The position numbers were made by a program, and so were the translations under genes. A model generated the notes under the pieces. The model worked only from the letters and a program-made list of their open reading frames with translations, had not been told where the DNA came from and searched no databases. DNA of 64,000 bases. It comes from an uncultured Acidobacteriota bacterium (GTDB taxonomy: Bacteria > Acidobacteriota > Thermoanaerobaculia > Multivoradales > UBA5704). Below, piece after piece: positions 1 through 64,000 of this stretch. Position 1 is the first letter of the stretch. Each line of letters opens with the position of its first letter. The stretch covers positions 5,184,001-5,248,000 of the forward strand of contig CAVYRF010000002.1 in assembly GCA_963770895.1 (NCBI GenBank), given 5' to 3'.

Positions 1-614
1 TTGGGCACGGAGCTGATGGCGTTGCCGGTGCTCCAACCGCCGTTGCCGTGGCCATTGCCGCCGTTGCCGCCGTTCCAACCACCGTTGCCGCCACTGCCGC
101 CGTTGCCGCCACTGCCGCTGCCGCTCTGGGTGCAGGCCTGCGAGCCCGGGAAGAGCTGGCCGGCGCCCCACGCATCCTGCTGGTCGTTGCCGTTGTCGTC
201 GCCATGGCCGTAGTCGTTCTGCGAGGTCGACGAGCCGACCACGGCATGGAGGGCGATGTAGAGGCTGGTGCCCGGCACCGCCGTACCCAGCGGGATGGTG
301 AAGGTGTAGGTGGTGACCGCGGGAGAGAGGGTTTCGCGGTAGGGGAACTGGTCGACGATCGGCGCCTGGTTCTGGGTCTGCGGGATGCCCGCCAGGGTCT
401 GGCTGACCGCGGCGTCCAGCTGGTCGATCGTGACGGTGCCGGTGGTGGCCACGGTGATGTAAAGATTGGAAATGTCGTTCGAAACCGTCACCGTCCCGTC
501 GGTGGTCGTGCCGTTGGCAACCAGGTTCACGGTCAGCGGATTGCTGGTGCACCTGCCGAAAGCCGCGGCGCAACAGGCCAGGCCAAGGACTATTGAAATT
601 AACAGTCGTTTCAT
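1..614 (-). CDS. Secreted protein with Gly/Asn-rich repeat region (runs off the window edge)
   Basis: Not in the ORF track; read manually. ATG at 614 with GGAGG upstream gives MKRLLISIVLGLACCAAAFG (signal peptide), a beta-rich domain (…FPYRETL…LYIALHAVV…DAWGAG), then GGNGGSGGNGGW repeats; open to base 1. Confidence 0.8.
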   Translation of the reverse strand, partial: MKRLLISIVLGLACCAAAFGRCTSNPLTVNLVANGTTTDGTVTVSNDISNLYITVATTGTVTIDQLDAAVSQTLAGIPQTQNQAPIVDQFPYRETLSPAVTTYTFTIPLGTAVPGTSLYIALHAVVGSSTSQNDYGHGDDNGNDQQDAWGAGQLFPGSQACTQSGSGSGGNGGSGGNGGWNGGNGGNGHGNGGWSTGNAISSVP

Positions 615-1112
615 GAGATGAATGCCTCCCACCAAGTAGCCGAGTAACAGACTGCAGGAGCTCACAGCGAGCCCCTTTTTTGAAAAGCTCCGATATTTTA
701 CAGCTAGATACGCATAGAGCGCAATATTCATATCTCCTCCGCTCGCTGCAACTTGCCGTTTTCCGCCGGGACGCTTTATATATCTGATTTTTACTATTGC
801 GATTGATGCGCAATATTGCGCCGGTAAATACCGGTGGCGGGTATTGTGATCGGTTTCTTCAAGGCAAGGAACCGATTGCTTTACAAGCAAGAACGGGAAC
901 GGGGCGGAGCGGCGTGCGGGGTCGGGGAGTGCGGGGTGGAGCAGTGCGGGGTGGGGCAGTGTGCGGGGACCGGGGCGCGCGAGGGTGAAATCGCCGGCGC
1001 CAGGTGCCGGGGGCGCGCGGCTTGCGCCGGCGCCAGGTGCTGCGCCGGCTGCCGGCCGGCCGGTCAGAAAGTGACCGGCCGGCGCGGCGTTGGGATGGCG
1101 GTGGCGACTGGA

Positions 1113-4100
1113 TCAGGGGGCGGCGGTATGGGGCGCCGGAGCGGGAGCGGCCGGGGCGGCGGTATGGGGCGCCGGAGCGGGAGCGGCCGGTGCGGCGGTC
1201 GGAGTCGCCGGAGCGGGGGCGGCCGGTGCGGCGGCGGGCGGCCAGCCCAGGCCGAGGTGGCCGGCGTTGAAGATGGCGTTGAACACCAGGGCGTAGTCGC
1301 CCTGCGTGTTCATGCGCCACATGGGATTGCAGGCGAAGAGCAGGACGTGCCCCTTGCCGAGCGGGCTGTCGACGACCAGGGGGGTGCCGGCGATCTCGTC
1401 GGCGCCTTCCAGCATGCCCGACAGCAGGATCTTGTCGGCCTCCTTGGGGAAGGCGAGGATGACGCGCGGCCGATCCTGGAGGCGCGGGATGAAGGGAGCG
1501 GCAAAGAGGGCGTAGCCTTCGGGCAGCAGGAAGCCCTCTTCACCCGGGCCGGGCTTGGGACGCGGCGGGGTTTCGACGAAGGGCCGCCCCTGCGGCACGT
1601 CGGGATCGGTCATCGAGCCGCGGCCGCTGACGCGCTGGTCGTTGCCGCGGCGGCGCTCGGGGGAGCCGACCTTCATCACCAGCGCCCCCGGATACTGCAC
1701 CGGCACGGTTTCGTCGTAGCCGTAGCCGATCGGGCTCGCGGTATCGGCCAGGTGCGCCTGCAGGATCGAGCCGCTGGCCTTCACCTTGCTGACCCGCGAT
1801 ACCTCCACGTAGCGCGCCAGGCCGTATTGCGCCGCCCAGACGGCGGTGTCGCCGACGGTGATCAGCAGGCCGCCTTCCTTGACGAAGCGCTCCAGGTTCT
1901 GCACCCCGGTCAGGCCCAGGCCGGGACGCATGTCGTCGGTTTCGTCGACGCCCAGGTTGGGGGTCAGCGCCGTCTTCTTCCAGGGCAGCGGCGGCCCCGG
2001 CGGCATGCCGTTGACGATGTCCGCCGGCTCGCCGCCGGCGGGCGGGAAGACGATGACGTCGAAGCGCGAGCGCAGATCGGTCATGGCGGCGATCTTCTGC
2101 GTCGACAGGTAGGTGTAGGGCACTTTCAGGCTTTCGAAGGCGAGGCGGAACCACCCTTCGTCCTGGGTGCTCAGCCAGCTGTGCAGGATGGCGATGCGCG
2201 GCATCGGCATGGGGTGGGTCGCCGCCGGCGGCCAGGCGTCCAGGACGCGCACCTGCATGCTGCCCATGCCGGCGATCGCCTGGCGCATGCGGTCGGTGGC
2301 TTCGACCAGCACGGTGCCGGCCGGCAGGGTGCCGTGCGCATCCTTGAGCTCCGCTTCCAGGACGGCGAATTTGGCATCCGGGTAGGAGGTCCGCAGGCGC
2401 ACCAGGTCGGTGTCGGCGCGGTTGGTGATGGCGATTGCGCCGCCGGCGGCCACCTGGGCGGACGGCAGCTGGCCGTTCCACGGGTGCATCGGCACCTTGA
2501 GCACGTCCTGGTTGACGATGCGCTTGCAATCGACGTTCTTGGTGTAGCCCAGGGTCCAGCCGGTGTCGTCGTAGACCGGGTCCTTGCCCTGCACGTACTG
2601 GGTGTCGAGCAGCGCGTCGGCCAGGCGGCTGTACGGTTGATCCATGCGGATGATGAAGCTGCCGGCGGCGAAGCTGAGCTGGTCCTTGTCCGCCTTGGCG
2701 GCGTCGGCCTTGGCGTCGGGTTTGGCGTCCGCGGCCTTGGCGTCGGCAGTCTTGGCGTCGGCAGTCTTGCTGTCGGCGGGTTTGGCGTCGGCGGTCTTGC
2801 TGTCGGAGGTCTTGCTGTCGGAGGTCTTGCTGTCGGCGGATTTGGCGTCGGCGGTCTTGGCGCTGGCGTCACCGGCCGCGGCGTGGTCTGCCGCCGAGTC
2901 GTTGTCGGCGTCCGATTTTTTTGGCGGCCAGCCGGCCTTCAGGCTGAAGGCCCGGTCGCTCTGCTGCACCTCGATGCCCTGGGTGCGCAGCAGGTTCAAC
3001 AGGTCGCGCAGCTGCCCCAGGCGCTTCTGGTCGGCGGGGAAGACGTAGGCGGCAGGGCCCTCTTCGGTGGCCTTGGCCATCGAGCGCTGGGCCAGCGTCC
3101 AGAACATGCGCAGCAGGCGCTCGTGGTTGTCGGCCATGTACTTGAGCGCCACCAGGACGCCGCTCTGCTCGTAGTTCACATTGTTGCGCAGCGACCATTT
3201 GAGCTTGGGGTAGGGCGGATTGGGCCGGTACCATTCGCGCTCGCTGCCGTCGCGGATGACGCGGTCTTCGGTCGCCGGCACCAGGTTGCCGAAGGTTTCG
3301 TAGAAGCGGCCGATCGAGTTGTGGCCGTGGGCGACCCAGAACATGTAGTTGGGCGCCCAGCCGTCGTAGAAACCGTGCGTCCAGACGCCGATCAATCCCT
3401 TTTCGGTCAGCGTCTGGATCTCGTTGTAGGCCATGCGGTGCCACTCGTCGATGGCGATCGGATCGAGCGCCGGGTTGTAGGGGCCGGTGCCGGTCGAGAT
3501 GTACAGCAGCGGCACCGATTCGTGGAGGTCGTGGACCACCATCGGGTGCCAATCGAAATAGGCCGCCAGCACGTTGCGGCTGAGGTTGAGACCCAGTCCC
3601 ATGGCGTCGCGGTTGTTGTCGTGCTGGACGTAGTGTCCCCAATATGCGAGCGGCGGCAGGATCGAGCCGGCGTTGGCCTGCTGCCAGCGCACCAGGTCCA
3701 CCATGCGGTCGCGGCCGTCCACTTCGAGCACCGGCGTGATCAGGGTGATCACGTTGTCGCGGATGCTCTTGATCAGCGGCGTGTCCTCGACCACCAGGCG
3801 GTAGGCCAGCTCCATGAACATTTCGGGCGAGCCGGTTTCGACCGAATGCATGGCGCCGGTCAGGTAGTACATCGGCTTGCCGGTGGCGATCAGCCGCGAC
3901 GCCGCTTCTTCCGACAGCTTGCGCGGATCGGCGAGCTGGCGGGTGATGTCTTTGTAGGTGTCGAGCTTGCGAATGGTGTCCTCGTCGGCGATCGCCACCA
4001 GGATCATCTCGCGCCCTTCCTCGGACTTGCCGAGCGAGAAGACCTTGAGGCGCGGCGAGGCCGCCGCCAGCGCCCGCATGTAGCGGTGCACGTCCTCGGC

Positions 4101-4361
4101 ATAGGTGAGGTGGTCGGGCGCGCCGGCGATGTAGCCGATGACCTTTTCGGGCGTCGGCACGGTGGTCGATGCCGGCAGGTGATCGACCAGGTCGGTCATG
4201 AATTCCGGTGCGGTGGTCGCGGCGCGAATCTTCTGCGAGTACTGCTGGTCCCATTCAGGATGTTTTTCGATCGGCTCGATGGCGGTATTGGCGGCAGTGG
4301 CGGCGGTGGCGATGCTGGCGCACACCAGCAGCGCAAGGATCGACGCGGACGAACCTTTCAT
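1113..4361 (-). CDS. Secreted M14-family zinc carboxypeptidase
   Basis: Signal peptide; Zn ligands HSVE (HxxE) and VHDLHE; HDNNRD; C-terminal class I glutamine amidotransferase-like domain; GAGGTG RBS before ATG at 4361. Confidence 0.85.
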   Translation of the reverse strand: MKGSSASILALLVCASIATAATAANTAIEPIEKHPEWDQQYSQKIRAATTAPEFMTDLVDHLPASTTVPTPEKVIGYIAGAPDHLTYAEDVHRYMRALAAASPRLKVFSLGKSEEGREMILVAIADEDTIRKLDTYKDITRQLADPRKLSEEAASRLIATGKPMYYLTGAMHSVETGSPEMFMELAYRLVVEDTPLIKSIRDNVITLITPVLEVDGRDRMVDLVRWQQANAGSILPPLAYWGHYVQHDNNRDAMGLGLNLSRNVLAAYFDWHPMVVHDLHESVPLLYISTGTGPYNPALDPIAIDEWHRMAYNEIQTLTEKGLIGVWTHGFYDGWAPNYMFWVAHGHNSIGRFYETFGNLVPATEDRVIRDGSEREWYRPNPPYPKLKWSLRNNVNYEQSGVLVALKYMADNHERLLRMFWTLAQRSMAKATEEGPAAYVFPADQKRLGQLRDLLNLLRTQGIEVQQSDRAFSLKAGWPPKKSDADNDSAADHAAAGDASAKTADAKSADSKTSDSKTSDSKTADAKPADSKTADAKTADAKAADAKPDAKADAAKADKDQLSFAAGSFIIRMDQPYSRLADALLDTQYVQGKDPVYDDTGWTLGYTKNVDCKRIVNQDVLKVPMHPWNGQLPSAQVAAGGAIAITNRADTDLVRLRTSYPDAKFAVLEAELKDAHGTLPAGTVLVEATDRMRQAIAGMGSMQVRVLDAWPPAATHPMPMPRIAILHSWLSTQDEGWFRLAFESLKVPYTYLSTQKIAAMTDLRSRFDVIVFPPAGGEPADIVNGMPPGPPLPWKKTALTPNLGVDETDDMRPGLGLTGVQNLERFVKEGGLLITVGDTAVWAAQYGLARYVEVSRVSKVKASGSILQAHLADTASPIGYGYDETVPVQYPGALVMKVGSPERRRGNDQRVSGRGSMTDPDVPQGRPFVETPPRPKPGPGEEGFLLPEGYALFAAPFIPRLQDRPRVILAFPKEADKILLSGMLEGADEIAGTPLVVDSPLGKGHVLLFACNPMWRMNTQGDYALVFNAIFNAGHLGLGWPPAAAPAAPAPATPTAAPAAPAPAPHTAAPAAPAPAPHTAAP
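2690..2870. repeat. 15-bp tandem repeats encoding a KTADA/KTSDS/KPADS pentapeptide linker inside the peptidase
   Basis: Repeated units such as ggcgtcggcagtctt and gctgtcggaggtctt; boundaries approximate. Confidence 0.85.
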
Positions 4362-4407
4362 GATCACCTCGGGCGGCGAAAGTTAGTGAAGATGGCGCAT
4401 GCGGCGG

Positions 4408-5808
4408 CTATTGGAAATAGCCGCTGACGTCGAGCAGGACGTGTGCGGATTGGGTCGCGGTCGCGTTGAAAATCCCCACCGTGCCGGTGCCCGAAGAGGC
4501 CAGCGCGACGATGGCGCTGTTGGCGCGCAGCTGGCCGCTGGCAAAGTTGAGCGTGCTGGTGACAGGCACCTGCGCGTTGCCGGCGAAGAGCGTCAGGTAG
4601 CCGCCTTCGGGCGGTCCCACCACGGTCAGGTTGACCGCCAGCGCCTTGGCCGTCGCGGGGATGCCGCACTGGCCGGCGGCGACCACGATGCGCTGGCTGC
4701 CGGGCGGCAACGCCGGGCCGCCGTAGGGGCCGTCGCTGGTGCGCGTGTCGAGCAGGCGGCAGGGGGTCAGGGTGTAAAACCTGTCGTGGCCGGCGGGCGC
4801 CGTCTGCGGCGGTTGCCAGCCGAGCTGGATGACGTCGAAGTCGCTGGCGTGCAGGGTGCCGAATTCGGGGTTGAGAACGCCGTTGTCCCAGCGCGTGTCG
4901 TAGGTGCCCTGGATGTACATGTTGCTGCCGTTGTCGGCGACGATCAGGCCGTACGTTTTCATCGCCTGGAAGATCAGCTGGTCTTCCGCCGAGTAGCCCG
5001 AGATATCGACCGACGCCTTGAGGCGCAGGCGCGTGCCGAGCGGCGGCGCCGACGGGTTGGAGCCGGCGACGTGCGAGGCGGGGTAGACGTAACCGTTGCT
5101 GTCGCGCAACGTGAAACGGAAGGCGTGCCGGATCGGGCTGCTGCCAAAGGCCTCGTCATACCGGATCAGGCCCGGCATGATCGCCAGGCCGGCGGCGTCG
5201 GCGCTGGTCCAGCCCTGCGGCCGGCGGGCGTCGCTGTCCAGCTGAAAGATGGCGCCCGAGCCGGCTTCCCAATGATCGACGTTCCAATGCGCCTGGTAAA
5301 GCTCGTACAGAATGCGGTTGTCGCGGTCGACGATCAGCATGTGATAGTCGTCGCTGGTGCCGCCGCCGGCGGTGCCGCCTTCGATCCACTTGGCCTGCGT
5401 TTCGGCGGCCGGCGGGATGGGATAGCCCGCGCCGTGGCCGGGGGCGCCGGTGTCGCTCTGGTCGGGCGACAGGACAAACGTGACCGGCACCAGCGCCTGC
5501 GTGCCGGGGACGCTGATAAACGGAAATCCGTAAATATTGGGATTGCTCGGATCGTTCGGGTCGACGTCGCCGCCCAGGTCGGGATGGAGCGGCGTGTCGC
5601 TGCCGATCCAATCGATGAAGTTCGCGCTGTTGGGGTCGACAGGAGCGTTGGAGATGTTGACGTTCCACCAGTTGTCAGGTGGAAACAGCGGCAGCGGCTG
5701 GGGGAGCGGGCCGCCCACGCTGGCTGTCTGGGCGCTGGCTTGATGGCCGGGGGCGGCCAGGGAAAGGATCACTAGAACTGCCAGTGCTGCGTTCACCAGA
5801 ACCTGCAT
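4408..5808 (-). CDS. Secreted protein (FPPDNWWN family) with acidobacterial C-terminal PCRLLDTR…DVSGYF domain
   Basis: C-terminal half of ORF 4408..7383. ATG at 5808 gives a signal peptide (MQVLVNAALAVLVILSLA). Motifs WTSADAAGL, IRHAFRF and KTYGLIVADNGS. Confidence 0.8.
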   Translation of the reverse strand: MQVLVNAALAVLVILSLAAPGHQASAQTASVGGPLPQPLPLFPPDNWWNVNISNAPVDPNSANFIDWIGSDTPLHPDLGGDVDPNDPSNPNIYGFPFISVPGTQALVPVTFVLSPDQSDTGAPGHGAGYPIPPAAETQAKWIEGGTAGGGTSDDYHMLIVDRDNRILYELYQAHWNVDHWEAGSGAIFQLDSDARRPQGWTSADAAGLAIMPGLIRYDEAFGSSPIRHAFRFTLRDSNGYVYPASHVAGSNPSAPPLGTRLRLKASVDISGYSAEDQLIFQAMKTYGLIVADNGSNMYIQGTYDTRWDNGVLNPEFGTLHASDFDVIQLGWQPPQTAPAGHDRFYTLTPCRLLDTRTSDGPYGGPALPPGSQRIVVAAGQCGIPATAKALAVNLTVVGPPEGGYLTLFAGNAQVPVTSTLNFASGQLRANSAIVALASSGTGTVGIFNATATQSAHVLLDVSGYFQ

Positions 5809-5993
5809 GATGCGCAGGGGGCCTCCTTGACGGCGCGTTGGACGATCCGGGTCTCTGATACTGAGGCGAGTATACGCGGTTCGGCGGGGGTGGGTTTCGG
5901 TTCGTCGTCGACGGGTCTCGAAATCGGAAAACTGACTCTTCGAACTCCCTGGCCTGCTCCGGTGTCCACGAGCCGATGATCGGTGCCGTGCTT

Positions 5994-8375
5994 TCAGGTG
6001 GTGCGGGCTTGGAGGGAGTAGAGCTCGCCGTAGGCGGGGTGGAGGTCGGCGGCGATGCCTTGGTCCAGGCGGGCGAGGGCGGCGGCGGGGGCGGCGGGGG
6101 TTTGGTGGGGGATGGGCCAGTGGAGGGTGAGCTGGTTGATGCCTCGGCGCAGGAGGTGGGCGGGGAGGGGAAGGTGGGACTGGGTCCAGGCGGTGGTGAG
6201 GGGGAGGGTGCCGGCGGGGGCGCCGTTGAGGGTGAGGCGGGCGGTGCCGCGGCGGGGGTGGGGCGGGGTGAGGGAGCGGTGGGGGGACAGGCGGGCGGTG
6301 ATGGTGAGGGCGGCGTCGCGGTCGCCTGCGCTGACCAGGCAGAGGCTGGTGGTGGGCCAGGGCGAGCGGTGGGTGGCGGGGCGTTGGACGTCGTCGAGCG
6401 GCATGACGTCGGGGTAGAAGCGCTCCAGGGGTTCCCAGAGGTAATAGGGCGGGTCCAGGAGCTCGGTCGCGGCGGGGCGGAGGGCACGGTGGGCGATGAG
6501 CTGGGACAGGGCGGCGTCGGCGGCGGGTCTGGCGTGGCGGGTGAGGGCGGCCAGGATGGCGGCGAGGAGGTCGGCGTCGAGGTGGTCCCAGCGCCAGCCG
6601 TGTTGCAGGCCCAGGGTGAAGTCGGAAGCGAGGTTGCGGCGCTGGGCTGGGGTGAGGATGGCGGGGAGCGGCGCGGCGCGGGCGGCGATGAGATCGAGCA
6701 TGGCGGATTCGATGCCGGGGGCGGCGGCCAGGGCCTGGTCGCACCAGGCTTCCAGGAAGGGGGCCTTGGGTCCGACGGCGAGCAGGCGGTGGGCGCCGTG
6801 GACGGCGGCGCCCAGGCGGGCGACGGCCTCGACCGCTGCGGGGACGGCGGGCGGCGGCAGGCTGCCCAGGAGGGTCTGCCAGGGCAGGTCGGCTTCGGCA
6901 AGGCCCGAGACGCGCAGGATCTCGCTGGCGAGCGCTGCCATGGCGACGTGGATGCCTTCGGAGGTGAGGTGGCAGTAGTCCAGGAAGAGGCGGCGGCCGG
7001 GGAGCGGTGAGCCGGTGTGGGTGGCGAAGACGTGCGGCAGGTCGACGCAGGCGAAGCCGTGGCGCTGCCGGGCCCGGCGCAGCAGGTGGTGGGTGAGGGT
7101 GGTCGCCTGCGGCGCCGCCAGGAAGGCCAGCGTCGGGTAGGCCGCGGCGTCGATCTCGGCGCGCGCGGCGGCGGCGGCGGCGGGGGCGTCGCCGGCGCCT
7201 GAGCGGGCGTTGGCCAGCAGGCGCCAGGAGGTGGGCGTGACGCCGCCGTCCTGGTCGAGCATGGCGGTGGCGGTGCGCGCGGCGGCGCTCCAGGCGCCGC
7301 GTGCCAGCTGGCTCCGGGCGCGCGCCAGGCGGCGGTACCAGGCGGCGATGCCGCCTTGGGCGGTGGGCGGGGCGGGCGACCACCAGGAGATGGGCTGGCG
7401 GTTCTCCCAGCCGGTCAGGCTGACTTCGGGCACGACGACGACGACCGGCACGCCCAGGGCGCGGGCGACCTGGGCGATGCGCTCGAAGGTCGATTGGGCC
7501 AGGGTGCGCAGCCGGTCGGCGGCCAGCGCCACGGGGCCGGCGGGGCCGGCTTCGCGCCAGGCCGCGGCGTAGTCCTGGCGGGCGGCGACGGACGGGGCGT
7601 AGGGCGAGACGTCGGGGGTTTCGAGCAGGTTCCAGTTGTTGCCGGCAAACAGCACCAGGACGTCGGGCTGGATCTGGACGGCGCTTTCCAGGGTCGCGAG
7701 CAGCGAGGGGAGGGTCTCGTTGGTGCGCGCCAGGTCGATCACTTCGACGGCGTCCTGGCCGGCGACGGCGCGCAGCTGGGCTTCCAGGACGGTGGCGGGG
7801 GTCAGGTGCGGTGCGTAAAGGTAACCCGCCGCGGCCGACTCGCCGAACAGGCAGACGCGCAGCGGCATGGGCGCTCGCTTCGGACGGATCTCCCGCCGCG
7901 CCGCGAAGTGATCGCCCAGCGGCAGCGGGCGTGGGCGCACGAAGGCCAGGTCCGGTCCCGACCCCCGCGGCTGCCAGATGCTGATCGGGCGCGGCCAGCC
8001 GCCGGGCCGGCCGCCTGGCTGCGGCGCGGCTGCCGCGGCAGCCGGCGCGCCGCCCGGTGCTGGATCGGCAGGCGCTGCCGCCGGCTCGGCGGAAGGTTCC
8101 GCCGGCGGCGTGGCGGATGCCGGCGCGGGCAGCGCCAGGCCGGGTGGCGGCGGCGTCAGCATGCCGGCGCGTTGCAGCGCTCGCGCCACGCGCGCGCCTT
8201 CGGGGGTGCCCAGGAGCGCCGCCAGCGCACGGCTCGCCGCCTTGGCGGGGTCGGCCGGCGCCGCGGCGCGCGCATCCTGGGCGCCGTCGCCGTTGCCGTT
8301 GCCGGCGCCGGCGCCGGCGCGCGGCTGCGCCGCGGCTGCCGGGGCGGCGTCGTGCGCGGGGCGGTCGTCAGGCAT
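5994..8375 (-). CDS. SGNH/GDSL-hydrolase-like protein with TPR-like helices, coupled to the carbamoyltransferase
   Basis: VCLFGESAAAG (block I-like), FAGNN, DYCH (DxxH); TGATG overlap with the upstream gene. Confidence 0.65.
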   Translation of the reverse strand: MPDDRPAHDAAPAAAAQPRAGAGAGNGNGDGAQDARAAAPADPAKAASRALAALLGTPEGARVARALQRAGMLTPPPPGLALPAPASATPPAEPSAEPAAAPADPAPGGAPAAAAAAPQPGGRPGGWPRPISIWQPRGSGPDLAFVRPRPLPLGDHFAARREIRPKRAPMPLRVCLFGESAAAGYLYAPHLTPATVLEAQLRAVAGQDAVEVIDLARTNETLPSLLATLESAVQIQPDVLVLFAGNNWNLLETPDVSPYAPSVAARQDYAAAWREAGPAGPVALAADRLRTLAQSTFERIAQVARALGVPVVVVVPEVSLTGWENRQPISWWSPAPPTAQGGIAAWYRRLARARSQLARGAWSAAARTATAMLDQDGGVTPTSWRLLANARSGAGDAPAAAAAARAEIDAAAYPTLAFLAAPQATTLTHHLLRRARQRHGFACVDLPHVFATHTGSPLPGRRLFLDYCHLTSEGIHVAMAALASEILRVSGLAEADLPWQTLLGSLPPPAVPAAVEAVARLGAAVHGAHRLLAVGPKAPFLEAWCDQALAAAPGIESAMLDLIAARAAPLPAILTPAQRRNLASDFTLGLQHGWRWDHLDADLLAAILAALTRHARPAADAALSQLIAHRALRPAATELLDPPYYLWEPLERFYPDVMPLDDVQRPATHRSPWPTTSLCLVSAGDRDAALTITARLSPHRSLTPPHPRRGTARLTLNGAPAGTLPLTTAWTQSHLPLPAHLLRRGINQLTLHWPIPHQTPAAPAAALARLDQGIAADLHPAYGELYSLQARTT

Positions 8376-10156
8376 CAGACAAAGGTGTAGAGATCGGTGG
8401 GCAGGGCGGCGCCGGGGTGGCCGGCGGCGGCGGTGTCGAAGGCGCTGCGCAGGCGCTCCTGCCAGGCGGGCAGCAGGGCGGGCCAGTCGGCGGGCAGGGA
8501 CTGGCGGTCGATCAGGAAGTCTTCGAGCACCAGGGCGTCGAGGCCGGCGCGGGCCATGGTGAAGAGGGCGTCGACGGGAGTGCAGACGATGGGCTCGCCG
8601 GCGGTATTGAAAGAAGTGTTGACCAGGATCGGGCAGCCGGTGCGGCGGCCCATTTCGCGCAGCAGCGCGGCGAAGCGGGGGGCGTCGGCGTCGGCGACGG
8701 TCTGGGGGCGGGCGGAGCCGTCGACGTGGGTGATGGCGGGCAGCGCCAGGCGCGAGGTGACGGCGCAGGTTTCCAGCATGAAGGGCGACGGGTGATCCAG
8801 GTCGAAGTGCTCACCGGCGGCGCCGGCCAGGACGCTGGGCGCGAAGGGGCGGAACTCTTCGCGGCGCTTGACCAGGCGGTTGAGGCGCTGGCGCGCCGTG
8901 GGGTCGCGCGGATCGGCCAGCAGGCTGCGGGCGCCCAGCGCGCGCGGACCCATCTCCAGGGCGCCGTGGAACCAGCCGACGATCTGGCGGCGCTCCAGGC
9001 GGTCGACGACGGCGGCCAGCAGGTCGGCTTCGCGGCCGCGGAAGTCGAGCGCCGGCAGCTCGGCCGCGGCCAGCAGGTCGGCGACCTGGCCGGCGCTCCA
9101 GCGCGGGCCCAAAAACACGTGCGACAGCGGCGCCGGGCGCTGCCCCGTGAGCTCGGCCTGGGCGAGCGCGGCGGCGCCCAGGCAGCCACCCGAGTCGCCC
9201 GCCGCCGGTTGCACGAACAGGCGCCGGAAGGGGCCTTCGCGGCGGATGCGGCCGTTGGCGACGCAGTTGAGCGCCACGCCGCCGGCCATGCAGAGGTCGG
9301 TGGCGCCGGTCTGGGCGTGGAGGTAGCGCGCCTTGGCCAGCAGCAGCTCTTCGAGCACCGCTTGCAGGCTGCGCGCGACGTCGCGATGGAAGTCCTGGAT
9401 CGGCTGGCCGGGGCGGCGGCGCGGCGCTCCCAGCAGGTCGGCCAGGGCCGGCGCATCCATCTGCCGGCCGCGCACGAAGTCGAAGTAGCGCAGGTCGAGG
9501 CGGAACTGCCCGCCCGGCAGGTCCTGGACCAGGCGGCGCATGGCGTCCAGGTGGCGCGGCTGGCCGTAGGGCGCCAGGCCCATCACCTTGTATTCGCCGT
9601 CGTTGACGCGAAAACCCAGGTAGGCGGTGATGGTCGAATACAGCAGGCCCAGGGAGTGCGGAAAGTCGACCTGCTCGAAGAGGTCGAGCTGGTTGCCGTG
9701 GCCGCGGCCGTAGGTGGCGGTCGCCCATTCGCCGACGCCGTCGACGGTGAGCACGGCGGCGCTGTCGAAGCCCGAATACAGATAGGCGCTGGCGGCGTGC
9801 GAGGCGTGGTGCGGATAGCAGCGCAGCGGCCCGTCGTAGCCCAGCCCTTCGCGCAGCGCCCGCTCGGGGCGGCGCGGGTCCAGCCACGGCAGGTCGGCCG
9901 GCGTGTCGGCCGGCACCCCCGCCCACAGCTGGCGGGCGAGCTTTTCGGTGGGCTGCTCGTAATAGGCGAGGCAGTCGACCTGGTGGGGGCCGATGCCGCC
10001 GGCGGCGAGGCAGTGGCGGAAGGCGCCCACCGGCAGGCGCGCGTCGTGTTTGACGCGCGAGAAGCGCTCCTCTTCGGCTGCCGCCACCAGACGGCCGTCC
10101 TGCAGCAGGCAGCAGGCCGACTCGTGAAAGAACGCGGAGATCCCGAGGATGTTCAC
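8375..10156 (-). CDS. Carbamoyltransferase, NodU/CmcH family
   Basis: ILGISAFFHESA, EEERFSRVKH, HHASHA, EYKVMGLAPYG, GGVALNC, GPRALGARS, HVDGSARPQ, NTSFN. Confidence 0.95.
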   Translation of the reverse strand: MNILGISAFFHESACCLLQDGRLVAAAEEERFSRVKHDARLPVGAFRHCLAAGGIGPHQVDCLAYYEQPTEKLARQLWAGVPADTPADLPWLDPRRPERALREGLGYDGPLRCYPHHASHAASAYLYSGFDSAAVLTVDGVGEWATATYGRGHGNQLDLFEQVDFPHSLGLLYSTITAYLGFRVNDGEYKVMGLAPYGQPRHLDAMRRLVQDLPGGQFRLDLRYFDFVRGRQMDAPALADLLGAPRRRPGQPIQDFHRDVARSLQAVLEELLLAKARYLHAQTGATDLCMAGGVALNCVANGRIRREGPFRRLFVQPAAGDSGGCLGAAALAQAELTGQRPAPLSHVFLGPRWSAGQVADLLAAAELPALDFRGREADLLAAVVDRLERRQIVGWFHGALEMGPRALGARSLLADPRDPTARQRLNRLVKRREEFRPFAPSVLAGAAGEHFDLDHPSPFMLETCAVTSRLALPAITHVDGSARPQTVADADAPRFAALLREMGRRTGCPILVNTSFNTAGEPIVCTPVDALFTMARAGLDALVLEDFLIDRQSLPADWPALLPAWQERLRSAFDTAAAGHPGAALPTDLYTFV

Positions 10157-10211
10157 CGGCCGCGGAGGTGGCGCCAGGGGGTGCGCGCGGCGCCGGCTTT
10201 GCTAGTACCCA

Positions 10212-13200
10212 CTACCGGCCGCCGCCGCCGCGGTTGCCGTGCGCGGCTTCCGCCTGCTTGACGGTGCCCAGGGCGGCCAGGCGGGCCTGCGCCAGGCGGA
10301 AGGTGGAGAGCGGATCGGCGTCTTCGCCCGGCGGGCGGGTGACGCGGGCGTAGAGGCGGCGTGCTTCGTCGGGCATGCCGTAGGTTTCCGCCAGCTGGCC
10401 GAAGATGTACCAGTCGGCGGCTTCGGGCGCGCCGCGGGCGCCGGGGGGCTGCCCCGGCCGCACTTCGATGGCTTCGATCGCGACGCGGTAGCCTTCGGCG
10501 GCGCGCCCGCGCTCGACGCAGAGCGCCGCCAGGGTGTGCAGGGCGGCGGGGTCGGCGAAGCGCGACAGCTCCACCGCCTGCTGCGCGTCGGCGAACGCCT
10601 GGTCGTCGGGTTGCCCGCGCACCAGCGCCAGCCAGGCCAGGTCGTTGAGGTCGCCGGCCGTCTCCTGGCCGCCGGCCACCAGGTGGCGCAGGTAGAGCGC
10701 GGCGGCCGTCAGGTCGCCGCGGTGGGCGGCGGTGCGGGCGGCCAGGCGGAGCGCCAGCGGATCTTCGGGATGGCTGCGCAACCAGCGCTGCGCCAGCTCT
10801 TCGAGGTTGGCCAGGCGGCCCAGGCCGGCCAGCGCCCGCGCCTGGAACGCGAAGGCGCGCTGCGCGCCAGGGTGGGCGGCGGCCAGCCGGCCGGAGGCGT
10901 CGAGCAGGTCCTGGAAGCGGCCCAGGCCGCTCTGCGCCTGTGCCAGCGCCACCTCGAAGGCGGTGCGGCGGGCGGTGTCCGCCGCGGCGCCGTCGCGACA
11001 GCCTTCCAACCGCGCCAGCAGGGCCTGGCCTGGCGCGGGCGTGAGCGCCGCCGCACCGCCCGCCGCGAGGGTGGCGGCGGCGCAGCCGGCATCGGAGGGC
11101 GTGGCGGCCGTGGCGGCCGTCGTGGCTGGGGCGGCTGCCGGTTCGCAGGCCGCCCAGGGCGCCGCGCCGGTGAGTCCGGGTGCCGCGGTGTCGTCGCTGC
11201 CGCAGCCTTCCGGCCGGGTGCTCCACACGGCCAGCATGGGGATGGCCGGCAGAGCGCCGGCGGGGTCGCCGGCGTCGGCGGCGTCACGGGCACCGGCGCC
11301 GGGCGCCCTTTCGGAGGCGGCGGAGGTGGCGAAGGCGTCGTCGGCGGCGGGAGCGGCCGAGGTGGCTGCCGCTTCGGCCATGGCGCCGATCTGGGCCAGC
11401 AGCGCGGTCGGGGCGCCCGGCGGGGACGGCGCCGCGAGCGGTGCCGGGCGCTTGGCGGACGCCGCGCCCTTGCCGGTCTTGCCGCCGATGCCGCTCAAGC
11501 CGCTGCCGCGGCCGGACAGCGCGATGCCCGCGATGCCTGGAGCGCCGGCGGCTCCCGGCGGGGGATTGCGCAAGGTGGCGGCCGGCCGGCGCAGTTCTCC
11601 CACCGCCCAGTCCAGCCAGCGCCGGGCGCCGGCTTCGTCGTGGGCGGCCAGGCGCCGCAGCGCTTCGAGGCCGAGGGTATAGGGGGCGTCGCCGAGCGCC
11701 GCGACGCGGTATTCGCCGTGGTCGGGCACCAGGAACAGCGCGGTGCGCGCGACGGCGGCTCCGGCACGCGCGGTGATCTGGACGCGGTAGCCGGCGGCGT
11801 CGTCGCCGCTGATCGCGGTGTGCCAGGCGGCGGCCGCCAGGTCCTGACGCACGTCGGCGGCGAGCAGCGCGTCGTGTTGCGCCGACAGCGGCGAAGCGCC
11901 GAACGAGGCGGCCAGCTCGCGCTGCGCCGCCGGGCTCATGGCCTGGGTGAGCCCGGCGCTGAGCGCCGCGACCATGCGGTCGGTGGCGGGAGGGTCGGCC
12001 AGGGTCGCCAGCAGGAAGCGGCGCGCCGCCGCGCCGGCGCGGCTGGCGTTCGCGCTGCCGGCGTCGGCGCCGCCGGGCTGGCGACCCGCGGTCTCGATGG
12101 TTTCCGCGGCGTCGGTGGTCGCGGCGGCGTCAGCGGGGGCGCCGGCGCTGCTGGCACCGCTCGCGTTGGTGGCACCGCTGGCGTCGCTGGCGTCGGCGGC
12201 AGGGTCCGCGGCGCCGGTGCGGGTCGCCGCCGGCCGCGGCGCCTCCTGGTGGCGGCGGGCGAGCCGCAGCGCGTCGGCGCGGACCAGGTAGGCGGCGGAG
12301 TTGGGCGACAGCCGCGCGGCGCGCGCCAGCAGGGTGGCCGCCTCGCCGTAGCGGCGCAAGGCGACCAGCTCGCGGGCCGCCGTGTCGAGCGCGCCGACGC
12401 GCGCCCCAGGGTCACCGATGCGGCGCTCGGCGTCTCCCAACGCGGCGTCCGCGCCGGCGGTCGCCGCCAGCGCGACCAGGCGCTGGGCGTCGCGCGCCGG
12501 CGTGTCGTCCAGCTCGGATGCCAGGGTCACCGCTTCGGCGAAGCGGCCGGCGTGCACCAGGGCCGCCAGCAGGTTGTCGTCGTAGGCGTGCGTTTTGAGC
12601 TGGTCGCGCAGCCCCTGGTATTCGGTGATGGCGCCGGCCAGGTCGGCGTCGGCGGCGTAGCGGCGCCCCTGCGCGTCGTGCTCCAGCAGGATGGCCAGGT
12701 CGGCGCGGGTGGTTTCGTCTTCGGCGTCCAGGGACTTTGCCTTGCGGTAGGCGGCGACCGCGGCGGCGCGATCGAAGCCGGTGCCGAAGCGGCGTCCGAT
12801 GCCGTCGTGCTGCAACACCCAGGCGAGGGTGCGCTGCGCCGCCGCCGAGCGCGGCTCGAGATGGGTCGCCCGCTCGGCTTCGCGGCGCGCCGCCTCGCCC
12901 AGGCCGCCGGCCAGCAGGGCGCGCGCCAGGCGGCTGTGCGGCAGCGCCTTTTTGGGCGCCGCCGCGGCTTCGCGCTGGAACTCCGCGATGGCGGCGCGGA
13001 CGTTGCCGGCCGCCAGGTCGGTTTCGCCCACCTGCTCGAACTGCACCAGGATGGGCTTGGCGGCCCGCACCTGGCGCACCGCGGCGCGCAGGCTTTCGAA
13101 CTCCTTGGCGCCGATGCGGCGCTTGCCGGTATCGAGGCGCAGCGTCGCCGTGACCACCCCGTCGGGCGTCGCCGCGAAGGTTTCGGTCAAGCTGGCGGTC

Positions 13201-15287
13201 CCCAGCTGCAGCGTCTGGCTGGGTGGCAGCGGCCGCGGCGCAAAGCCCGGCGGCGGCACCATGCGGAAGGTGGTTTCGACGACGAACGGCCGGCCGAAGT
13301 AGAAGTCGGCCACCCGCCCGGGCTCGTCCTTGCCCGCCGCGGTCAGGTCGTCGGGCAGCTGGTCGAGCAGCGCCGCCGGCAGGATGGCGACCGCCGCCGT
13401 CTTTTCATAGGTGAGGGCGCTCTTGATCTCCCGCACTTCCAGGCGCAGGCGGAAGGGCTGCGCCAGGTCCCGCGGGTCGGCGTGGTCGTACGAGGTCAGC
13501 TCCTTGGCCAGGTACGACTTGCGCACGTATTCGGAGAGCGATTCGCGCACCGTCTCGGCGTCCTCGGAGACGTAGAAGGCGCGCAGGTCGCGCTCGCTGG
13601 CGCCCCAGTAGCGGTCGCTTTCGACGGCGCGCGCCGGTCCCAGGTCGGCGAGGTAGATCTCGCGCGTCTTTTCGGCGCGGTTCTCTTCGGGCGCCGCTTC
13701 GGGGGTGCGGATCAGGGCGGTGGCGGTGGGGCTGGCGATCAGCGCCAGGCGCCCCTGGTCGTCGGTCGGCAGCTCGCCGGCGCGGGCGAAGGGGTCGGTG
13801 GGATCGATCCACACCTGGGGGCTGCCCGGCACGACGACGATCGCGTGGTTGAAGCCGCCGAAGCCCGGCAGCTCCTCTTCGATGTCCTGCTGGTCTTCGC
13901 CGGAGTTGAGCAGCGCCGCGTAGGCCGGGATGTCGAGCGCCCGCAGCGCCGCGATCAGCAGCACCGCCTTGTCCTTGCAGTCGCCAAATTTGCGCCGCAG
14001 CGTTTCAGCGGGCGAACGCGGCACGATGCCGCCCTGGCCAAGCTCGACGCCGGTGTAGCGGATGTCGCCCAGGCGCCGCAGCAGGCGGTTCATGGTGTCC
14101 ATCTGCGACGGCGCGGTGCCGCCGGCGGCGCGGATCAGCGCGGTCATGTCGGCGCCGCGGATGGCGTCGTCGACGATCTGCGAGTAGCGGTGCGCGATGT
14201 CGCCCCACGAACGCCCGGTGGAGAAGGCCAGATACGGCGTGCGCGGCTGCTCCGGCGCCAGGCCCGTTTCGGGGTCGTCGGTCGCCGCCAGGTCGCGGTA
14301 GTCGAACGTCAGCCGGCGGCGCGGCGGATCGCCGGCGATCGCTTCGTCGCGCGGCGCGTTCTGCGGCAGCAGGCGCGCCGTCCAGCGCAGCGCGGCGGCG
14401 GCGGGGGCTTCGACGATGACGCGAGCGTGATGCACCGACACCGACGCCGCGACGTCGGTGACCTCCACCAGGCCGGCGTCGAAGAAGGGCGCCGTGTCGC
14501 GCACCGTCACCTGCTGCTCGACGACCACACCGGGGCCGGTCGCCGGCAGCGGCCCGCGCAGGACGCGGCCGTCGCCGAACATGTCGGGGCCGTCCTGCAC
14601 CTCGCCGCTTTCGGTCAGTACGGCGGGATCGAGCGGCAGCGCCACGCCGTCCGGCGTGATGACGCGCGCCCGCACTTCGGGGCGCGCCTGGTGCCAGGGA
14701 GCCCAGCTGCGCTCGACCGTGGACCAGCTTTCGTCGGCGGCGGCGGTCAGCAGGCGGTAGACCAGGCGCTGGGTGTAGACCTCGCGGCCGGCGGCATCGA
14801 AGGAATAGTGCTGCTCGGACAGCAGCACGACGACCGGCTCGCCGTCGCGCCCTTCGAAGCGGGCGGCGGCGTGGGCGACCGCCGCCGGGTCGGCGGCAAA
14901 CGGTTCGCCGTCCCAGGGTTCGATTCGCGGCGCCTTGCTGGCCGCCGCCGCGGCCGACGCCTTGCGGCGCTGCTTGTCGTGGTCGGTCGCGGCGCGCGCG
15001 GGCGCGCCGGCTGCCGCCGCCCGCGTGGCGGCTGCCCTCAGCGGTCTGACGGCTCCTCTCGACGGCCTGACGGCCGAGGCCGCTGCCGGTGCGGTCAAGG
15101 CGGTGGCGGCGGTGGTGGCGGCGGCCGACGCGGCGGTGGGAGCGGCCAGAGCGGCAAGGCCGGTGAGGGTGGTCAGGACGCCGAGCGTGGCGAGGCCGGC
15201 GAGCACGGCGGGAAGCCGCCTGGGCCGGGAGTAAATCCGCCGGGGGCGCGAAACCTGCGAGGACTGTGCACAACTCCAGCTGGTCAC
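10212..15287 (-). CDS. Exported DUF3857 / transglutaminase-like / TPR protein
   Basis: Catalytic-triad motifs GDCKDKA, FNHAI and WIDPT; TPR-like C-terminal half; hydrophobic N-terminal segment; start uncertain. Confidence 0.8.
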   Translation of the reverse strand: MTSWSCAQSSQVSRPRRIYSRPRRLPAVLAGLATLGVLTTLTGLAALAAPTAASAAATTAATALTAPAAASAVRPSRGAVRPLRAAATRAAAAGAPARAATDHDKQRRKASAAAAASKAPRIEPWDGEPFAADPAAVAHAAARFEGRDGEPVVVLLSEQHYSFDAAGREVYTQRLVYRLLTAAADESWSTVERSWAPWHQARPEVRARVITPDGVALPLDPAVLTESGEVQDGPDMFGDGRVLRGPLPATGPGVVVEQQVTVRDTAPFFDAGLVEVTDVAASVSVHHARVIVEAPAAAALRWTARLLPQNAPRDEAIAGDPPRRRLTFDYRDLAATDDPETGLAPEQPRTPYLAFSTGRSWGDIAHRYSQIVDDAIRGADMTALIRAAGGTAPSQMDTMNRLLRRLGDIRYTGVELGQGGIVPRSPAETLRRKFGDCKDKAVLLIAALRALDIPAYAALLNSGEDQQDIEEELPGFGGFNHAIVVVPGSPQVWIDPTDPFARAGELPTDDQGRLALIASPTATALIRTPEAAPEENRAEKTREIYLADLGPARAVESDRYWGASERDLRAFYVSEDAETVRESLSEYVRKSYLAKELTSYDHADPRDLAQPFRLRLEVREIKSALTYEKTAAVAILPAALLDQLPDDLTAAGKDEPGRVADFYFGRPFVVETTFRMVPPPGFAPRPLPPSQTLQLGTASLTETFAATPDGVVTATLRLDTGKRRIGAKEFESLRAAVRQVRAAKPILVQFEQVGETDLAAGNVRAAIAEFQREAAAAPKKALPHSRLARALLAGGLGEAARREAERATHLEPRSAAAQRTLAWVLQHDGIGRRFGTGFDRAAAVAAYRKAKSLDAEDETTRADLAILLEHDAQGRRYAADADLAGAITEYQGLRDQLKTHAYDDNLLAALVHAGRFAEAVTLASELDDTPARDAQRLVALAATAGADAALGDAERRIGDPGARVGALDTAARELVALRRYGEAATLLARAARLSPNSAAYLVRADALRLARRHQEAPRPAATRTGAADPAADASDASGATNASGASSAGAPADAAATTDAAETIETAGRQPGGADAGSANASRAGAAARRFLLATLADPPATDRMVAALSAGLTQAMSPAAQRELAASFGASPLSAQHDALLAADVRQDLAAAAWHTAISGDDAAGYRVQITARAGAAVARTALFLVPDHGEYRVAALGDAPYTLGLEALRRLAAHDEAGARRWLDWAVGELRRPAATLRNPPPGAAGAPGIAGIALSGRGSGLSGIGGKTGKGAASAKRPAPLAAPSPPGAPTALLAQIGAMAEAAATSAAPAADDAFATSAASERAPGAGARDAADAGDPAGALPAIPMLAVWSTRPEGCGSDDTAAPGLTGAAPWAACEPAAAPATTAATAATPSDAGCAAATLAAGGAAALTPAPGQALLARLEGCRDGAAADTARRTAFEVALAQAQSGLGRFQDLLDASGRLAAAHPGAQRAFAFQARALAGLGRLANLEELAQRWLRSHPEDPLALRLAARTAAHRGDLTAAALYLRHLVAGGQETAGDLNDLAWLALVRGQPDDQAFADAQQAVELSRFADPAALHTLAALCVERGRAAEGYRVAIEAIEVRPGQPPGARGAPEAADWYIFGQLAETYGMPDEARRLYARVTRPPGEDADPLSTFRLAQARLAALGTVKQAEAAHGNRGGGGR

Positions 15288-15605
15288 GCCTTCCCCCTAC
15301 CGTATTCCCCCGCGTTGCCCCCCAAAAGGGTATCATGCCGGCTCCGGCGGTGGAGCAGGCTGGGCGGGTGCATGCTGCCGGCCGCGGTCGCCGGCAAGCG
15401 CGGCTGCAAGCGGCCCCGCGCGGCCCCAGCCGCGCCGCGGCTCTGGTCAATCCGTAGACGATGTGCTATTTTTTCGAGCACCGGTTTGTGAAGTGTCCCT
15501 CTCGATCCCGAGGCGGCCACGCACACTTTCCACAGGTGCGCTGTCGCCAGCCACCGCCGGTTGCAAAAGGGCCTTATCGGCCCAGGACAGGACAAGGAGA
15601 GAGGG

Positions 15606-16097
15606 ATGGGCAGGAAGCTTTTCGTCGGCAATCTCAATTTCGATACGACCAGCGACGACCTCAAGCAGCTGTTCGCGCAGGCAGGCACGTGCGAATCGGC
15701 GCAGGTCATGACCGATCGCGCGACCGGCAGATCGCGCGGCTTCGGTTTTGTCGAGATGAGCTCCGACAGTGACGCCCAAAAGGCGATCCAGGAATTGAAC
15801 GGGCGAAGCTTCCAGGGCCGCAACCTGAACGTGAACGAAGCGCGCGAACGCACGCCCGGCGCCCCGCGCCCGCCCCGCCCCCACGGTGACTTCGGCGGTG
15901 GCGGCGGCTACGGCGGCGGCGGCGGTTTTGGCGGCGGCGGCGGCTTCGACGGCGGCGGTGGTTTCGACGGCGGCGGCGGCTTCGGCGGTGGTTTTGGCGG
16001 CGGCGGCGGCGGCTTCGGTCGCGGTCCCGGCGGCCCCAAACCGCGCAAGGACGGCGGCAGCCGCCGCGGCCTGCGCGCCCGCAAGCGCAGTCTCTAG
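15606..16097 (+). CDS. RRM RNA-binding protein with Gly-rich tail
   Basis: RNP2 LFVGNL, RNP1 RGFGFVEM, GGGGF repeats; AGGAGAGAGGG RBS before ATG at 15606. Confidence 0.95.
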   Translation: MGRKLFVGNLNFDTTSDDLKQLFAQAGTCESAQVMTDRATGRSRGFGFVEMSSDSDAQKAIQELNGRSFQGRNLNVNEARERTPGAPRPPRPHGDFGGGGGYGGGGGFGGGGGFDGGGGFDGGGGFGGGFGGGGGGFGRGPGGPKPRKDGGSRRGLRARKRSL

Positions 16098-16296
16098 GTT
16101 TTCAGCTCAGCTTCTCAGCTCAGCTCGATCCGATCTGGCAGCCCGCCGCGGCACCCTGCGCCCACCAGCGCAGGCTTTGCCGTGTCCGCTCGATCCGATG
16201 CGGCGATCGCCGCGGCTCGCGGTCCGCGGCCCAGGCACGGCGATCGGCCAAAGGGCGACATACGTTCCGGGACCGCGCCGCCCCGTTCGGTTGCCC

Positions 16297-18063
16297 TCAC
16301 CGGGTGATGGCGATGCCGTTGGAAGTGCGATGGAGAACCTTGACGGTGTAGGAGCCGGCGCCGTTGTCGATGAGCTGCCAGCCGGGGGCGGTCGCGAGGG
16401 TGCCGCGCCTGGGGAGGGCTTCGGCGCTGGTGGACACGACCGACGACGGCGCGAAGTCCAGGATGAGCACTTCTTCGGCTGCCGCGTCGTAGGTTCTGTA
16501 GGTGACTCTGTCCGCGGCGTAGGTGACGTCCTGGACGACGGACGTGGAGCGCAGCAGGTGGTTGCCGGTGCCGATGGCCCAGGGCGGATAGGCGCCGACT
16601 CCCGCCAGGAAGTGGCGGACGTAGTCGCCGTAGCCGTCGGAGAACCAGGATTCAAAAGAGATGTGGGGGTCGGGGCCGGTGGTGACGGAGCCGTCGGCGT
16701 TGAGCATGTAGCTGGCCCAGGCAAAGGAGCGCGCCGCCTTGTTCAGGATGGTCGAGGGCGCGGCCGCCGCCTTTTCGCTGTACATGGCGCTCACCGAGGC
16801 ATAGCGGGCGGTGTGGCTTCCCATCGGGTAGTCGTAGGCGCTCTGTTCGCCGATGGCGTTGGCGCCGTACTGATCCTGGGCAAAGTTGGTCTCCACCCAG
16901 GTCAGCAGGCGCTGGGCGTCGGCCATCCAGGTGGCATCGAGCTCCGGATGCTCGATCAGGTAGCGGGCGGTCTCCATGGGAACGTATTGATTGACGTTGG
17001 TACCGGAGATTCCCCGTTTGTAGCGCGTGCCGTCCGGCAGCGGATAGGTCGGGATGTCTTCAAAGTAGCTGGCCCACTGGCCGTTGCGCATGGGGTATTC
17101 GGTGAGCCAGTTCCAGGCGATCTGCCGTGCCCTTTGCAAGAGGCGTTTGTTGCCGACGCTCAACCTGATCAATTCGTCGAACAGCCGGATGGGGCCGATG
17201 ACGTCGGCGCAGTAGTCGTCGCTGGTGGCCCCCAGCAGGGGCTGGGTCGGGACCAGCGTGGCGCCGCTCAGCGCCTCGACCCGGAACGGCCATGGCGAAT
17301 GCGCGGCGTCGCCCAGGCGCACGTTCCTGGCCAGGGCGAGGGCGGCCTGGCGGGCGGCGGCCAGGTAGGCCGGGTTGCCCGTCTGTTCGTAGAGCCGCAA
17401 CACGCTGTAGCCCCATTCACCCACCTTGTCCGGTTCGATGTAGCCGATGCCGTCGCCGGCGCCGTTGAGCAGGCCCTCGGCCGCTCCTTGATAGATCGGA
17501 GCGCCGGGCTCGGCGCTGGCGTAGGGCACCAGCGGCCAGGCGCCCTGGTCCGCGGTGAGCCCATAGGCCAGGTCGTAATCGATCACCTGTGTCGCCAGCC
17601 CGATGGCGCCGGCGTCTCCCGAATAGGGGTAGTACGCCAGCGCGGAATCGACGATCATCGAATACAGACCGGCGGGATTGTGCTTGTAGGGTACGGGCTG
17701 AAACGGCACCGAGCCGACGATGAAATAGCTGTAGAAATAGTAAGCCGGATGCAGCTGCCCGTCGCCGCCCAGGATCGGTTGGTCGACGTCGAAGGGTTCC
17801 GCCTGCACGGCCGCCGGAACCTGCTCCAGAAACCCCCAGGCGCGCGTGATCACCTGGTCGAACCAACCGGTTTGCGGCAGCCAGCTGAGCAAGGTTCCCG
17901 AACGGTCCAGCGCCACGGGGTGCCCGTTGAGCACCGCGGACGCATCCGCGGCGTCGACAGCCGGGCCGGCGGCCGGGCTCTGCTCGCCGGCAAGCCGGGA
18001 CGCGCCGCACCACGAACCGAGGCAGGCGATCAGCGCGGCGGCGCAGGTGCATCGATCGATCAC
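16297..18063 (-). CDS. Secreted (alpha/alpha)6 glycosidase-like protein
   Basis: GTG start at 18063 with GAGGAG RBS; signal-like N-terminus; LYEQTGNPAYL six-hairpin-type motif; Tyr/Trp-rich. Confidence 0.6.
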   Translation of the reverse strand: MIDRCTCAAALIACLGSWCGASRLAGEQSPAAGPAVDAADASAVLNGHPVALDRSGTLLSWLPQTGWFDQVITRAWGFLEQVPAAVQAEPFDVDQPILGGDGQLHPAYYFYSYFIVGSVPFQPVPYKHNPAGLYSMIVDSALAYYPYSGDAGAIGLATQVIDYDLAYGLTADQGAWPLVPYASAEPGAPIYQGAAEGLLNGAGDGIGYIEPDKVGEWGYSVLRLYEQTGNPAYLAAARQAALALARNVRLGDAAHSPWPFRVEALSGATLVPTQPLLGATSDDYCADVIGPIRLFDELIRLSVGNKRLLQRARQIAWNWLTEYPMRNGQWASYFEDIPTYPLPDGTRYKRGISGTNVNQYVPMETARYLIEHPELDATWMADAQRLLTWVETNFAQDQYGANAIGEQSAYDYPMGSHTARYASVSAMYSEKAAAAPSTILNKAARSFAWASYMLNADGSVTTGPDPHISFESWFSDGYGDYVRHFLAGVGAYPPWAIGTGNHLLRSTSVVQDVTYAADRVTYRTYDAAAEEVLILDFAPSSVVSTSAEALPRRGTLATAPGWQLIDNGAGSYTVKVLHRTSNGIAITR

Positions 18064-18104
18064 GTGGCGTCTCTCCTCTGCCAAGCCGCGGTTTTTGTCG
18101 CGCC

Positions 18105-19307
18105 TCAAAACAGGTCGAAGATCAGGATGCGGGCGTCGAGCGGGCCGTTCTTGACCGGCAGGCGGCGGCGCGGGCGCAGGCCGATGTGTTTGCCCAGGCC
18201 CTCGCCGCCGGCCAGGACGACGGCGCGCCAGCCGCGGAACTGATGCTTGAGCAGGGTCCCCAGGGCGCGCCAGTGGCCGGCGTCGGCGGCGGCGCGCTCG
18301 CCGTACGGGGGGTTGACCACCACCAGGCCGGGCGCCGCGCCGCGGTGCGCCGGCGGCAGGCAGTCGGCGGCTTCGCCGCGCGTCAGCTGCGCCCGCCCGA
18401 GCAGGCCGGCGCGTTCCAGGTTGGCGCGCGCGGCGCGCAGCGCTTCGGCGGAGCGGTCGTTGCCGCGCAGCTGCACGCCGGACCCCGGCGCCGGCAGCGG
18501 TTCGGCGCACACCTCGGCAAAGCGGGCGGCGTCGAAGCCCGGCAGGCGCTGGAACGCCCAGCCGCCGCCGTCGCCCGCGCGCAGCTGGCCGGGCGCGGTG
18601 CCCATCGCGAACCAGGCGGCCTCGATCAGCAGCGTCGCCGAGCCGCACATCGGGTCGACCACGGCGCCGCTGCCGTCCCACTCCGCCGCCAGCACGCACG
18701 CGGCGGCCAGGGTTTCGCGCACCGGCGCCGCGGCCGACTGCAGGCGGTAGCCGCGGCGGTCCAGCGGCTCGCCCGAGGTGTCGAGCAGCAGCGTCGCGCG
18801 GTCTTCGTGCAGGCGCAGGCGCAGCTGCAGGTCCGGCGCGGTGCGGTCGACGTCGGCGCGGCGGCCCCAGCGGTCGCGCTGCCCGTCCACCAGGCCGTCC
18901 TTGGCCGACAGCGCCGCCCAGCGCACGTCGCGGATCTGCGACGCGGTGGTGGTCGCCTGGATGGCGAAGCTGCGGTCGGGATGGAAGAGCTCACCCGGAT
19001 CCAGGCCGCCCGGCGCCGCCGTCAGGCCGGTCGCGGCGGCGCCCTGGGTGTGGCCGGACACCAGGGCGCGGGCTCCCGCGGCCAGTGCGGCGCCGTCGCC
19101 GGCGGCCCAGCTGGCCAGCTCGATCAGCACCCGGTTGGCGGTGCGCAGGCGCCAGTTGGCGCGCCAGCAGTCCTGCCAGCTGCCGGCGAAGCGCACGGCG
19201 CCGCGCTCGGCCTCGACCGCCGCCGCCCCCATGCCGTCCAGCTCCGCCGCCAGGATGGCTTCCAGGCCCGAGGCGCAGGTGGCGACCAGCGTCAGCGTGT
19301 CATCCAC
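18105..19307 (-). CDS. THUMP-domain class I SAM RNA methyltransferase (RlmL-like)
   Basis: LDTSGEPLDRRGYR, DPMCGS, NPPYGER, NGPL; GTG start overlaps the upstream stop. Confidence 0.9.
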   Translation of the reverse strand: MDDTLTLVATCASGLEAILAAELDGMGAAAVEAERGAVRFAGSWQDCWRANWRLRTANRVLIELASWAAGDGAALAAGARALVSGHTQGAAATGLTAAPGGLDPGELFHPDRSFAIQATTTASQIRDVRWAALSAKDGLVDGQRDRWGRRADVDRTAPDLQLRLRLHEDRATLLLDTSGEPLDRRGYRLQSAAAPVRETLAAACVLAAEWDGSGAVVDPMCGSATLLIEAAWFAMGTAPGQLRAGDGGGWAFQRLPGFDAARFAEVCAEPLPAPGSGVQLRGNDRSAEALRAARANLERAGLLGRAQLTRGEAADCLPPAHRGAAPGLVVVNPPYGERAAADAGHWRALGTLLKHQFRGWRAVVLAGGEGLGKHIGLRPRRRLPVKNGPLDARILIFDLF

Positions 19308-20346
19308 CGCCGCGCAGCTCCTTGGCGGCGCCGCGGTGGGCGTCCAGGAAGGGGAGCAGGGCGTGGAGCAGTTGGGCCGGGTGGTCCTCCATCGCCAGGT
19401 GGCCGGCACCGGGGATGCTGGCGAAGGCGGCGTCGGGCAGCAGCTGCGCCGCCTTGCGGCCGTCGGCGACGGGGATCACCCGGTCGGCTTCGCCCCAGAC
19501 CACCAGGGCGGGCGTGGCGAGCGTCTCCAGTTTGACTTCGGCGGGCGGCTGGGGCGCTCCGGCGGGGCGCTCGAGCGTCGCGGTCAGGCCGTAGAAGGCG
19601 GTGGCTTCGCCCTCGACGCGCAGGCGGTCGGCGTAGGCGTCGACCAGCGCCGGGGTGACCAGCGCCGGGTCGCCGATGCTGCCCAGGAGCGACCGGCGGA
19701 TGTGCTTGCGCCGCAGGGCGAACTGCACCGCCAGCGAGTCCAGCGGCCGGAACTTGGCGATGACCGTGCGGCGGTCGTTGCCGTAGGTCGGCGCCGAGCT
19801 GTCGACCAGGGCCATGGAAAGCATGCGCTCGGGGTGGCGGGAAGCAAGGAAGAGCGTGAGGCCGCCGCCGTAGGAGTGGCCGACGAACTGGGCGCGCCGG
19901 ATGCCGAGCTGGTCGAGCACGGCAAGGATGAGATGCTCCTGGCCCTCGCGCGTGTAGCACCAGGGATCGTGCGGGCGCTGGGTCCAGCCGAAACCGTAGA
20001 GGTCCAGCGCCACCACGCGGTGGGTGCGCGCCAGCTCGGGCACCACCAGGCGCCACGAATAGCTGGAGGCGCCAAACCCGTGCAGCAGCACGACGGCATC
20101 GGCGGCGGCCGGTCCCGCCTGCTCGACGTAGACGGCGTTGCCGTCGACCGTCAGGTAGCTGCCGGCGGGCTGCGCGCCGCGCACCTGGGCGAAGGGGCGC
20201 AGCGACACGCAGCCGGCCAGGAGCAGCGCCGCGGCGCTCAGGAGTGTCGCGGCGGCCGGGAGCGTCGCCCGCGCCAGGAGCAGGGCGTGGGCAGCCTGGC
20301 GCGGCCGGGTTACGGCGGCGTGACGAGGTCGGGGTCGGGCGCGCAC
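19300..20346 (-). CDS. Alpha/beta-fold hydrolase, probably a lipoprotein
   Basis: LLHGFG, GHSYGG nucleophile elbow, WGEAD, GAGH; LLAGC lipobox. Confidence 0.9.
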   Translation of the reverse strand: MRARPRPRHAAVTRPRQAAHALLLARATLPAAATLLSAAALLLAGCVSLRPFAQVRGAQPAGSYLTVDGNAVYVEQAGPAAADAVVLLHGFGASSYSWRLVVPELARTHRVVALDLYGFGWTQRPHDPWCYTREGQEHLILAVLDQLGIRRAQFVGHSYGGGLTLFLASRHPERMLSMALVDSSAPTYGNDRRTVIAKFRPLDSLAVQFALRRKHIRRSLLGSIGDPALVTPALVDAYADRLRVEGEATAFYGLTATLERPAGAPQPPAEVKLETLATPALVVWGEADRVIPVADGRKAAQLLPDAAFASIPGAGHLAMEDHPAQLLHALLPFLDAHRGAAKELRGGG

Positions 20347-20529
20347 CGGCGCATCTTATACGGCGCCGGGGGCCTCCCCGGCGGCAGCCGCGGCCTCCGG
20401 CCTGTCGGCGCCTGCCTGCCGGTTCCAAGGGGCGGGGGTTTTGGAACCGATTTTCGACTGCAATTGTCACCTTCTCTACCTATCCTGGCGATCTTTGCGG
20501 TTGCGGCGGTGGAACCGCCGAGCGGCGCC

Positions 20530-22554
20530 ATGTCGATCGTCCTCGAACAGCTGACCAAGCGCTACGCCGGGCACCCGGTGGTCAACGGCGTGTCGTTGAC
20601 CGCCGCCGACGGCGAGCTGCACGTGCTGCTCGGCCCTTCGGGCAGCGGCAAGAGCACGCTGCTGCGCATGATCGCCGGCCTGGCCGACGTGGACGGCGGC
20701 CGCGTGGTGTTGCACGGGCGGGACGTGACCGATCTGCCGCCGGCGCGGCGCGGCGTCGGCTTCGTGTTCCAGAGCTACGCCCTGTTCCGCGGCATGACGG
20801 CGGCCGAAAACGTCGAGTTCGCGCTGCGCATCCGCGGCGTCAAGGCGGCCGAGCGGCGTCGCCGCCGCGACGAGCTGCTGGAGATGGTGGGGCTGACCGG
20901 CCTGGGCGGGCGCTCGCCGCGCCAGCTGTCGGGCGGCCAGCAGCAGCGCGTCGCCATCGCCCGCGCGCTGGCCCACCAGCCGGAAGTGCTGCTGCTCGAC
21001 GAGCCCTTCGGCGCCCTGGACGCGCGGGTGCGCCTGGACCTGCGGCGCACGGTGCGCACGATCCAGCGCGAGCTGCGCATCACGACGCTGTTCGTCACCC
21101 ACGACCAGGAGGAGGCCTTCGAGCTGGCCGACCGCGTGGCGGTGATGAATTTTGGCCGGCTGCTCGAAGAGGGGCCGCCCGACGAGCTGTACCTGCGGCC
21201 GGCGACGGAGTTCGTGGCGACCTTCCTGGGCACCGCCAACCTGATGGTGGGGGAGTGCGCGCCGGACGGCGTGCGCCTGGGGCCGGTGCACTTCCCGCTC
21301 AACACGCGCGCCGGCGAGACCCCCAGCGAGCCGCGGCGGGTGCAGGTGCTGTTCCGCCCCGAAGACGTGGCGCTGCGCGAGTCGGCCGAGGCGCTCACCC
21401 GGCTGTCGTGTCCGCCTCTGGGGCGCGCGGTGGTCGAGCAGCGCACCTTCGTCGGTTCGTACGAACGCCTGCGGCTGCGCCTGCCGCCGCTGCCCGGGGT
21501 GCGCGCCATCGCGCCGCCGGTGCCGTTCGGCAGCGACGACATCGCGGTCGAGGTGACGCGCACGCCGGACGAGGCGCGCCGCTACCCGCTGGCGACCGGC
21601 GACGCGTCGTGGGTGGGGGTGCGGCGGGTGCACGCCCTGGAGCACCCCGGCCTGCGCATGGTGCTGCTGGCCGACGGCACGCCGCCGTCGCGCGCGGCGG
21701 TGGCGCTGGGCGCCCAGCTGGCGCGCCTTTCCCACGCCCGCGTGCTGGTCTTGGGGCATCGGCCGGGGCCCGCCGGCCTGCCGCGGCTGGCGGCCGGCGC
21801 CCGCGGTGGTACCGAGCGTGCCGAGCGCGCCCAGCAGTCATCGCGCCCGGTGACGCACCCGGCGGCCCCGGCGCTCGCCGCCGGTGCGAGTGTCGGCGGC
21901 GGTGGCGCCGGCGCCGCGGACCAGGACCTGGAGCTGCTGCTGCAGCAGGTCCGCGAGACGCTCGGCAGCGGCCTGGCGGCGCTCGAAACGCGTTCGACGC
22001 CCGAGCTGCCCGCGGTGGCGGTCGCCGACGAAGAGGCGCGCCAGGGCGTCGACCTGCTGGTCGTCGGCAGCCCGGCGCGCGACGCCGGCGACATGGTGGA
22101 GCGCCTGCTGGAGGGGGGCGCCCGCAACCTGCTGCTCGCCCCCAGCCAGGCCGCCGCGACCGTCGAGCGGCTGCTGATCTGCGTCGCCATCGGCGAGCCG
22201 GGCAAGGCCGACGTGTCGTTCACCGGCCGGCTGGCGCGCCACCTGGGCGCCGAGGTGACCGTGCTGACGGTGCTTCCCGAAGCGGCGCGCGACGGCGGCG
22301 CCGAGCGCTTCCTGGCCAGCTGCGTGCGCACGCTGGGGCGCCAGGGCGTGGCCGCCACCACCCGCACGCGCGTCGGCCTGCCGACCGAGCAGATCCTGGC
22401 CGAGCGCCAGGAGGGGCGCCACGACCTGCTGGTCCTGGGCGCGCCGCTGCCGCGCGCCGACGGGCGCATCAGCCTGAGCGGCGTGATGGCCCGCCTGCTG
22501 CGTGAGGCGGCGGTGCCGGTGCTCATCGTGCGCTCGCCCGAGGCCGCCGGATGA
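20530..22554 (+). CDS. cysA: Sulfate ABC transporter ATP-binding protein with C-terminal universal-stress-protein-like extension
   Basis: [36 protein letters not shown]; first gene before sbp-cysT-cysW; tail ends DLLVLG…[13 protein letters not shown] (USP-like). Confidence 0.85.
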
Positions 22555-22619
22555 ACGCTTGCCGCGAGCTGCCGCTGCTCGCTTTTCGCCGGCCGCCGGC
22601 CGGCCATGGAGGGACGTCG

Positions 22620-23681
22620 ATGCACCGCTTCCGCCGCTTCCGCACCCCCGTCGTCGCCAAGCTCGGGGCGATCGCCCTGTTCGCCTTTGCCCTCGGTCTC
22701 GCCGCGCCGTCCGGGCCGGCGCGGGCCGCGACCGCGGCGCCGCCCAAGGAGGTGAAGCTGCTCAACGTCTCCTACGACCCGACGCGCGAGCTCTACCAGG
22801 ATTTCAACACGGCGTTCGCCCGCTACTGGAAGGCGAAGACCGGGCAGGTGGTGACGATCGAGCAGTCGCACGGCGGTTCCGGCAAGCAGGCGCGTTCGGT
22901 CATCGACGGGCTGGAAGCCGACGTGGTGACGCTCGCCCTGGCCTACGACATCGACGCGATCGCCGCCGCCGGCATGCTGCCGGCCAACTGGCAGGCGCGG
23001 CTGCCCAGCAACAGCACGCCCTACACCTCGACGATGGTGTTCCTGGTGCGCAAGGGTAATCCCAAGCAGATCCACGACTGGGACGACCTGCTGCGCCCCG
23101 GCGTGCAGATCGTCACCCCCAACCCCAAGACCTCGGGCGGGGCGCGCTGGAACTACCTGGCCGCCTGGGGCTACGCGATGAAGAAATACGGCCAGGAAGC
23201 CAAGGCGCGCGATTTCGTGACCCGCCTGTACCGCCACGTGCCGGTGCTCGACACCGGCTCGCGCGGCGCCACCGTGACGTTCGTCGAGCGCGGCATCGGC
23301 GACGTCTCGATCGCCTGGGAGAACGAGGCCTACCTGGCGATCAACCAGTTGGGCAAGGGCAAGTTCGAGATCGTCACGCCGGGGGTGAGCGTGCTCGCCG
23401 AGCCGCCGGTCGCGGTGGTGGACAAGGTCGCCGCCAAGCATCACACGACCGAGGTGGCGCAGGCCTACCTGCAGTACCTGTATTCGCCGGAAGGGCAGGA
23501 GATCGCCGCCCGCAACTTCTACCGGCCGCGGCAGGCGGCGGCCGCGGCAAAGCACCCCGGCCTGTTCCCGCACATCCAGACGTTCACCGTCGACGAGATG
23601 TTCGGCGGCTGGACCAAGGCGCAAAAGGTGCACTTTGCCGACGGCGCCCTGTTCGACCAGATCTACCAGGTCGGCCGGTGA
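22620..23681 (+). CDS. sbp: Sulfate ABC transporter substrate-binding protein
   Basis: [43 protein letters not shown]. Confidence 0.96.
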
Positions 23682-24529
23682 CGACGGCGGCAGGCGGCGG
23701 GCGGGCGGCGCGGCGCGGCGTGCTGCCGGGGTTCGGGCTGGCGATGGGCTTCACCGTCACCTACCTCGGGCTGATCGTGCTGATCCCGCTGGCCGCCCTG
23801 GCGCAGAAGGCGACGACGCTGACCTGGAGCCAGTTCTGGCACGTCACCAGCGGTCCGCGCGAGCTGGCGGCGTACCGGCTGAGCTTCGGCGCGGCGCTGG
23901 CGGCGGCGGTCATCAACGGCGTCTTCGGGCTGCTGCTGGCGTGGGTGCTGGAGCGCTATTCGTTCCCCGGCAAGCGCTGGATCGACGGCCTGGTGGACCT
24001 GCCGTTCGCGCTGCCCACGGCGGTGGCGGGCATCTCGCTGGCGTCGCTCTATGCGCCCGAAGGGTGGATCGGCCGCTGGCTGGCGCCGCTCGGCGTGCAG
24101 GTGGCGTTCACCCGGCTGGGCATCGTCGTGGCGCTCACCTTCGTCGGCCTGCCGTTCGTCGTGCGCACCGTGCAGCCGGTGCTGCGCGAGCTGTCGCCCG
24201 AGCTGGAGGAGGCGGCGGCGACGCTCGGCGCCAGCCGCTGGCAGACCGTGCGGCGGGTGCTGCTGCCCGAGCTGGTGCCGGCGGCCGCCACCGGCTTCGC
24301 GCTGGCGTTCGCGCGGGCGCTGGGCGAATACGGCTCGGTCATCTTCATCGCCGGCAACATGCCGATGCGCTCCGAGATCACGCCGCTGCTGATCATGATC
24401 AAGCTCGAACAGTTCGACTACGCCGGCGCCACCGCGGTGGCGCTGGTGTTCCTGACCGCGTCCTTTTCGCTGCTGCTGCTGATCAACCTGCTGTCGTGGC
24501 GGTACGCCGTGCGGACGGCGGCAGCATGA
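23678..24529 (+). CDS. cysT: Sulfate ABC transporter permease CysT
   Basis: [27 protein letters not shown] loop, [14 protein letters not shown]. Confidence 0.95.
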
Positions 24530-25380
24530 GCGACGCCGCGCCGGGTGTGGCGGCCGCCCGCCGTTCCCGCCACCTGGGCGAGCCGCGGGTGGTGCGCTGG
24601 CTGCTGATCGGCGTCGCCCTGGTGTTTCTGCTGGCGTTCCTCTTCGTGCCGCTGGCGGCGGTGTTCGTCAAGGCGTTCGCAAAGGGGGTGGCGGCGTTCG
24701 CGGCGGCGGTGGGCGATCACGACACGCTGGCGGCGATCCGGCTGACGCTCCTGACCGCGGGCATCGCGGTGCCGCTCAACCTGCTGTTCGGGCTCGCCGC
24801 CGCCTGGGCGGTGACGCATTTCCGCTTCCGCGGCAAGCAGCTGCTGGTCACCCTGATCGACCTGCCGTTCAGCGTCTCGCCGGTGGTTTCGGGCCTGATC
24901 TTCGTGCTGCTGTTCGGCGCCCGCGGACTGCTCGGTCCGTTCCTGTCCGAGCACGACGTCAAGATCATCTTTGCGCTGCCGGGGCTGGTGCTGGCGACGG
25001 TGTTCGTGACTTCGCCGCTGGTGGCGCGCGAGCTGATCCCGCTGATGCAGGCGCAGGGCGACGAGGAGGAGCGGGCGGCGCTCACCCTGGGCGCCTCGGG
25101 GTGGCAGACCTTCTGGCGCGTCAGCCTGCCCAAGATCCGCTGGGGGCTGCTCTACGGCGTGGTGCTGTGCAATGCGCGGGCGATGGGGGAATTTGGCGCC
25201 GTGTCGGTGGTGTCGGGGCACATCCGCGGCGTCACCACGACCATGCCGCTGCAGATCGAAATCCTGTACAACGACTATCAGTTTGCCGCCGCCTTCGCGG
25301 TGTCGTCGCTGCTGACCCTGCTGGCGCTGGTGACCCTGGCGGTCAAGAGCTGGGTCGAAAGGCACTCCGGCGATGGCTAG
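24526..25380 (+). CDS. cysW: Sulfate ABC transporter permease CysW
   Basis: ATGA overlap with cysT; DLPFSVSPVVSG, ARELIPLM, NARAMGEFGAVSVVSGHIRG. Confidence 0.95.
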   Translation: MSDAAPGVAAARRSRHLGEPRVVRWLLIGVALVFLLAFLFVPLAAVFVKAFAKGVAAFAAAVGDHDTLAAIRLTLLTAGIAVPLNLLFGLAAAWAVTHFRFRGKQLLVTLIDLPFSVSPVVSGLIFVLLFGARGLLGPFLSEHDVKIIFALPGLVLATVFVTSPLVARELIPLMQAQGDEEERAALTLGASGWQTFWRVSLPKIRWGLLYGVVLCNARAMGEFGAVSVVSGHIRGVTTTMPLQIEILYNDYQFAAAFAVSSLLTLLALVTLAVKSWVERHSGDG

Positions 25381-25458
25381 CGCTCCGCACGGCCGGGCCG
25401 GTGGCGCCCTGCCCGCGCGGTGGGTGGCGGGGCGGCGGCGGGGGTAGACTGGCCTGTC

Positions 25459-27723
25459 ATGCGCCGCCTCAGCCTGGGCTCGCTGCTGATCCTGCTCAAT
25501 GCCGGACTGGTCCTGGTGGCGGTGGTGTGGGTGGCCGCCGGCGCGGTGCGGGTGCTGCGCGAGCTGGCGGACCGGCAGGCGCTGGCGCGCGTCGACCTGG
25601 CGGCGCAGAGCGCCGCGGCGGTGATCGCGCGCGCCGGCGATGAGGTGGTGGCGTCGGCGCGCCTGGCGGCCGACCATCCCGACCTGCGCAGGATCGTGGC
25701 GGGCGGCGACCGCGCGGCGCTCGCGGCCTGGCTGGACCGCTTTCGCCGCACCAGCGAGCTGACCGGCTGCGCGCTCTTCGCCGGCGGGCAGCTGCTGGCG
25801 AGCGCCGGGCCGCCGCTGCCGTGGGAGGCGCTGCGCCGTCCCGGCGCCGGCGGGCGCGCCATGGCGAGCGGCGCCGGCGGTGGCGGCGACGGGCTGGACG
25901 GCGGTGGCGGCCTGATCCTGGGAGGTTCGGCGCCGGTTGCGGCGCTGCCGCAGGCGACGGCGGTGACGGCGCTGGCGATGGACGGCACCTTCGCGCAGCG
26001 CACCGGCGACCAGGTCGGCCTGGCGGTGGTGGTGCTCGACCGCGCCGAGGCCGAGCGGTCGGCGGCGACGGCGGCGGCGGTGCGCCAGCGGGCGCTGGCG
26101 ATGCCGGTGCCCGTACCGCCGCCGGGCGGCGGCGACATGGGGGGCCGGACGGCGGTGCCGGTCGCCTCGGCGCGGGTGGAGGTGGCCGACCTGTACATCG
26201 CCGACCGGCCGCTGCTGGCGCCGTCGGGCGCGGTGGCGGGGCTGGTCGAAAGCCGGCTGCCGATGGCGACGGTGGACGGGCCGCTGGCCAGCCTCACCCG
26301 GCAGATGATGATCCTGGCGCTGGGCGTGGCAGCGGCGGCGACGCTGGCGTCGGCGGCGGCGGGGCGCTGGCTGGGGCGGCCGGTGCGCGCGCTCACGGCG
26401 TCGGCGGCGCGTCTGGGACGCGGCGACCTGACGACGCCGATCGGCCATGCGCCGGGGCTGGAGCTGGGGGCGCTGGCGGCGACGCTCGAGGAGACGCGGC
26501 GGCAGCTGCTGCGCCTGACCGCCGAGCTGCGGCAGCGCCAGGCCGAAAGCGAGGCGGTGCTGACCGGCATCGCCGAGGGGGTGATGAGCGTCGATCGCGA
26601 CCGCCGCATCCGCTATCTCAACCCGCAGGCCGCGGTGCTTCTGGGCGTGCGCCAGGGGCAGGCGCTGGGACGCTTCTGCGGCGACGTCCTCAACCCCCGC
26701 GGGCCGGCGGGCGAGCGCCCGTGCGAAGACGGCTGTCCGATCGTGCACGCGCGCTTTCGCGGCGGCGCCCTTGCTACCGAAAATCTGCAGCTGCCGGGCG
26801 GCCGCCAGCGCTCGATCGTCATCACCAGCGCCGGGCCGGTCGAAGGGCGCCAGTTCCTGGTGCTGCGCGACGAAACCGACGTCGAGCTGGCGCGGCGCCA
26901 GCGCGACGCCGTGCTGGCCAACATCTCGCACGAGTTCAAGACGCCGCTTGCGGCCCAGCGCGCCTCGATCGAGCTGCTGCGCGAAAAGCTCCTGGAACGG
27001 CCGGGCGGCGCCGCGGCCGGGCCGGCGGACGCGGCGTTGGCGCCGGCCTATTGGGCGGAGACGCAGGAGCTGGTGCTGTCGCTCGAGCGCGGCGGGCTGC
27101 GTCTGACGCAGCTGATCGACAACCTGCTGGAGAGCGTGCGCATCGAATCGGGACAGGACGGCTTGCGGCGGCGCCCGGTGGCGCTCGACCAGGTGATCGA
27201 AGACGCCGTCGAGCTGACGGCGCCGCTGTTCGCCCAGCGCGGCCAGCGGGTGCGGGTCGACCTGCCGTATCCGCTGCCGGCGGTGCTGGGCGACGCGCCG
27301 CGCCTGACCCAGGTGTTCGTCAACCTGCTGGCCAACGCTCACAAGTTCGCGCCGGCGGGATCGGCGCTGGCGATCGGCGGCGAGGTGACCGCGGACCAGG
27401 TGGCGCTGTGGGTGGACGACGAAGGGCCCGGCCTGCCGGCGGCCGCCGAGTCGGGGCGCGAGCTGTTTCGCCGCTTCGTCCGCTCGCCGGAGCAGATGGG
27501 CGAGCCGGAACAGAGCGGCATGGGGCTGGGCCTGTGGATCGTGCAGTCGATCGTCGAGCGCCACGGCGGCACGGTCGAGGCGCAGCGCCGCGAACCCGGC
27601 ACGCGGATGCGCGTCGCGCTGCCGCTGGCGCCGGCGGTGGCGGCGCTTTCGGCGGCTGGGGTGGGCCAGGCGGCCGGGGCGGCAGTGGCGGCAGCGCCGC
27701 CGGCACAGGAGAGCGGGGCATGA
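25459..27723 (+). CDS. Membrane sensor histidine kinase (HAMP-PAS-HisKA-HATPase)
   Basis: Two TM segments; ISHEFKTPL; NLLANAHKF; DEGPG; GMGLGL. Confidence 0.92.
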   Translation: MRRLSLGSLLILLNAGLVLVAVVWVAAGAVRVLRELADRQALARVDLAAQSAAAVIARAGDEVVASARLAADHPDLRRIVAGGDRAALAAWLDRFRRTSELTGCALFAGGQLLASAGPPLPWEALRRPGAGGRAMASGAGGGGDGLDGGGGLILGGSAPVAALPQATAVTALAMDGTFAQRTGDQVGLAVVVLDRAEAERSAATAAAVRQRALAMPVPVPPPGGGDMGGRTAVPVASARVEVADLYIADRPLLAPSGAVAGLVESRLPMATVDGPLASLTRQMMILALGVAAAATLASAAAGRWLGRPVRALTASAARLGRGDLTTPIGHAPGLELGALAATLEETRRQLLRLTAELRQRQAESEAVLTGIAEGVMSVDRDRRIRYLNPQAAVLLGVRQGQALGRFCGDVLNPRGPAGERPCEDGCPIVHARFRGGALATENLQLPGGRQRSIVITSAGPVEGRQFLVLRDETDVELARRQRDAVLANISHEFKTPLAAQRASIELLREKLLERPGGAAAGPADAALAPAYWAETQELVLSLERGGLRLTQLIDNLLESVRIESGQDGLRRRPVALDQVIEDAVELTAPLFAQRGQRVRVDLPYPLPAVLGDAPRLTQVFVNLLANAHKFAPAGSALAIGGEVTADQVALWVDDEGPGLPAAAESGRELFRRFVRSPEQMGEPEQSGMGLGLWIVQSIVERHGGTVEAQRREPGTRMRVALPLAPAVAALSAAGVGQAAGAAVAAAPPAQESGA

Positions 27724-28409
27724 AGATCCTGATCGTGGACGACGACCGCGAGCTGGCGGGGCTGATCGCCTATGCCTTGCGCCAGGCCGGGTACATGACG
27801 GTCGAAGCGGGCGACGGCCTGGCCGCGCTCGCCGCCTTCGAGCGCGAGCAGCCCGACCTGGTGATCCTGGACCTGCAGCTGCCCAAGCTGGGCGGCCACG
27901 AGGTCTGCCGGCGCATCCGCGAGCACTCGGCGACGCCGATCATGATGCTGACCGTGCAGGGCGGCGAGGAGGACGAGGTGGCGGGGCTCGACCTGGGGGC
28001 CGACGACTACCTGACCAAGCCGTTCAGTCCGCGCGCCCTGCTGGCGCGGGTGCGCGCCCTGCTGCGCCGGGCCGGCGAGGACAAGCCGGCGCCGCTGCTC
28101 GCCGGCGACTTTGCGCTCGACCTCGAGCAGCAGTCGGTGACGGTGCGCGGCGGCCCGCCGCTGCGCCTGACGCGGCTGGAGGTGCGCCTGCTGCAGCTGC
28201 TGCTGGCCAATGCCGGCCACCCGGTGCCGGTCGAGCGCCTGCTGTCGCACGTGTGGGGCTCGCGCGGTGCCGGCGACCGCCAGCTGGTCAAGCAGCTGGT
28301 CCATCGCCTGCGCCACAAGATCGAGATCGACGCCCGCCAGCCGCGCTACCTGCAGACCGTCGCCAGCGTCGGCTATACCCTGCGCTCGCGCGGCGAAGCC
28401 GGCGAGTAG
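27720..28409 (+). CDS. OmpR-family response regulator
   Basis: MKILIVDDD, LDLQLP, GADDYLTKPF, C-terminal winged helix; ATGA overlap with the kinase. Confidence 0.95.
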   Translation: MKILIVDDDRELAGLIAYALRQAGYMTVEAGDGLAALAAFEREQPDLVILDLQLPKLGGHEVCRRIREHSATPIMMLTVQGGEEDEVAGLDLGADDYLTKPFSPRALLARVRALLRRAGEDKPAPLLAGDFALDLEQQSVTVRGGPPLRLTRLEVRLLQLLLANAGHPVPVERLLSHVWGSRGAGDRQLVKQLVHRLRHKIEIDARQPRYLQTVASVGYTLRSRGEAGE

Positions 28410-28609
28410 GCGGCGCCTGCTGGCCGGGGCGTCGCGGCGCCCCGGCGCCCCGCGGCGTCCGCCCGCGACAGGCCGCCTGGGGGCTGCGGCGCCAGTACCT
28501 TCTCATATTTGCATCATTCGATGTGAACTAATCGCTGTCTGCTGCGTATATTGACTATGCGGATGTCGAATGAGGTATTGTGTTGGCAGGAGATCCACAA
28601 GGAGGCAAG

Positions 28610-29932
28610 ATGATGACGCCACGCCCGGGACACTCCGACCGCGAGGCCGGCAGCTCGACGCTGTGGGACTTGGGGCCGTTCGAGCTGCTGCTGCAGCGCA
28701 AGCTGGGGACCGCCGACAGCTTCCAAGTGCGGCCCGTGTCGCGCCTGATCGCCGCCAGCGAGGAGGATGCGACGCTGGCGGACCAGCTGTTGCGGCTGCC
28801 GCGGTCGCAGCGCCTGGCGTGCGTCGAGCGGGAGCCGGTGTACCGGCGCGAGTCGCTGGCGCGGCTGTTCGCGATGCGGTGCGAAGCGAGCCTGCACCTG
28901 GGCGCCTGCGACGCCCCCGCGGCGGAGCTGGCGGTGGCGGTGGCCGTGGCGCTGGACGTCGTGCCGGGCGGCAGCGTCGAGCGCACGGCGGCGCTGGCGT
29001 TCTGGCTGCTCGGCAAGACCAGTCTGGCGGCGCGGCGCTGGCAGGAGGCCGAAAACGCCTTCGAGATGATGCACTCCTTCGTGCCGGAGGGCGTCTCCGA
29101 GGAGCGGGCGCTGGCGCTTTGCGGCCTGGCGCAGCTGCGCTCCGACCAGGGAGCGTGGGACGACGCGATCATGCTGTTCGGCTGGGCGGCGCTGCTGTTC
29201 GCCCGCATGCAGGCGCTGGAGTCAGCCGCCGCCTGCCGCGCGCAGCAGGCCGACCTGCTGGTGGCGCTCGGGGCGCCGGACAAGGCGCGCGACTCGCTGG
29301 AGCAGGCGCTGCAAGACCTGGACTGCGCCACGGCGCCGTCGTTCGCCGCCCGCCTGCTGCTGGCGCTCGGCGGGTGCGAGGCGGCGGGCGGCCGCCTGGA
29401 AGCGGCGCGGACGGCGCTGCGGCAGGCCCGCGGGCTCTACGACCTGCCGGCGGCGCCCGGCGAGGAGGTGCAGCGCGCATGGCTGGAGGGCAGGGTTGCC
29501 GCCGCCGCGGGCGAATCCGGCGTCGCCGACCGCCTGCTCGACGGCGTGCGCCGCCAGCTGCTGACCGGCGGCAGCCTGCAGGAGGCGGCGCGGGTGACGC
29601 TCGACCAGGTGCTGCTGCGGCTGGGCAACAATCCCGGCGCCGCCGGCGATGCCGGTAATCCTGCCAGCCCGAGCGCGGTCCTCGCCGCCGAGCTCGCCGC
29701 GGCGTTTCCGCTGGCGACGGAGCACTTCGCGGCAGCGCTGGCCGAGCTCGCCGCGATCCCCGCGGAGGAGCGTGCGCGCGCCGCCGGCGAGCTGCGCCAG
29801 CGGCTGTGGCAGACCGCGCCGGAAGAGCAGGCGCGGCCGCCGCACCTGACCCCCTTGCGCGCCCTGGCCGATCGCCTGTTGCGGCGCATCGACGAGCACC
29901 AGGACCCGCTGGGCGGGGCGCGCGATCTGTAG
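28610..29932 (+). CDS. TPR-like helical repeat protein
   Basis: GGAGG RBS; Ala/Leu helical repeats (…WQEAENAF…, WLEGRVA). Confidence 0.6.
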   Translation: MMTPRPGHSDREAGSSTLWDLGPFELLLQRKLGTADSFQVRPVSRLIAASEEDATLADQLLRLPRSQRLACVEREPVYRRESLARLFAMRCEASLHLGACDAPAAELAVAVAVALDVVPGGSVERTAALAFWLLGKTSLAARRWQEAENAFEMMHSFVPEGVSEERALALCGLAQLRSDQGAWDDAIMLFGWAALLFARMQALESAAACRAQQADLLVALGAPDKARDSLEQALQDLDCATAPSFAARLLLALGGCEAAGGRLEAARTALRQARGLYDLPAAPGEEVQRAWLEGRVAAAAGESGVADRLLDGVRRQLLTGGSLQEAARVTLDQVLLRLGNNPGAAGDAGNPASPSAVLAAELAAAFPLATEHFAAALAELAAIPAEERARAAGELRQRLWQTAPEEQARPPHLTPLRALADRLLRRIDEHQDPLGGARDL

Positions 29933-29964
29933 GTTCGGGGCCTCGGTCAGCGTCGGAGCGTCGG

Positions 29965-31560
29965 TCAGGGCAACGCCAGCAGGTAGGCGCGGCCGTCTGT
30001 AAAGAAGCGGTCGCTGCCGGCGTCGGTGCCGCGGCCGGGGGGACCGACGGTGAGCGTTGCCAGGCGCCGCGCGCCGCTCGGCGCCAGGTCGCCGGCGATC
30101 AGGTCGCGTTCGCGATCCACGTGCAGATCGATGCGGTGGGTGAGCAGGTAGGGCGCCGCCACCAGCATGATGCCGGCGTCGTAGCTGGCGGTCGCCACCC
30201 ACAGCGGCAGGTTGCCGGGGCTCACCCGCAGCCCGGTATCCCAGAGGCGGGTGTGGTGGCGGCGGCGGATCGAGCCCGATGGGTCGCCCGGCTTCTCGAA
30301 GGTGAGGTCCTGGGGCTGGCGCTCGTAGTAGGTCGGCGACGCCGGGCCGCGCGGATCGGGCCGGTTGCTGGCGACGTCCCAGAGCTCGGTCAGCACGCCG
30401 TGCACGGACTGCGGCTCGGCCTGCTGCCAGCCGGCGCGCGCGAACGCGGCGGCGAGGTGCGCCTGGTCGGCGATATAGAGCAGCGACACCGGCTCCATGG
30501 CGCCGCCCACCGCGTCTTCGGAGCGCACCGGCAGGCCGGCGGGGAAGGCGGCGGCGACCTGGGCCGCGGCGATCGGCAGCAGCGGCCGCGGCGGCCCCAC
30601 CACCTTGGGCTGGGGCCGCAGGGCGGCCAGCATCGACGCGTACACGCACAGCGCCACCGCCGACGCGGCCAGCGCGCCCGCCAGCCATGGGCAGCCGTCG
30701 GCGGGGACCGGCAGGCGGTGCTCGACCGGCGGATATTTGAACAGCGCGATCAGGATGGCCAGCCAGGCGGTGGCGAGCGCCAGGCTGGCCACCGTGTCGT
30801 ACGGCCAGTGCACGCCCAGGTAGATGCGCGAGATCGGCACCGACCCGATCAGCACCAGCAGCGGTGCCGCCAGCATCCAATGCCAGGGGCGGCGCGGCTC
30901 GTCGCGCAGGATCAGGTAGACCAGGAAGCCATACACCGAAGCGGCGACCAGGGTGTGGCCGGACGGGAAGCTGGAATCGTGCAGCAGCTGCGCGGCGCCC
31001 GGCGGGCGGGGTCGTTCGACCAGGCGCTTGAGGCCCAGGGAGAGCAGCTCGGCGCCGACCAGCCCGCAGCACAGCCCCAGCGCTTCGCGCCGCCTGCCGC
31101 CGGCCCAGAACAGCACCGCCACGCAGACCACCAGCGGCAGGACGAAGCTGGCGCTGGCCAGGGTGGTCACCAGCGAATAGAACCGCCACAGCACCGGCGA
31201 ATGGAAGCGCTCGACGGTGTTGTGCAGGCACTGGTCGGCGACCACCAGCTTGCTGTCGTCGAGCACCCCGCGCAGCAGGTGGACAAACCAGGCGCCGGCG
31301 CCGCCGGCGAAGGCGGCCCCGAGCACCAAACGCAGCCACGAGCGGCGGGAGTCGTGCAGGTGCCGGTCCAGAAACGCCATCAGGCGCGGCGCCCGGCGAC
31401 GCGCGCCGTGCAGACGCGGATGCGCCAGCAGCCGCCCCAACGACCCCCGCACCAGGTGAAACCCGCGGTGCGGCACCAGCCACGCCAGCGCCAGCAAGCC
31501 GGCGATGCTCCACACCAGCGCCCCCTTGCCCAGGACCACCGATAGAGCGTGGAGCGTCAT
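29965..31560 (-). CDS. PAP2 phosphatase fused to LssY C-terminal domain
   Basis: KRLVERPRP, SFPSGH, SRIYLGVHW; C-terminal RRRHHTRLW…WVATASYD…THRID…DRERD. Confidence 0.88.
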   Translation of the reverse strand: MTLHALSVVLGKGALVWSIAGLLALAWLVPHRGFHLVRGSLGRLLAHPRLHGARRRAPRLMAFLDRHLHDSRRSWLRLVLGAAFAGGAGAWFVHLLRGVLDDSKLVVADQCLHNTVERFHSPVLWRFYSLVTTLASASFVLPLVVCVAVLFWAGGRRREALGLCCGLVGAELLSLGLKRLVERPRPPGAAQLLHDSSFPSGHTLVAASVYGFLVYLILRDEPRRPWHWMLAAPLLVLIGSVPISRIYLGVHWPYDTVASLALATAWLAILIALFKYPPVEHRLPVPADGCPWLAGALAASAVALCVYASMLAALRPQPKVVGPPRPLLPIAAAQVAAAFPAGLPVRSEDAVGGAMEPVSLLYIADQAHLAAAFARAGWQQAEPQSVHGVLTELWDVASNRPDPRGPASPTYYERQPQDLTFEKPGDPSGSIRRRHHTRLWDTGLRVSPGNLPLWVATASYDAGIMLVAAPYLLTHRIDLHVDRERDLIAGDLAPSGARRLATLTVGPPGRGTDAGSDRFFTDGRAYLLALP

Positions 31561-31633
31561 GCGGCGGCTCTCCCGCGCGTCATGCCCTCGGCGCCCCTGA
31601 AGGCGGCCGCGACACACCGGCGGGTGCCGCGCG

Positions 31634-32263
31634 TCAACCGCGGCGTGGAGCGAGGCTTGCGGCCGGCTGGCGCGGCGGCCCTGGCGGTCGGGAGGGCCTT
31701 GCCGGTTGGCGTGGCGCCGGCGTGGCTCCATGCCGTGACGCACCGCGCGCACGGCGCCGTGCCTCGCAACCACCACCGCGTTCCGCCCCGGCGCTGCCAT
31801 GTTTGCATGGCCGTATCGTATACGGCCGCGGCGTCACCAGGGCGGCCAGCCGCGGCACTTCCGGGTGGGCCAGCCCGAGCAGCGGCAACACCTGGGCGGC
31901 GCCGACGTCGCTGAGGTAGCCCAAGCGGCGGGCCACTTCGAGGCAAAAAGAGAGCTCGCGTAGACGGCGCTCGGCCAGCGCCAGCGCCGGCAAGCTGTCG
32001 GCGGCGACACCGGTGGCACCGGCGACGGCGGAGTGGTCGGTGCCGGGGGAGCAGGCGATTTGCACGGCCTCGGCGGCATCCAGCGCCGCGCCGCGCAGGG
32101 TGGGACCCAGCTCGACGGGATCGGCGGCCGGGAAGTGCCGCGTTTCGCGGCACAGGGCAAGGATCAGCGCATGAAACGGCGCCAAGGGCCTGGCAGTCGG
32201 CGCCGGCGGCCTGGCGATAAGGGTGGATTCGATCGAGCTTGCAGGTAGTGACAGAGCGTCCAT
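31634..32263 (-). CDS. Divergent four-helix-bundle (23S rRNA IVP-like) protein
   Basis: TRHFP…LRGAA…LRELSFCLEVARRLGYL resembles this family; the C-terminal extension is doubtful. Confidence 0.5.
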   Translation of the reverse strand: MDALSLPASSIESTLIARPPAPTARPLAPFHALILALCRETRHFPAADPVELGPTLRGAALDAAEAVQIACSPGTDHSAVAGATGVAADSLPALALAERRLRELSFCLEVARRLGYLSDVGAAQVLPLLGLAHPEVPRLAALVTPRPYTIRPCKHGSAGAERGGGCEARRRARGASRHGATPAPRQPARPSRPPGPPRQPAASLAPRRG

Positions 32264-32413
32264 ACCCACCAGAGACGCAAAATCTCCCGCGCAGGTGCCG
32301 CGCCGCCGCCAACTCACCACGCGGCCGCTCGGCCGGCCGCCAAGCTTGGTGTGGAGGACACCAACGCGCCAGGCCGCGGATGGCCTTGGCGCGAGGCCTG
32401 GAGGGATGAGCCG

Positions 32414-32881
32414 CTAGCGCTGGTGACCCGCGGCGCCGCCCTGGTTGCCTTCGCCGGCGGCTTCCATCTTGCCCTTGGCGGGAGGCGGCGTCGCCGGGGC
32501 CGGAGTGACGGACGGCGGCGCTGCGACGCCGGGCGTTGCGGCGGCGGCGGGCTGCGCTGCGGCGGCGGGCTGCGCCGCGGCGGCCGGCTGGGCGGGCGGC
32601 GCGACCTGGGGTTCGGCCGGCGGCAGGGCCGGCAGCTGGACCGACGTCGCGGCTTGTGCATCGGCCGCCGACAGCGGCGCCGGGCGCGCTCCGGAGGGGA
32701 CGCTTTCGGGGACCTGCTGATCGTCTTCGCCGCAGCCGGCAAGCAGCAGCAGGCCGCAGGCCAGCAGCGCCGCCAGGGCCACGGTGGTGAGGGCTCGGAA
32801 GACCGGCGCCGCCGCGCGTACCCCGCGGGACCGGGGCGCCTGGACGGACGGACGGAAACGCGCTTGCAGGTTGCGGATCAT
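32414..32881 (-). CDS. Pro/Ala-rich lipoprotein
   Basis: GGGGAGAG RBS, LLLAGC lipobox, QPAAAA repeats. Confidence 0.6.
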   Translation of the reverse strand: MIRNLQARFRPSVQAPRSRGVRAAAPVFRALTTVALAALLACGLLLLAGCGEDDQQVPESVPSGARPAPLSAADAQAATSVQLPALPPAEPQVAPPAQPAAAAQPAAAAQPAAAATPGVAAPPSVTPAPATPPPAKGKMEAAGEGNQGGAAGHQR

Positions 32882-33262
32882 GTCTCTCCCCTGAAGAGTT
32901 GGTCGGTCGGGGCACGCCGCACGCCCCGGCGGCCGCCCGGCGTCGCGCGCCCGGCCCAGCCGCAAAATCCTGCCAAGCATGCCACACCCCGCGGCTGGGT
33001 GCTCGTGCCGCGACGCGGGAAAGTGCCGTTGCCTGCAATTTCCGGCGGCCTTGCTTCACCTCCTGAGTGGACCTCAATGCGAGGCCCGACCCAATGCCGC
33101 GATGAAATATTTATTTTTGCAAGTCTGTGATGCTTTGACTATGCTTCCTGGACTACAGCGACCTCGGAGGTGAGCGGCGAAGAAAAAGCGCCCTCAGCCA
33201 CTACGGCTAGCCACGACAGTCCATGGCACCTCGCCTGGCGCCTGCCCGACACGAGGGATCCT

Positions 33263-33733
33263 ATGCAAACTCACCGTCTCGTCAGTCTCGCACTCGTCCT
33301 GCTCGGCCTCTTGGGGACGTCCAGGGCCAATGCCAACGATTTCGCCGGCACCTACCTGGCGTCGCTCCCGACGCGGGCGGAGATCCTCCAGCTGCATGCC
33401 GACGGCACGGCGGAGATCATCTTGTCGGATCAGGTCACCGCCGGCGCGGGCGGCTTCACGTTCAGCAACAGCCTGGGTTCCTGGAAGGTCGCCGGGCCAC
33501 GGCAGCTCACCGCCCGCTACCTCGACCTCGACTTCGCCGGCACGTCCTTTTCCGGCACCGCGGTGGTCGATTACGTCTATCATTTCGGGGCGGACTTCCT
33601 CACCATCGACACAAGCTGTCAAGGGAAGATCTTCGCCCCCGGCGTGGAGCCGTTCAACCCGAGCTCTGTCCCCTACGTCACGTTCGACTGTAGCTATCTC
33701 ACCGGACACCCCTACCAGCGCATGCCGCTCTGA
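33263..33733 (+). CDS. Small secreted beta-rich protein
   Basis: GAGGG RBS; signal peptide MQTHRLVSLALVLLGLLGTSRANA. Confidence 0.7.
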   Translation: MQTHRLVSLALVLLGLLGTSRANANDFAGTYLASLPTRAEILQLHADGTAEIILSDQVTAGAGGFTFSNSLGSWKVAGPRQLTARYLDLDFAGTSFSGTAVVDYVYHFGADFLTIDTSCQGKIFAPGVEPFNPSSVPYVTFDCSYLTGHPYQRMPL

Positions 33734-33837
33734 GGCCACCACGCCGCGCCGTGCCTCCGCCGGCGAAGCGTTCCAGTCGTCGATCCTGCCCAGGCGCGCC
33801 GCGGCCGGGCCGGTTCCGGCGCCGGCTGCCGTCTGGG

Positions 33838-35619
33838 TCAGTGGGCCAGCAACCAGCTGGCGGCGAAGAGGACGGCGGCGAGGGACATGAGCACCAGGCC
33901 CAGCCGGTCGGCGGGGGTGGCGGCGTGCAGCCAGGCGCCGGATAGGAGGAGCGCCGCGGCGGTGACGGTCCAGATGAGGCGGCGGACGATGCGCTCCAGG
34001 CGCTCGCGGGCGCGGCGGGCTTCGGCGGGCAGGGCGGCTTCGAAAGCCAGGGTGCCCTGTTCGGCGCGGGCCAGCAGCGATTCGAGGCGGCGCGGCAGGG
34101 TGAGCAGAGTGGCGGCTTGCAGGCGCAGCTCGCCGGCCAGCCGCCGCCAGTCGCGGCGCAGCTGGTCGGCGGCCAGCTGCTCGGCGAAGGGCAGGGTTTC
34201 CTCCCAGGGGTTGAAGGCGGGATCGAGCTGGGTGCTGAGGCCGGCGAGCAGGCCGACGGCGCGGCCGACGAAGAGCAGGTCCACCTGGACCTGGAAGGGC
34301 GCGGCGTAGAGCAGATCGCGGTACTCGCTCAGCAGGCTGCGGGCCTCGGCCAGGGCGACGTCGCGCAGGTCGCCGATGCGCACGCCCCAGAAGCGGTCGA
34401 ACAGTGCCGCATGCATCTCCTCCAGGCGCCGCAGGTCGGCCCCCGGCAGCAGCACGCCGGCCATCATGTAGGAGCGGACGACGCGCGCGGCGTCGCGCGT
34501 GCCCAGACCGATCAGGTATTCGCGCAGGGCGCCGCGCAGGCGCTCGGGCACCTCGGCCACCATGCCGAAGTCGACGAAGACGATCTGGAACGGCCGGGCG
34601 GCCCCGGTGCGGGGAGTGGCTCCGCCGCTGCCGGCGATGGCGGCGGGCCGCTCCACCGCCTGGCCGGGCGCCGCCGGCGCTTCGCCGCCGACCGGCAGGG
34701 GGCGGATGAACAGGTTGCCCGGATGCGGATCGGCGTGCACGAAATGGTGGACGAAGATCTGGCGCATGTAGACCTGATAGAGGTCGCGCGCCACCTGGCA
34801 GCGGTCGATGCCGGCCGCGTCCAAGGCGTCGGTGGCGGAGATCTTGAGGTAGCCGACGTCTTCGAGCGTCAGGGTGTGGCGCCGGCTGTAGTCGTGGAAG
34901 ACGCGCGGCACGTAGACGCGGCGGTCGCCGGCGAAGTCGCGCGCAAAGCGCTCGGCGTTGCCGGCCTCGGCGGCCAGGTCGAGCTCGCGCCGGGTGACGG
35001 TGCGGAACTCGCGGTCCAGGCGGTCCAGGTCGACGCGGCGGCGCAGCCGGCGCCACAGCTTGAGCAGGCGCACGGCGAGCGAGGTGGCGGCCAGGTCCGT
35101 TTCGACCAGCACCTCGATGCCCGGACGCAGCACCTTGACCACCACCCGCTCGCCGCCGGGCAGCACGGCGCGGTGCACCTGGGCGAGCGACGCGGCGCCG
35201 GCGGGCGTCGCCTCGAAGCTGACGAAGACCTGGCCCAGCGGGCGGCCGAAGTCCTGCTCGACCTGGGCGACGATCGCCGCCAGCGGCTCGGGCGGCACCT
35301 CGTCCTGCAGGCCCGCCAGCTCCTGGATGAGCGACGCCGGCAGCAAATCGACGCGGGTACTGAGAAACTGCCCCAGCTTGATCAGCACGCCGCCCATCTC
35401 GGCGGCGAGCGAGCGATAGCGCCGCGCGATCCGCCGGTAGCGCTCGACCGCCGGGCGCCGGAACCGCGCCAGCCCCGGCAGCGCCATCACCACGTCCCAC
35501 CACAGCGCCTGCAGGAAGACGCCCGTCACGAACCGGCGCATCTTGCGGTAGCGTCGAAAATTGAGCGCCACCGGCCGCTCGCCGGTGGAGGAGGAGGCTG
35601 GGTTTGGGCTGTCGTCCAC
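33838..35619 (-). CDS. AarF/UbiB (ABC1) family atypical kinase
   Basis: IKLGQFLSTR, LQD, AASLAQVHRA, VKV, HADPHPGN, DFGM; two C-terminal TM helices; start approximate. Confidence 0.92.
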   Translation of the reverse strand: MDDSPNPASSSTGERPVALNFRRYRKMRRFVTGVFLQALWWDVVMALPGLARFRRPAVERYRRIARRYRSLAAEMGGVLIKLGQFLSTRVDLLPASLIQELAGLQDEVPPEPLAAIVAQVEQDFGRPLGQVFVSFEATPAGAASLAQVHRAVLPGGERVVVKVLRPGIEVLVETDLAATSLAVRLLKLWRRLRRRVDLDRLDREFRTVTRRELDLAAEAGNAERFARDFAGDRRVYVPRVFHDYSRRHTLTLEDVGYLKISATDALDAAGIDRCQVARDLYQVYMRQIFVHHFVHADPHPGNLFIRPLPVGGEAPAAPGQAVERPAAIAGSGGATPRTGAARPFQIVFVDFGMVAEVPERLRGALREYLIGLGTRDAARVVRSYMMAGVLLPGADLRRLEEMHAALFDRFWGVRIGDLRDVALAEARSLLSEYRDLLYAAPFQVQVDLLFVGRAVGLLAGLSTQLDPAFNPWEETLPFAEQLAADQLRRDWRRLAGELRLQAATLLTLPRRLESLLARAEQGTLAFEAALPAEARRARERLERIVRRLIWTVTAAALLLSGAWLHAATPADRLGLVLMSLAAVLFAASWLLAH

Positions 35620-35981
35620 GAATCGTCGCGGTGTCCGCCGCTGCCGCACCTGGCGCCGGCAACCCGGCAGTGAGGCGCCGCGGCCTTCGTCCGCGGCCCA
35701 AAGATGAACCACCGCCGGGGTCGCGGTCAATCCCCGGCCGCACCTGCCGGCAAGCCAGAGCAGGCCTGCGCCGCGCTCGCCGGGGACGCGGTGGCCAAGG
35801 ACTCTGCTCGCCCCCTCTTGGCGCGCTTCAGGCCATGTCAGCGGATCGCGACGAACCGGACCTATGGCGCACAGGTGGTATGGACGACTCCCCATCGCGC
35901 AGGTTTTTTCCGTGGCTCCAGCGACAGATTTGAAGCGGCACTGGTCGAGCTTGGCCAGCGTGTCACGGTTGATGCAGATAT

Positions 35982-36033
35982 AGCGTGACTGAAAATCACG
36001 GTGTCGGCGGTTCAATTCCGTCCCTGGGCACCA
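35982..36033 (+). pseudogene. 3' half of tRNA-Phe(GAA); att-like core sequence
   Basis: Anticodon arm cgtga-ctGAAaa-tcacg, T arm ggcgg-ttcaatt-ccgtc, acceptor 3' strand cctgggc-ACCA. No complementary gcccagg or D arm upstream. Confidence 0.85.
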
Positions 36034-36272
36034 AATAAGCCCAATAAAATCAATGATTTACGAGTAGTCGCCGGCCGAGGTGTCTTCGCTCGTTTGGCGC
36101 CAGGGCTGTCGCTGGGCTGTCGCGGATCGGGTTTCGCGAGCCCGGCCGGTCGGCCGCTGAGCAGCCCGCGACGGGGTCCAGAGTTGCCGAGAAGAGGCGC
36201 CGAGGAGCGGCGAAGGCCGTCAGCTGGCGGCACTATGGCCCGCTCGGAGGGGCGATCCCCTGATTGCGAGCT

Positions 36273-36608
36273 TCAGCGTGAGATTTCGACCTCGCCCGTC
36301 AGCTCCTCGGGGTCGACCTGGACCGCCGGTACCGACGCCTGGCCAAGCGTCTCCAAGAAAAGCTCCACTGGAAGGTCTGCCATCCTCGCAGCCTGAGCCA
36401 GGGTCAACTGCTCGGCCGCGAAAAGCCGGATAGCCAATGCGCGGTGCACCCCGAACGACAGCAGAAGGTCGTCGAACGGTACCGCCAGGATCACAGGCCG
36501 GCCGTGCTTCGTGATGATCGAGAGCTTGCCCTCCTCGGCACCACGCATCAGGTCGCCCGAGCGGTTGCGCAGATCGCGGATGGTGAAGATGCCGAAGGGC
36601 TCTCTCAT
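36273..36608 (-). CDS. Antitoxin-like protein, Phd/YefM-like N-terminus plus UPF0175-like C-terminus
   Basis: IRDLRNRSGDLM…IITKHGRPV; AIRLFAAEQLTLAQAARMA. Confidence 0.75.
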   Translation of the reverse strand: MREPFGIFTIRDLRNRSGDLMRGAEEGKLSIITKHGRPVILAVPFDDLLLSFGVHRALAIRLFAAEQLTLAQAARMADLPVELFLETLGQASVPAVQVDPEELTGEVEISR

Positions 36609-36668
36609 AGGTCGATGCGAGCGGCCGCGACGAGTCTAGAATGGCGGACGGGGGCATCTTAGATCGCC

Positions 36669-36977
36669 GTGATCCCGACCACCTACGAGCACATCGCCCT
36701 CGACGACCAGGGTATCCCCTGGATCAGTGCGGCCAACACCAAAGTGGTCGAGCTGGTCGCCAGCGTCAAGGCGCACGGCTGGAGCCCCGAAGAGCTGGTC
36801 TTCCAGTACCCCCACCTGACCCTTGGCCAGGTGCACTCCGCGCTCGCGTACTACTGGGACCACCGCCAAGAGATTGACGCCGACCTGGCCCGCCGGGAGG
36901 ACTATATCGAGCGGTTGCGGGCCGAGACGGGTGATTCCCCGGCCGTCGCCAAGCTCAGAGCCCGAGGCCAGCTCTGA
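36669..36977 (+). CDS. DUF433 domain antitoxin-like protein
   Basis: PWISAANTKV…GWSPEEL…YPHLTLGQVHSALAYYWDH. Confidence 0.85.
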   Translation: MIPTTYEHIALDDQGIPWISAANTKVVELVASVKAHGWSPEELVFQYPHLTLGQVHSALAYYWDHRQEIDADLARREDYIERLRAETGDSPAVAKLRARGQL

Positions 36978-38132
36978 CCCGGCTCGGCGGTTTCTACTGC
37001 GACCACCGGGGTGAACCCGGCAGGCGATCATCCTCCCCCGTATCGATCTCCTCGCCGCGTTTGTAGACCAGCCCAACCGCCTTCCCCCCCGACTAGCTGA
37101 ACGGGCAACGGTCCTTGGCCAGGGGCCTCGTCTCTTCCGACGGGGGTTTGGTCGCCGAGGCCCGCTACCGCCCGACCGTGCGTCGTCGTCGCCATGGGTC
37201 GGACTAGCTGGCTTCCCAGCGCGCGGGACAAATCGGGGCGCCCAGTACTGGGTAGTCTCCCCTGGGCGAACGGTTGCCATCATGCGCTAGTAAATCGCTA
37301 AAATAGCTGTACCCGACGCCCGTAAGTCCAATGTTGTCCATGGAATATGCCTCTGGGCCACTTGCGCGATTCTGAGCAAGCCGTGTGCTCCCCCCTCGCA
37401 GGCTCACGATAAGGCGCGTGGCGCCGGAATCTGAGGCTCGGGCGAGGGGCCATCTGGGCGCCGCGCTACCTGGTTAACCCTTGAACTTCGCGGTCTTCCG
37501 GCACCGTCGCGATCACGGGCCGGACTTGAAATGAGCCGACAGACCTTGCTGACAGCGCCGCGCCGGACGGGCGACGACGTAAGCGACTACTGGTAGACGA
37601 CGGGTGACGGGGGTCACAGGACCGGTGGCCGTCAGGCTGGGGTTGTGTCGCCACCTTCGGTCGACCGTCAGCCATAGGAGAGGCACCGGTTCGATCGCCT
37701 GGCGGGGCTTACCTTGATCGCGGCCGGTGCGGTTGCCTACAGGTCGTCACCGCACCCTCCTGTTCGACTTGGGGCGCATGGACTCTCAGCCCTCCGGCCG
37801 CCCGCCATCTTCGCCGAGCTGGTCCGCAGCCTGCGCCCCGGCACCCGGCATTCCCAACGTCCAGGGCCGATCTCACCTCGGCGAAGGTTGCACCCGCTAC
37901 GCGCTCAAGTCCTCAGCCAACAACGCGGGTCGCTGACGCCACGGCGCGCCCACAGCGGTACCGCCTTACAGCGGCTCGTGACTGACCTCCGGCGACCCTG
38001 GGTCCTTATCGGGAACGAAACACCGTCTTGCCCCCTTGGCAGCCCCCGACGCTCCCCATCTGTCTCGCTGAACCCGGACCTGAGGTGCGGAAGCTCAATC
38101 GAGAGCACCGCATCGTCGATGGAGGTTCAGCC

Positions 38133-38393
38133 GTGTCGCCGACGAAACCACTTGCCAGCACCTCTCGCACCACCGGCCCGCTGTGTGGACCCCGCTTTCT
38201 CCGGCCCGAGCAGGTTGCATCGGCTTACTCCCTTTCCCGGAAGTTTCTCGCTCACGCACGCGGACGGGGTGACGGGCCGGTCTACCGCAAGATTGGGAGG
38301 AAGCTGGTCCTCTACGCCATTGAAGACGTTGAAGCGTGGCTTGCCGCCCGACGGCGTCAATCCACGTCAGACCCAGGCCCCGCGGAAGACTAG
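38133..38393 (+). CDS. Excisionase/AlpA-like HTH DNA-binding protein
   Basis: GGAGG RBS plus GTG; FLRPEQVA…GDGPVYRKIGRKLVLYAIEDVEAWL. Confidence 0.8.
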   Translation: MSPTKPLASTSRTTGPLCGPRFLRPEQVASAYSLSRKFLAHARGRGDGPVYRKIGRKLVLYAIEDVEAWLAARRRQSTSDPGPAED

Positions 38394-38844
38394 GTCCGTA
38401 CCGCGCCGAGCCTGGGCATGGTCGGAACGACAACACCTCCGCTCGTAGTCCATGGCGCTCACCGCCAGCTGGCGAACGCGCGCAACTTGGCGCATCGGGT
38501 GTGCCAGTTCCTCCGACAGGGGCATCGGGCCGAAACCTTGAGGCTTGCGCAATCCATCGCAGGTTGCGCAAGCCGCTTCAGGGTTGTTGAAGGCCACCTT
38601 GAAGGCGCATACCCCTGTTTCGGTCCCCTGTGCCCGGCCTGTGCTCTCTTGCGGCAGCGGCGTTTGTACCGCAGGCTACTTGATGTCGAAGAGAGGCTGC
38701 GAAGGGACACGCCCGAGGTGGTTGCAACTTTCTTGACGCTTACCATCAGGACCCCTCGGGGCATTGAAGGCTTCCACGGCGAGATCACCGGGTTCAAAAG
38801 AGGTGTCGCTCGGTTTGTCGCGAGCCTTGAACTTAGGGGGGCAC

Positions 38845-40289
38845 CAGTAATGTCCGGTTAGAAGTCGAACAGAATGAGTTGGTTAGCCGCAGTGCGCAGT
38901 TCTCGCTGGGACCGGTCAGGCTGGAAAGCGCATGAAACCTCGGTTTTCTCGAAGACCGAGACCGACAAGATCTGTAGACATGTGTAGAGCGAGGCATCGA
39001 GTTGAAGCTCCTTCTTAAGGATGGCAATCAGCACGTAGGTCGCGACGGCGCACCAGATTTGCGTCTTCACGGCGTTCTCGCTGGTGCCCAGGAATCGCTT
39101 GATGCGCAGATGTTGCTTGATCCACTTGAAGAACAGCTCGACCTGCCATCGGCTCTTGTACAAGGCAGCGATCGCCAACGGTGGCAAAGTCGTGTTGTTT
39201 GTCAGGAAAACAAGCGTCTTGCCCGAAAAGGGGTCCTTGAAACGGACGCGCCGCAAATGCTCCGGGTAGGCCTTGGCCGAGTAGAAGCCATTGAGCATCA
39301 CGCGCTGGTCGCAGATCACGCCAGTGGCGCGTTGCGTCTCAAACGAATACACCCGCCGGGCGGCCATTCCATGCTTGGCGCGGGTGACGAAGAAGGCTCC
39401 GGTCTGATGCATCGCATAGAGCCGCGCGAAGTCGACATAGCCGCGATCCATGACGTAGAAGGCTCCAGCCTCGACGGGCAGGATGTCGAGCACGTTCACA
39501 TCGTGAAGTTTGCCGTCGCTGATGAGGATGAACGTTGGAATCGCGCCGCGCAGGTCCAGAAGCGTATGCAGCTTGACCGCCGCCCTGGTCGATTGAAACG
39601 GCGCCCAGTCGAACAGGCTCAGGCACAGATCGATGGTGGTGGAGTCGAGGGCGTAGACGCTGGTGTCGAGATCGAGGACCGAAGGCTCTTGCGCATAGAG
39701 TGCTCTGGCGCGCACGATCAGCCGCTGAGCCAGCGCCTGATAGATACGCCAGTCGCGACGCTCGAGCGCGTCGGCCAGCGTCGAGCGGGCGGGCGCTGCC
39801 TTGATTCCCATGTGGAAGAGCTTGCCTTGATTGGCAGCGAGGCAAGCCTCGATGTCGCGCAGAGACTCGCGCCAAGTGAGCTGCGCGAAGGCCATGATAC
39901 GGAACAGGTCGGCGCAACTGAGGGTACGAACGCCAGCATCGCCCTTGTGTCGCTCGATGATGCGTCCGAAGGTCTTCCAGGGGACGAACTCCATCACCTG
40001 TGCGAACAGCGTCTTGCCCACGTTCATGCGTCACCTCGGATCGGTCTGACCCGAGAGCATCGCAAATCGTCTGCTCAAGATGGGGCATCGCGGTGAAGTG
40101 CGGGGAGCGTGCCTCAGGCCTCAACCGCGGTCTCGAGCCGTCGAGCTCGGAGCCGCCCTTTGCACCGGACTCCAGGTCATCCTGTACGCAAGGCCAGGAA
40201 TTCAAATCGTGGACACCCATCGGAGGCCGCAAGTGCCAGTCACTGCCACGTTTGTGGCAACAGGTCGCCAAAACAACCGGACACTACTG
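38845..40289 (-). mobile_element. IS4-family insertion sequence
   Basis: Terminal inverted repeats cagtaatgtccggtt / aaccggacactactg; 9-bp TSD GGGGGGCAC at 38836-38844 and 40290-40298. Confidence 0.93.
38858..40027 (-). CDS. IS4-family DDE transposase (DUF4372 N-terminus)
   Basis: LDSTTI, MDRGYVD, YKSRWQVELFFKWIKQ (YREK motif). Confidence 0.95.
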   Translation of the reverse strand: MNVGKTLFAQVMEFVPWKTFGRIIERHKGDAGVRTLSCADLFRIMAFAQLTWRESLRDIEACLAANQGKLFHMGIKAAPARSTLADALERRDWRIYQALAQRLIVRARALYAQEPSVLDLDTSVYALDSTTIDLCLSLFDWAPFQSTRAAVKLHTLLDLRGAIPTFILISDGKLHDVNVLDILPVEAGAFYVMDRGYVDFARLYAMHQTGAFFVTRAKHGMAARRVYSFETQRATGVICDQRVMLNGFYSAKAYPEHLRRVRFKDPFSGKTLVFLTNNTTLPPLAIAALYKSRWQVELFFKWIKQHLRIKRFLGTSENAVKTQIWCAVATYVLIAILKKELQLDASLYTCLQILSVSVFEKTEVSCAFQPDRSQRELRTAANQLILFDF

Positions 40290-41261
40290 GGGGGGCACTG
40301 CGAATCATCGAGGTCCAGCCGCGGGAAGATCAGGGGCTTGGGTTGCACTGTCACGTCGTCGCGTTGACGGACCGGCTATCGCCTACGACGGCCACCGTGC
40401 GCAGCCCGAGCCAGCTCAGTACTGAGTGGCGCACGAGTTGCCGTCTAGCCTATGCGCCGCAGGTAGATGCTCAGGTCATCGACCTCCGAGAATCGCGGAG
40501 GCTCGCCCGCCTCGGGTACTACTTGCGGAAGTCTTGGGGGGACGACTTGTCGTGCAGGCGAAGCCGGAGGATGCTTATTGACCCCGACCACGCTGCGGCT
40601 GTGGCTCTCGTTTTCAAGGGCTGCTGCCGCATGAGCGCTGCCGGGCTGATGAAGCAGGCCCTGGCCGCCGGCATTGCCGAATACCGAGCGTCAAGACCCC
40701 AGCCTTCCCTTCCGCCCCGAGCGGAGTCCGCGCCCAGGACGCCGGCGAAGGTGCCGCGCCGCGGGGCACCTCCTGCGAGGCAGCGACCCAGCACGCCGGC
40801 TCCAAGCCAGGAAGCCTCTCCACGTCCGCAGGTCTGCACGCGCTGTGCCTGCCGGTTCATCGTCAGCCGGCGCACCAAGTACTGCGGCGCGGCTTGCGCG
40901 GCTGCTGTCCGAAGAGAGAGGCAAAGAGCCTCGAACAAGGTCTATCAGGCGACTGCGAACGGGACACGGCACCACAACGAACGCCAGCGCCGGTACCGCG
41001 CACGCAAAGGAAAGTGACGGAGCAGTGTTGCCAGCTCCCATCCCTTCAATCCATATCGCCTTATGCTCGATCGCGGGATGCAGCATCCAGGTCGCGGCTG
41101 GTGTCGGCTTCACCTGGAAGAAAGGCGCTCTTCCAGCCCTTGGCACTCCCGAAATACTCCGCGATTCGGAGTCTTCGGACGTCCCGCGTGGATACCCATC
41201 CAGACCCGCACCGAGCTGCTGGCGAAGGGGATTCGGAGCCACTGGGTATCAAGGTCTTCGG

Positions 41262-41822
41262 TGCGTCTTCCGGTTGAAGCCGGCCACTGATTCCGACCAA
41301 GGTGGCCACCTGTTGCGACGAAACCGGCCACCGAATCCAGCGGGAAGGCGGCCACTTTGCCGGTCCGGCCGTAACAGCCGGCCAGGATCGTCGCAGTGGG
41401 TGGCCGAGCTGGTCGCGGCATGGGCCGTAAAGCATTGGCGGAGAAGCGATTGGTGAGGCTCTTTGGGCCTGGCGTCCTGGCAGATTGGACGACCAGGAGA
41501 GGCTATGCCAGCACGGAGAGTAAGCATGGGAAAGAGTCGAGAGGTCCTGCGGTTGCTGTAGGACCGAGGATTGAGCCAGCGACAAGCAGCGGCTTGCTGC
41601 GGGGTGGGCCGCGCGACGGTGTCGGCGATCGAGGCGCGAGCGCGGCGGAGCGGTCTGGACTGGAGCGGCGCCCAGGGCCTGGCGGACGCGGCGTTGGAGG
41701 AACGCCTGTATCCGCCGGCGGCAGTCGAGGTCGAGACGCGGCCGCCGGTGGACTGGTCGCAGGTCGATCGGGAGCTGCGGCGCAAAGGCATGACGCTGCA
41801 GCTGCCGAAGGGGGGAAATTAA
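41262..41822 (+). pseudogene. IS21-family left end with truncated istA pseudogene
   Basis: End tgcgtcttccggttgaagccggccac with internal ggccac repeats. ATG at 41505 gives MPARRVSMGKSREVLRLL*…VDWSQVDRELRRKGMTLQL, with an in-frame TAG at 41559 and truncation after. Confidence 0.8.
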
Positions 41823-42008
41823 GCCTGCGACTGGGTCCATTTTCGGCGTGCAGATGACAGGTGTGAGCGAGCGTCGGAATCCGTCGAAATCCGAGCATCA
41901 GATCGAGCCTGAGCGGTCAGCATCATCCCGCGCGTAGCGCGGCGGGTGGAGGGGGTGCGGGGGAGGAGGGGCGAGGGGGGATATGCTGAGCCGAGCTGGG
42001 TAGAGAAA

Positions 42009-42038
42009 CGAAAACCCCGGTGGACGCCGGGGTTTTCG
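42009..42038. terminator. Strong hairpin, possible bidirectional terminator inside the IS21 left end
   Basis: cgaaaaccccgg-tggacg-ccggggttttcg, perfect 12-bp stem. Confidence 0.5.
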
Positions 42039-42143
42039 CGTCGTTCCGCGGCCCGCCAGCAGCGAGCCTCGGCCCAACCGAGACAGTTGGAGCCTGGCAC
42101 AGGCGGGCCGCGTTCGTCCAGTCCCCCAGCGACTGGAGGCGAG

Positions 42144-42610
42144 GTGCCTGCGCCTGAGGTTCCGGTCCTTCATCCCCGTTTCTGCCGGCGGTGTGGTCGT
42201 CCGTTCGCGATCTGCTGCGGTTGCGACCGCGGGTATGCCTATGGTTCTCGGGCATGCAGCGAGGCCGCTCGTCGGGAGCGGCATCGGGAGGCCAAGCGGC
42301 GCAACCTGAAAACGCCTCAGGGACGGGCCAACAATGCTCGTCATCAGCGCGAGTATCGAGCGCGTCGCCGGCAGGGCGGCGGCGGTGGTCCTGGCGGGAG
42401 CGTAAGGGATCGGTCTTCCGCGGTGCGGTGCGGTCCTGAGACGCTGTGGGCGGGGCTGCCGCGGGTCCGCAGAGAGCGGAGCGCCGCCGAGTCGCCCTGG
42501 GAGAGCGCCTGTGAAGACCACAATCAGGGTTGGAGTGGCTGTGTGGTGTGCGGGGGCGGTAGTCCGTGGCTCGATCCGTTCGGAGCGCGGGGAGTAGGCC
42601 ATGCTCGATG
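42144..42610 (+). CDS. IS21-associated Cys-rich (Zn-finger-like) protein upstream of istA; 3' end uncertain because the frame stays open to 43160
   Basis: FCRRCGRPFAICCGCDRGYAYGSRACS…HQREYRAR…CVVCG; GGAGG before GTG. Confidence 0.6.
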
Positions 42611-44106
42611 CCGGGATCGTCACCGAGATCAAACGCCTGCATTACGCCGAGCACTGGCGGATCGGCACCATCGCCGCCCAACTCGGCGTCCATCCGGATG
42701 CTGTCCGTCGGGTGGTGTCCGGCGAGCCGGGAAGCCGGCGGCCGGCGGCGCCGCGGCCGTGCCGGATCGATCCGTTTCTGCCCTTTGTGACCGAGACCCT
42801 GGAGCGCTATCCGCGTCTGTGCACCACGGTGCTGCATCGCATGCTGCGCGAGCGCGGCTTTGTCGGCGGCGTATCGCAGTTGCGGCGGGTGGTGCGTGCG
42901 CTGCGGCCTCATCGTCGCCGGGTCTTCGTGCGTCTGGCCAGTCTTCCCGGCGAAGCCGCGCAGGTCGATTGGGCCGACTTCGGCTGCGTCACCGTGGGCC
43001 GTGCCCGGCGCCGGCTGGCGGCCTTTCTCATGACGTTGGTCTACTCGCGGGCGCTCTACGTCGAGTTTTTCTTCGACCAGACGCTGGGCAATTTCTTGCT
43101 CGGCCATGTCCACGCTTTCGAGCACTTTGGCGGCGTACCGCGTCAGGTCGCGACGGATAATTTGCGGTCGGTCGTGCTGGAGCGCCATGGCAACCAAATC
43201 CGGTTTCATCCGCGCTATCTCGAACTGGCCGGTCATTACTGCTTCGAAACTCGCCCCTGCCACGTCGGCGCCAGCCAGGAAAAGGGCCGCGTCGAGCGCT
43301 CCGTGCGTTACGTACGAGATTCGTTTTTCGCCGCTCGCGGCTTTACCACCCTGGCCGATCTCAACCGCAGCGTCGGGCGTTGGATGGCCGAGGTCGCGTC
43401 GGTGCGCCGCTGGGTGGACGATGATGCTCGTGCCGTCGCCGACGTCTTTGCCGAAGACGAGCAGCGCCGCCTCCTACCGCTGCCGCGGCATTCCCTCGAT
43501 ACCAGTCAACGCAGTACGGTGCGCAGCGAAAAGCTCCTCTTTATCCGCTTCGACCGCAACGACTACTCCATCCCACCGACCGCGGTCGGCAAAGATTTGA
43601 CCCTGCTCGCCACGGATTGCGAGGTCCGTCTGCTCGACGGCACCGTCGAGATCGCCCGCCATCGCCGGTCCTACGACCAGGCCGAGCGCCTCACCGACCC
43701 GGCTCACAGCCAAGCCCTGCTCGCCCACAAGCGCGGCGGCGTACCGACCGCCGTCGAGTCTCCCCTGCGACTCGCCGTACCCGAGGTCGCGGCCTTCTGC
43801 GATGCCGCCTTTGCCCGCTATCGGAGCGTGGCCCTGCTGACCACCGCACTGACTCGCATGCTCCATCTCTACGGAGCCACATCCCTGAGCGCCGCAATCG
43901 CGGAGGCCCTTGGGCGTCAGACGCCGACCCTCGATGCCGTCGAGTACCTGCTCGAAAGGCACCGCCGCGCCGCCCAGCGGCGCCCTCCTCTGCCCGTCGA
44001 CCTGACCGACAAACCCGAGCTCGCCACCTATCATGTCCAACCCCATCCTCTCGCCGGCTACGACCAGCTCGCCCACGACGCCGCCACGGAGGATGTCGAT
44101 GATTGA
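42601..44106 (+). CDS. istA: IS21 transposase IstA
   Basis: HTH; PGEAAQVDW; TDNL; EKGRVER; NDYSIP. Confidence 0.95.
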
Positions 44107-44857
44107 CCTTGCCGCGCAGCTCCGCGCTCTCGGCCTCTACGCCACCGCCGCCGGACTCGACGATCTCATCGCCACGGCCAGCCAACGGCGCCTCGGGCCT
44201 CGCGCTCTGCTCGAACACATCGCCACCGCCGAAGCCGCCGACCGCGCCCGCCGCTCCCTCGAACGGCGGACTGCCAGAAGCCGACTCGGCGCCTTCAAAC
44301 CCATCACCGATTTCGATTGGAGCTGGCCAAAGAAAATCGATCGCCCCCTGCTCGAACGAGCTCTTACACTCGATTTCCTCAAGGACGGCAGAAACCTCAT
44401 CGTCCTCGGACCCAACGGCGTCGGCAAGACCATGCTCATCAAAAACGTCGCCTATCAGGCTGTGCTCGCCGGCTATTCCGTGCTCTTTCGAACCGCTGCC
44501 GAACTGCTCGACGACATCGACTGCGACTCCCCAGAGCTACGACGCCGCAGAATCGCCGCCTACACCACGCCCGCCCTCGTCTGCCTCGATGAAATCGGCT
44601 ATCTCTCCTACGACGACCACGCCGCCGATCTCCTCTACAAGGTCATCAACCCCCGCTACGAAAAACGACGCTCTCTGCTCCTCACCACCAACCTCGCCTT
44701 CAAAGACTGGAACGCTGTCTTTCCCAACGCCACCTGTATCGTCACCCTCATCGATCGCCTCACCCATCACGCCGACGTCACCGCCATCGAAGCCGACAGC
44801 TACCGCCGACGCGAGAGCGAGGCCGAGGCCGCCGCCCGCCGCAAGCGCAAGCCATGA
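44093..44857 (+). CDS. istB: IS21 helper ATPase IstB
   Basis: [25 protein letters not shown]; start at 44093 or 44099. Confidence 0.95.
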
Positions 44858-45189
44858 CTCGCAACGAGTACGTCCGCTGCGTCCTGGCTCTCTTCCACAG
44901 CGCACTCCACGCCGCCCCACGCCGCAGAGCCGCCGCCGCCGACCGACGCCTCGCCGCCCAACTCTTTGATGAAGGAATTGACCTACAAACCGTCGAAGCC
45001 GCCTCGCTCCTGGCCACCGCCCGCCGTACCATCCGACCTGCCCAACTCGGGCCCCTTCCTCCGATCCGCTCCCTGGCCTACTTGCTGCCCGTCATCCGCG
45101 AGATCCAGCAACAGCCGCTCGACCCTGCCTACCTCGATTACCTACGCCGACGATTGCCGACCTCACGCTCGCTTTTCGACGGAAACTGA
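44854..45189 (+). CDS. IS21-associated hypothetical protein
   Basis: ATGA overlap with istB; lies inside the right IR; [15 protein letters not shown]. Confidence 0.7.
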
Positions 45190-45348
45190 CGCTCGGTAAC
45201 AACAGGGGCCTGTTGCCGGATGAATAGACCTACCGGCCGAGCGGGAGAAATTCGCCGGCAACGTCCGTCTACATAGATAGCTAGCCACCCTCGGCAGCGA
45301 AAGAGCCCGACCCAGACCCCCTTAGCCTGGGCGCAGGGAGGTGCGGAG

Positions 45349-46542
45349 ATGCGCCGTCAGAGTCTGGTTGGGGTCGTCCTCCTGATCGCCGCCCTCTGGG
45401 GACCGGCGAGAGCAGCGCATGCCGTGGAGGTGGCTGCGACCGATGCGACGCTGGAGCAGGAGTTCCTGGTCCTGTTCAAGCACTTTGAGAAGGCGGACTG
45501 GCAAGGATCAGTTTTCCATGTCGGACCGGGCGAGATGCCAAAGAGTTCAGGCCGCCCCCCGCTGGCGCTTGCCTGCAAGGGGGCTGGCGCGCGCGTTTTG
45601 GCGCTCTTCGACAGCACGTTTCACAACACGGCTGATCTGGGCGTGGTCTTCTGCGACACCGGGATCTTCTACCGCAGCCGCATCGCATCTCCCAAAGAGG
45701 GGGTGCTGCCTTACAATGACTTCAAGCGAGCGGACTTCCGCGCTCGCAGTGGAGTTTTCGTTGACATCGATCAGAACCATACTCTCGACGGCCCTCCCGC
45801 GCTGGCTCACCTTTTCGATGGCTTGAAGACTCTGATCGAGGTGCATGACGGCGCATCCGTCATCCCGCCGGGCAGCAAGCTGGTCAAGCCCTTCTGCGTC
45901 CTGCCACCCCAGACCGCCATCGTAACCAACGGATCGCCCCTGACGATCCACTGCAAAGAGATCTTCGTCTATGGAGTGGCCACCATCCGCTCGTTCGATC
46001 GGCCCGCCGGGTTTGGCCAGCAAGCAGGTGATGGCGGCCCCATCGATCTCGATGTCGAGACGATCTCAGGAGGGCGTCTGGAGATCCTCGACACGGGTCA
46101 AGAAGGCTACGTCGGAGCGGCTGGTCCAGCCGGAGCTCGGGGCGAACCGGGAGCTGCGGGCGCTGCGCGCAGCTTGGGGCGCACGGTGCTCTCCGGCTGT
46201 GCCTCCGGAGGGCAGGGAAGCCCTGGGCAACGGGGCGGGCCCGGAGGCGTTGGCGGGATGGGAGGGAAGGGCGGAGATGGCGGATCGGTGAGGATCACGA
46301 CGAACAGCGCCACCAAAAAGCTGATCGCTGCAAAGGCATCCGGAGGTGAGGGCGGAAAGGGCGGTCCAGGAGGCCGCGGCGGCCCTGGCGGTCCTGGCGG
46401 TCAGCCAGGACCTGGCGATGCCTTTTGTGGTGGGGGTCTCCCAGGTCCTATCGGCCCCAATGGAGAAAACGGTAGCGCTGGTCCTGCTGGAGGTCAAGGG
46501 AAAAACGTTCCAATCAACTGGATACTGAAGGAGAGGGGCTAG
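45349..46542 (+). CDS. Secreted protein with collagen-like G-X-X repeats
   Basis: GGAGGTG RBS; signal peptide; two Gly-triplet tracts in the C-terminal third. Confidence 0.8.
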   Translation: MRRQSLVGVVLLIAALWGPARAAHAVEVAATDATLEQEFLVLFKHFEKADWQGSVFHVGPGEMPKSSGRPPLALACKGAGARVLALFDSTFHNTADLGVVFCDTGIFYRSRIASPKEGVLPYNDFKRADFRARSGVFVDIDQNHTLDGPPALAHLFDGLKTLIEVHDGASVIPPGSKLVKPFCVLPPQTAIVTNGSPLTIHCKEIFVYGVATIRSFDRPAGFGQQAGDGGPIDLDVETISGGRLEILDTGQEGYVGAAGPAGARGEPGAAGAARSLGRTVLSGCASGGQGSPGQRGGPGGVGGMGGKGGDGGSVRITTNSATKKLIAAKASGGEGGKGGPGGRGGPGGPGGQPGPGDAFCGGGLPGPIGPNGENGSAGPAGGQGKNVPINWILKERG

Positions 46543-46543
46543 C

Positions 46544-47359
46544 ATGAGGACCCACATCCTTGCAGTGTCACTGATCATGGCAGCATGGATCGCGCCCACT
46601 CTGAACGCCGCATCCGTGTCCCCAGGGTTTTGTGAATCCGACTACCTGGATGCGTGCCGACAAGGCTATCAGCCTACAGTTTCGGAGTCGCTGAGAGATC
46701 AGAAGAGGCTTGACCACTACCGAGACTGCGTAGACCAGGAAGGGAACACCTGCCTGTTGATCGCCAGTCGCAGCTCCCGGGAGAACCTAATCAAATTGCT
46801 AATAAATTGCCGCGTGAATATCGAGCAGGTAGACGAGAAGGGTATGACCGCCCTGATGTGGGCCGTCACCAATGGCAATTTTTCAATCGCCAAGGTCCTC
46901 GTGAAAGAGGGTCACGCTGAGGTGGAAAACAGCAATGCGCGCGGCGACACGGCAATCAAGATTGCGCAACGAGAAGGATTTGTCGATATTGAGCACTTCC
47001 TGGAAGCAAATCGTGAGCGGTGGACAGATGCCGCAGGCCAGAGCATCTGGATCTTGATTGCATTGGGCTGCGCTGGTGGGTTCTTGTTGACGCTCTTTGA
47101 ATTCTTCGAAGGCAGCAATAGCTCCGCGCCGCCAGGCGGGGGCAGGCGCTTGGTCGCGTGGTTCGGGATCCCTGCGCTCGGTGGCTTCCTCGTCTATGTC
47201 TTCGTCTTGACTGGCGCCTTGCTAACGCCTCTGTTGGCACTGGGTCTCGGTATCTCCGGCCCGGCCTTGATCCGCGCTTGGCGCATGAATCCGTTGACCT
47301 ACTCGCTGGGCGACCTGTCCAAGACCCCACCGCCTCAACCTAAGCCTCCCCCTCCGTGA
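46544..47359 (+). CDS. Exported ankyrin-repeat protein with about three C-terminal TM helices
   Basis: Signal peptide; DQEGNTCL, DEKGMTALMWA, NARGDTAI; hydrophobic C-terminus. Confidence 0.85.
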   Translation: MRTHILAVSLIMAAWIAPTLNAASVSPGFCESDYLDACRQGYQPTVSESLRDQKRLDHYRDCVDQEGNTCLLIASRSSRENLIKLLINCRVNIEQVDEKGMTALMWAVTNGNFSIAKVLVKEGHAEVENSNARGDTAIKIAQREGFVDIEHFLEANRERWTDAAGQSIWILIALGCAGGFLLTLFEFFEGSNSSAPPGGGRRLVAWFGIPALGGFLVYVFVLTGALLTPLLALGLGISGPALIRAWRMNPLTYSLGDLSKTPPPQPKPPPP

Positions 47360-47548
47360 GGCTGCCGGTATGTCGGTGGCAGGGCTGGCCGAGGCGGGCG
47401 CCTCTGGCGTCCAGCCCGATCTTGGATCGTGGTGCGAACTGCCGGCGATTACTGCCCCCCTCCACACACAGCAACGGAGCGCGCAGGCCCTTGCGGACCG
47501 GAGTGTCAGGGATCAAACCTGAATGGCCGCGAGTCGCCGCGAGGCGCG

Positions 47549-47778
47549 TGTCAAGTGACGGCAATTTCTATGAGGTTAGCGATCGCGTAGTTCTACGACC
47601 CTCCTGGTTAGCTGGGCCGAAGGCCCAGGATGCGGTAGGGACCGGGGGGAAGGGTCCCGCCGCGCGCGAGCTTACGCACTTACTTGAGCATTCTTTCGAG
47701 ATCTCGCAGCCGGTAAGGCCGGCCCTTGATGTTGATGACGTGGCGGCAGTGCAGGAGCCGATCCAGCAGGGCGGTCAC
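47549..47778 (-). pseudogene. IS21 right-end remnant with istB C-terminal fragment
   Basis: 47778-47680 on the minus strand reads VTALLDRLLHCRHVINIKGRPYRLRDLERMLK*; tgtcaagtgacggc at 47549 is a plausible IS21 terminus. Confidence 0.7.
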
Positions 47779-47865
47779 CGTGGCGGTAGAGCTCAAGGTG
47801 ATGAAAGGAATCAACGCACCACAGCTCATCAATACATGCCAAGCTTGCACCGCCGCGAGCTCATA

Positions 47866-50800
47866 CTACATGCCGGCCGAGGCAGTCGCGATCGCCCGCC
47901 GCGTGATCCCAGATTGCAGCGGGCTCACAAGGTCGAGGCGCTGCAGCAAGTCCCAGCACACGAACGCCGGATCTCCCGGCAGCACGCGGCCGGTCAGGCT
48001 TGCCAGACGTTGCTCCAGCCAGGCCGCCCAGGCAGCTTCGTCTTCATGTACGGCGGCGGCGGTCACCATGATACCGACGAGGCTGGCGATCCCTTCCTCC
48101 GCACGGGTGCGCGGGGCGACGGCAAGAAGAGCGTTGGCCACGGCGTCGGCCAGGTCGAGATCGCGCTGCGCGACTGCGACCAGCGCCGCCTGCTCAAGGT
48201 CCTGCCAGCGCTTCTGGGAAGGTTCGCCGCCCTCGTCATCGGCGGCGAGGGATGCAGCCAAGCTCGCCCGTACCGCAGCGGGCAGCCGCCCGAGCCAGCC
48301 GTACAACAACGCTCCGGCCCAAGCGCCCTGGCTCGGGATCCCCGCCAGCTGCGCCAAAAGCACTTCTGGCAGCTCCTCTCTTGGGCGGAGATGCGCGGCG
48401 AGCGGGTCGGTTGGGAGCACCGGCCAGACAGCACGGTAGGCGGCTTGGATGTCATCGGCCCCTGGCACGCGTCTGCCCGCCGCTTGATGGGCCACGACGA
48501 GCCGCCATAGCCGGGAGAGAAGCTCCGCGCGCACATACGGTGCCGCAAGCAACCCAGGACGGACGAGGGGTTCCCGCCGGCGATCGATCATCTTGGCCCA
48601 CCTGCCCACCAGCCAAAACCCGGTCTGTACGAATTCGGTAAGCGCGCCGAGATCGACTGCGCCTTGCGGCAGCATTGGGGCCATCAAAGCCGCCTCCATC
48701 CAGGCGCACATGCGCCGCCAGAACGGCGGGCGGAGGGCGCTGCCCCCAACCAGCATGAGCTTATCCAGCATGAGCTCGACGAGCAGCGCAAAGACGGCGT
48801 AGAAGTCGCCACCACAAGGGAGCGGAAATGTATCTGAGACGAGTGCCGGCAGCGCCCGATTCAGCAGCGCCGCGAAGCGGGGGTCGTGCTGGCGATGCAG
48901 GGCCACGTCCACCGCGGCCAGGAGCGAAATCGGCTCGGCCTCGGGATGGCTGGCTTCGAGAGCGTTCCACACCTCGTCGTCGTTGTACGGCGCGAGCCAG
49001 AGCCCGGGCAGGAGCTCGTCGCGTAAGGCGCCGCGAAGGCAGGTGCGGAGACCCTGCACCAAATCGCGGCGCAACAGGTCCTGCCGGTGCGCGGGCAGAG
49101 TGACCGTGAGATACGTTTCGGGATCGGCCGTGCCCGGGTCCGGGCCGTAATATCGCTCCATCAAGAGGAACGAGGGGGGAGGCAACTCGTCCAGCGGGAT
49201 CTGCCGATCGGCGAGCGCTGCGCCCACCTGGTGTTCGTGCGGCACGAGCGCGTTCTCGAGAGCACTCAAGAGTTGATGGATCTCTTCGACGGTCAATTCT
49301 CGGAGATCGGCAGCCGCACGCAGTGCGGCCAGCTCTGGCGGCGCCATGCCACCGAACCGCGCGAGCACCTGGTCCAGAGCGTGCAAGCGCGCCGCGCGGT
49401 CCACCGCGAACAGATTCGTGTCAAAGAGCTGAAGGACGATCCGGTTCGGCTCGCCCTCCCCCTGGGGTAGATCGATCGCAGGGACCTCGTCGTGGAAGAC
49501 CAAGCGGGCGGCCCTGCCGTCTGCGGTCGTGAGCGCCTGAGGCTCCCGAGTCACCAGGAGGCGCCGCGTAGCCTCGAAAAGGGGCTCGGGGTGGAACGCG
49601 ACGAGGCCTCGCAGAACGACCACCTCCTCGGAGCGCAAGCCGAGCTCGGGCCGGAAAACGAAGTTCGCACGGAGCCAGTCGCAGACGGTCTGCGGTTGAC
49701 TGTTGAAGAGATGGCGTGCGAAAAGCGCGGCATGCTCCATCGGCTCGGAGGTCCATCGCTCGATCAGCTCGCCTGCCTGGCGGCCGAGGGCCTCGACCAT
49801 TCCAGGATACTGGGCGAGGCGCGGCCGCAGCACATATGCCTCCACCCACTCGCGGTAGGCCGCCAGGCGGCCTTCGCCCATGGGAGGCAGCGGCTGGAGG
49901 AGCCCCCAGGTGTGCCGCACGAGCGCCTCGGTGGCATGCTCCGCGGTCGGTCGCGCATCGCTCAGGCCCTCATGGGGCGAGGGTGCGACATGGTGCCAGA
50001 TCCAGTCGGAGACCTGGGCCGCGCGTTCGGACGGCAGGTCTGCCCTTTGCCAGAGCTCGCGGATCGCCAGAACGCTCGTCGGGTAGAGCGCTTCACCGAG
50101 GCCCCGTCTGGCGCTCTCGTGAAGCGGCGGGATCGCGCGCACCCTTGCCAGGGACTGACGAAGCGTGCGCAGTTCGGCGCTCTCGACGAGATCGCCCGCT
50201 TCCGGCCAGCGTGCGCGTGATCCCAGGGCGACCAGCTCGTCAGGCGCCAGGGGCACGAAGCAAAAGCCCGCCTCGCGCAGCCGGTGATGGATCGTCTCTT
50301 GCTCGGCGGCCGTCAGCACGCCCTGGTCGACCAGGAACTGCACCAAATCGAGAACGCAGAGGACCGGCACCGTGCGGCCCTGCTTGTCGGTAAGGCCGCG
50401 GTACCGGTTGATGGCCCGATCGTCGATGCAGATCGCGTCACAGATGCCGGTGTCCGCATCAAACTGCAGGAGTGTCGGTGGCGCGGCACCCGGCAGCTGC
50501 TGGCCGTCGATCGAGTCGCGGCGCGGCAGGAGCCGGATCTTGCCGGCCTCGATACCCGACCGGAGCGCGCCGCGGATCTGGTCGAGGGTCGCGGCAAGCA
50601 GGTCGCCATGGCGCGCGCTGTCAAGCATCCGGTTGGTGTCGGCGCGCAGCGACGGATGCACCCTGAGGTCGAGACCGGCCGCGATCATCGGCTCCAGGAG
50701 CTGGGCGTGCTGGAGATAGGTCACGGCGAGATCGTCGAGGTACAAAGGACGATCTAGCAGCGAGCCGTCGCGCGGCACAGCCCCCGGGCGGTCCTGGGTC

Positions 50801-53800
50801 AGCAGATAACGCTGAGCCTGCTCGTGCTGAGCGGCGTCGAGGTAGCCACGCTCGTAGAGCGCGAGTTCCAGATCGACCGTCGACCAGATGCGCTGCTCGT
50901 CGGCGCCGAGCACCGCGAGCTCCTCCATCAGGCTCGCCGGCCGGTAGATCGGCAGCGGCCGGACGACGCTGCCGCCGCTCGTGCGGGCGGCCAGGAGAAG
51001 CTGCGCGAGATCGCCGCCCACCTCGGCGGCGAGCTCGCGGAGGTCACCGGATGCTGGCTCGGCGTCGCGAAGCTGCTGCCGGTCCAGCATCTCCCGCAGC
51101 CTCTCGGCCGCGCGCACCAGCGCGGGCTGCTGGTGACGGACCTGATTGCGGTCGTTGAGGATGACGAGCAGCGTGTCGGCCGCGACACAGACCTTGGGCA
51201 GCGCGGCGAGGACTCTGTCCAAAAGCTCCAGGTAGGCGAGGACAAAGATCGACGTGATATCGAGGCCCACGACCCAGTCCGGCGGCAAAACCTGGGGCTG
51301 GCTGTGCTCCGAGAGGATCGGAACGAGGGTTCGCTGGCGTCCGTCCTGGGACTGGCGGTTCGCACGCGGTATGCCGATAAGGAGATGGGACAGCGGGACA
51401 TGCAGCTCGATTGCGGCCTGATGAAGCGGTAGTTCACCGCGCAGCCAACCTTCCTCCACCCTGCGCCGGTGTTCGCGTTGCGCCGGCATCATCTGCGTAA
51501 CGACAGTCCGCAGGTCCAGCGCGCGCGCCGGGCCGTCCTCGGCCGACAGCGCCAGCGCCTGCCGCGGCCATGAAGCCGTCTCCCGATCGTCGTCGCGGCC
51601 CAGCTTGAAACGCAGCCAGATCGCCGATACCAGGAGGTGCGCATCGCCTTCGTTGCGCTCCACCGCGAGCTTCGCCAGGTCCCAGGCCCGCTCGGCGGCC
51701 ACATCGACCTGGGCGGCAATCGAAGCCAGTCGCATGAGGGTGGCGGGAGTGTGCCCATCGCGTCGCGGCCACTCCCGGTCAACGATCGCTGAGAAGCGCT
51801 CCCATTGCCCTCCGGCGAGGGCCAGGTTGATGTCGAGGTCGAGATCGAGGTCGTCGACCCGCTCCGCCATCAGCTGGCGATTGAGGTCGTTGGCCTCGCC
51901 GAGACGGCCGGCCCGAAAGAGCGCCCAGGCCCTGGCCGACTGGAGCTCTGGCGCCTGCTCGACGAGATCGGGATTCGCGTCCAGGAACGCCAGGATCTCG
52001 TCCGGTGCGGCGTCCCCGGAGCGTTCCATGCAGACAACCAGCTCCAAAGCGTTGCGCCGGTTCGGCAGCCGCCGGACGAGCTCGGCGACGAGTGGGTGGA
52101 GAGCAGCCCAGTCCCTGGCTTTCCTCAGATAGCGGATCAGGTTCTCGAGATCGATCAGATCTCCTGTCCGAGCGAAGTTGGCCTCGAGGCCCGGGCGCAG
52201 GTCCTCCTCACCCTCATGCTGCAGGATGCGGAGCTCGATACGCCGGATGTCGTCCTCGTCGAAGATCCCTTGCGATGCCTGGAGCTCTGCCTTGGCCCGA
52301 GCCAACTGGCCGTCTCCGAGGAGGACCTCGATGCGTGCCCCGGCCAGGCGGTCGGGCGCCAGCACATCCTGCAGGCTGGTCGCTTCCCGATCGAGATAGG
52401 CGAGCTGGTCACCAGGCGAAAGGGCCTGCTCGTTGATGAGGAATTCGGCGACGCGCTCCTCACGCGACAGCCCTCCCAGATGCGACCGGCGCTCGAGGTA
52501 TCGCATCGCTTTGGCGGCATCGAACGGGATGTCGCGGGCGCGCGCCAGCGGCAGCAGCCGGACCATGCTCTCGCCTTCGCTGCTCATGCTCCGCTCCAGG
52601 TCCTGCCGCGCTGCAGCGACCACCTCGGGATCCGGGTGGGTCAGGAGAAGCCACCTCGACCAGATGCCGGCCTCCAGGGCGAGGGGAGGGAACAGATCTC
52701 GCCACAACACCTGGGTGCGCTCGAAACAAAAGCTGGCCTCGGCCCGATGCCGATCGGCCCCACCCCCTTCGAGTGTGCGCAGGCCGTGCAGGTACACGAT
52801 CCCACCGAGCACCTCGCGGCGCAGCTCTGGGGACACCAGGAAGGCCACTCGCACCCGCCCCTCGATGTTCGGCAGCTCCGGGTAGTCGTCCCAAAGGTGG
52901 CGAACCCGCTCCAGGGAGGCTAAAGCATCCTCCCAACGGCCCTCTTGGGCGAGGGCCACGGCAAGCTGACGCCAACCGAATCCAGTGAGGAACTCAGGCC
53001 GCTCGCCGCCGGGCAGGGAGGCAAATCGAGCGAGGGCCTCTTCCCGACCATGGACGCGGTAGAGGACGGCAAACAGGTTGGCTCGCGCATCGGGGTCGTC
53101 GAGGTCGCGCAATGCGTGGAGCGCACCTTGGGGATCTCCACCAGCCTCAAGCAGGAGAGCGGCGAGGATGGGAGTGCCGGGCGGCAGGGCGTACCGCGCC
53201 AAGCGAGCACGGAAAGACTGCGCTTGCTCGAAGGTCGCGGCGTTGGCGTGAAACCGGGCGGCCCAATACAGGATCTCCGCCTGCTTCGCCGCGTCCGCGT
53301 GTCGGAGATCGCCAGCGGTGGCGCGGTCGACAAGGCGCACGATGTCGGAGCAGCCCTCCTCGAGGGTCGTCACGCCTCGGCGCCGCAGGATGAGGTTCAG
53401 CTCGCGGGCGGCGCGGGCCGAGTGGTCCTCTTGGATCACGCGGTCCGGCGCCGGATCGATGGGGAACAGATCCTCGATCTCCTCAGGGGAGAGCTCCTCC
53501 CGCAGCAGGCCCCAGAACGAGTCGATGCCGAGGACTCTGAAGGTGACCGCGGGGTGGCTGGCCTTGAGGCCGGCAACCGCGCTGGCGGCGAGCTTGCCGA
53601 TTGCGTCCTCGGGGTAGTTGTGGACGAACGACCAGCAGCGAAGGTTGCCCTCAAGGGTCGAGTAGGCGGTTGTGAAGTTGTCTCGCAGCTTGGTTACCAG
53701 GATGCTGTCGGTTTGCTCAGTGATCCTGGCGGGTGCATAGATCTGGTACACCTCACCGGTGTTGATGACCAACCCATCGAGGCCACCGTCGCCGCTCGTC

Positions 53801-53946
53801 TTGCGGATACGCTGGAAGTCGCCACTTTTATGGAGTGCGCCCACCAGCCGTTCGATCAACGACTGGAACTCCTCGTGGAACAAGGATCGGAACTGATCGC
53901 GAAATCGGAGACGCTGGAGATCGAGGCGTGTCATGTCAACCGGCAT
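47866..53946 (-). CDS. Giant protein with N-terminal PD-(D/E)xK-like nuclease, TPR array and PIN-like domain; candidate defence protein
   Basis: 2026 aa. N-terminus GDGGLDG…YQIYAP…WSFVHN; TPR-like middle; PIN-like motifs VGLDITS, YLDDLA and CIDDRA. Confidence 0.65.
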   Translation of the reverse strand: MPVDMTRLDLQRLRFRDQFRSLFHEEFQSLIERLVGALHKSGDFQRIRKTSGDGGLDGLVINTGEVYQIYAPARITEQTDSILVTKLRDNFTTAYSTLEGNLRCWSFVHNYPEDAIGKLAASAVAGLKASHPAVTFRVLGIDSFWGLLREELSPEEIEDLFPIDPAPDRVIQEDHSARAARELNLILRRRGVTTLEEGCSDIVRLVDRATAGDLRHADAAKQAEILYWAARFHANAATFEQAQSFRARLARYALPPGTPILAALLLEAGGDPQGALHALRDLDDPDARANLFAVLYRVHGREEALARFASLPGGERPEFLTGFGWRQLAVALAQEGRWEDALASLERVRHLWDDYPELPNIEGRVRVAFLVSPELRREVLGGIVYLHGLRTLEGGGADRHRAEASFCFERTQVLWRDLFPPLALEAGIWSRWLLLTHPDPEVVAAARQDLERSMSSEGESMVRLLPLARARDIPFDAAKAMRYLERRSHLGGLSREERVAEFLINEQALSPGDQLAYLDREATSLQDVLAPDRLAGARIEVLLGDGQLARAKAELQASQGIFDEDDIRRIELRILQHEGEEDLRPGLEANFARTGDLIDLENLIRYLRKARDWAALHPLVAELVRRLPNRRNALELVVCMERSGDAAPDEILAFLDANPDLVEQAPELQSARAWALFRAGRLGEANDLNRQLMAERVDDLDLDLDINLALAGGQWERFSAIVDREWPRRDGHTPATLMRLASIAAQVDVAAERAWDLAKLAVERNEGDAHLLVSAIWLRFKLGRDDDRETASWPRQALALSAEDGPARALDLRTVVTQMMPAQREHRRRVEEGWLRGELPLHQAAIELHVPLSHLLIGIPRANRQSQDGRQRTLVPILSEHSQPQVLPPDWVVGLDITSIFVLAYLELLDRVLAALPKVCVAADTLLVILNDRNQVRHQQPALVRAAERLREMLDRQQLRDAEPASGDLRELAAEVGGDLAQLLLAARTSGGSVVRPLPIYRPASLMEELAVLGADEQRIWSTVDLELALYERGYLDAAQHEQAQRYLLTQDRPGAVPRDGSLLDRPLYLDDLAVTYLQHAQLLEPMIAAGLDLRVHPSLRADTNRMLDSARHGDLLAATLDQIRGALRSGIEAGKIRLLPRRDSIDGQQLPGAAPPTLLQFDADTGICDAICIDDRAINRYRGLTDKQGRTVPVLCVLDLVQFLVDQGVLTAAEQETIHHRLREAGFCFVPLAPDELVALGSRARWPEAGDLVESAELRTLRQSLARVRAIPPLHESARRGLGEALYPTSVLAIRELWQRADLPSERAAQVSDWIWHHVAPSPHEGLSDARPTAEHATEALVRHTWGLLQPLPPMGEGRLAAYREWVEAYVLRPRLAQYPGMVEALGRQAGELIERWTSEPMEHAALFARHLFNSQPQTVCDWLRANFVFRPELGLRSEEVVVLRGLVAFHPEPLFEATRRLLVTREPQALTTADGRAARLVFHDEVPAIDLPQGEGEPNRIVLQLFDTNLFAVDRAARLHALDQVLARFGGMAPPELAALRAAADLRELTVEEIHQLLSALENALVPHEHQVGAALADRQIPLDELPPPSFLLMERYYGPDPGTADPETYLTVTLPAHRQDLLRRDLVQGLRTCLRGALRDELLPGLWLAPYNDDEVWNALEASHPEAEPISLLAAVDVALHRQHDPRFAALLNRALPALVSDTFPLPCGGDFYAVFALLVELMLDKLMLVGGSALRPPFWRRMCAWMEAALMAPMLPQGAVDLGALTEFVQTGFWLVGRWAKMIDRRREPLVRPGLLAAPYVRAELLSRLWRLVVAHQAAGRRVPGADDIQAAYRAVWPVLPTDPLAAHLRPREELPEVLLAQLAGIPSQGAWAGALLYGWLGRLPAAVRASLAASLAADDEGGEPSQKRWQDLEQAALVAVAQRDLDLADAVANALLAVAPRTRAEEGIASLVGIMVTAAAVHEDEAAWAAWLEQRLASLTGRVLPGDPAFVCWDLLQRLDLVSPLQSGITRRAIATASAGM

Positions 53947-54043
53947 GGTGGGATTGCACTACCATCGTAGCGTGGGGAATCCAGACCCGGCTCCTGGTAC
54001 CAGTCCAACATGGACCACCACTGAGGGGCGGGGCGGTGTCGGG

Positions 54044-57000
54044 TCAGTGATCGAAACCGGTCCGCCGCCTCTCGGCTCCTTGGTCCACGATGCGGGCATC
54101 GCGCTCATAGGAATTCGCGAGGGAGTGGAGGATGGCAGCGGTTCGCGGCGAGCGGTCGAGAAAGAGCACGGCTTGTGCACGAAACGTAGCGGCGAGGGTC
54201 CGCTCCTGATCTCCCCCGTCGAACATGCCTCGGCTGGTGACACCGCGGCTGTTCAGGACGGCCGTTTTGAAGCCACTCTCCACGTCGCGACTTTGGAGCG
54301 TCTCGAGGAGATCGCGAACCTCCACGCAGGGCCACGCGCCGTCGGGGTCTGCAGGACAGCTGGCGAGCACCTGGCCGATGTGGATGTCGCCGACAGCGAG
54401 CCTCTGGAGGCGCTGCAAGTCGCGGCGACTCGCGGTAACCCAATCGACAAGAACCTGGCTGTCGAGAGCCCCGTCGTCTCGCTGACCTGGAAGGACACGC
54501 CACTTGGAGAGGAGCCGATAGGCGTTCCGGGCTAGGGCCTGCTGCTTCTCGGTTGGCTTGGCAGGCTCCAGTTCCTCGGGTGGCTCGCCTGTTCCCGAGG
54601 CCTCCTCGCGCTGGGGACGGTAAACGGTGGCCACGACTTCGACAAAAAAGCTTGGGTTTGCAGCGAGGTAGCGGCCCAGAGTCGATGTATTGGCATTGCG
54701 GCCGAGCGCTGACAGGTACGACCATTCAAGCTCGGCAAGCCGGTCTCTGGGAAACGTCGATGTCTCGAGGTAGTCGAAGAGCTGAGCGATTTCGTAGTGC
54801 GAGATAGCTTGGGCCTCGGGATCAGCTGGCGTCCGATCCAGCAACGCCGCAAGGCCTGCCGCTACGCTCTCGGCCGAGGTGAAGTCGGTGTTGTGGCGTA
54901 AGTAGAGGCTGATGATGTGCAGCGCTGACCCGGGTCGTCCTGCAGCGAGGAGCCTCGGCACGACGACGTCCAGATGGGCGAAATTGGAGCCGAGTCCAAA
55001 GATTTGAAAATGCTGCCAGAAGACACCTTCAACCTCGGCGCCCAGGCTCTCAGCGGCTTCCCAGGCGGCAGGGAAGTCATGGGTTGCTAATAACAGACGG
55101 CCTGATTGCTCGGGCGAGAGGCTACCTCCGTGCAAGAAGCTGTCGACCCAGGGCCAACCCTCGGTGCGGAAGCGCTCGTAGAGGTAGCTTGGGGCGAAGG
55201 TGGAACCCAGCGGATTGTCGGAGCCGAGTAGGGCGAGAAGCTGCGGGTCGTATCTGGTGACTTCGGCATGGGCGATTGCCCAGCCGAATATGGAAGGTTG
55301 GTGCCGATGTGATGCGAAAGTGTGGAGCTGTGGCCAGTCCGCTGCCGCAGCGATTTCCCGAACGGCCGCGATCCGCAATGTCTTGATCGCCGCGTCGTAG
55401 GCTTCCACGCCGTCGGCGTGGCGAACGTTGGGAATCTTCGGCATGGCCTGATCGAACAACCACGCAAATCGGTCGAACACCGCAATAGGCTCAAGACGCT
55501 GGACGATTCTCTCGAACTGAGAAACCTCATCCGAAGAGAGCGCCCAACTGCTGTCTGTGAACTCGCGGTGGCGAGCGACGATCGTCCGGAGCACTTCCCA
55601 AATTTGCTTCCTGCTCTCGGCGGCGAAATTCTCTTGGTCGGCCAGCGCGAGAAGCCGTGTCTTAATCTCTGCTCGCGTCTGGAAAGGAAGATTGGCGAGC
55701 TCTTCGATCAATGCGATCCATCGCTGCGGATCCGAGCCCACGTGCTCCATGAGGCGCACGCACGCCGCCTCGACTACTTGGGAGCGCTCGCTATCGGTGG
55801 GCTGGATCTGTTCTGGTTTCCAGGGGCGGAAGCGCGGAGCATAGGTGAGGTCGGCGAAATGGCCGCCACCGCAGCTGATCGCGAGCAGCAGCGGCCAGGC
55901 CACACTCTCGTGCCGCTGGCAAAGCGCATCGAGCGCTGCGATACGCCGATCCACGGTAACACTGTTCTGCGGATACCACGGGCGAAAGATGGCAATGAGA
56001 CTGGCCTGCGGCCGATTGAGGAGCTTGCCGCCGGGATCAATCTTAGCCAGACGGGCAAGTACGTCAACGGCTTGGCCGAAATCGACGGGCGACCAGGCGC
56101 AGACTTCGAGTGCCCAGAGGAGACCCGTGTGGGGAGAAGATGTCTGGTCCCGATCGGAGAACATGGCTTCCAGGACGGGCGGATCGCCGGTGAGGCCGGT
56201 AATGGCGGCCTCCAGGAGAACCGACGGCGCAGCCTCGGCGAGCAAGGGTAGAACGTCATGCAGGGATGCCCAGATCCGGCAGGTCGGATCCTGGTTCGCC
56301 GCCTCGAGGATTCGCCACACCGTATCCGCTGCCCAATCCCCGGCGGTTTGTGTCGTCCCGCTTATCGTGAGGCCGACCGAGTCTCCGAGCAGCGCCAATG
56401 TTACTGCAAATCCGTGCCGGAGCTCACCCGAATAGGGCGGAGTTTTACCGTAGACCTGCGCCAGCCATCGCTCGGCAGCGGGAAGGTCGAGCGCTGGGTC
56501 ACAGGCGCCGAAAACTCTGGCGGCGCTGGCCTGGAACACCTTGAGATCCTCGTTACGTAGGTCGCCTTTGAGCAGCCGCCAAGCATCGAAGGGGGAGACG
56601 AGGCCGACTGCTGGACCGAACCGTGCGAGGAGCGGGTCGCCCGGCGCTAGGAGAGCCCCTAAGCTCTCGGTAAGGGCGTCGTAGGTGTCCAGTCCGGTGA
56701 GGTCGGAAAGGACCGCCCGATCTTCGGTAGAGCTGTCAAGCCATCGGCCGGCGAGTAGAACCCGGCGAACCAGTCCGGGGACGGGGGGGCGGGCCCACTC
56801 CGGACGATACAGCTCCGGGTGGCTGGCGATGGAGCGCCGGGCCGCCTGCAGGTTGAGACGGGCCAGGGCAGCGACTTCGCCAGCGCGACCTTCTTCCAAG
56901 CCTGCGGCGATAAGCGCGTCCTGGGCTTTCTGCGCAGCGATCGGCGGTAGTTTGATCGTGAAAGGCCCGGAGTCGAGAGGCACCAGAAGATGGTGCTGCG

Positions 57001-57847
57001 AAGAAGAGCTGAGGTCGTCAGCGACCTCTTGGGTGGTCGGCACGAGGACGAGCGGGGCTGCGTGATCCCGCCATCGTCGCCACGCCGTGACGTCGTCGAG
57101 GAACGCGATCCTCGCGAGCAGCTGGCCGCGATCGACTCTTGACTTGCGGACACCCAGCGCGCTGATGAACGATAGGACATCGTCGCGGCTCGCTCCCTGT
57201 ATCGTGGTGATCTGGCCGGGCTTCGCGAGGCGCTCCTCGATTTCCTCCACTGCCTCATTGCGGCCGGCGAGAAGGGCGTCGGGCGGGAAGGCAGGAGAGG
57301 TTGCTTCGGACCACCGAGCCCACCAGGTTTCTGCCGGGACGAGGCCATGAGGGGACAGGCCAAGGAGCTCCGAGAGCCATACGTGGGTCACGGGCGCTGC
57401 CTCAAGCCATGTTTCGATGTCGTCGAGGCCGAAGGCGCGAACGGCCCGCCACCGACCTTCGGCTTCTTTTTCTCTGGCCCACGCGGCGCGGTCCTTCCAT
57501 CGCCGAAGGAGAGCTGCAACGTAGGTGCAGTCGCCTGTCGGTGTCCCGTCCGGGGTGGAGAGGCGCTTTGCATAGTCGAGGTCGGCTTTGCGCTTGACCG
57601 CCTTCTGCGTCGAAACCTCCCATAGGGAAAGGCCCGCCGGAATGAAGGCGGTGGCTTCGTTAGTCCGCACAGTGCCGTCCCAGCCTGCGTCGCCGACGCC
57701 CTCGCCAGCTGGAAAGCCCAAGCGCACTAAACCGCGCCCTGTTTCCAAAATCAGGCGACGGAGCAGCCTGGGGAAATCACCCCGCGCGGCGAGCGAGTCC
57801 GCCCACCGCAAGAGATCTGTCTGGTCGGCCAAGCCGAGTCTAGCCAT
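54044..57847 (-). CDS. Large protein with restriction-endonuclease-like N-terminus, possible degenerate NTPase region and helical repeats; candidate defence protein
   Basis: 1267 aa; GWDG…WEVS…KADLDYAKR; no canonical Walker A motif (IQGASRDD). Confidence 0.55.
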   Translation of the reverse strand: MARLGLADQTDLLRWADSLAARGDFPRLLRRLILETGRGLVRLGFPAGEGVGDAGWDGTVRTNEATAFIPAGLSLWEVSTQKAVKRKADLDYAKRLSTPDGTPTGDCTYVAALLRRWKDRAAWAREKEAEGRWRAVRAFGLDDIETWLEAAPVTHVWLSELLGLSPHGLVPAETWWARWSEATSPAFPPDALLAGRNEAVEEIEERLAKPGQITTIQGASRDDVLSFISALGVRKSRVDRGQLLARIAFLDDVTAWRRWRDHAAPLVLVPTTQEVADDLSSSSQHHLLVPLDSGPFTIKLPPIAAQKAQDALIAAGLEEGRAGEVAALARLNLQAARRSIASHPELYRPEWARPPVPGLVRRVLLAGRWLDSSTEDRAVLSDLTGLDTYDALTESLGALLAPGDPLLARFGPAVGLVSPFDAWRLLKGDLRNEDLKVFQASAARVFGACDPALDLPAAERWLAQVYGKTPPYSGELRHGFAVTLALLGDSVGLTISGTTQTAGDWAADTVWRILEAANQDPTCRIWASLHDVLPLLAEAAPSVLLEAAITGLTGDPPVLEAMFSDRDQTSSPHTGLLWALEVCAWSPVDFGQAVDVLARLAKIDPGGKLLNRPQASLIAIFRPWYPQNSVTVDRRIAALDALCQRHESVAWPLLLAISCGGGHFADLTYAPRFRPWKPEQIQPTDSERSQVVEAACVRLMEHVGSDPQRWIALIEELANLPFQTRAEIKTRLLALADQENFAAESRKQIWEVLRTIVARHREFTDSSWALSSDEVSQFERIVQRLEPIAVFDRFAWLFDQAMPKIPNVRHADGVEAYDAAIKTLRIAAVREIAAAADWPQLHTFASHRHQPSIFGWAIAHAEVTRYDPQLLALLGSDNPLGSTFAPSYLYERFRTEGWPWVDSFLHGGSLSPEQSGRLLLATHDFPAAWEAAESLGAEVEGVFWQHFQIFGLGSNFAHLDVVVPRLLAAGRPGSALHIISLYLRHNTDFTSAESVAAGLAALLDRTPADPEAQAISHYEIAQLFDYLETSTFPRDRLAELEWSYLSALGRNANTSTLGRYLAANPSFFVEVVATVYRPQREEASGTGEPPEELEPAKPTEKQQALARNAYRLLSKWRVLPGQRDDGALDSQVLVDWVTASRRDLQRLQRLAVGDIHIGQVLASCPADPDGAWPCVEVRDLLETLQSRDVESGFKTAVLNSRGVTSRGMFDGGDQERTLAATFRAQAVLFLDRSPRTAAILHSLANSYERDARIVDQGAERRRTGFDH

Positions 57848-58096
57848 GGGGGGTGGCCTTTGCAGGTGACGAACAATGGGTGAGGCCGGCGCGATCTGTC
57901 TCTGGCGAGAAAGGCGGCTCTTGGCTGCCGCTGCGCCTGGTTGGTGAGAACGGCACCGGCATGGCGGGACGATTCATCGCGAGAATTCTATCGAATGCGG
58001 TGCCATTGGGGCCATCATGCAAAGAGTAGCCGGCGCGATTTCGTCTCGGCAAGAGGTCTCTCTTTCATGTAACGCGAGCAAGGCTGCTGTGGCGGC

Positions 58097-58285
58097 TCAA
58101 CGGGGTAGGGCGTGGCTCCCGCCTAGGTTCGTGACGCGGACAGGCAGGGTTTTTGAGCGGAGGCGGATAGCCAGGTCGTTGGCTTCGGCAAGGGTCAAGG
58201 GGCCTTCAATGACAGCGGCGCGAACTGGGGCGCTGATGAAAGGCGCGGTGAGGATCTGGTCGTCGATCACAAACGCCACGCAGAC
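58097..58285 (-). pseudogene. Fragment resembling the SecD/SecF periplasmic head subdomain
   Basis: VAFVIDDQILTAPFI…IEGPLTLAEANDLAIRLRS; no full-length gene. Confidence 0.5.
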
Positions 58286-58928
58286 TCGCCAGGGCGAGCG
58301 AGGCATGCAGCAGGGGAGCTCACGCGGCACGTGGTTCGGGAGAACCGCCGCCTATCCTGGACCGGGTCACGCTGGAGGTGGCAGAAGCGGAGTGGGCGGC
58401 GAGCGATTGGGAGGACCTCGCTGCGGGCGGCGGCGCGCTTCCTCCGGGTTAGCTTCGACGGGCGCGCTTCGCAGCCCCCTGCGGCGGAGGCTCCGCCAGA
58501 CGCACCGAGGACTGCGCCAGCTCCAGCAGGCCCCGCAGGCCGGCCCCCACCGCAAGCTCGCGCCGCGCCTCTAAGGACGGTTCGGTGTCACCATCGAGGT
58601 GGGTCTGCCGTGTCTGACCTCGCCCGATTTTTCTGGGCGAGGAGGCGCTTTCGCAGTTCTTGGTACTCCCGACGCCCCTCGATCTGGCGTCGCAGCTCCG
58701 CATGATCCCGTGCACGCAGCGCCAGGTACTCCTCGACTTCGGAGCGGTGCCGAAGGTAGTAGGCGATGACGGTGTACACGTCCGGGAGCGAGACAGGCGG
58801 GTAGTCCTGCACGATCTCCTCGGCTGTCGCTCCGCGCCGGAACGCCCCAACGACGGTATCCAGCGTGAGGCGGGTGCCCTCAATGCGGATTGCCGAGCCG
58901 TTATCGGTGAAGACCAGCGGAACGGGAT

Positions 58929-60100
58929 CTAGTGTAGTGCGTCACACAGATGGGACCTTATTCAGTCTGAGACGTGCTCTCTTGACCTTTTCGAGGATGT
59001 CAGCAGCCTTAGCCGTCCAGATGTAGGGTTTAGGATCAGAGTTGTGCCGCTCGATCGCCCCCAGAATCGCGGATTCGAGCTGGTCGACACTGCGGAACAC
59101 TCCACGGGAAATTTGCTTCTCGGTCAGGTGTCGGAAGAAGCGTTCGACCATGTTGAGCCAGGAGGCACTGGTCGGAGTGAAATGAAGGTGAAATCGCGGA
59201 TGCCGAGCGATCCAGCGTAGAACGACCGCGTGCTTGTGGGTGCCATAGTTGTCGGCGATCAGGTGGATTTGCTTGGCTGCGGGTGTCTCCCGATCGATTT
59301 GTTTGAGGAACTTCAACCACTCCTGGTGGCGGTGCCTCGGCATGCAGCTACCGATGACTTTACCGTCCAGCGTACTCAAGGCCGCGAATAACGTCGTGGT
59401 GCCATTGCGCTTGTAGTCGTGCGTCATCGTGCCGCAGCGGCCCTTCTTCATCGGCAGGCCGGGTTGAGTCCGATCAAGAGCCTGGATCTGGCTCTTCTCA
59501 TCGGCACACAAGACGAGGGCGTGCTCTGGCGGGTTGAGATAGAGCGCGATGACATCTTCCATTTTCTCGACAAAGCGTCGATCGTTGCTCAGCTTGAAGG
59601 TCCGCACCCGATGAGGCTTGAGGCCGTGCCGCTGCCAGACCCGGCGCACCGTCGAGGCGCTGACCCCGACCGCCTCGGCCATGCTCCGCGTGCTCCAATG
59701 AGTGCCGTCCTGCGGCGTCTCTTGCGTTGTCTTGCGCACGATCTTCCGTAGCAAGCCCTGGGACAGGCTCGGCAGGCGCCCACTTCGATGCGCGTCTTTC
59801 TCGATCCCGCTCAGGCCGAACTGGCAAAAGCGGCTCCGCCAACGTCCGACGGTATGCCGCATGATGCCAAGACTTTCGGCAATTTCCCGATTCTCCTTGC
59901 CCTCGGCGGCCAGCAAGACGATCTTCGCGCGCTGCACCAGACGCGTCGGCGTGCTGCGGCCTCGGGCATAGGCCTCCAACTGCCGCCTTTCCTCCGGCGA
60001 AACCAGAACCAACGGTGCGATCCGCATCGTCCCAATCCTCCCACAGGACGATACGTACGAACCGCATATAAGGATTCCTAATTAGGGCGCACTACACTAG
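58929..60100 (-). mobile_element. IS630-family insertion sequence
   Basis: Inverted ends ctagtgtagtgcg / cgcactacactag; insertion at CTAG (TA target). Coordinates include both CTAG copies. Confidence 0.93.
58942..60027 (-). CDS. IS630-family transposase
   Basis: [40 protein letters not shown]. Confidence 0.96.
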
Positions 60101-60178
60101 CAAAGCCGGGAGGTTCATCGGCGAAAGACTTTTAACCGTTGCCTAACAAGCGCATGCCGCTATGTCTTGGACTAGCGG

Positions 60179-61531
60179 TCACTCAAACTTCAATCGTTCA
60201 AGGCTATCAATGAAAGCATCCTTGGACTGGAAGTCATCGATATGGAGTAATAAATGAAGCATGAACTCCCAGGCTGCCTGCATAAAGCGGCCAACTGTCT
60301 CTAGGTCTGTCGCCGGCCTCCCATGGTGCACGAATGTTGAGCGTAGATCGTAGCCGGCCCGCATGAGACGCACCAGTTCTTGCCGCTCGTCAGCCGTTCG
60401 TCGAATAGCGAACGCGACACGCTCTGCAATGTTGCCACCTATTGGCTCACTTTGGTTCCGAAGGAGCATGGATTCCAAGCCTACCGTGACAAACAGCAGC
60501 TTCTCGGATGGGTCTCTCGTTATTGAATTGCGGGAATATGTCAGCAGGGCCGCCCGGACGGCCTCTTGAAACTGCGTGAGCGACTCAGCGGCCAAAAGAC
60601 GACTTAGGCGAGCGAACATTGGTTCCTCCGCCGCGATGACTTCGTTGGGCATAATCAACTGCGTCGGAGGAGGTGGCAACATTTTGCCGTTGCGCCCTGC
60701 GAATGTTCCGCCGGCATAGACGTAAGCATCGTAGCTGTCGATGTGCTCTGTCCCTAGAGGGCCACAGTAAAGGGCCATGTGTGGAGACGAGTTCGCCGGA
60801 TGAACAATGCGGAGTAGGGCGACCGCGTCTTCAGCTAGATCGAAGCACTCATCTACCGCAGAGTCCCGCTCTGCTTCGGTTTCAAGAACAACAGCCGTGA
60901 GCCCTTGCAGCTTTTGGCGCCGCGCGTTAAGAACTCGCCTAGTGTCTTCAAGGCGTTCAGGAGGTGAGTGTGCCAAGAAGGGCTCAAACCAGCTGTCTAA
61001 GATTTCTCTTGTAATAACCCGGAAAGTCACGGGGCCAAAATCTACATCAGCTTCCATTAGCAAGTTAGCGATGGGAATCCAGATGCTATGTACCGCAACT
61101 TTCTTTTTGCCTTGCTCGATGAGAAATCTGCTCAATTCGCCGTCGCCCCCCTTTGAGCGCACTTCAAGCCAGCCGACCACTAACGACTGAATAGTTGCGC
61201 GCGAAAGACCCCTGAGGTGCTTCCTAATCAATGCGGTAGCGCCTGAAAATGCTGCGTAGTCTGGGCCCACAATGCCAACCGGGCCGGAGGCGCCCTCGAA
61301 CACGATACTCGTCGGCTGGTTTGAGTAGAAGTCAATGTTCTGCATCCTGACCGTGCCAATGACGTTGGCTTCGGTGATGGTGTCTGTTGGCACCCGGTCA
61401 GGGTGAAACTGATACGGCCTTTCTGGCGGCTCCTTAAATGGTTTTATGAGAGTGATAAGGTGCGCGCCATGAGTATCAATGCTTGCCGCCGCACCGGGGT
61501 GTAGGCTTAGATGCGGCATAGAGAGTACCAA
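60179..61531 (-). CDS. Apea-like HEPN domain protein (putative RNase effector)
   Basis: C-terminal GLESML…IAERVA…YDLRSTFVHHG (RxxxxH); low GC; start may be the ATG of MPHLSL. Confidence 0.8.
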   Translation of the reverse strand: MVLSMPHLSLHPGAAASIDTHGAHLITLIKPFKEPPERPYQFHPDRVPTDTITEANVIGTVRMQNIDFYSNQPTSIVFEGASGPVGIVGPDYAAFSGATALIRKHLRGLSRATIQSLVVGWLEVRSKGGDGELSRFLIEQGKKKVAVHSIWIPIANLLMEADVDFGPVTFRVITREILDSWFEPFLAHSPPERLEDTRRVLNARRQKLQGLTAVVLETEAERDSAVDECFDLAEDAVALLRIVHPANSSPHMALYCGPLGTEHIDSYDAYVYAGGTFAGRNGKMLPPPPTQLIMPNEVIAAEEPMFARLSRLLAAESLTQFQEAVRAALLTYSRNSITRDPSEKLLFVTVGLESMLLRNQSEPIGGNIAERVAFAIRRTADERQELVRLMRAGYDLRSTFVHHGRPATDLETVGRFMQAAWEFMLHLLLHIDDFQSKDAFIDSLERLKFE

Positions 61532-61537
61532 GAGTGG

Positions 61538-61933
61538 TTAGGGAGGTGAGACATAAATAGTTCTCCTTGACGATGGCGTGCAAATGCTACCACAAGAAAA
61601 GTTCATCCCTGCTCGATTCCGTTTCGCACTCGATTGAGGCCAGCCTGTAGCTGATGCCGGCGTCCACTCATAACTGTGAGCCGTTGTGCCGGCTACAGAG
61701 CAAATCTCTCCGCAATCTCTGTTTTGGCAGTGCAGAAGGCAAGCAAAGAACTTTGTAATCCATTCGGGGTCCCAGTCTCTTTCTCCGTGGCTCTCGCGCG
61801 AGTCACGCGTCTCTGCCGTCGCGAGGCTGTCCGGCTGGATGGACAGGGAATGGCGTCCACATCGCGGACAGGGCCACGGAGGGAAGCCCTCCTCGTCATA
61901 CAGTCCAATCCAAAGTATTTCTTCAATGGGCAT
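61538..61933 (-). pseudogene. Zn-ribbon N-terminus of a DUF4145-like protein, apparently truncated
   Basis: WPCPRCG…WDPEW…HCQNRDCGE; no HEPN-like C-terminal domain follows in frame. Confidence 0.5.
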
Positions 61934-62191
61934 TGATGGTGTAATCTCCAGGCCCGCTCATCGGAGCGGCATTACAGAGTTCCAAGCAAGAGGCGGTCTC
62001 CGGTCCTGCGGCGATCCTGCGTTGGGGTCAATGATCGTTTCGCCAACAGCAGGCGTGTGCCGCGCGCCGCCGGTTCTCTGGAAGCTGCGTGCGCGTCCGC
62101 CGGGGGATCTCGCGGCTAGCTCTGACCTTGCCCATGCGTAGTCTGACCCCAGGCCGTCGTGCATGGGCTGTGGCTCCGCGGCCTGGATGTC

Positions 62192-63931
62192 TTAACTGCC
62201 TTCAACGCTGAGCGCCTTATGATGATGAATTACCGCTGCAAGATTTGTCAAGAGTGGTGCAAAACCGGTGAAATCGATCGTGCTGGCTTTCGGTCGAATG
62301 ACCTTTTGTGCGAAGATCGCCTTGCCGTAGTGTTTGGCTGTGTCGAGATCATTTCCGATATGGAAGGTCTTCCCTCCAATTGCGGTCTCCTTGATCGCCG
62401 CGTCGAAAAAATCCTCGATCATCGAGGCCGTTGACTCCCCAGCGAGGGGGGTTGCGACGGTGTACAAATTTTTCAGTACGTGGATGAACGGCTCCTTGCC
62501 GGTCCACGTAGTCTTGGAAACATTCTTGACCGCGTTCCTTATGCTTTTACTGCCCGAATCATTATCATGCAGAATAATGACCGGGTTCGTGAAGCCCGGT
62601 GCCCTGAATCGCTTGAGGGCATTCCTGTACGTTTCAATGAGTTTGGCTAGCATTGAAGCTCCGCCATCGCCAAGGCCAAGAAGTCGTGCCGTGCTCGACT
62701 GGGTGTACTTGAACAATCTCACCTTCAGCTTAATTTGACCGTTGGGCATTAACTCGGCCAAGTCTGGGAACTCCGTCGCGAGGCTCCGGATAGCGTGCGT
62801 AAGATAGACATTGTCCGTCTTGCCTTCGCAAATGATGACGGGGATCTCTGGCGCGTAAAATGTGCTGTAGAGCAAGAAGTCGCGATAAACCTTGTCTCTG
62901 GAGCTGCTGCTCTCCTGTGCGGGCTTAGGGTCAGATATCTGGTTATAGACTTCGATGTTGTCAATAAAGCCGAGCATGCCGTGGAGTTCGACGAGCGAAC
63001 CCGACCGCTTCTCCGCAACCGCAGGCTCTTTGTTATGTGTCACGTCTAAGATGTCGAACTTGCCAGTCGTCACAAGGCTGTGCACCATTGCGCGCACGTT
63101 GTGGCGATACTCCCAGCGCACGTTAACCTTGTCGTTGACAACGAGGCCGGTCACGTCTTGACGCGACGAGCGATACATGAGATTGGTCTTTGCGGCGTTG
63201 ATCTGGAATCCTGTGCGCTCAATTACTCGTTGCAGTGCTTCGCTCGCCAGCCAAATATGAGCTTCAGCGCCGTCAGCGCCTGCCTGCACCGCGATCTCGG
63301 CTGGAGGCACTCTCTTGTTGGTGGAAAAGGTTAGGTCGTCCGCGTATCGTGAGTAGGTGCAGCCGGCTTTAGACGCCAGAGCGACCAAGCGCATATCCAA
63401 AAGGTGTGCAATGAGATTGGAAATGATGGGTGAGCAGGGACTTCCTTGAGGTAGGGAGTTGTTGTGACATGCAATCTGCGCAATAACCGTGGCGACCTCC
63501 TCCCGAAGCGCGAAATCGCGATTCTTGAGCAGAAAGCCGCGGACTCTCCCGAAATTAATCGAAGGAAAGAAATCCTTCAGGTCAAGGTTGAAGACCCATC
63601 GGCGTTTTCGGTGTTGTCGGGCGTTGGTGATGATCGAACGTTTACGCTTGAAGCCATGTGCCGCCTGGTCTCTTCGCTGTGCGTCCTCGTTTATTTCGTC
63701 GGTGCAATCTTGCAGCAAATCAGATAGTTTTCGTTGTAGAAGCTTCAGTGGCTCTGAGGGTGCGCTGATTGTTCGTTGCCCACCGTTTCGTTTGGGAATC
63801 TGAAAAGTGGAGTACTTCGTCTCTTGTGGCTGCATGTACAAGATGTACGAGACAGACTTAGGCTTGAAGCCCAGCAGCTTCGCCACGTCGCTTAGCGATG
63901 TCGCTGCCTTTAAGGTGGCAAGTCTGGACAT
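62192..63931 (-). CDS. Retron Ec67-like reverse transcriptase fused to a TOPRIM nuclease
   Basis: IPKRNGG, NARQH (retron region X), DLKDFFPSINFGRVRG, LPQG, YADD, VTG (region Y); C-terminal CEGKTD and HDND TOPRIM motifs. Confidence 0.92.
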   Translation of the reverse strand: MSRLATLKAATSLSDVAKLLGFKPKSVSYILYMQPQETKYSTFQIPKRNGGQRTISAPSEPLKLLQRKLSDLLQDCTDEINEDAQRRDQAAHGFKRKRSIITNARQHRKRRWVFNLDLKDFFPSINFGRVRGFLLKNRDFALREEVATVIAQIACHNNSLPQGSPCSPIISNLIAHLLDMRLVALASKAGCTYSRYADDLTFSTNKRVPPAEIAVQAGADGAEAHIWLASEALQRVIERTGFQINAAKTNLMYRSSRQDVTGLVVNDKVNVRWEYRHNVRAMVHSLVTTGKFDILDVTHNKEPAVAEKRSGSLVELHGMLGFIDNIEVYNQISDPKPAQESSSSRDKVYRDFLLYSTFYAPEIPVIICEGKTDNVYLTHAIRSLATEFPDLAELMPNGQIKLKVRLFKYTQSSTARLLGLGDGGASMLAKLIETYRNALKRFRAPGFTNPVIILHDNDSGSKSIRNAVKNVSKTTWTGKEPFIHVLKNLYTVATPLAGESTASMIEDFFDAAIKETAIGGKTFHIGNDLDTAKHYGKAIFAQKVIRPKASTIDFTGFAPLLTNLAAVIHHHKALSVEGS

Positions 63932-63956
63932 AGATTGTGAGGAGCAACGACTCACC

Positions 63957-64000
63957 GGTACTCTTATGCGTAGGCGTACTACGAACAGCAGAAGGCGCAG
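63957..64000 (-). ncRNA. Probable 3' end of the retron msr-msd ncRNA (truncated by the window)
   Basis: Non-coding sequence just upstream of the RT, …ctgctgttcgtagtacgcctacgcataagagt. It resembles the Ec67 ncRNA 3' arm as recalled; the partner arm is not visible. Confidence 0.5.

Follow-up and report, generated by a model that had tools for sequence, protein, structure and literature searches.

Two adjacent nuclease-headed proteins of an acidobacterial low-GC island: a predicted Avs-like protein with a degenerate STAND module and a relative of the TGP conflict proteins

Two very large genes lying side by side in an acidobacterial genome (G000) probably encode juxtaposed, independent single-gene immune proteins of a mobile defence island, a function that we infer. 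The first, ORF1, is Avs-like: structural modelling gives it a nuclease head and, behind this, a degenerate STAND module, after which a long C-terminal region follows. The second, ORF2, is related to the TPR-GreA/B-C-PIN (TGP) conflict proteins as a member of a sister family. Both were identified in a window of 64,000 nucleotides, the whole stretch of DNA that was analysed, in which the locus is laid out as follows:

54044..57847, minus strand: ORF1 (P0001), 1267 aa, ATG start, from the ORF list and translation; family of at least 244 homologues of ~1260 aa each
53947..54043, minus strand: intergenic spacer of 97 bp between ORF1 and ORF2
47866..53946, minus strand: ORF2 (P0002), 2026 aa, ATG start, from the ORF list and translation; putative nuclease-headed TPR-HTH-double-PIN protein related to TGP

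The coordinates agree with the first-pass annotation, which described two co-oriented ORFs of these lengths and spacing, and the motif strings it quoted are present in the translations (GWDG, WEVS and K in ORF1; GDGGLDG and YQIYAP in ORF2). Spurious ORFs overlapping them are far smaller and, given their size and the many full-length homologues of each, we regard ORF1 and ORF2 as real genes. A simple scan of the spacer detected neither a terminator-like nor a promoter-like site, and co-transcription is possible because the gap appears terminator-free. From ~36 kb up to the window end, the GC content drops from ~0.72-0.78 to 0.54-0.69, and values of 0.59-0.69 continue for another 18 kb past the window. 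Besides IS elements, this low-GC island around ORF1 and ORF2 contains a type I-C retron (62192-63955, minus strand; PADLOC RT-Toprim_I-C, E 9e-231). The surroundings had been labelled a retron/HEPN island; the retron is there, and a Pfam scan of 18 neighbouring ORFs revealed no HEPN domain.

ORF1 divides into three parts:

57353..57847, minus strand: residues 1-165, PD-(D/E)xK nuclease fold (model, VIA and conservation)
56498..57349, minus strand: residues 167-450, predicted STAND/AAA+-type nucleotide-binding domain (NBD), helical domain (HD) and winged helix (WHD) (Foldseek and VIA)
54047..56497, minus strand: residues 451-1267, ~800 aa, conserved across the family, presumed sensor

The model of residues 1-460 reached a pLDDT of 94.2. 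In VIA comparisons, residues 1-164 matched eight PD-(D/E)xK nucleases with Z 8.1-9.4, among them AF1548 (9.4), the R.BspD6I small subunit (9.2), N.BspD6I (8.9), FokI (8.7) and MspJI (8.5). Values of 7-10 are middling by VIA's own scale, and the fold calls therefore rest on many concordant rows, from nucleases as well as AAA+/STAND proteins, rather than on a single outstanding match. The motifs GWDG and WEVS occupy residues 55-58 and 76-79 and are followed by K87. Residues D57, G58, E77, K87, A88, D91 and R95 are invariant in all 88 aligned family sequences, a pattern that places the predicted catalytic residues D57, E77, K87 and D91 under selection.

Downstream of the head, Foldseek searches with residues 1-460 returned Avs3 (8dgc_B, E 5e-6) and Avs4 (8dgf_A, E 1.6e-5) as best matches. 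The VIA rows for the second module include ClpC1 (Z 8.5), CED-4 (8.0), the wheat resistosome (7.6) and EfAvs5 (7.3), with an SmtB-like winged helix at residues 340-433, and residues 5..446 of the model align with Avs4 1..502 at Z 7.2 (rmsd 10.2, 348 aligned). With Z values in this middling range, the modelled NBD-HD-WHD assignment holds at the level of the fold. The P-loop position (residues 213-223) reads ITTIQGASRDD, and neither GK[ST] nor the P-loop lysine occurs at the corresponding columns in any of the 88 family sequences. Searches with the Walker A expression [AG]x4GK[ST] and looser forms were negative in both ORF1 and ORF2, as the first-pass annotation had stated; the expression matched 4 of 120 ORF1 relatives, by chance and at scattered, non-equivalent sites. 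The proposal of an NTPase-degenerate, Avs-like protein thus fits ORF1, which combines a STAND/AAA+-type fold with family-wide loss of the P-loop lysine.

ORF1 shares the domain order of Avs3 and Avs4 (8dgc, 8dgf), that is, a PD-(D/E)xK nuclease, a STAND NBD-HD-WHD and a long C-terminal region; however, unlike these proteins, it lacks the Walker A lysine, as do all of its 88 aligned relatives. No similarity to Avs was detectable by sequence, either with PADLOC, where no family matched at E<=1, or in a profile search of the PDB. NCBIfam likewise gave no match, Pfam has no model for the family, and none of the at least 244 homologues is annotated. Its residues 451-1267 have no Pfam match. ORF1 is set apart from Avs8 by the lack of a match to any PADLOC model, a set which we take to include PD-lambda-4. 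Avs8 is equated with PD-lambda-4 in PMC13581612, which also describes Avs activation, as given for Avs7, as ADP release and ATP binding. Precedent for STAND modules without working Walker motifs comes from KpAvs8, whose degenerate motifs are read as loss of ATPase activity in one figure legend of that paper (PMC13581612, Extended Data Fig. 11), and from iSTAND and iSTAND2, the former presented in PMC8195603 as an immune STAND module with eroded NTP motifs. Whereas ORF1 is a single nuclease-headed protein, however, each of these two modules is the third component of a MoxR-vWA ternary system.

The second protein is built differently behind its head:

53452..53946, minus strand: residues 1-165, PD-(D/E)xK head of the Lamassu LmuA effector type (model, VIA, Foldseek and PADLOC)
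51547..53439, minus strand: residues 170-800, TPR array (hhalign to TGP; weak Pfam TPR matches)
51310..51495, minus strand: residues 818-879, HTH_upst_double_PIN (PF24407; E 1.7e-12; 47.9 bits, cut-off 27)
50227..51264, minus strand: residues 895-1240, putative tandem PIN-like region (PF20698 profile match)
47869..49737, minus strand: residues 1404-2026, C-terminal module, encoded in many relatives by its own overlapping gene of ~640 aa

Homologues of ORF2 comprise 14 proteins from the sequence search and 41 metagenome loci. An hhalign comparison of the family with five canonical PF20698 (TGP) proteins gave a probability of 89.8% (E 1.8e-6, 478 columns), with ORF2 residues 259-785 collinear with TGP 256-767; together with the weak Pfam matches, this supports reading the long helical repeats noted earlier in ORF2 as TPRs. 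The PF24407 assignment is the same in sub-region and whole-protein Pfam scans. Given residues 880-1260 alone, PF20698 reaches 31.3 bits (cut-off 27.8), in two stretches starting at 895 and 1069, but the whole protein stays below the cut-off at 26.6 bits, and G000 was unmatched in the genome-wide PF20698 search; in G148, G139 and G196, the profile does exceed its cut-off within the relatives of ORF2. The residues D896, E975, D1175, D1176 and D1200 of this region are invariant in the family, and its profile alignment together with the HTH to TGP is weak (probability 14%). The double-PIN label for ORF2, like the sensor label for both proteins, is a prediction from sequence profiles.

In the TGP system as described by Kaur et al (2021), the head varies while the TPR-PIN core stays constant (PMC8195603). 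ORF2 is built likewise, its N-terminal effector head being exchangeable and its core constant, with a collinear TPR array and an HTH-like segment followed by a PF20698-type PIN. TGP includes the experimentally tested Bab/Agp of Escherichia coli ECOR25. ORF2 relatives are also mostly standalone genes, as are the TGP genes in the same source (PMC8195603). In contrast to TGP, the PIN of ORF2 appears duplicated and is followed by ~780 extra residues, the last ~620 of which are a separable gene product (residues 1404-2026) with no match in Pfam or Atlas; this module is a split ORF in at least 12 loci and also in G404 and G412. A second difference is that no GreA/B-C domain was found by Pfam or by alignment to TGP, both at the level of sequence. 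The TPR alignment ends at 785 and the HTH begins at 818, only ~33 residues further on, and the GKxVG motif invariant in the five TGP proteins (G821, K822, V824, G825) has no ORF2 counterpart, although a divergent or relocated form of the domain may be present. No NTPase is present in ORF2, and a genome search with ORF2 missed the canonical TGP proteins encoded there. The claim of an undescribed system is thus weakened for ORF2, which is not new in kind, the PF24407 and PF20698 models being already known, as is the TGP grammar in which heads vary on an unchanging TPR-PIN core.

The family core can be aligned from residue 168 onwards, and in relatives the head is swapped for TIR/SEFIR, DUF676/hydrolase, HNH_2, PNP_UDP_1, Mrr_cat or SMEK_N. 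The head of ORF2 itself (pLDDT 93.8) matched nucleases in VIA at Z 8-10.1, including the R.BspD6I small subunit (10.1), FokI (10.1) and the Avs4 N-terminus (8.2); Foldseek retrieved 2p14 with a probability of 1.00, and the head alone matched PADLOC LmuA with E 1.6e-4. Its motifs GDGGLDG and YQIYAP lie at residues 52-58 and 67-72. This head occurs on 229 library representatives. We scanned 65 head sequences, made up of that of ORF2 and, from the 150 listed, the 64 shortest, and found ABC-3C CTD10 in 35 and PADLOC LmuA in 18, which makes the ORF2 head a homologue of the N-terminal domain of short ABC-3C CTD10 proteins. We presume ABC-3C and Lamassu to be one system, the term ABC-3C occurring in Lamassu papers. 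However, in contrast to LmuA, ORF2 has no CTD10 or CTD11 by Pfam, and PADLOC detected neither LmuB/LmuC-like nor other Lmu matches among 10 neighbouring ORFs.

The two N-termini are therefore nuclease folds, by VIA for both and by Foldseek as well for ORF2, as proposed at first, but the idea that they carry different motif sets does not hold: each is a version of a single PD-(D/E)xK fold with a common D...[E/Q]...K-x3-D layout, and identical solved nucleases top the fold searches for both. Their sequences are only marginally alike (hhalign P 0.015, probability 3%). Both heads find their best structural matches in the cleavage domains of FokI, R.BspD6I and MspJI, at 8-14% identity; in that type the lysine lies within the strand, whereas both heads carry the conserved lysine on the helix after strand 3.

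Could ORF1 and ORF2 together make up a two-component system, co-transcribed and acting jointly, for example with one protein sensing and both cutting? Their common orientation, the 97-bp gap without a terminator-like site and the unusual head layout common to both would suit such a system, but we consider it improbable in view of their distribution. No ORF1 relative occurs in any of the 47 loci with an ORF2 relative, a comparison outside which lie the genomic contexts of the closest homologues P0003, P0004 and P0124 (73, 69 and 58% identity), and no neighbour family is common across loci. In a 401-genome sample of the phylum, 17 genomes besides G000 have an ORF1-like gene, of which 16 lack an ORF2-like match, and 6 have an ORF2-like gene, of which 5 lack an ORF1-like match; the two occur together in G000 and G196 alone, in the latter ~500 kb apart. 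Among 41 close relatives, the only genome with both besides G000 is the congener G407, where they reside on different contigs with partner-free flanks. Homologues of the two genes are thus adjacent nowhere outside G000 in the 401 and 41 genomes, and the marginal likeness of the heads also speaks against a joint system. These data favour two single-gene systems, the other option raised by the first-pass annotation, over a conserved pair. It is similarly doubtful, to about the same degree, that ORF1 is a housekeeping or mobile-element DNA-processing enzyme. Although it matches no PADLOC defence model and some relatives have regulator-like N-terminal HTH domains, its genes are patchily distributed (18/401 genomes, 2/9 congeners), it lies in the low-GC island with an adjoining retron, and its architecture parallels that of Avs3 and Avs4. 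Moreover, the 5 kb around its homologues contain ORFs with matches to BREX, MADS, AbiE and RM models (106 ORFs, 14 loci; counts without a control set). ORF2-like genes are patchy as well (7/401 genomes), with type I RM, DISARM DrmD, PbeA and MADS matches within 5 kb (120 ORFs, 18 loci; likewise without a control set).

Two further alternatives concern activity. One or both heads might be catalytically dead and serve as DNA-binding or sensing modules, leaving the PIN region as the ORF2 effector. The third strand lacks a lysine in both (ORF2 Q68-I-Y70, ORF1 E77-V-S79), and the ORF2 head in particular could be inactive because Y70 stands where classic enzymes carry lysine and N90 replaces a D found in at least 90% of its family. 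Nevertheless, the lysine on the next helix is invariant (K87 in 88/88 ORF1-family sequences, K86 in the 65 ORF2-family heads), as are acidic residues beside it (in ORF2, D53 and D57 are also invariant), which speaks for an intact, though relocated, catalytic site in both families. In addition, the head position of ORF2 is an effector slot, as it is occupied in relatives by the recognised enzymes TIR, HNH, PNP and Mrr. We therefore regard dead heads as unlikely. It is slightly less probable still that the STAND-like module of ORF1 operates as a normal NTP switch, binding nucleotide through a non-canonical pocket. Most members do keep a Walker-B-like hhhhDD(V)xxW stretch (D251 in 60/88, D252 in 59/88), and S220 (82/88) could touch phosphate; yet the P-loop columns are devoid of lysine, the acidic residues at 222 and 223 (D/E in 84/88 and 88/88) are unfavourable for phosphate, and degenerate motifs are taken as ATPase loss in the KpAvs8 legend (PMC13581612).

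If ORF1 and ORF2 are independent immune proteins, the C-terminal region of ORF1 (~800 aa) would bind a phage component, autoinhibition would be released, and the STAND-like module would oligomerise without the usual ADP/ATP exchange, so that the clustered heads could cut DNA and cause abortive infection. In ORF2, the constant TPR/HTH/C-terminal core would sense infection, the PIN domains would cleave RNA, and the exchangeable head, here a putative DNase, would act as a suicide effector. The Avs-like order of ORF1 and, for ORF2, the HTH/PIN models and TGP-style grammar are known. A more specific joint reading, which we put forward tentatively and at somewhat less than even odds, is that ORF1 stands for a large, unannotated family of pattern-recognition nucleases derived from STAND proteins that has discarded its P-loop family-wide while keeping the nuclease site invariant, and that ORF2 is a TGP-type protein without GreA/B-C, with a double PIN, combining a DNase head with RNase domains and arisen by fusion of a two-gene system (~1440 aa and ~640 aa). 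If true, the ORF1 family would activate and oligomerise its receptors without nucleotide exchange, and TGP-type immune proteins would exist in a GreA/B-C-free, double-PIN form produced by gene fusion. Within the presumed sensor of ORF1, the residues N1199, R1201, G1202, G1211, G1212, Q1214, E1215 and Y1222 form a strongly conserved C-terminal motif.

The two giant genes lie on the minus strand with a 97-bp spacer, and all the motif strings quoted for them in the first-pass annotation are found in their translations. Neither protein has a Walker A motif ([AG]x4GK[ST] and looser patterns were unmatched in both), as that annotation had stated. The genes and the main elements around them are:

54044..57847 (-): ORF1 (P0001), 1267 aa
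47866..53946 (-): ORF2 (P0002), 2026 aa
38858-40027 (-): DDE_Tnp_1 transposase with DUF4372 (Pfam)
42601-44106 (+): rve/Mu-transposase-C (Pfam), grouped with the ORF at 44103-44969 (+)
58942-60027 (-): DDE_3 transposase with HTH (Pfam)
62192-63955 (-): retron reverse transcriptase fused to Toprim, type I-C (PADLOC RT-Toprim_I-C, E 9e-231)

The structural model of ORF1 residues 1-460 (mean pLDDT 94.2, pTM 0.90; 88-row alignment) has as its top Foldseek matches in the PDB the antiviral STAND NTPases Avs3 (8dgc_B, E 5e-6) and Avs4 (8dgf_A, E 1.6e-5), with the Dark apoptosome, RFC, ORC, and p97 next in rank. VIA-align divides the model into a PD-(D/E)xK nuclease (residues 1-164) and an AAA+/STAND module (167-450). 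The nuclease part is best matched by AF1548 (Z 9.4, rmsd 2.5, 112 aligned), then by the R.BspD6I small subunit (9.2), N.BspD6I (8.9), FokI (8.7), MspJI (8.5), LlaBIII (8.4), and Can2 (8.2). The second module matches ClpC1 (8.0-8.5), CED-4 (8.0), the wheat resistosome (7.6), and EfAvs5 (7.3), with an SmtB-like winged helix over residues 340-433, and Avs4 aligns to residues 5..446 (Z 7.2). These Z values are middling on the tool's own scale, and the fold assignment is based on the concordance of many VIA rows.

In the ORF1-family alignment, residues D57, G58, E77, K87, A88, D91, and R95 are invariant (88/88). The P-loop position (residues 213-223) reads ITTIQGASRDD in ORF1, and GK[ST] occurs there in 0/88 sequences; the family keeps S220 (82/88) and an acidic residue at positions 222 (84/88) and 223 (88/88). 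A Walker-B-like IAFLDDVTAW is found in most relatives (D251 in 60/88, D252 in 59/88), and a Walker A regular expression matches 4 of 120 relatives, at scattered and non-equivalent positions. Taken together, the conserved residues, the P-loop position, and the fold matches argue that ORF1 is a nuclease-headed, STAND-shaped protein with an NTP site that is degenerate across its whole family, in agreement with the first reading of ORF1 as Avs-like and NTPase-degenerate. The C-terminal ~800 residues are also conserved, including a strong motif at the C-terminus.

ORF1 has no match in Pfam, NCBIfam, or PADLOC and, because no model in these collections covers it, the family is overlooked by current defence-finding pipelines. 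It is large and widespread, with at least 244 homologues at E≤0.001 in a word-indexed protein search that scored 8000 candidates. The 120 homologues listed are mostly 1250-1280 aa long and span 99-100% of the query in the alignment, with identities from 73% down to 35%; every one is hypothetical or unnamed, and 8 of them contain a Pfam domain. Among the sources named are Chloroflexi, Acidimicrobiia, Microbacterium, and Agromyces, and the ESM Atlas holds many ORF1-like clusters (~1250-1370 aa), some with HTH_3. Among 30 aligned family members, seven have an extension of 88-337 residues ahead of residue 1, with DNA-binding Pfam domains in four; JGI names for two of these four are CopG/RHH and XRE-family HTH. 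Two members of the same alignment (P0039 and P0045) contain PF13772/PF06094 (AIG2 and GGACT) in 158-167 residues past the C-terminus, which may be a second effector. A further relative, P0047, also has PF13772/PF06094. Exchange of the ORF1 head (the N-terminal nuclease-fold domain; residues 1-165 in each ORF) between architectures is unsupported: all 93 shorter proteins matching it are 42-80% identical to it, none has a Pfam domain, and they resemble fragments of ORF1-family proteins.

According to a 2026 survey, there are many Avs families, which sense core phage proteins (PMC13581612), and a preprint abstract puts the families at 90 or more (10.64898/2026.08.25.746987). The ORF1 family may be among these Avs families; the PADLOC, Pfam, and NCBIfam models leave it unmatched. 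Inactive STAND modules, iSTAND and iSTAND2, have been described from ternary MoxR-vWA systems (PMC8195603, PMC7159879). If ORF1 protects against phage, it would offer a clean natural test of the need for nucleotide binding in STAND-type immune receptors, a matter touched so far by single cases only, such as KpAvs8.

ORF2 has no NTPase, which was one of the options in the first reading. It features an HTH_upst_double_PIN domain (PF24407, residues 818-879, Pfam E 1.7e-12). PIN-TPR-GreABC (PF20698) scores 26.6 bits on the whole protein, just under the 27.8 cut-off, and a genome-wide PF20698 search left the source genome unmatched. Residues 880-1260 alone reach 31.3 bits in two stretches, starting at 895 and 1069, and because the match comes in two stretches, it suggests a tandem PIN. 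PF20698 is above the cut-off inside the ORF2 relatives of three other genomes (G148, G139, and G196).

This Pfam family leads to the TPR-GreA/B-C-PIN (TGP) conflict proteins. Kaur et al. (2021) describe a system with a constant TPR-GreA/B-C-PIN core, mostly a standalone gene, in which the N-terminal EAD10 is swapped for REase, HNH, PNPase, TIR, SIR2, or peptidase domains; they propose that it docks to RNA polymerase and cuts transcripts with its PIN, the N-terminal effector serving as a back-up (PMC8195603). In a preprint (10.1101/2024.11.07.622273), a TGP-type protein, Agp, is shown to act with Bab in protecting E. coli from phage T5. The comparison set for ORF2 was five canonical PF20698 proteins, 1161-1296 aa long, encoded in genomes of the 401-genome phylum sample. 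Aligning the two family alignments with hhalign, we found the TPR arrays to be collinear (ORF2 259-785 with TGP 256-767, probability 89.8%, E 1.8e-6); the HTH/PIN part matches the TGP C-terminal part weakly (probability 14%), with the HTH and PIN starts paired. An invariant G-K-x-V-G, which we take to be the GreA/B-C signature, follows the TPR array in all five TGP proteins. ORF2 has only ~33 residues from the end of the TPR alignment to the HTH and no counterpart of this motif. ORF2 thus shares with TGP the grammar, the TPR array, and the type of PIN; it differs in that no GreA/B-C was found, the PIN is duplicated, and a large C-terminal part is added. On these grounds, we regard ORF2 as a sister of TGP. 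The first-pass annotation had proposed a candidate undescribed system; for ORF2, the kind had already been described computationally as TGP by Kaur et al. The ORF2 family enlarges the TGP class, in which one member only (Bab/Agp) has been experimentally tested, and a version without the proposed RNA-polymerase-docking domain bears on how TGP-type proteins sense infection.

The ORF2 family is less common than the ORF1 family (14 proteins, 7 of the 401 phylum-sample genomes, and 41 metagenome loci). Its core is constant over residues 168-2026 (ORF2 numbering), whereas its N-terminus is variable: Pfam identifies TIR/SEFIR heads as well as DUF676/alpha-beta hydrolase, HNH_2, PNP_UDP_1, Mrr_cat, and SMEK_N, and matched neither four further N-termini nor the head of P0136, a homologue scanned whole. 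In at least 12 loci (L040, L041, L048, L050, L053, L055, L057, L060, L062, L063, L067, and L068), the protein is encoded by two overlapping genes of ~1420-1540 aa and 630-650 aa, the second corresponding to ORF2 residues 1404-2026; split genes also occur in genomes G404 and G412. ORF2 is the fused form, which places the real "pair" inside it, and the split and fused forms mark where the protein is divisible for experiments. The C-terminal module of ORF2 had no usable match in the ESM Atlas. In the wider analysis, PDB sequence searches with single proteins and family profiles gave nothing usable. One relative (L039, in G148; 6540-13955, +) is 2471 aa long, with a strong canonical PF20698 PIN (69 bits) upstream of the portion aligned to ORF2 852-2023; it looks like a TGP-like protein fused to that half of the ORF2 family which comprises the HTH, the PIN, and the C-terminus.

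The first-pass annotation offered two readings of the giant genes, joint action or two single-gene systems. Their adjacency invites the former, and the distribution of their homologues argues against it. Of the 401 genomes in the phylum sample, 7 have an ORF2-like gene and 18 an ORF1-like gene; the only two with both are the source genome and G196, where a broken ORF1 piece lies ~500 kb from the ORF2-like gene. Among 41 close relatives (ORF2-like genes in 4, ORF1-like in 7), both are present only in the source genome and in G407, on separate contigs in the latter, where neither the downstream flank of the ORF1 relative nor the upstream flank of the ORF2 relative contains the partner gene. A tblastn search with ORF1 found no match in any of 47 loci with ORF2 relatives; for 10 of the metagenome loci the sequence reached 4.6 kb or more upstream, and for 5 genome loci it reached 6 kb or more in both directions. 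When the ORFs of the window were clustered with those of 14 ORF1 loci and 20 ORF2 loci, no neighbour family was shared, with the single exception of one family in three loci, all of one genus. On co-occurrence in these genomes and loci, among which the surroundings of the nearest homologues (73%, 69%, and 58% identity) do not figure, we reject ORF1 and ORF2 as a conserved pair. The earlier interpretation was partly right, in the nuclease heads and the NTPase status of both proteins, and wrong on the conserved pair and the novelty of ORF2's kind.

Both N-termini match PD-(D/E)xK nucleases in structure, as had been surmised from motifs. The ORF2 head model (pLDDT 93.8) matches the R.BspD6I small subunit (Foldseek probability 1.00, TM 0.58; VIA Z 10.1), FokI (10.1), AF1548 (9.5), Can2 (8.9), the Avs4 N-terminal nuclease (8.2), and MspJI (7.5), and its top structural chains are those of the ORF1 head. 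The two heads have the same secondary-structure order and a common layout: strand 2 is preceded by an Asp, strand 3 contains E/Q, and the helix after it bears K-x3-D. Aligning the two head families, hhalign superimposes the GDxGxDG and KxxxD[YF] motifs, non-significantly (P 0.015, probability 3%). In the ORF2 head family, D53, D57, and K86 are invariant, and D90 is at least 90% conserved; ORF2 itself has N90, with D89 adjacent. With ORF2 1-170 as the query, HMMER retrieved 229 proteins at E≤0.001 (47 at E≤1e-30) from a complete scan of 1.84 billion representatives; they are ~200 to ~2000 aa long, and the head is nearly always N-terminal. Among short proteins (n=65: the 64 shortest of 150 listed plus the query), 35/65 contain the Pfam CTD10 domain of ABC-3C systems, a few contain AAA_16, NACHT, nSTAND, or TPR, and PADLOC matches PDC-M68A in 36/65 and LmuA in 18/65. 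Taken by itself, the ORF2 head gives an LmuA match at E 1.6e-4.

What we say on the functions of ORF1 and ORF2 is inferred from their folds, their conservation, and their genomic context. Of 106 ORFs no more than 5 kb from ORF1 relatives at 14 loci, some match PADLOC models for the MADS genes mad2 (3 ORFs), mad8 (2), and mad3, and for BrxC, BrxF, AbiEi, AbiEii, type I/II/IIG restriction, and PD-T7-3; of 120 ORFs equally close to ORF2 relatives at 18 loci, some match models for type I RM subunits, PbeA, DrmD, mad2, and mad8. These matches are raw counts per ORF, not per locus, and without a control set.

In the window, GC is 0.72-0.78 before ~36 kb and 0.54-0.69 thereafter, remaining at 0.59-0.69 over the next 18 kb beyond its end; both giant genes lie within the low-GC portion. 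The island looks like a mosaic built by IS elements. Three transposase genes flank the giant genes, on both sides. The repeat search at 36-64 kb found short, chance-like repeats only, and no tRNA gene was found in the window or the following 18 kb. In the 97-bp spacer, a simple scan marks neither a promoter-like nor a terminator-like site. A Pfam scan of 18 neighbouring ORFs found no HEPN domain. The two ORFs downstream of the retron reverse transcriptase (61538-61933, -, 131 aa; 60179-61531, -, 450 aa) have no Pfam or PADLOC match, and the stretch made up of all three genes is the GC minimum of the window (0.54). Antisense to ORF2 and overlapping its 3' end is a 384-aa ORF (47356-48510, +) that has no Pfam match and is probably spurious, in high-GC DNA. 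The true start of ORF2 is uncertain by four codons; the identical public protein (2022 aa) begins at the second in-frame ATG (M5), at 53934 versus 53946. Convergent to ORF2, an ankyrin-repeat ORF (46544-47359, +) matches the PADLOC candidate PDC-M72A (E 9e-12) and is abutted by a 397-aa ORF (45349-46542, +) with only a weak BnzA match (E 3e-4); the two together may be a further defence candidate.
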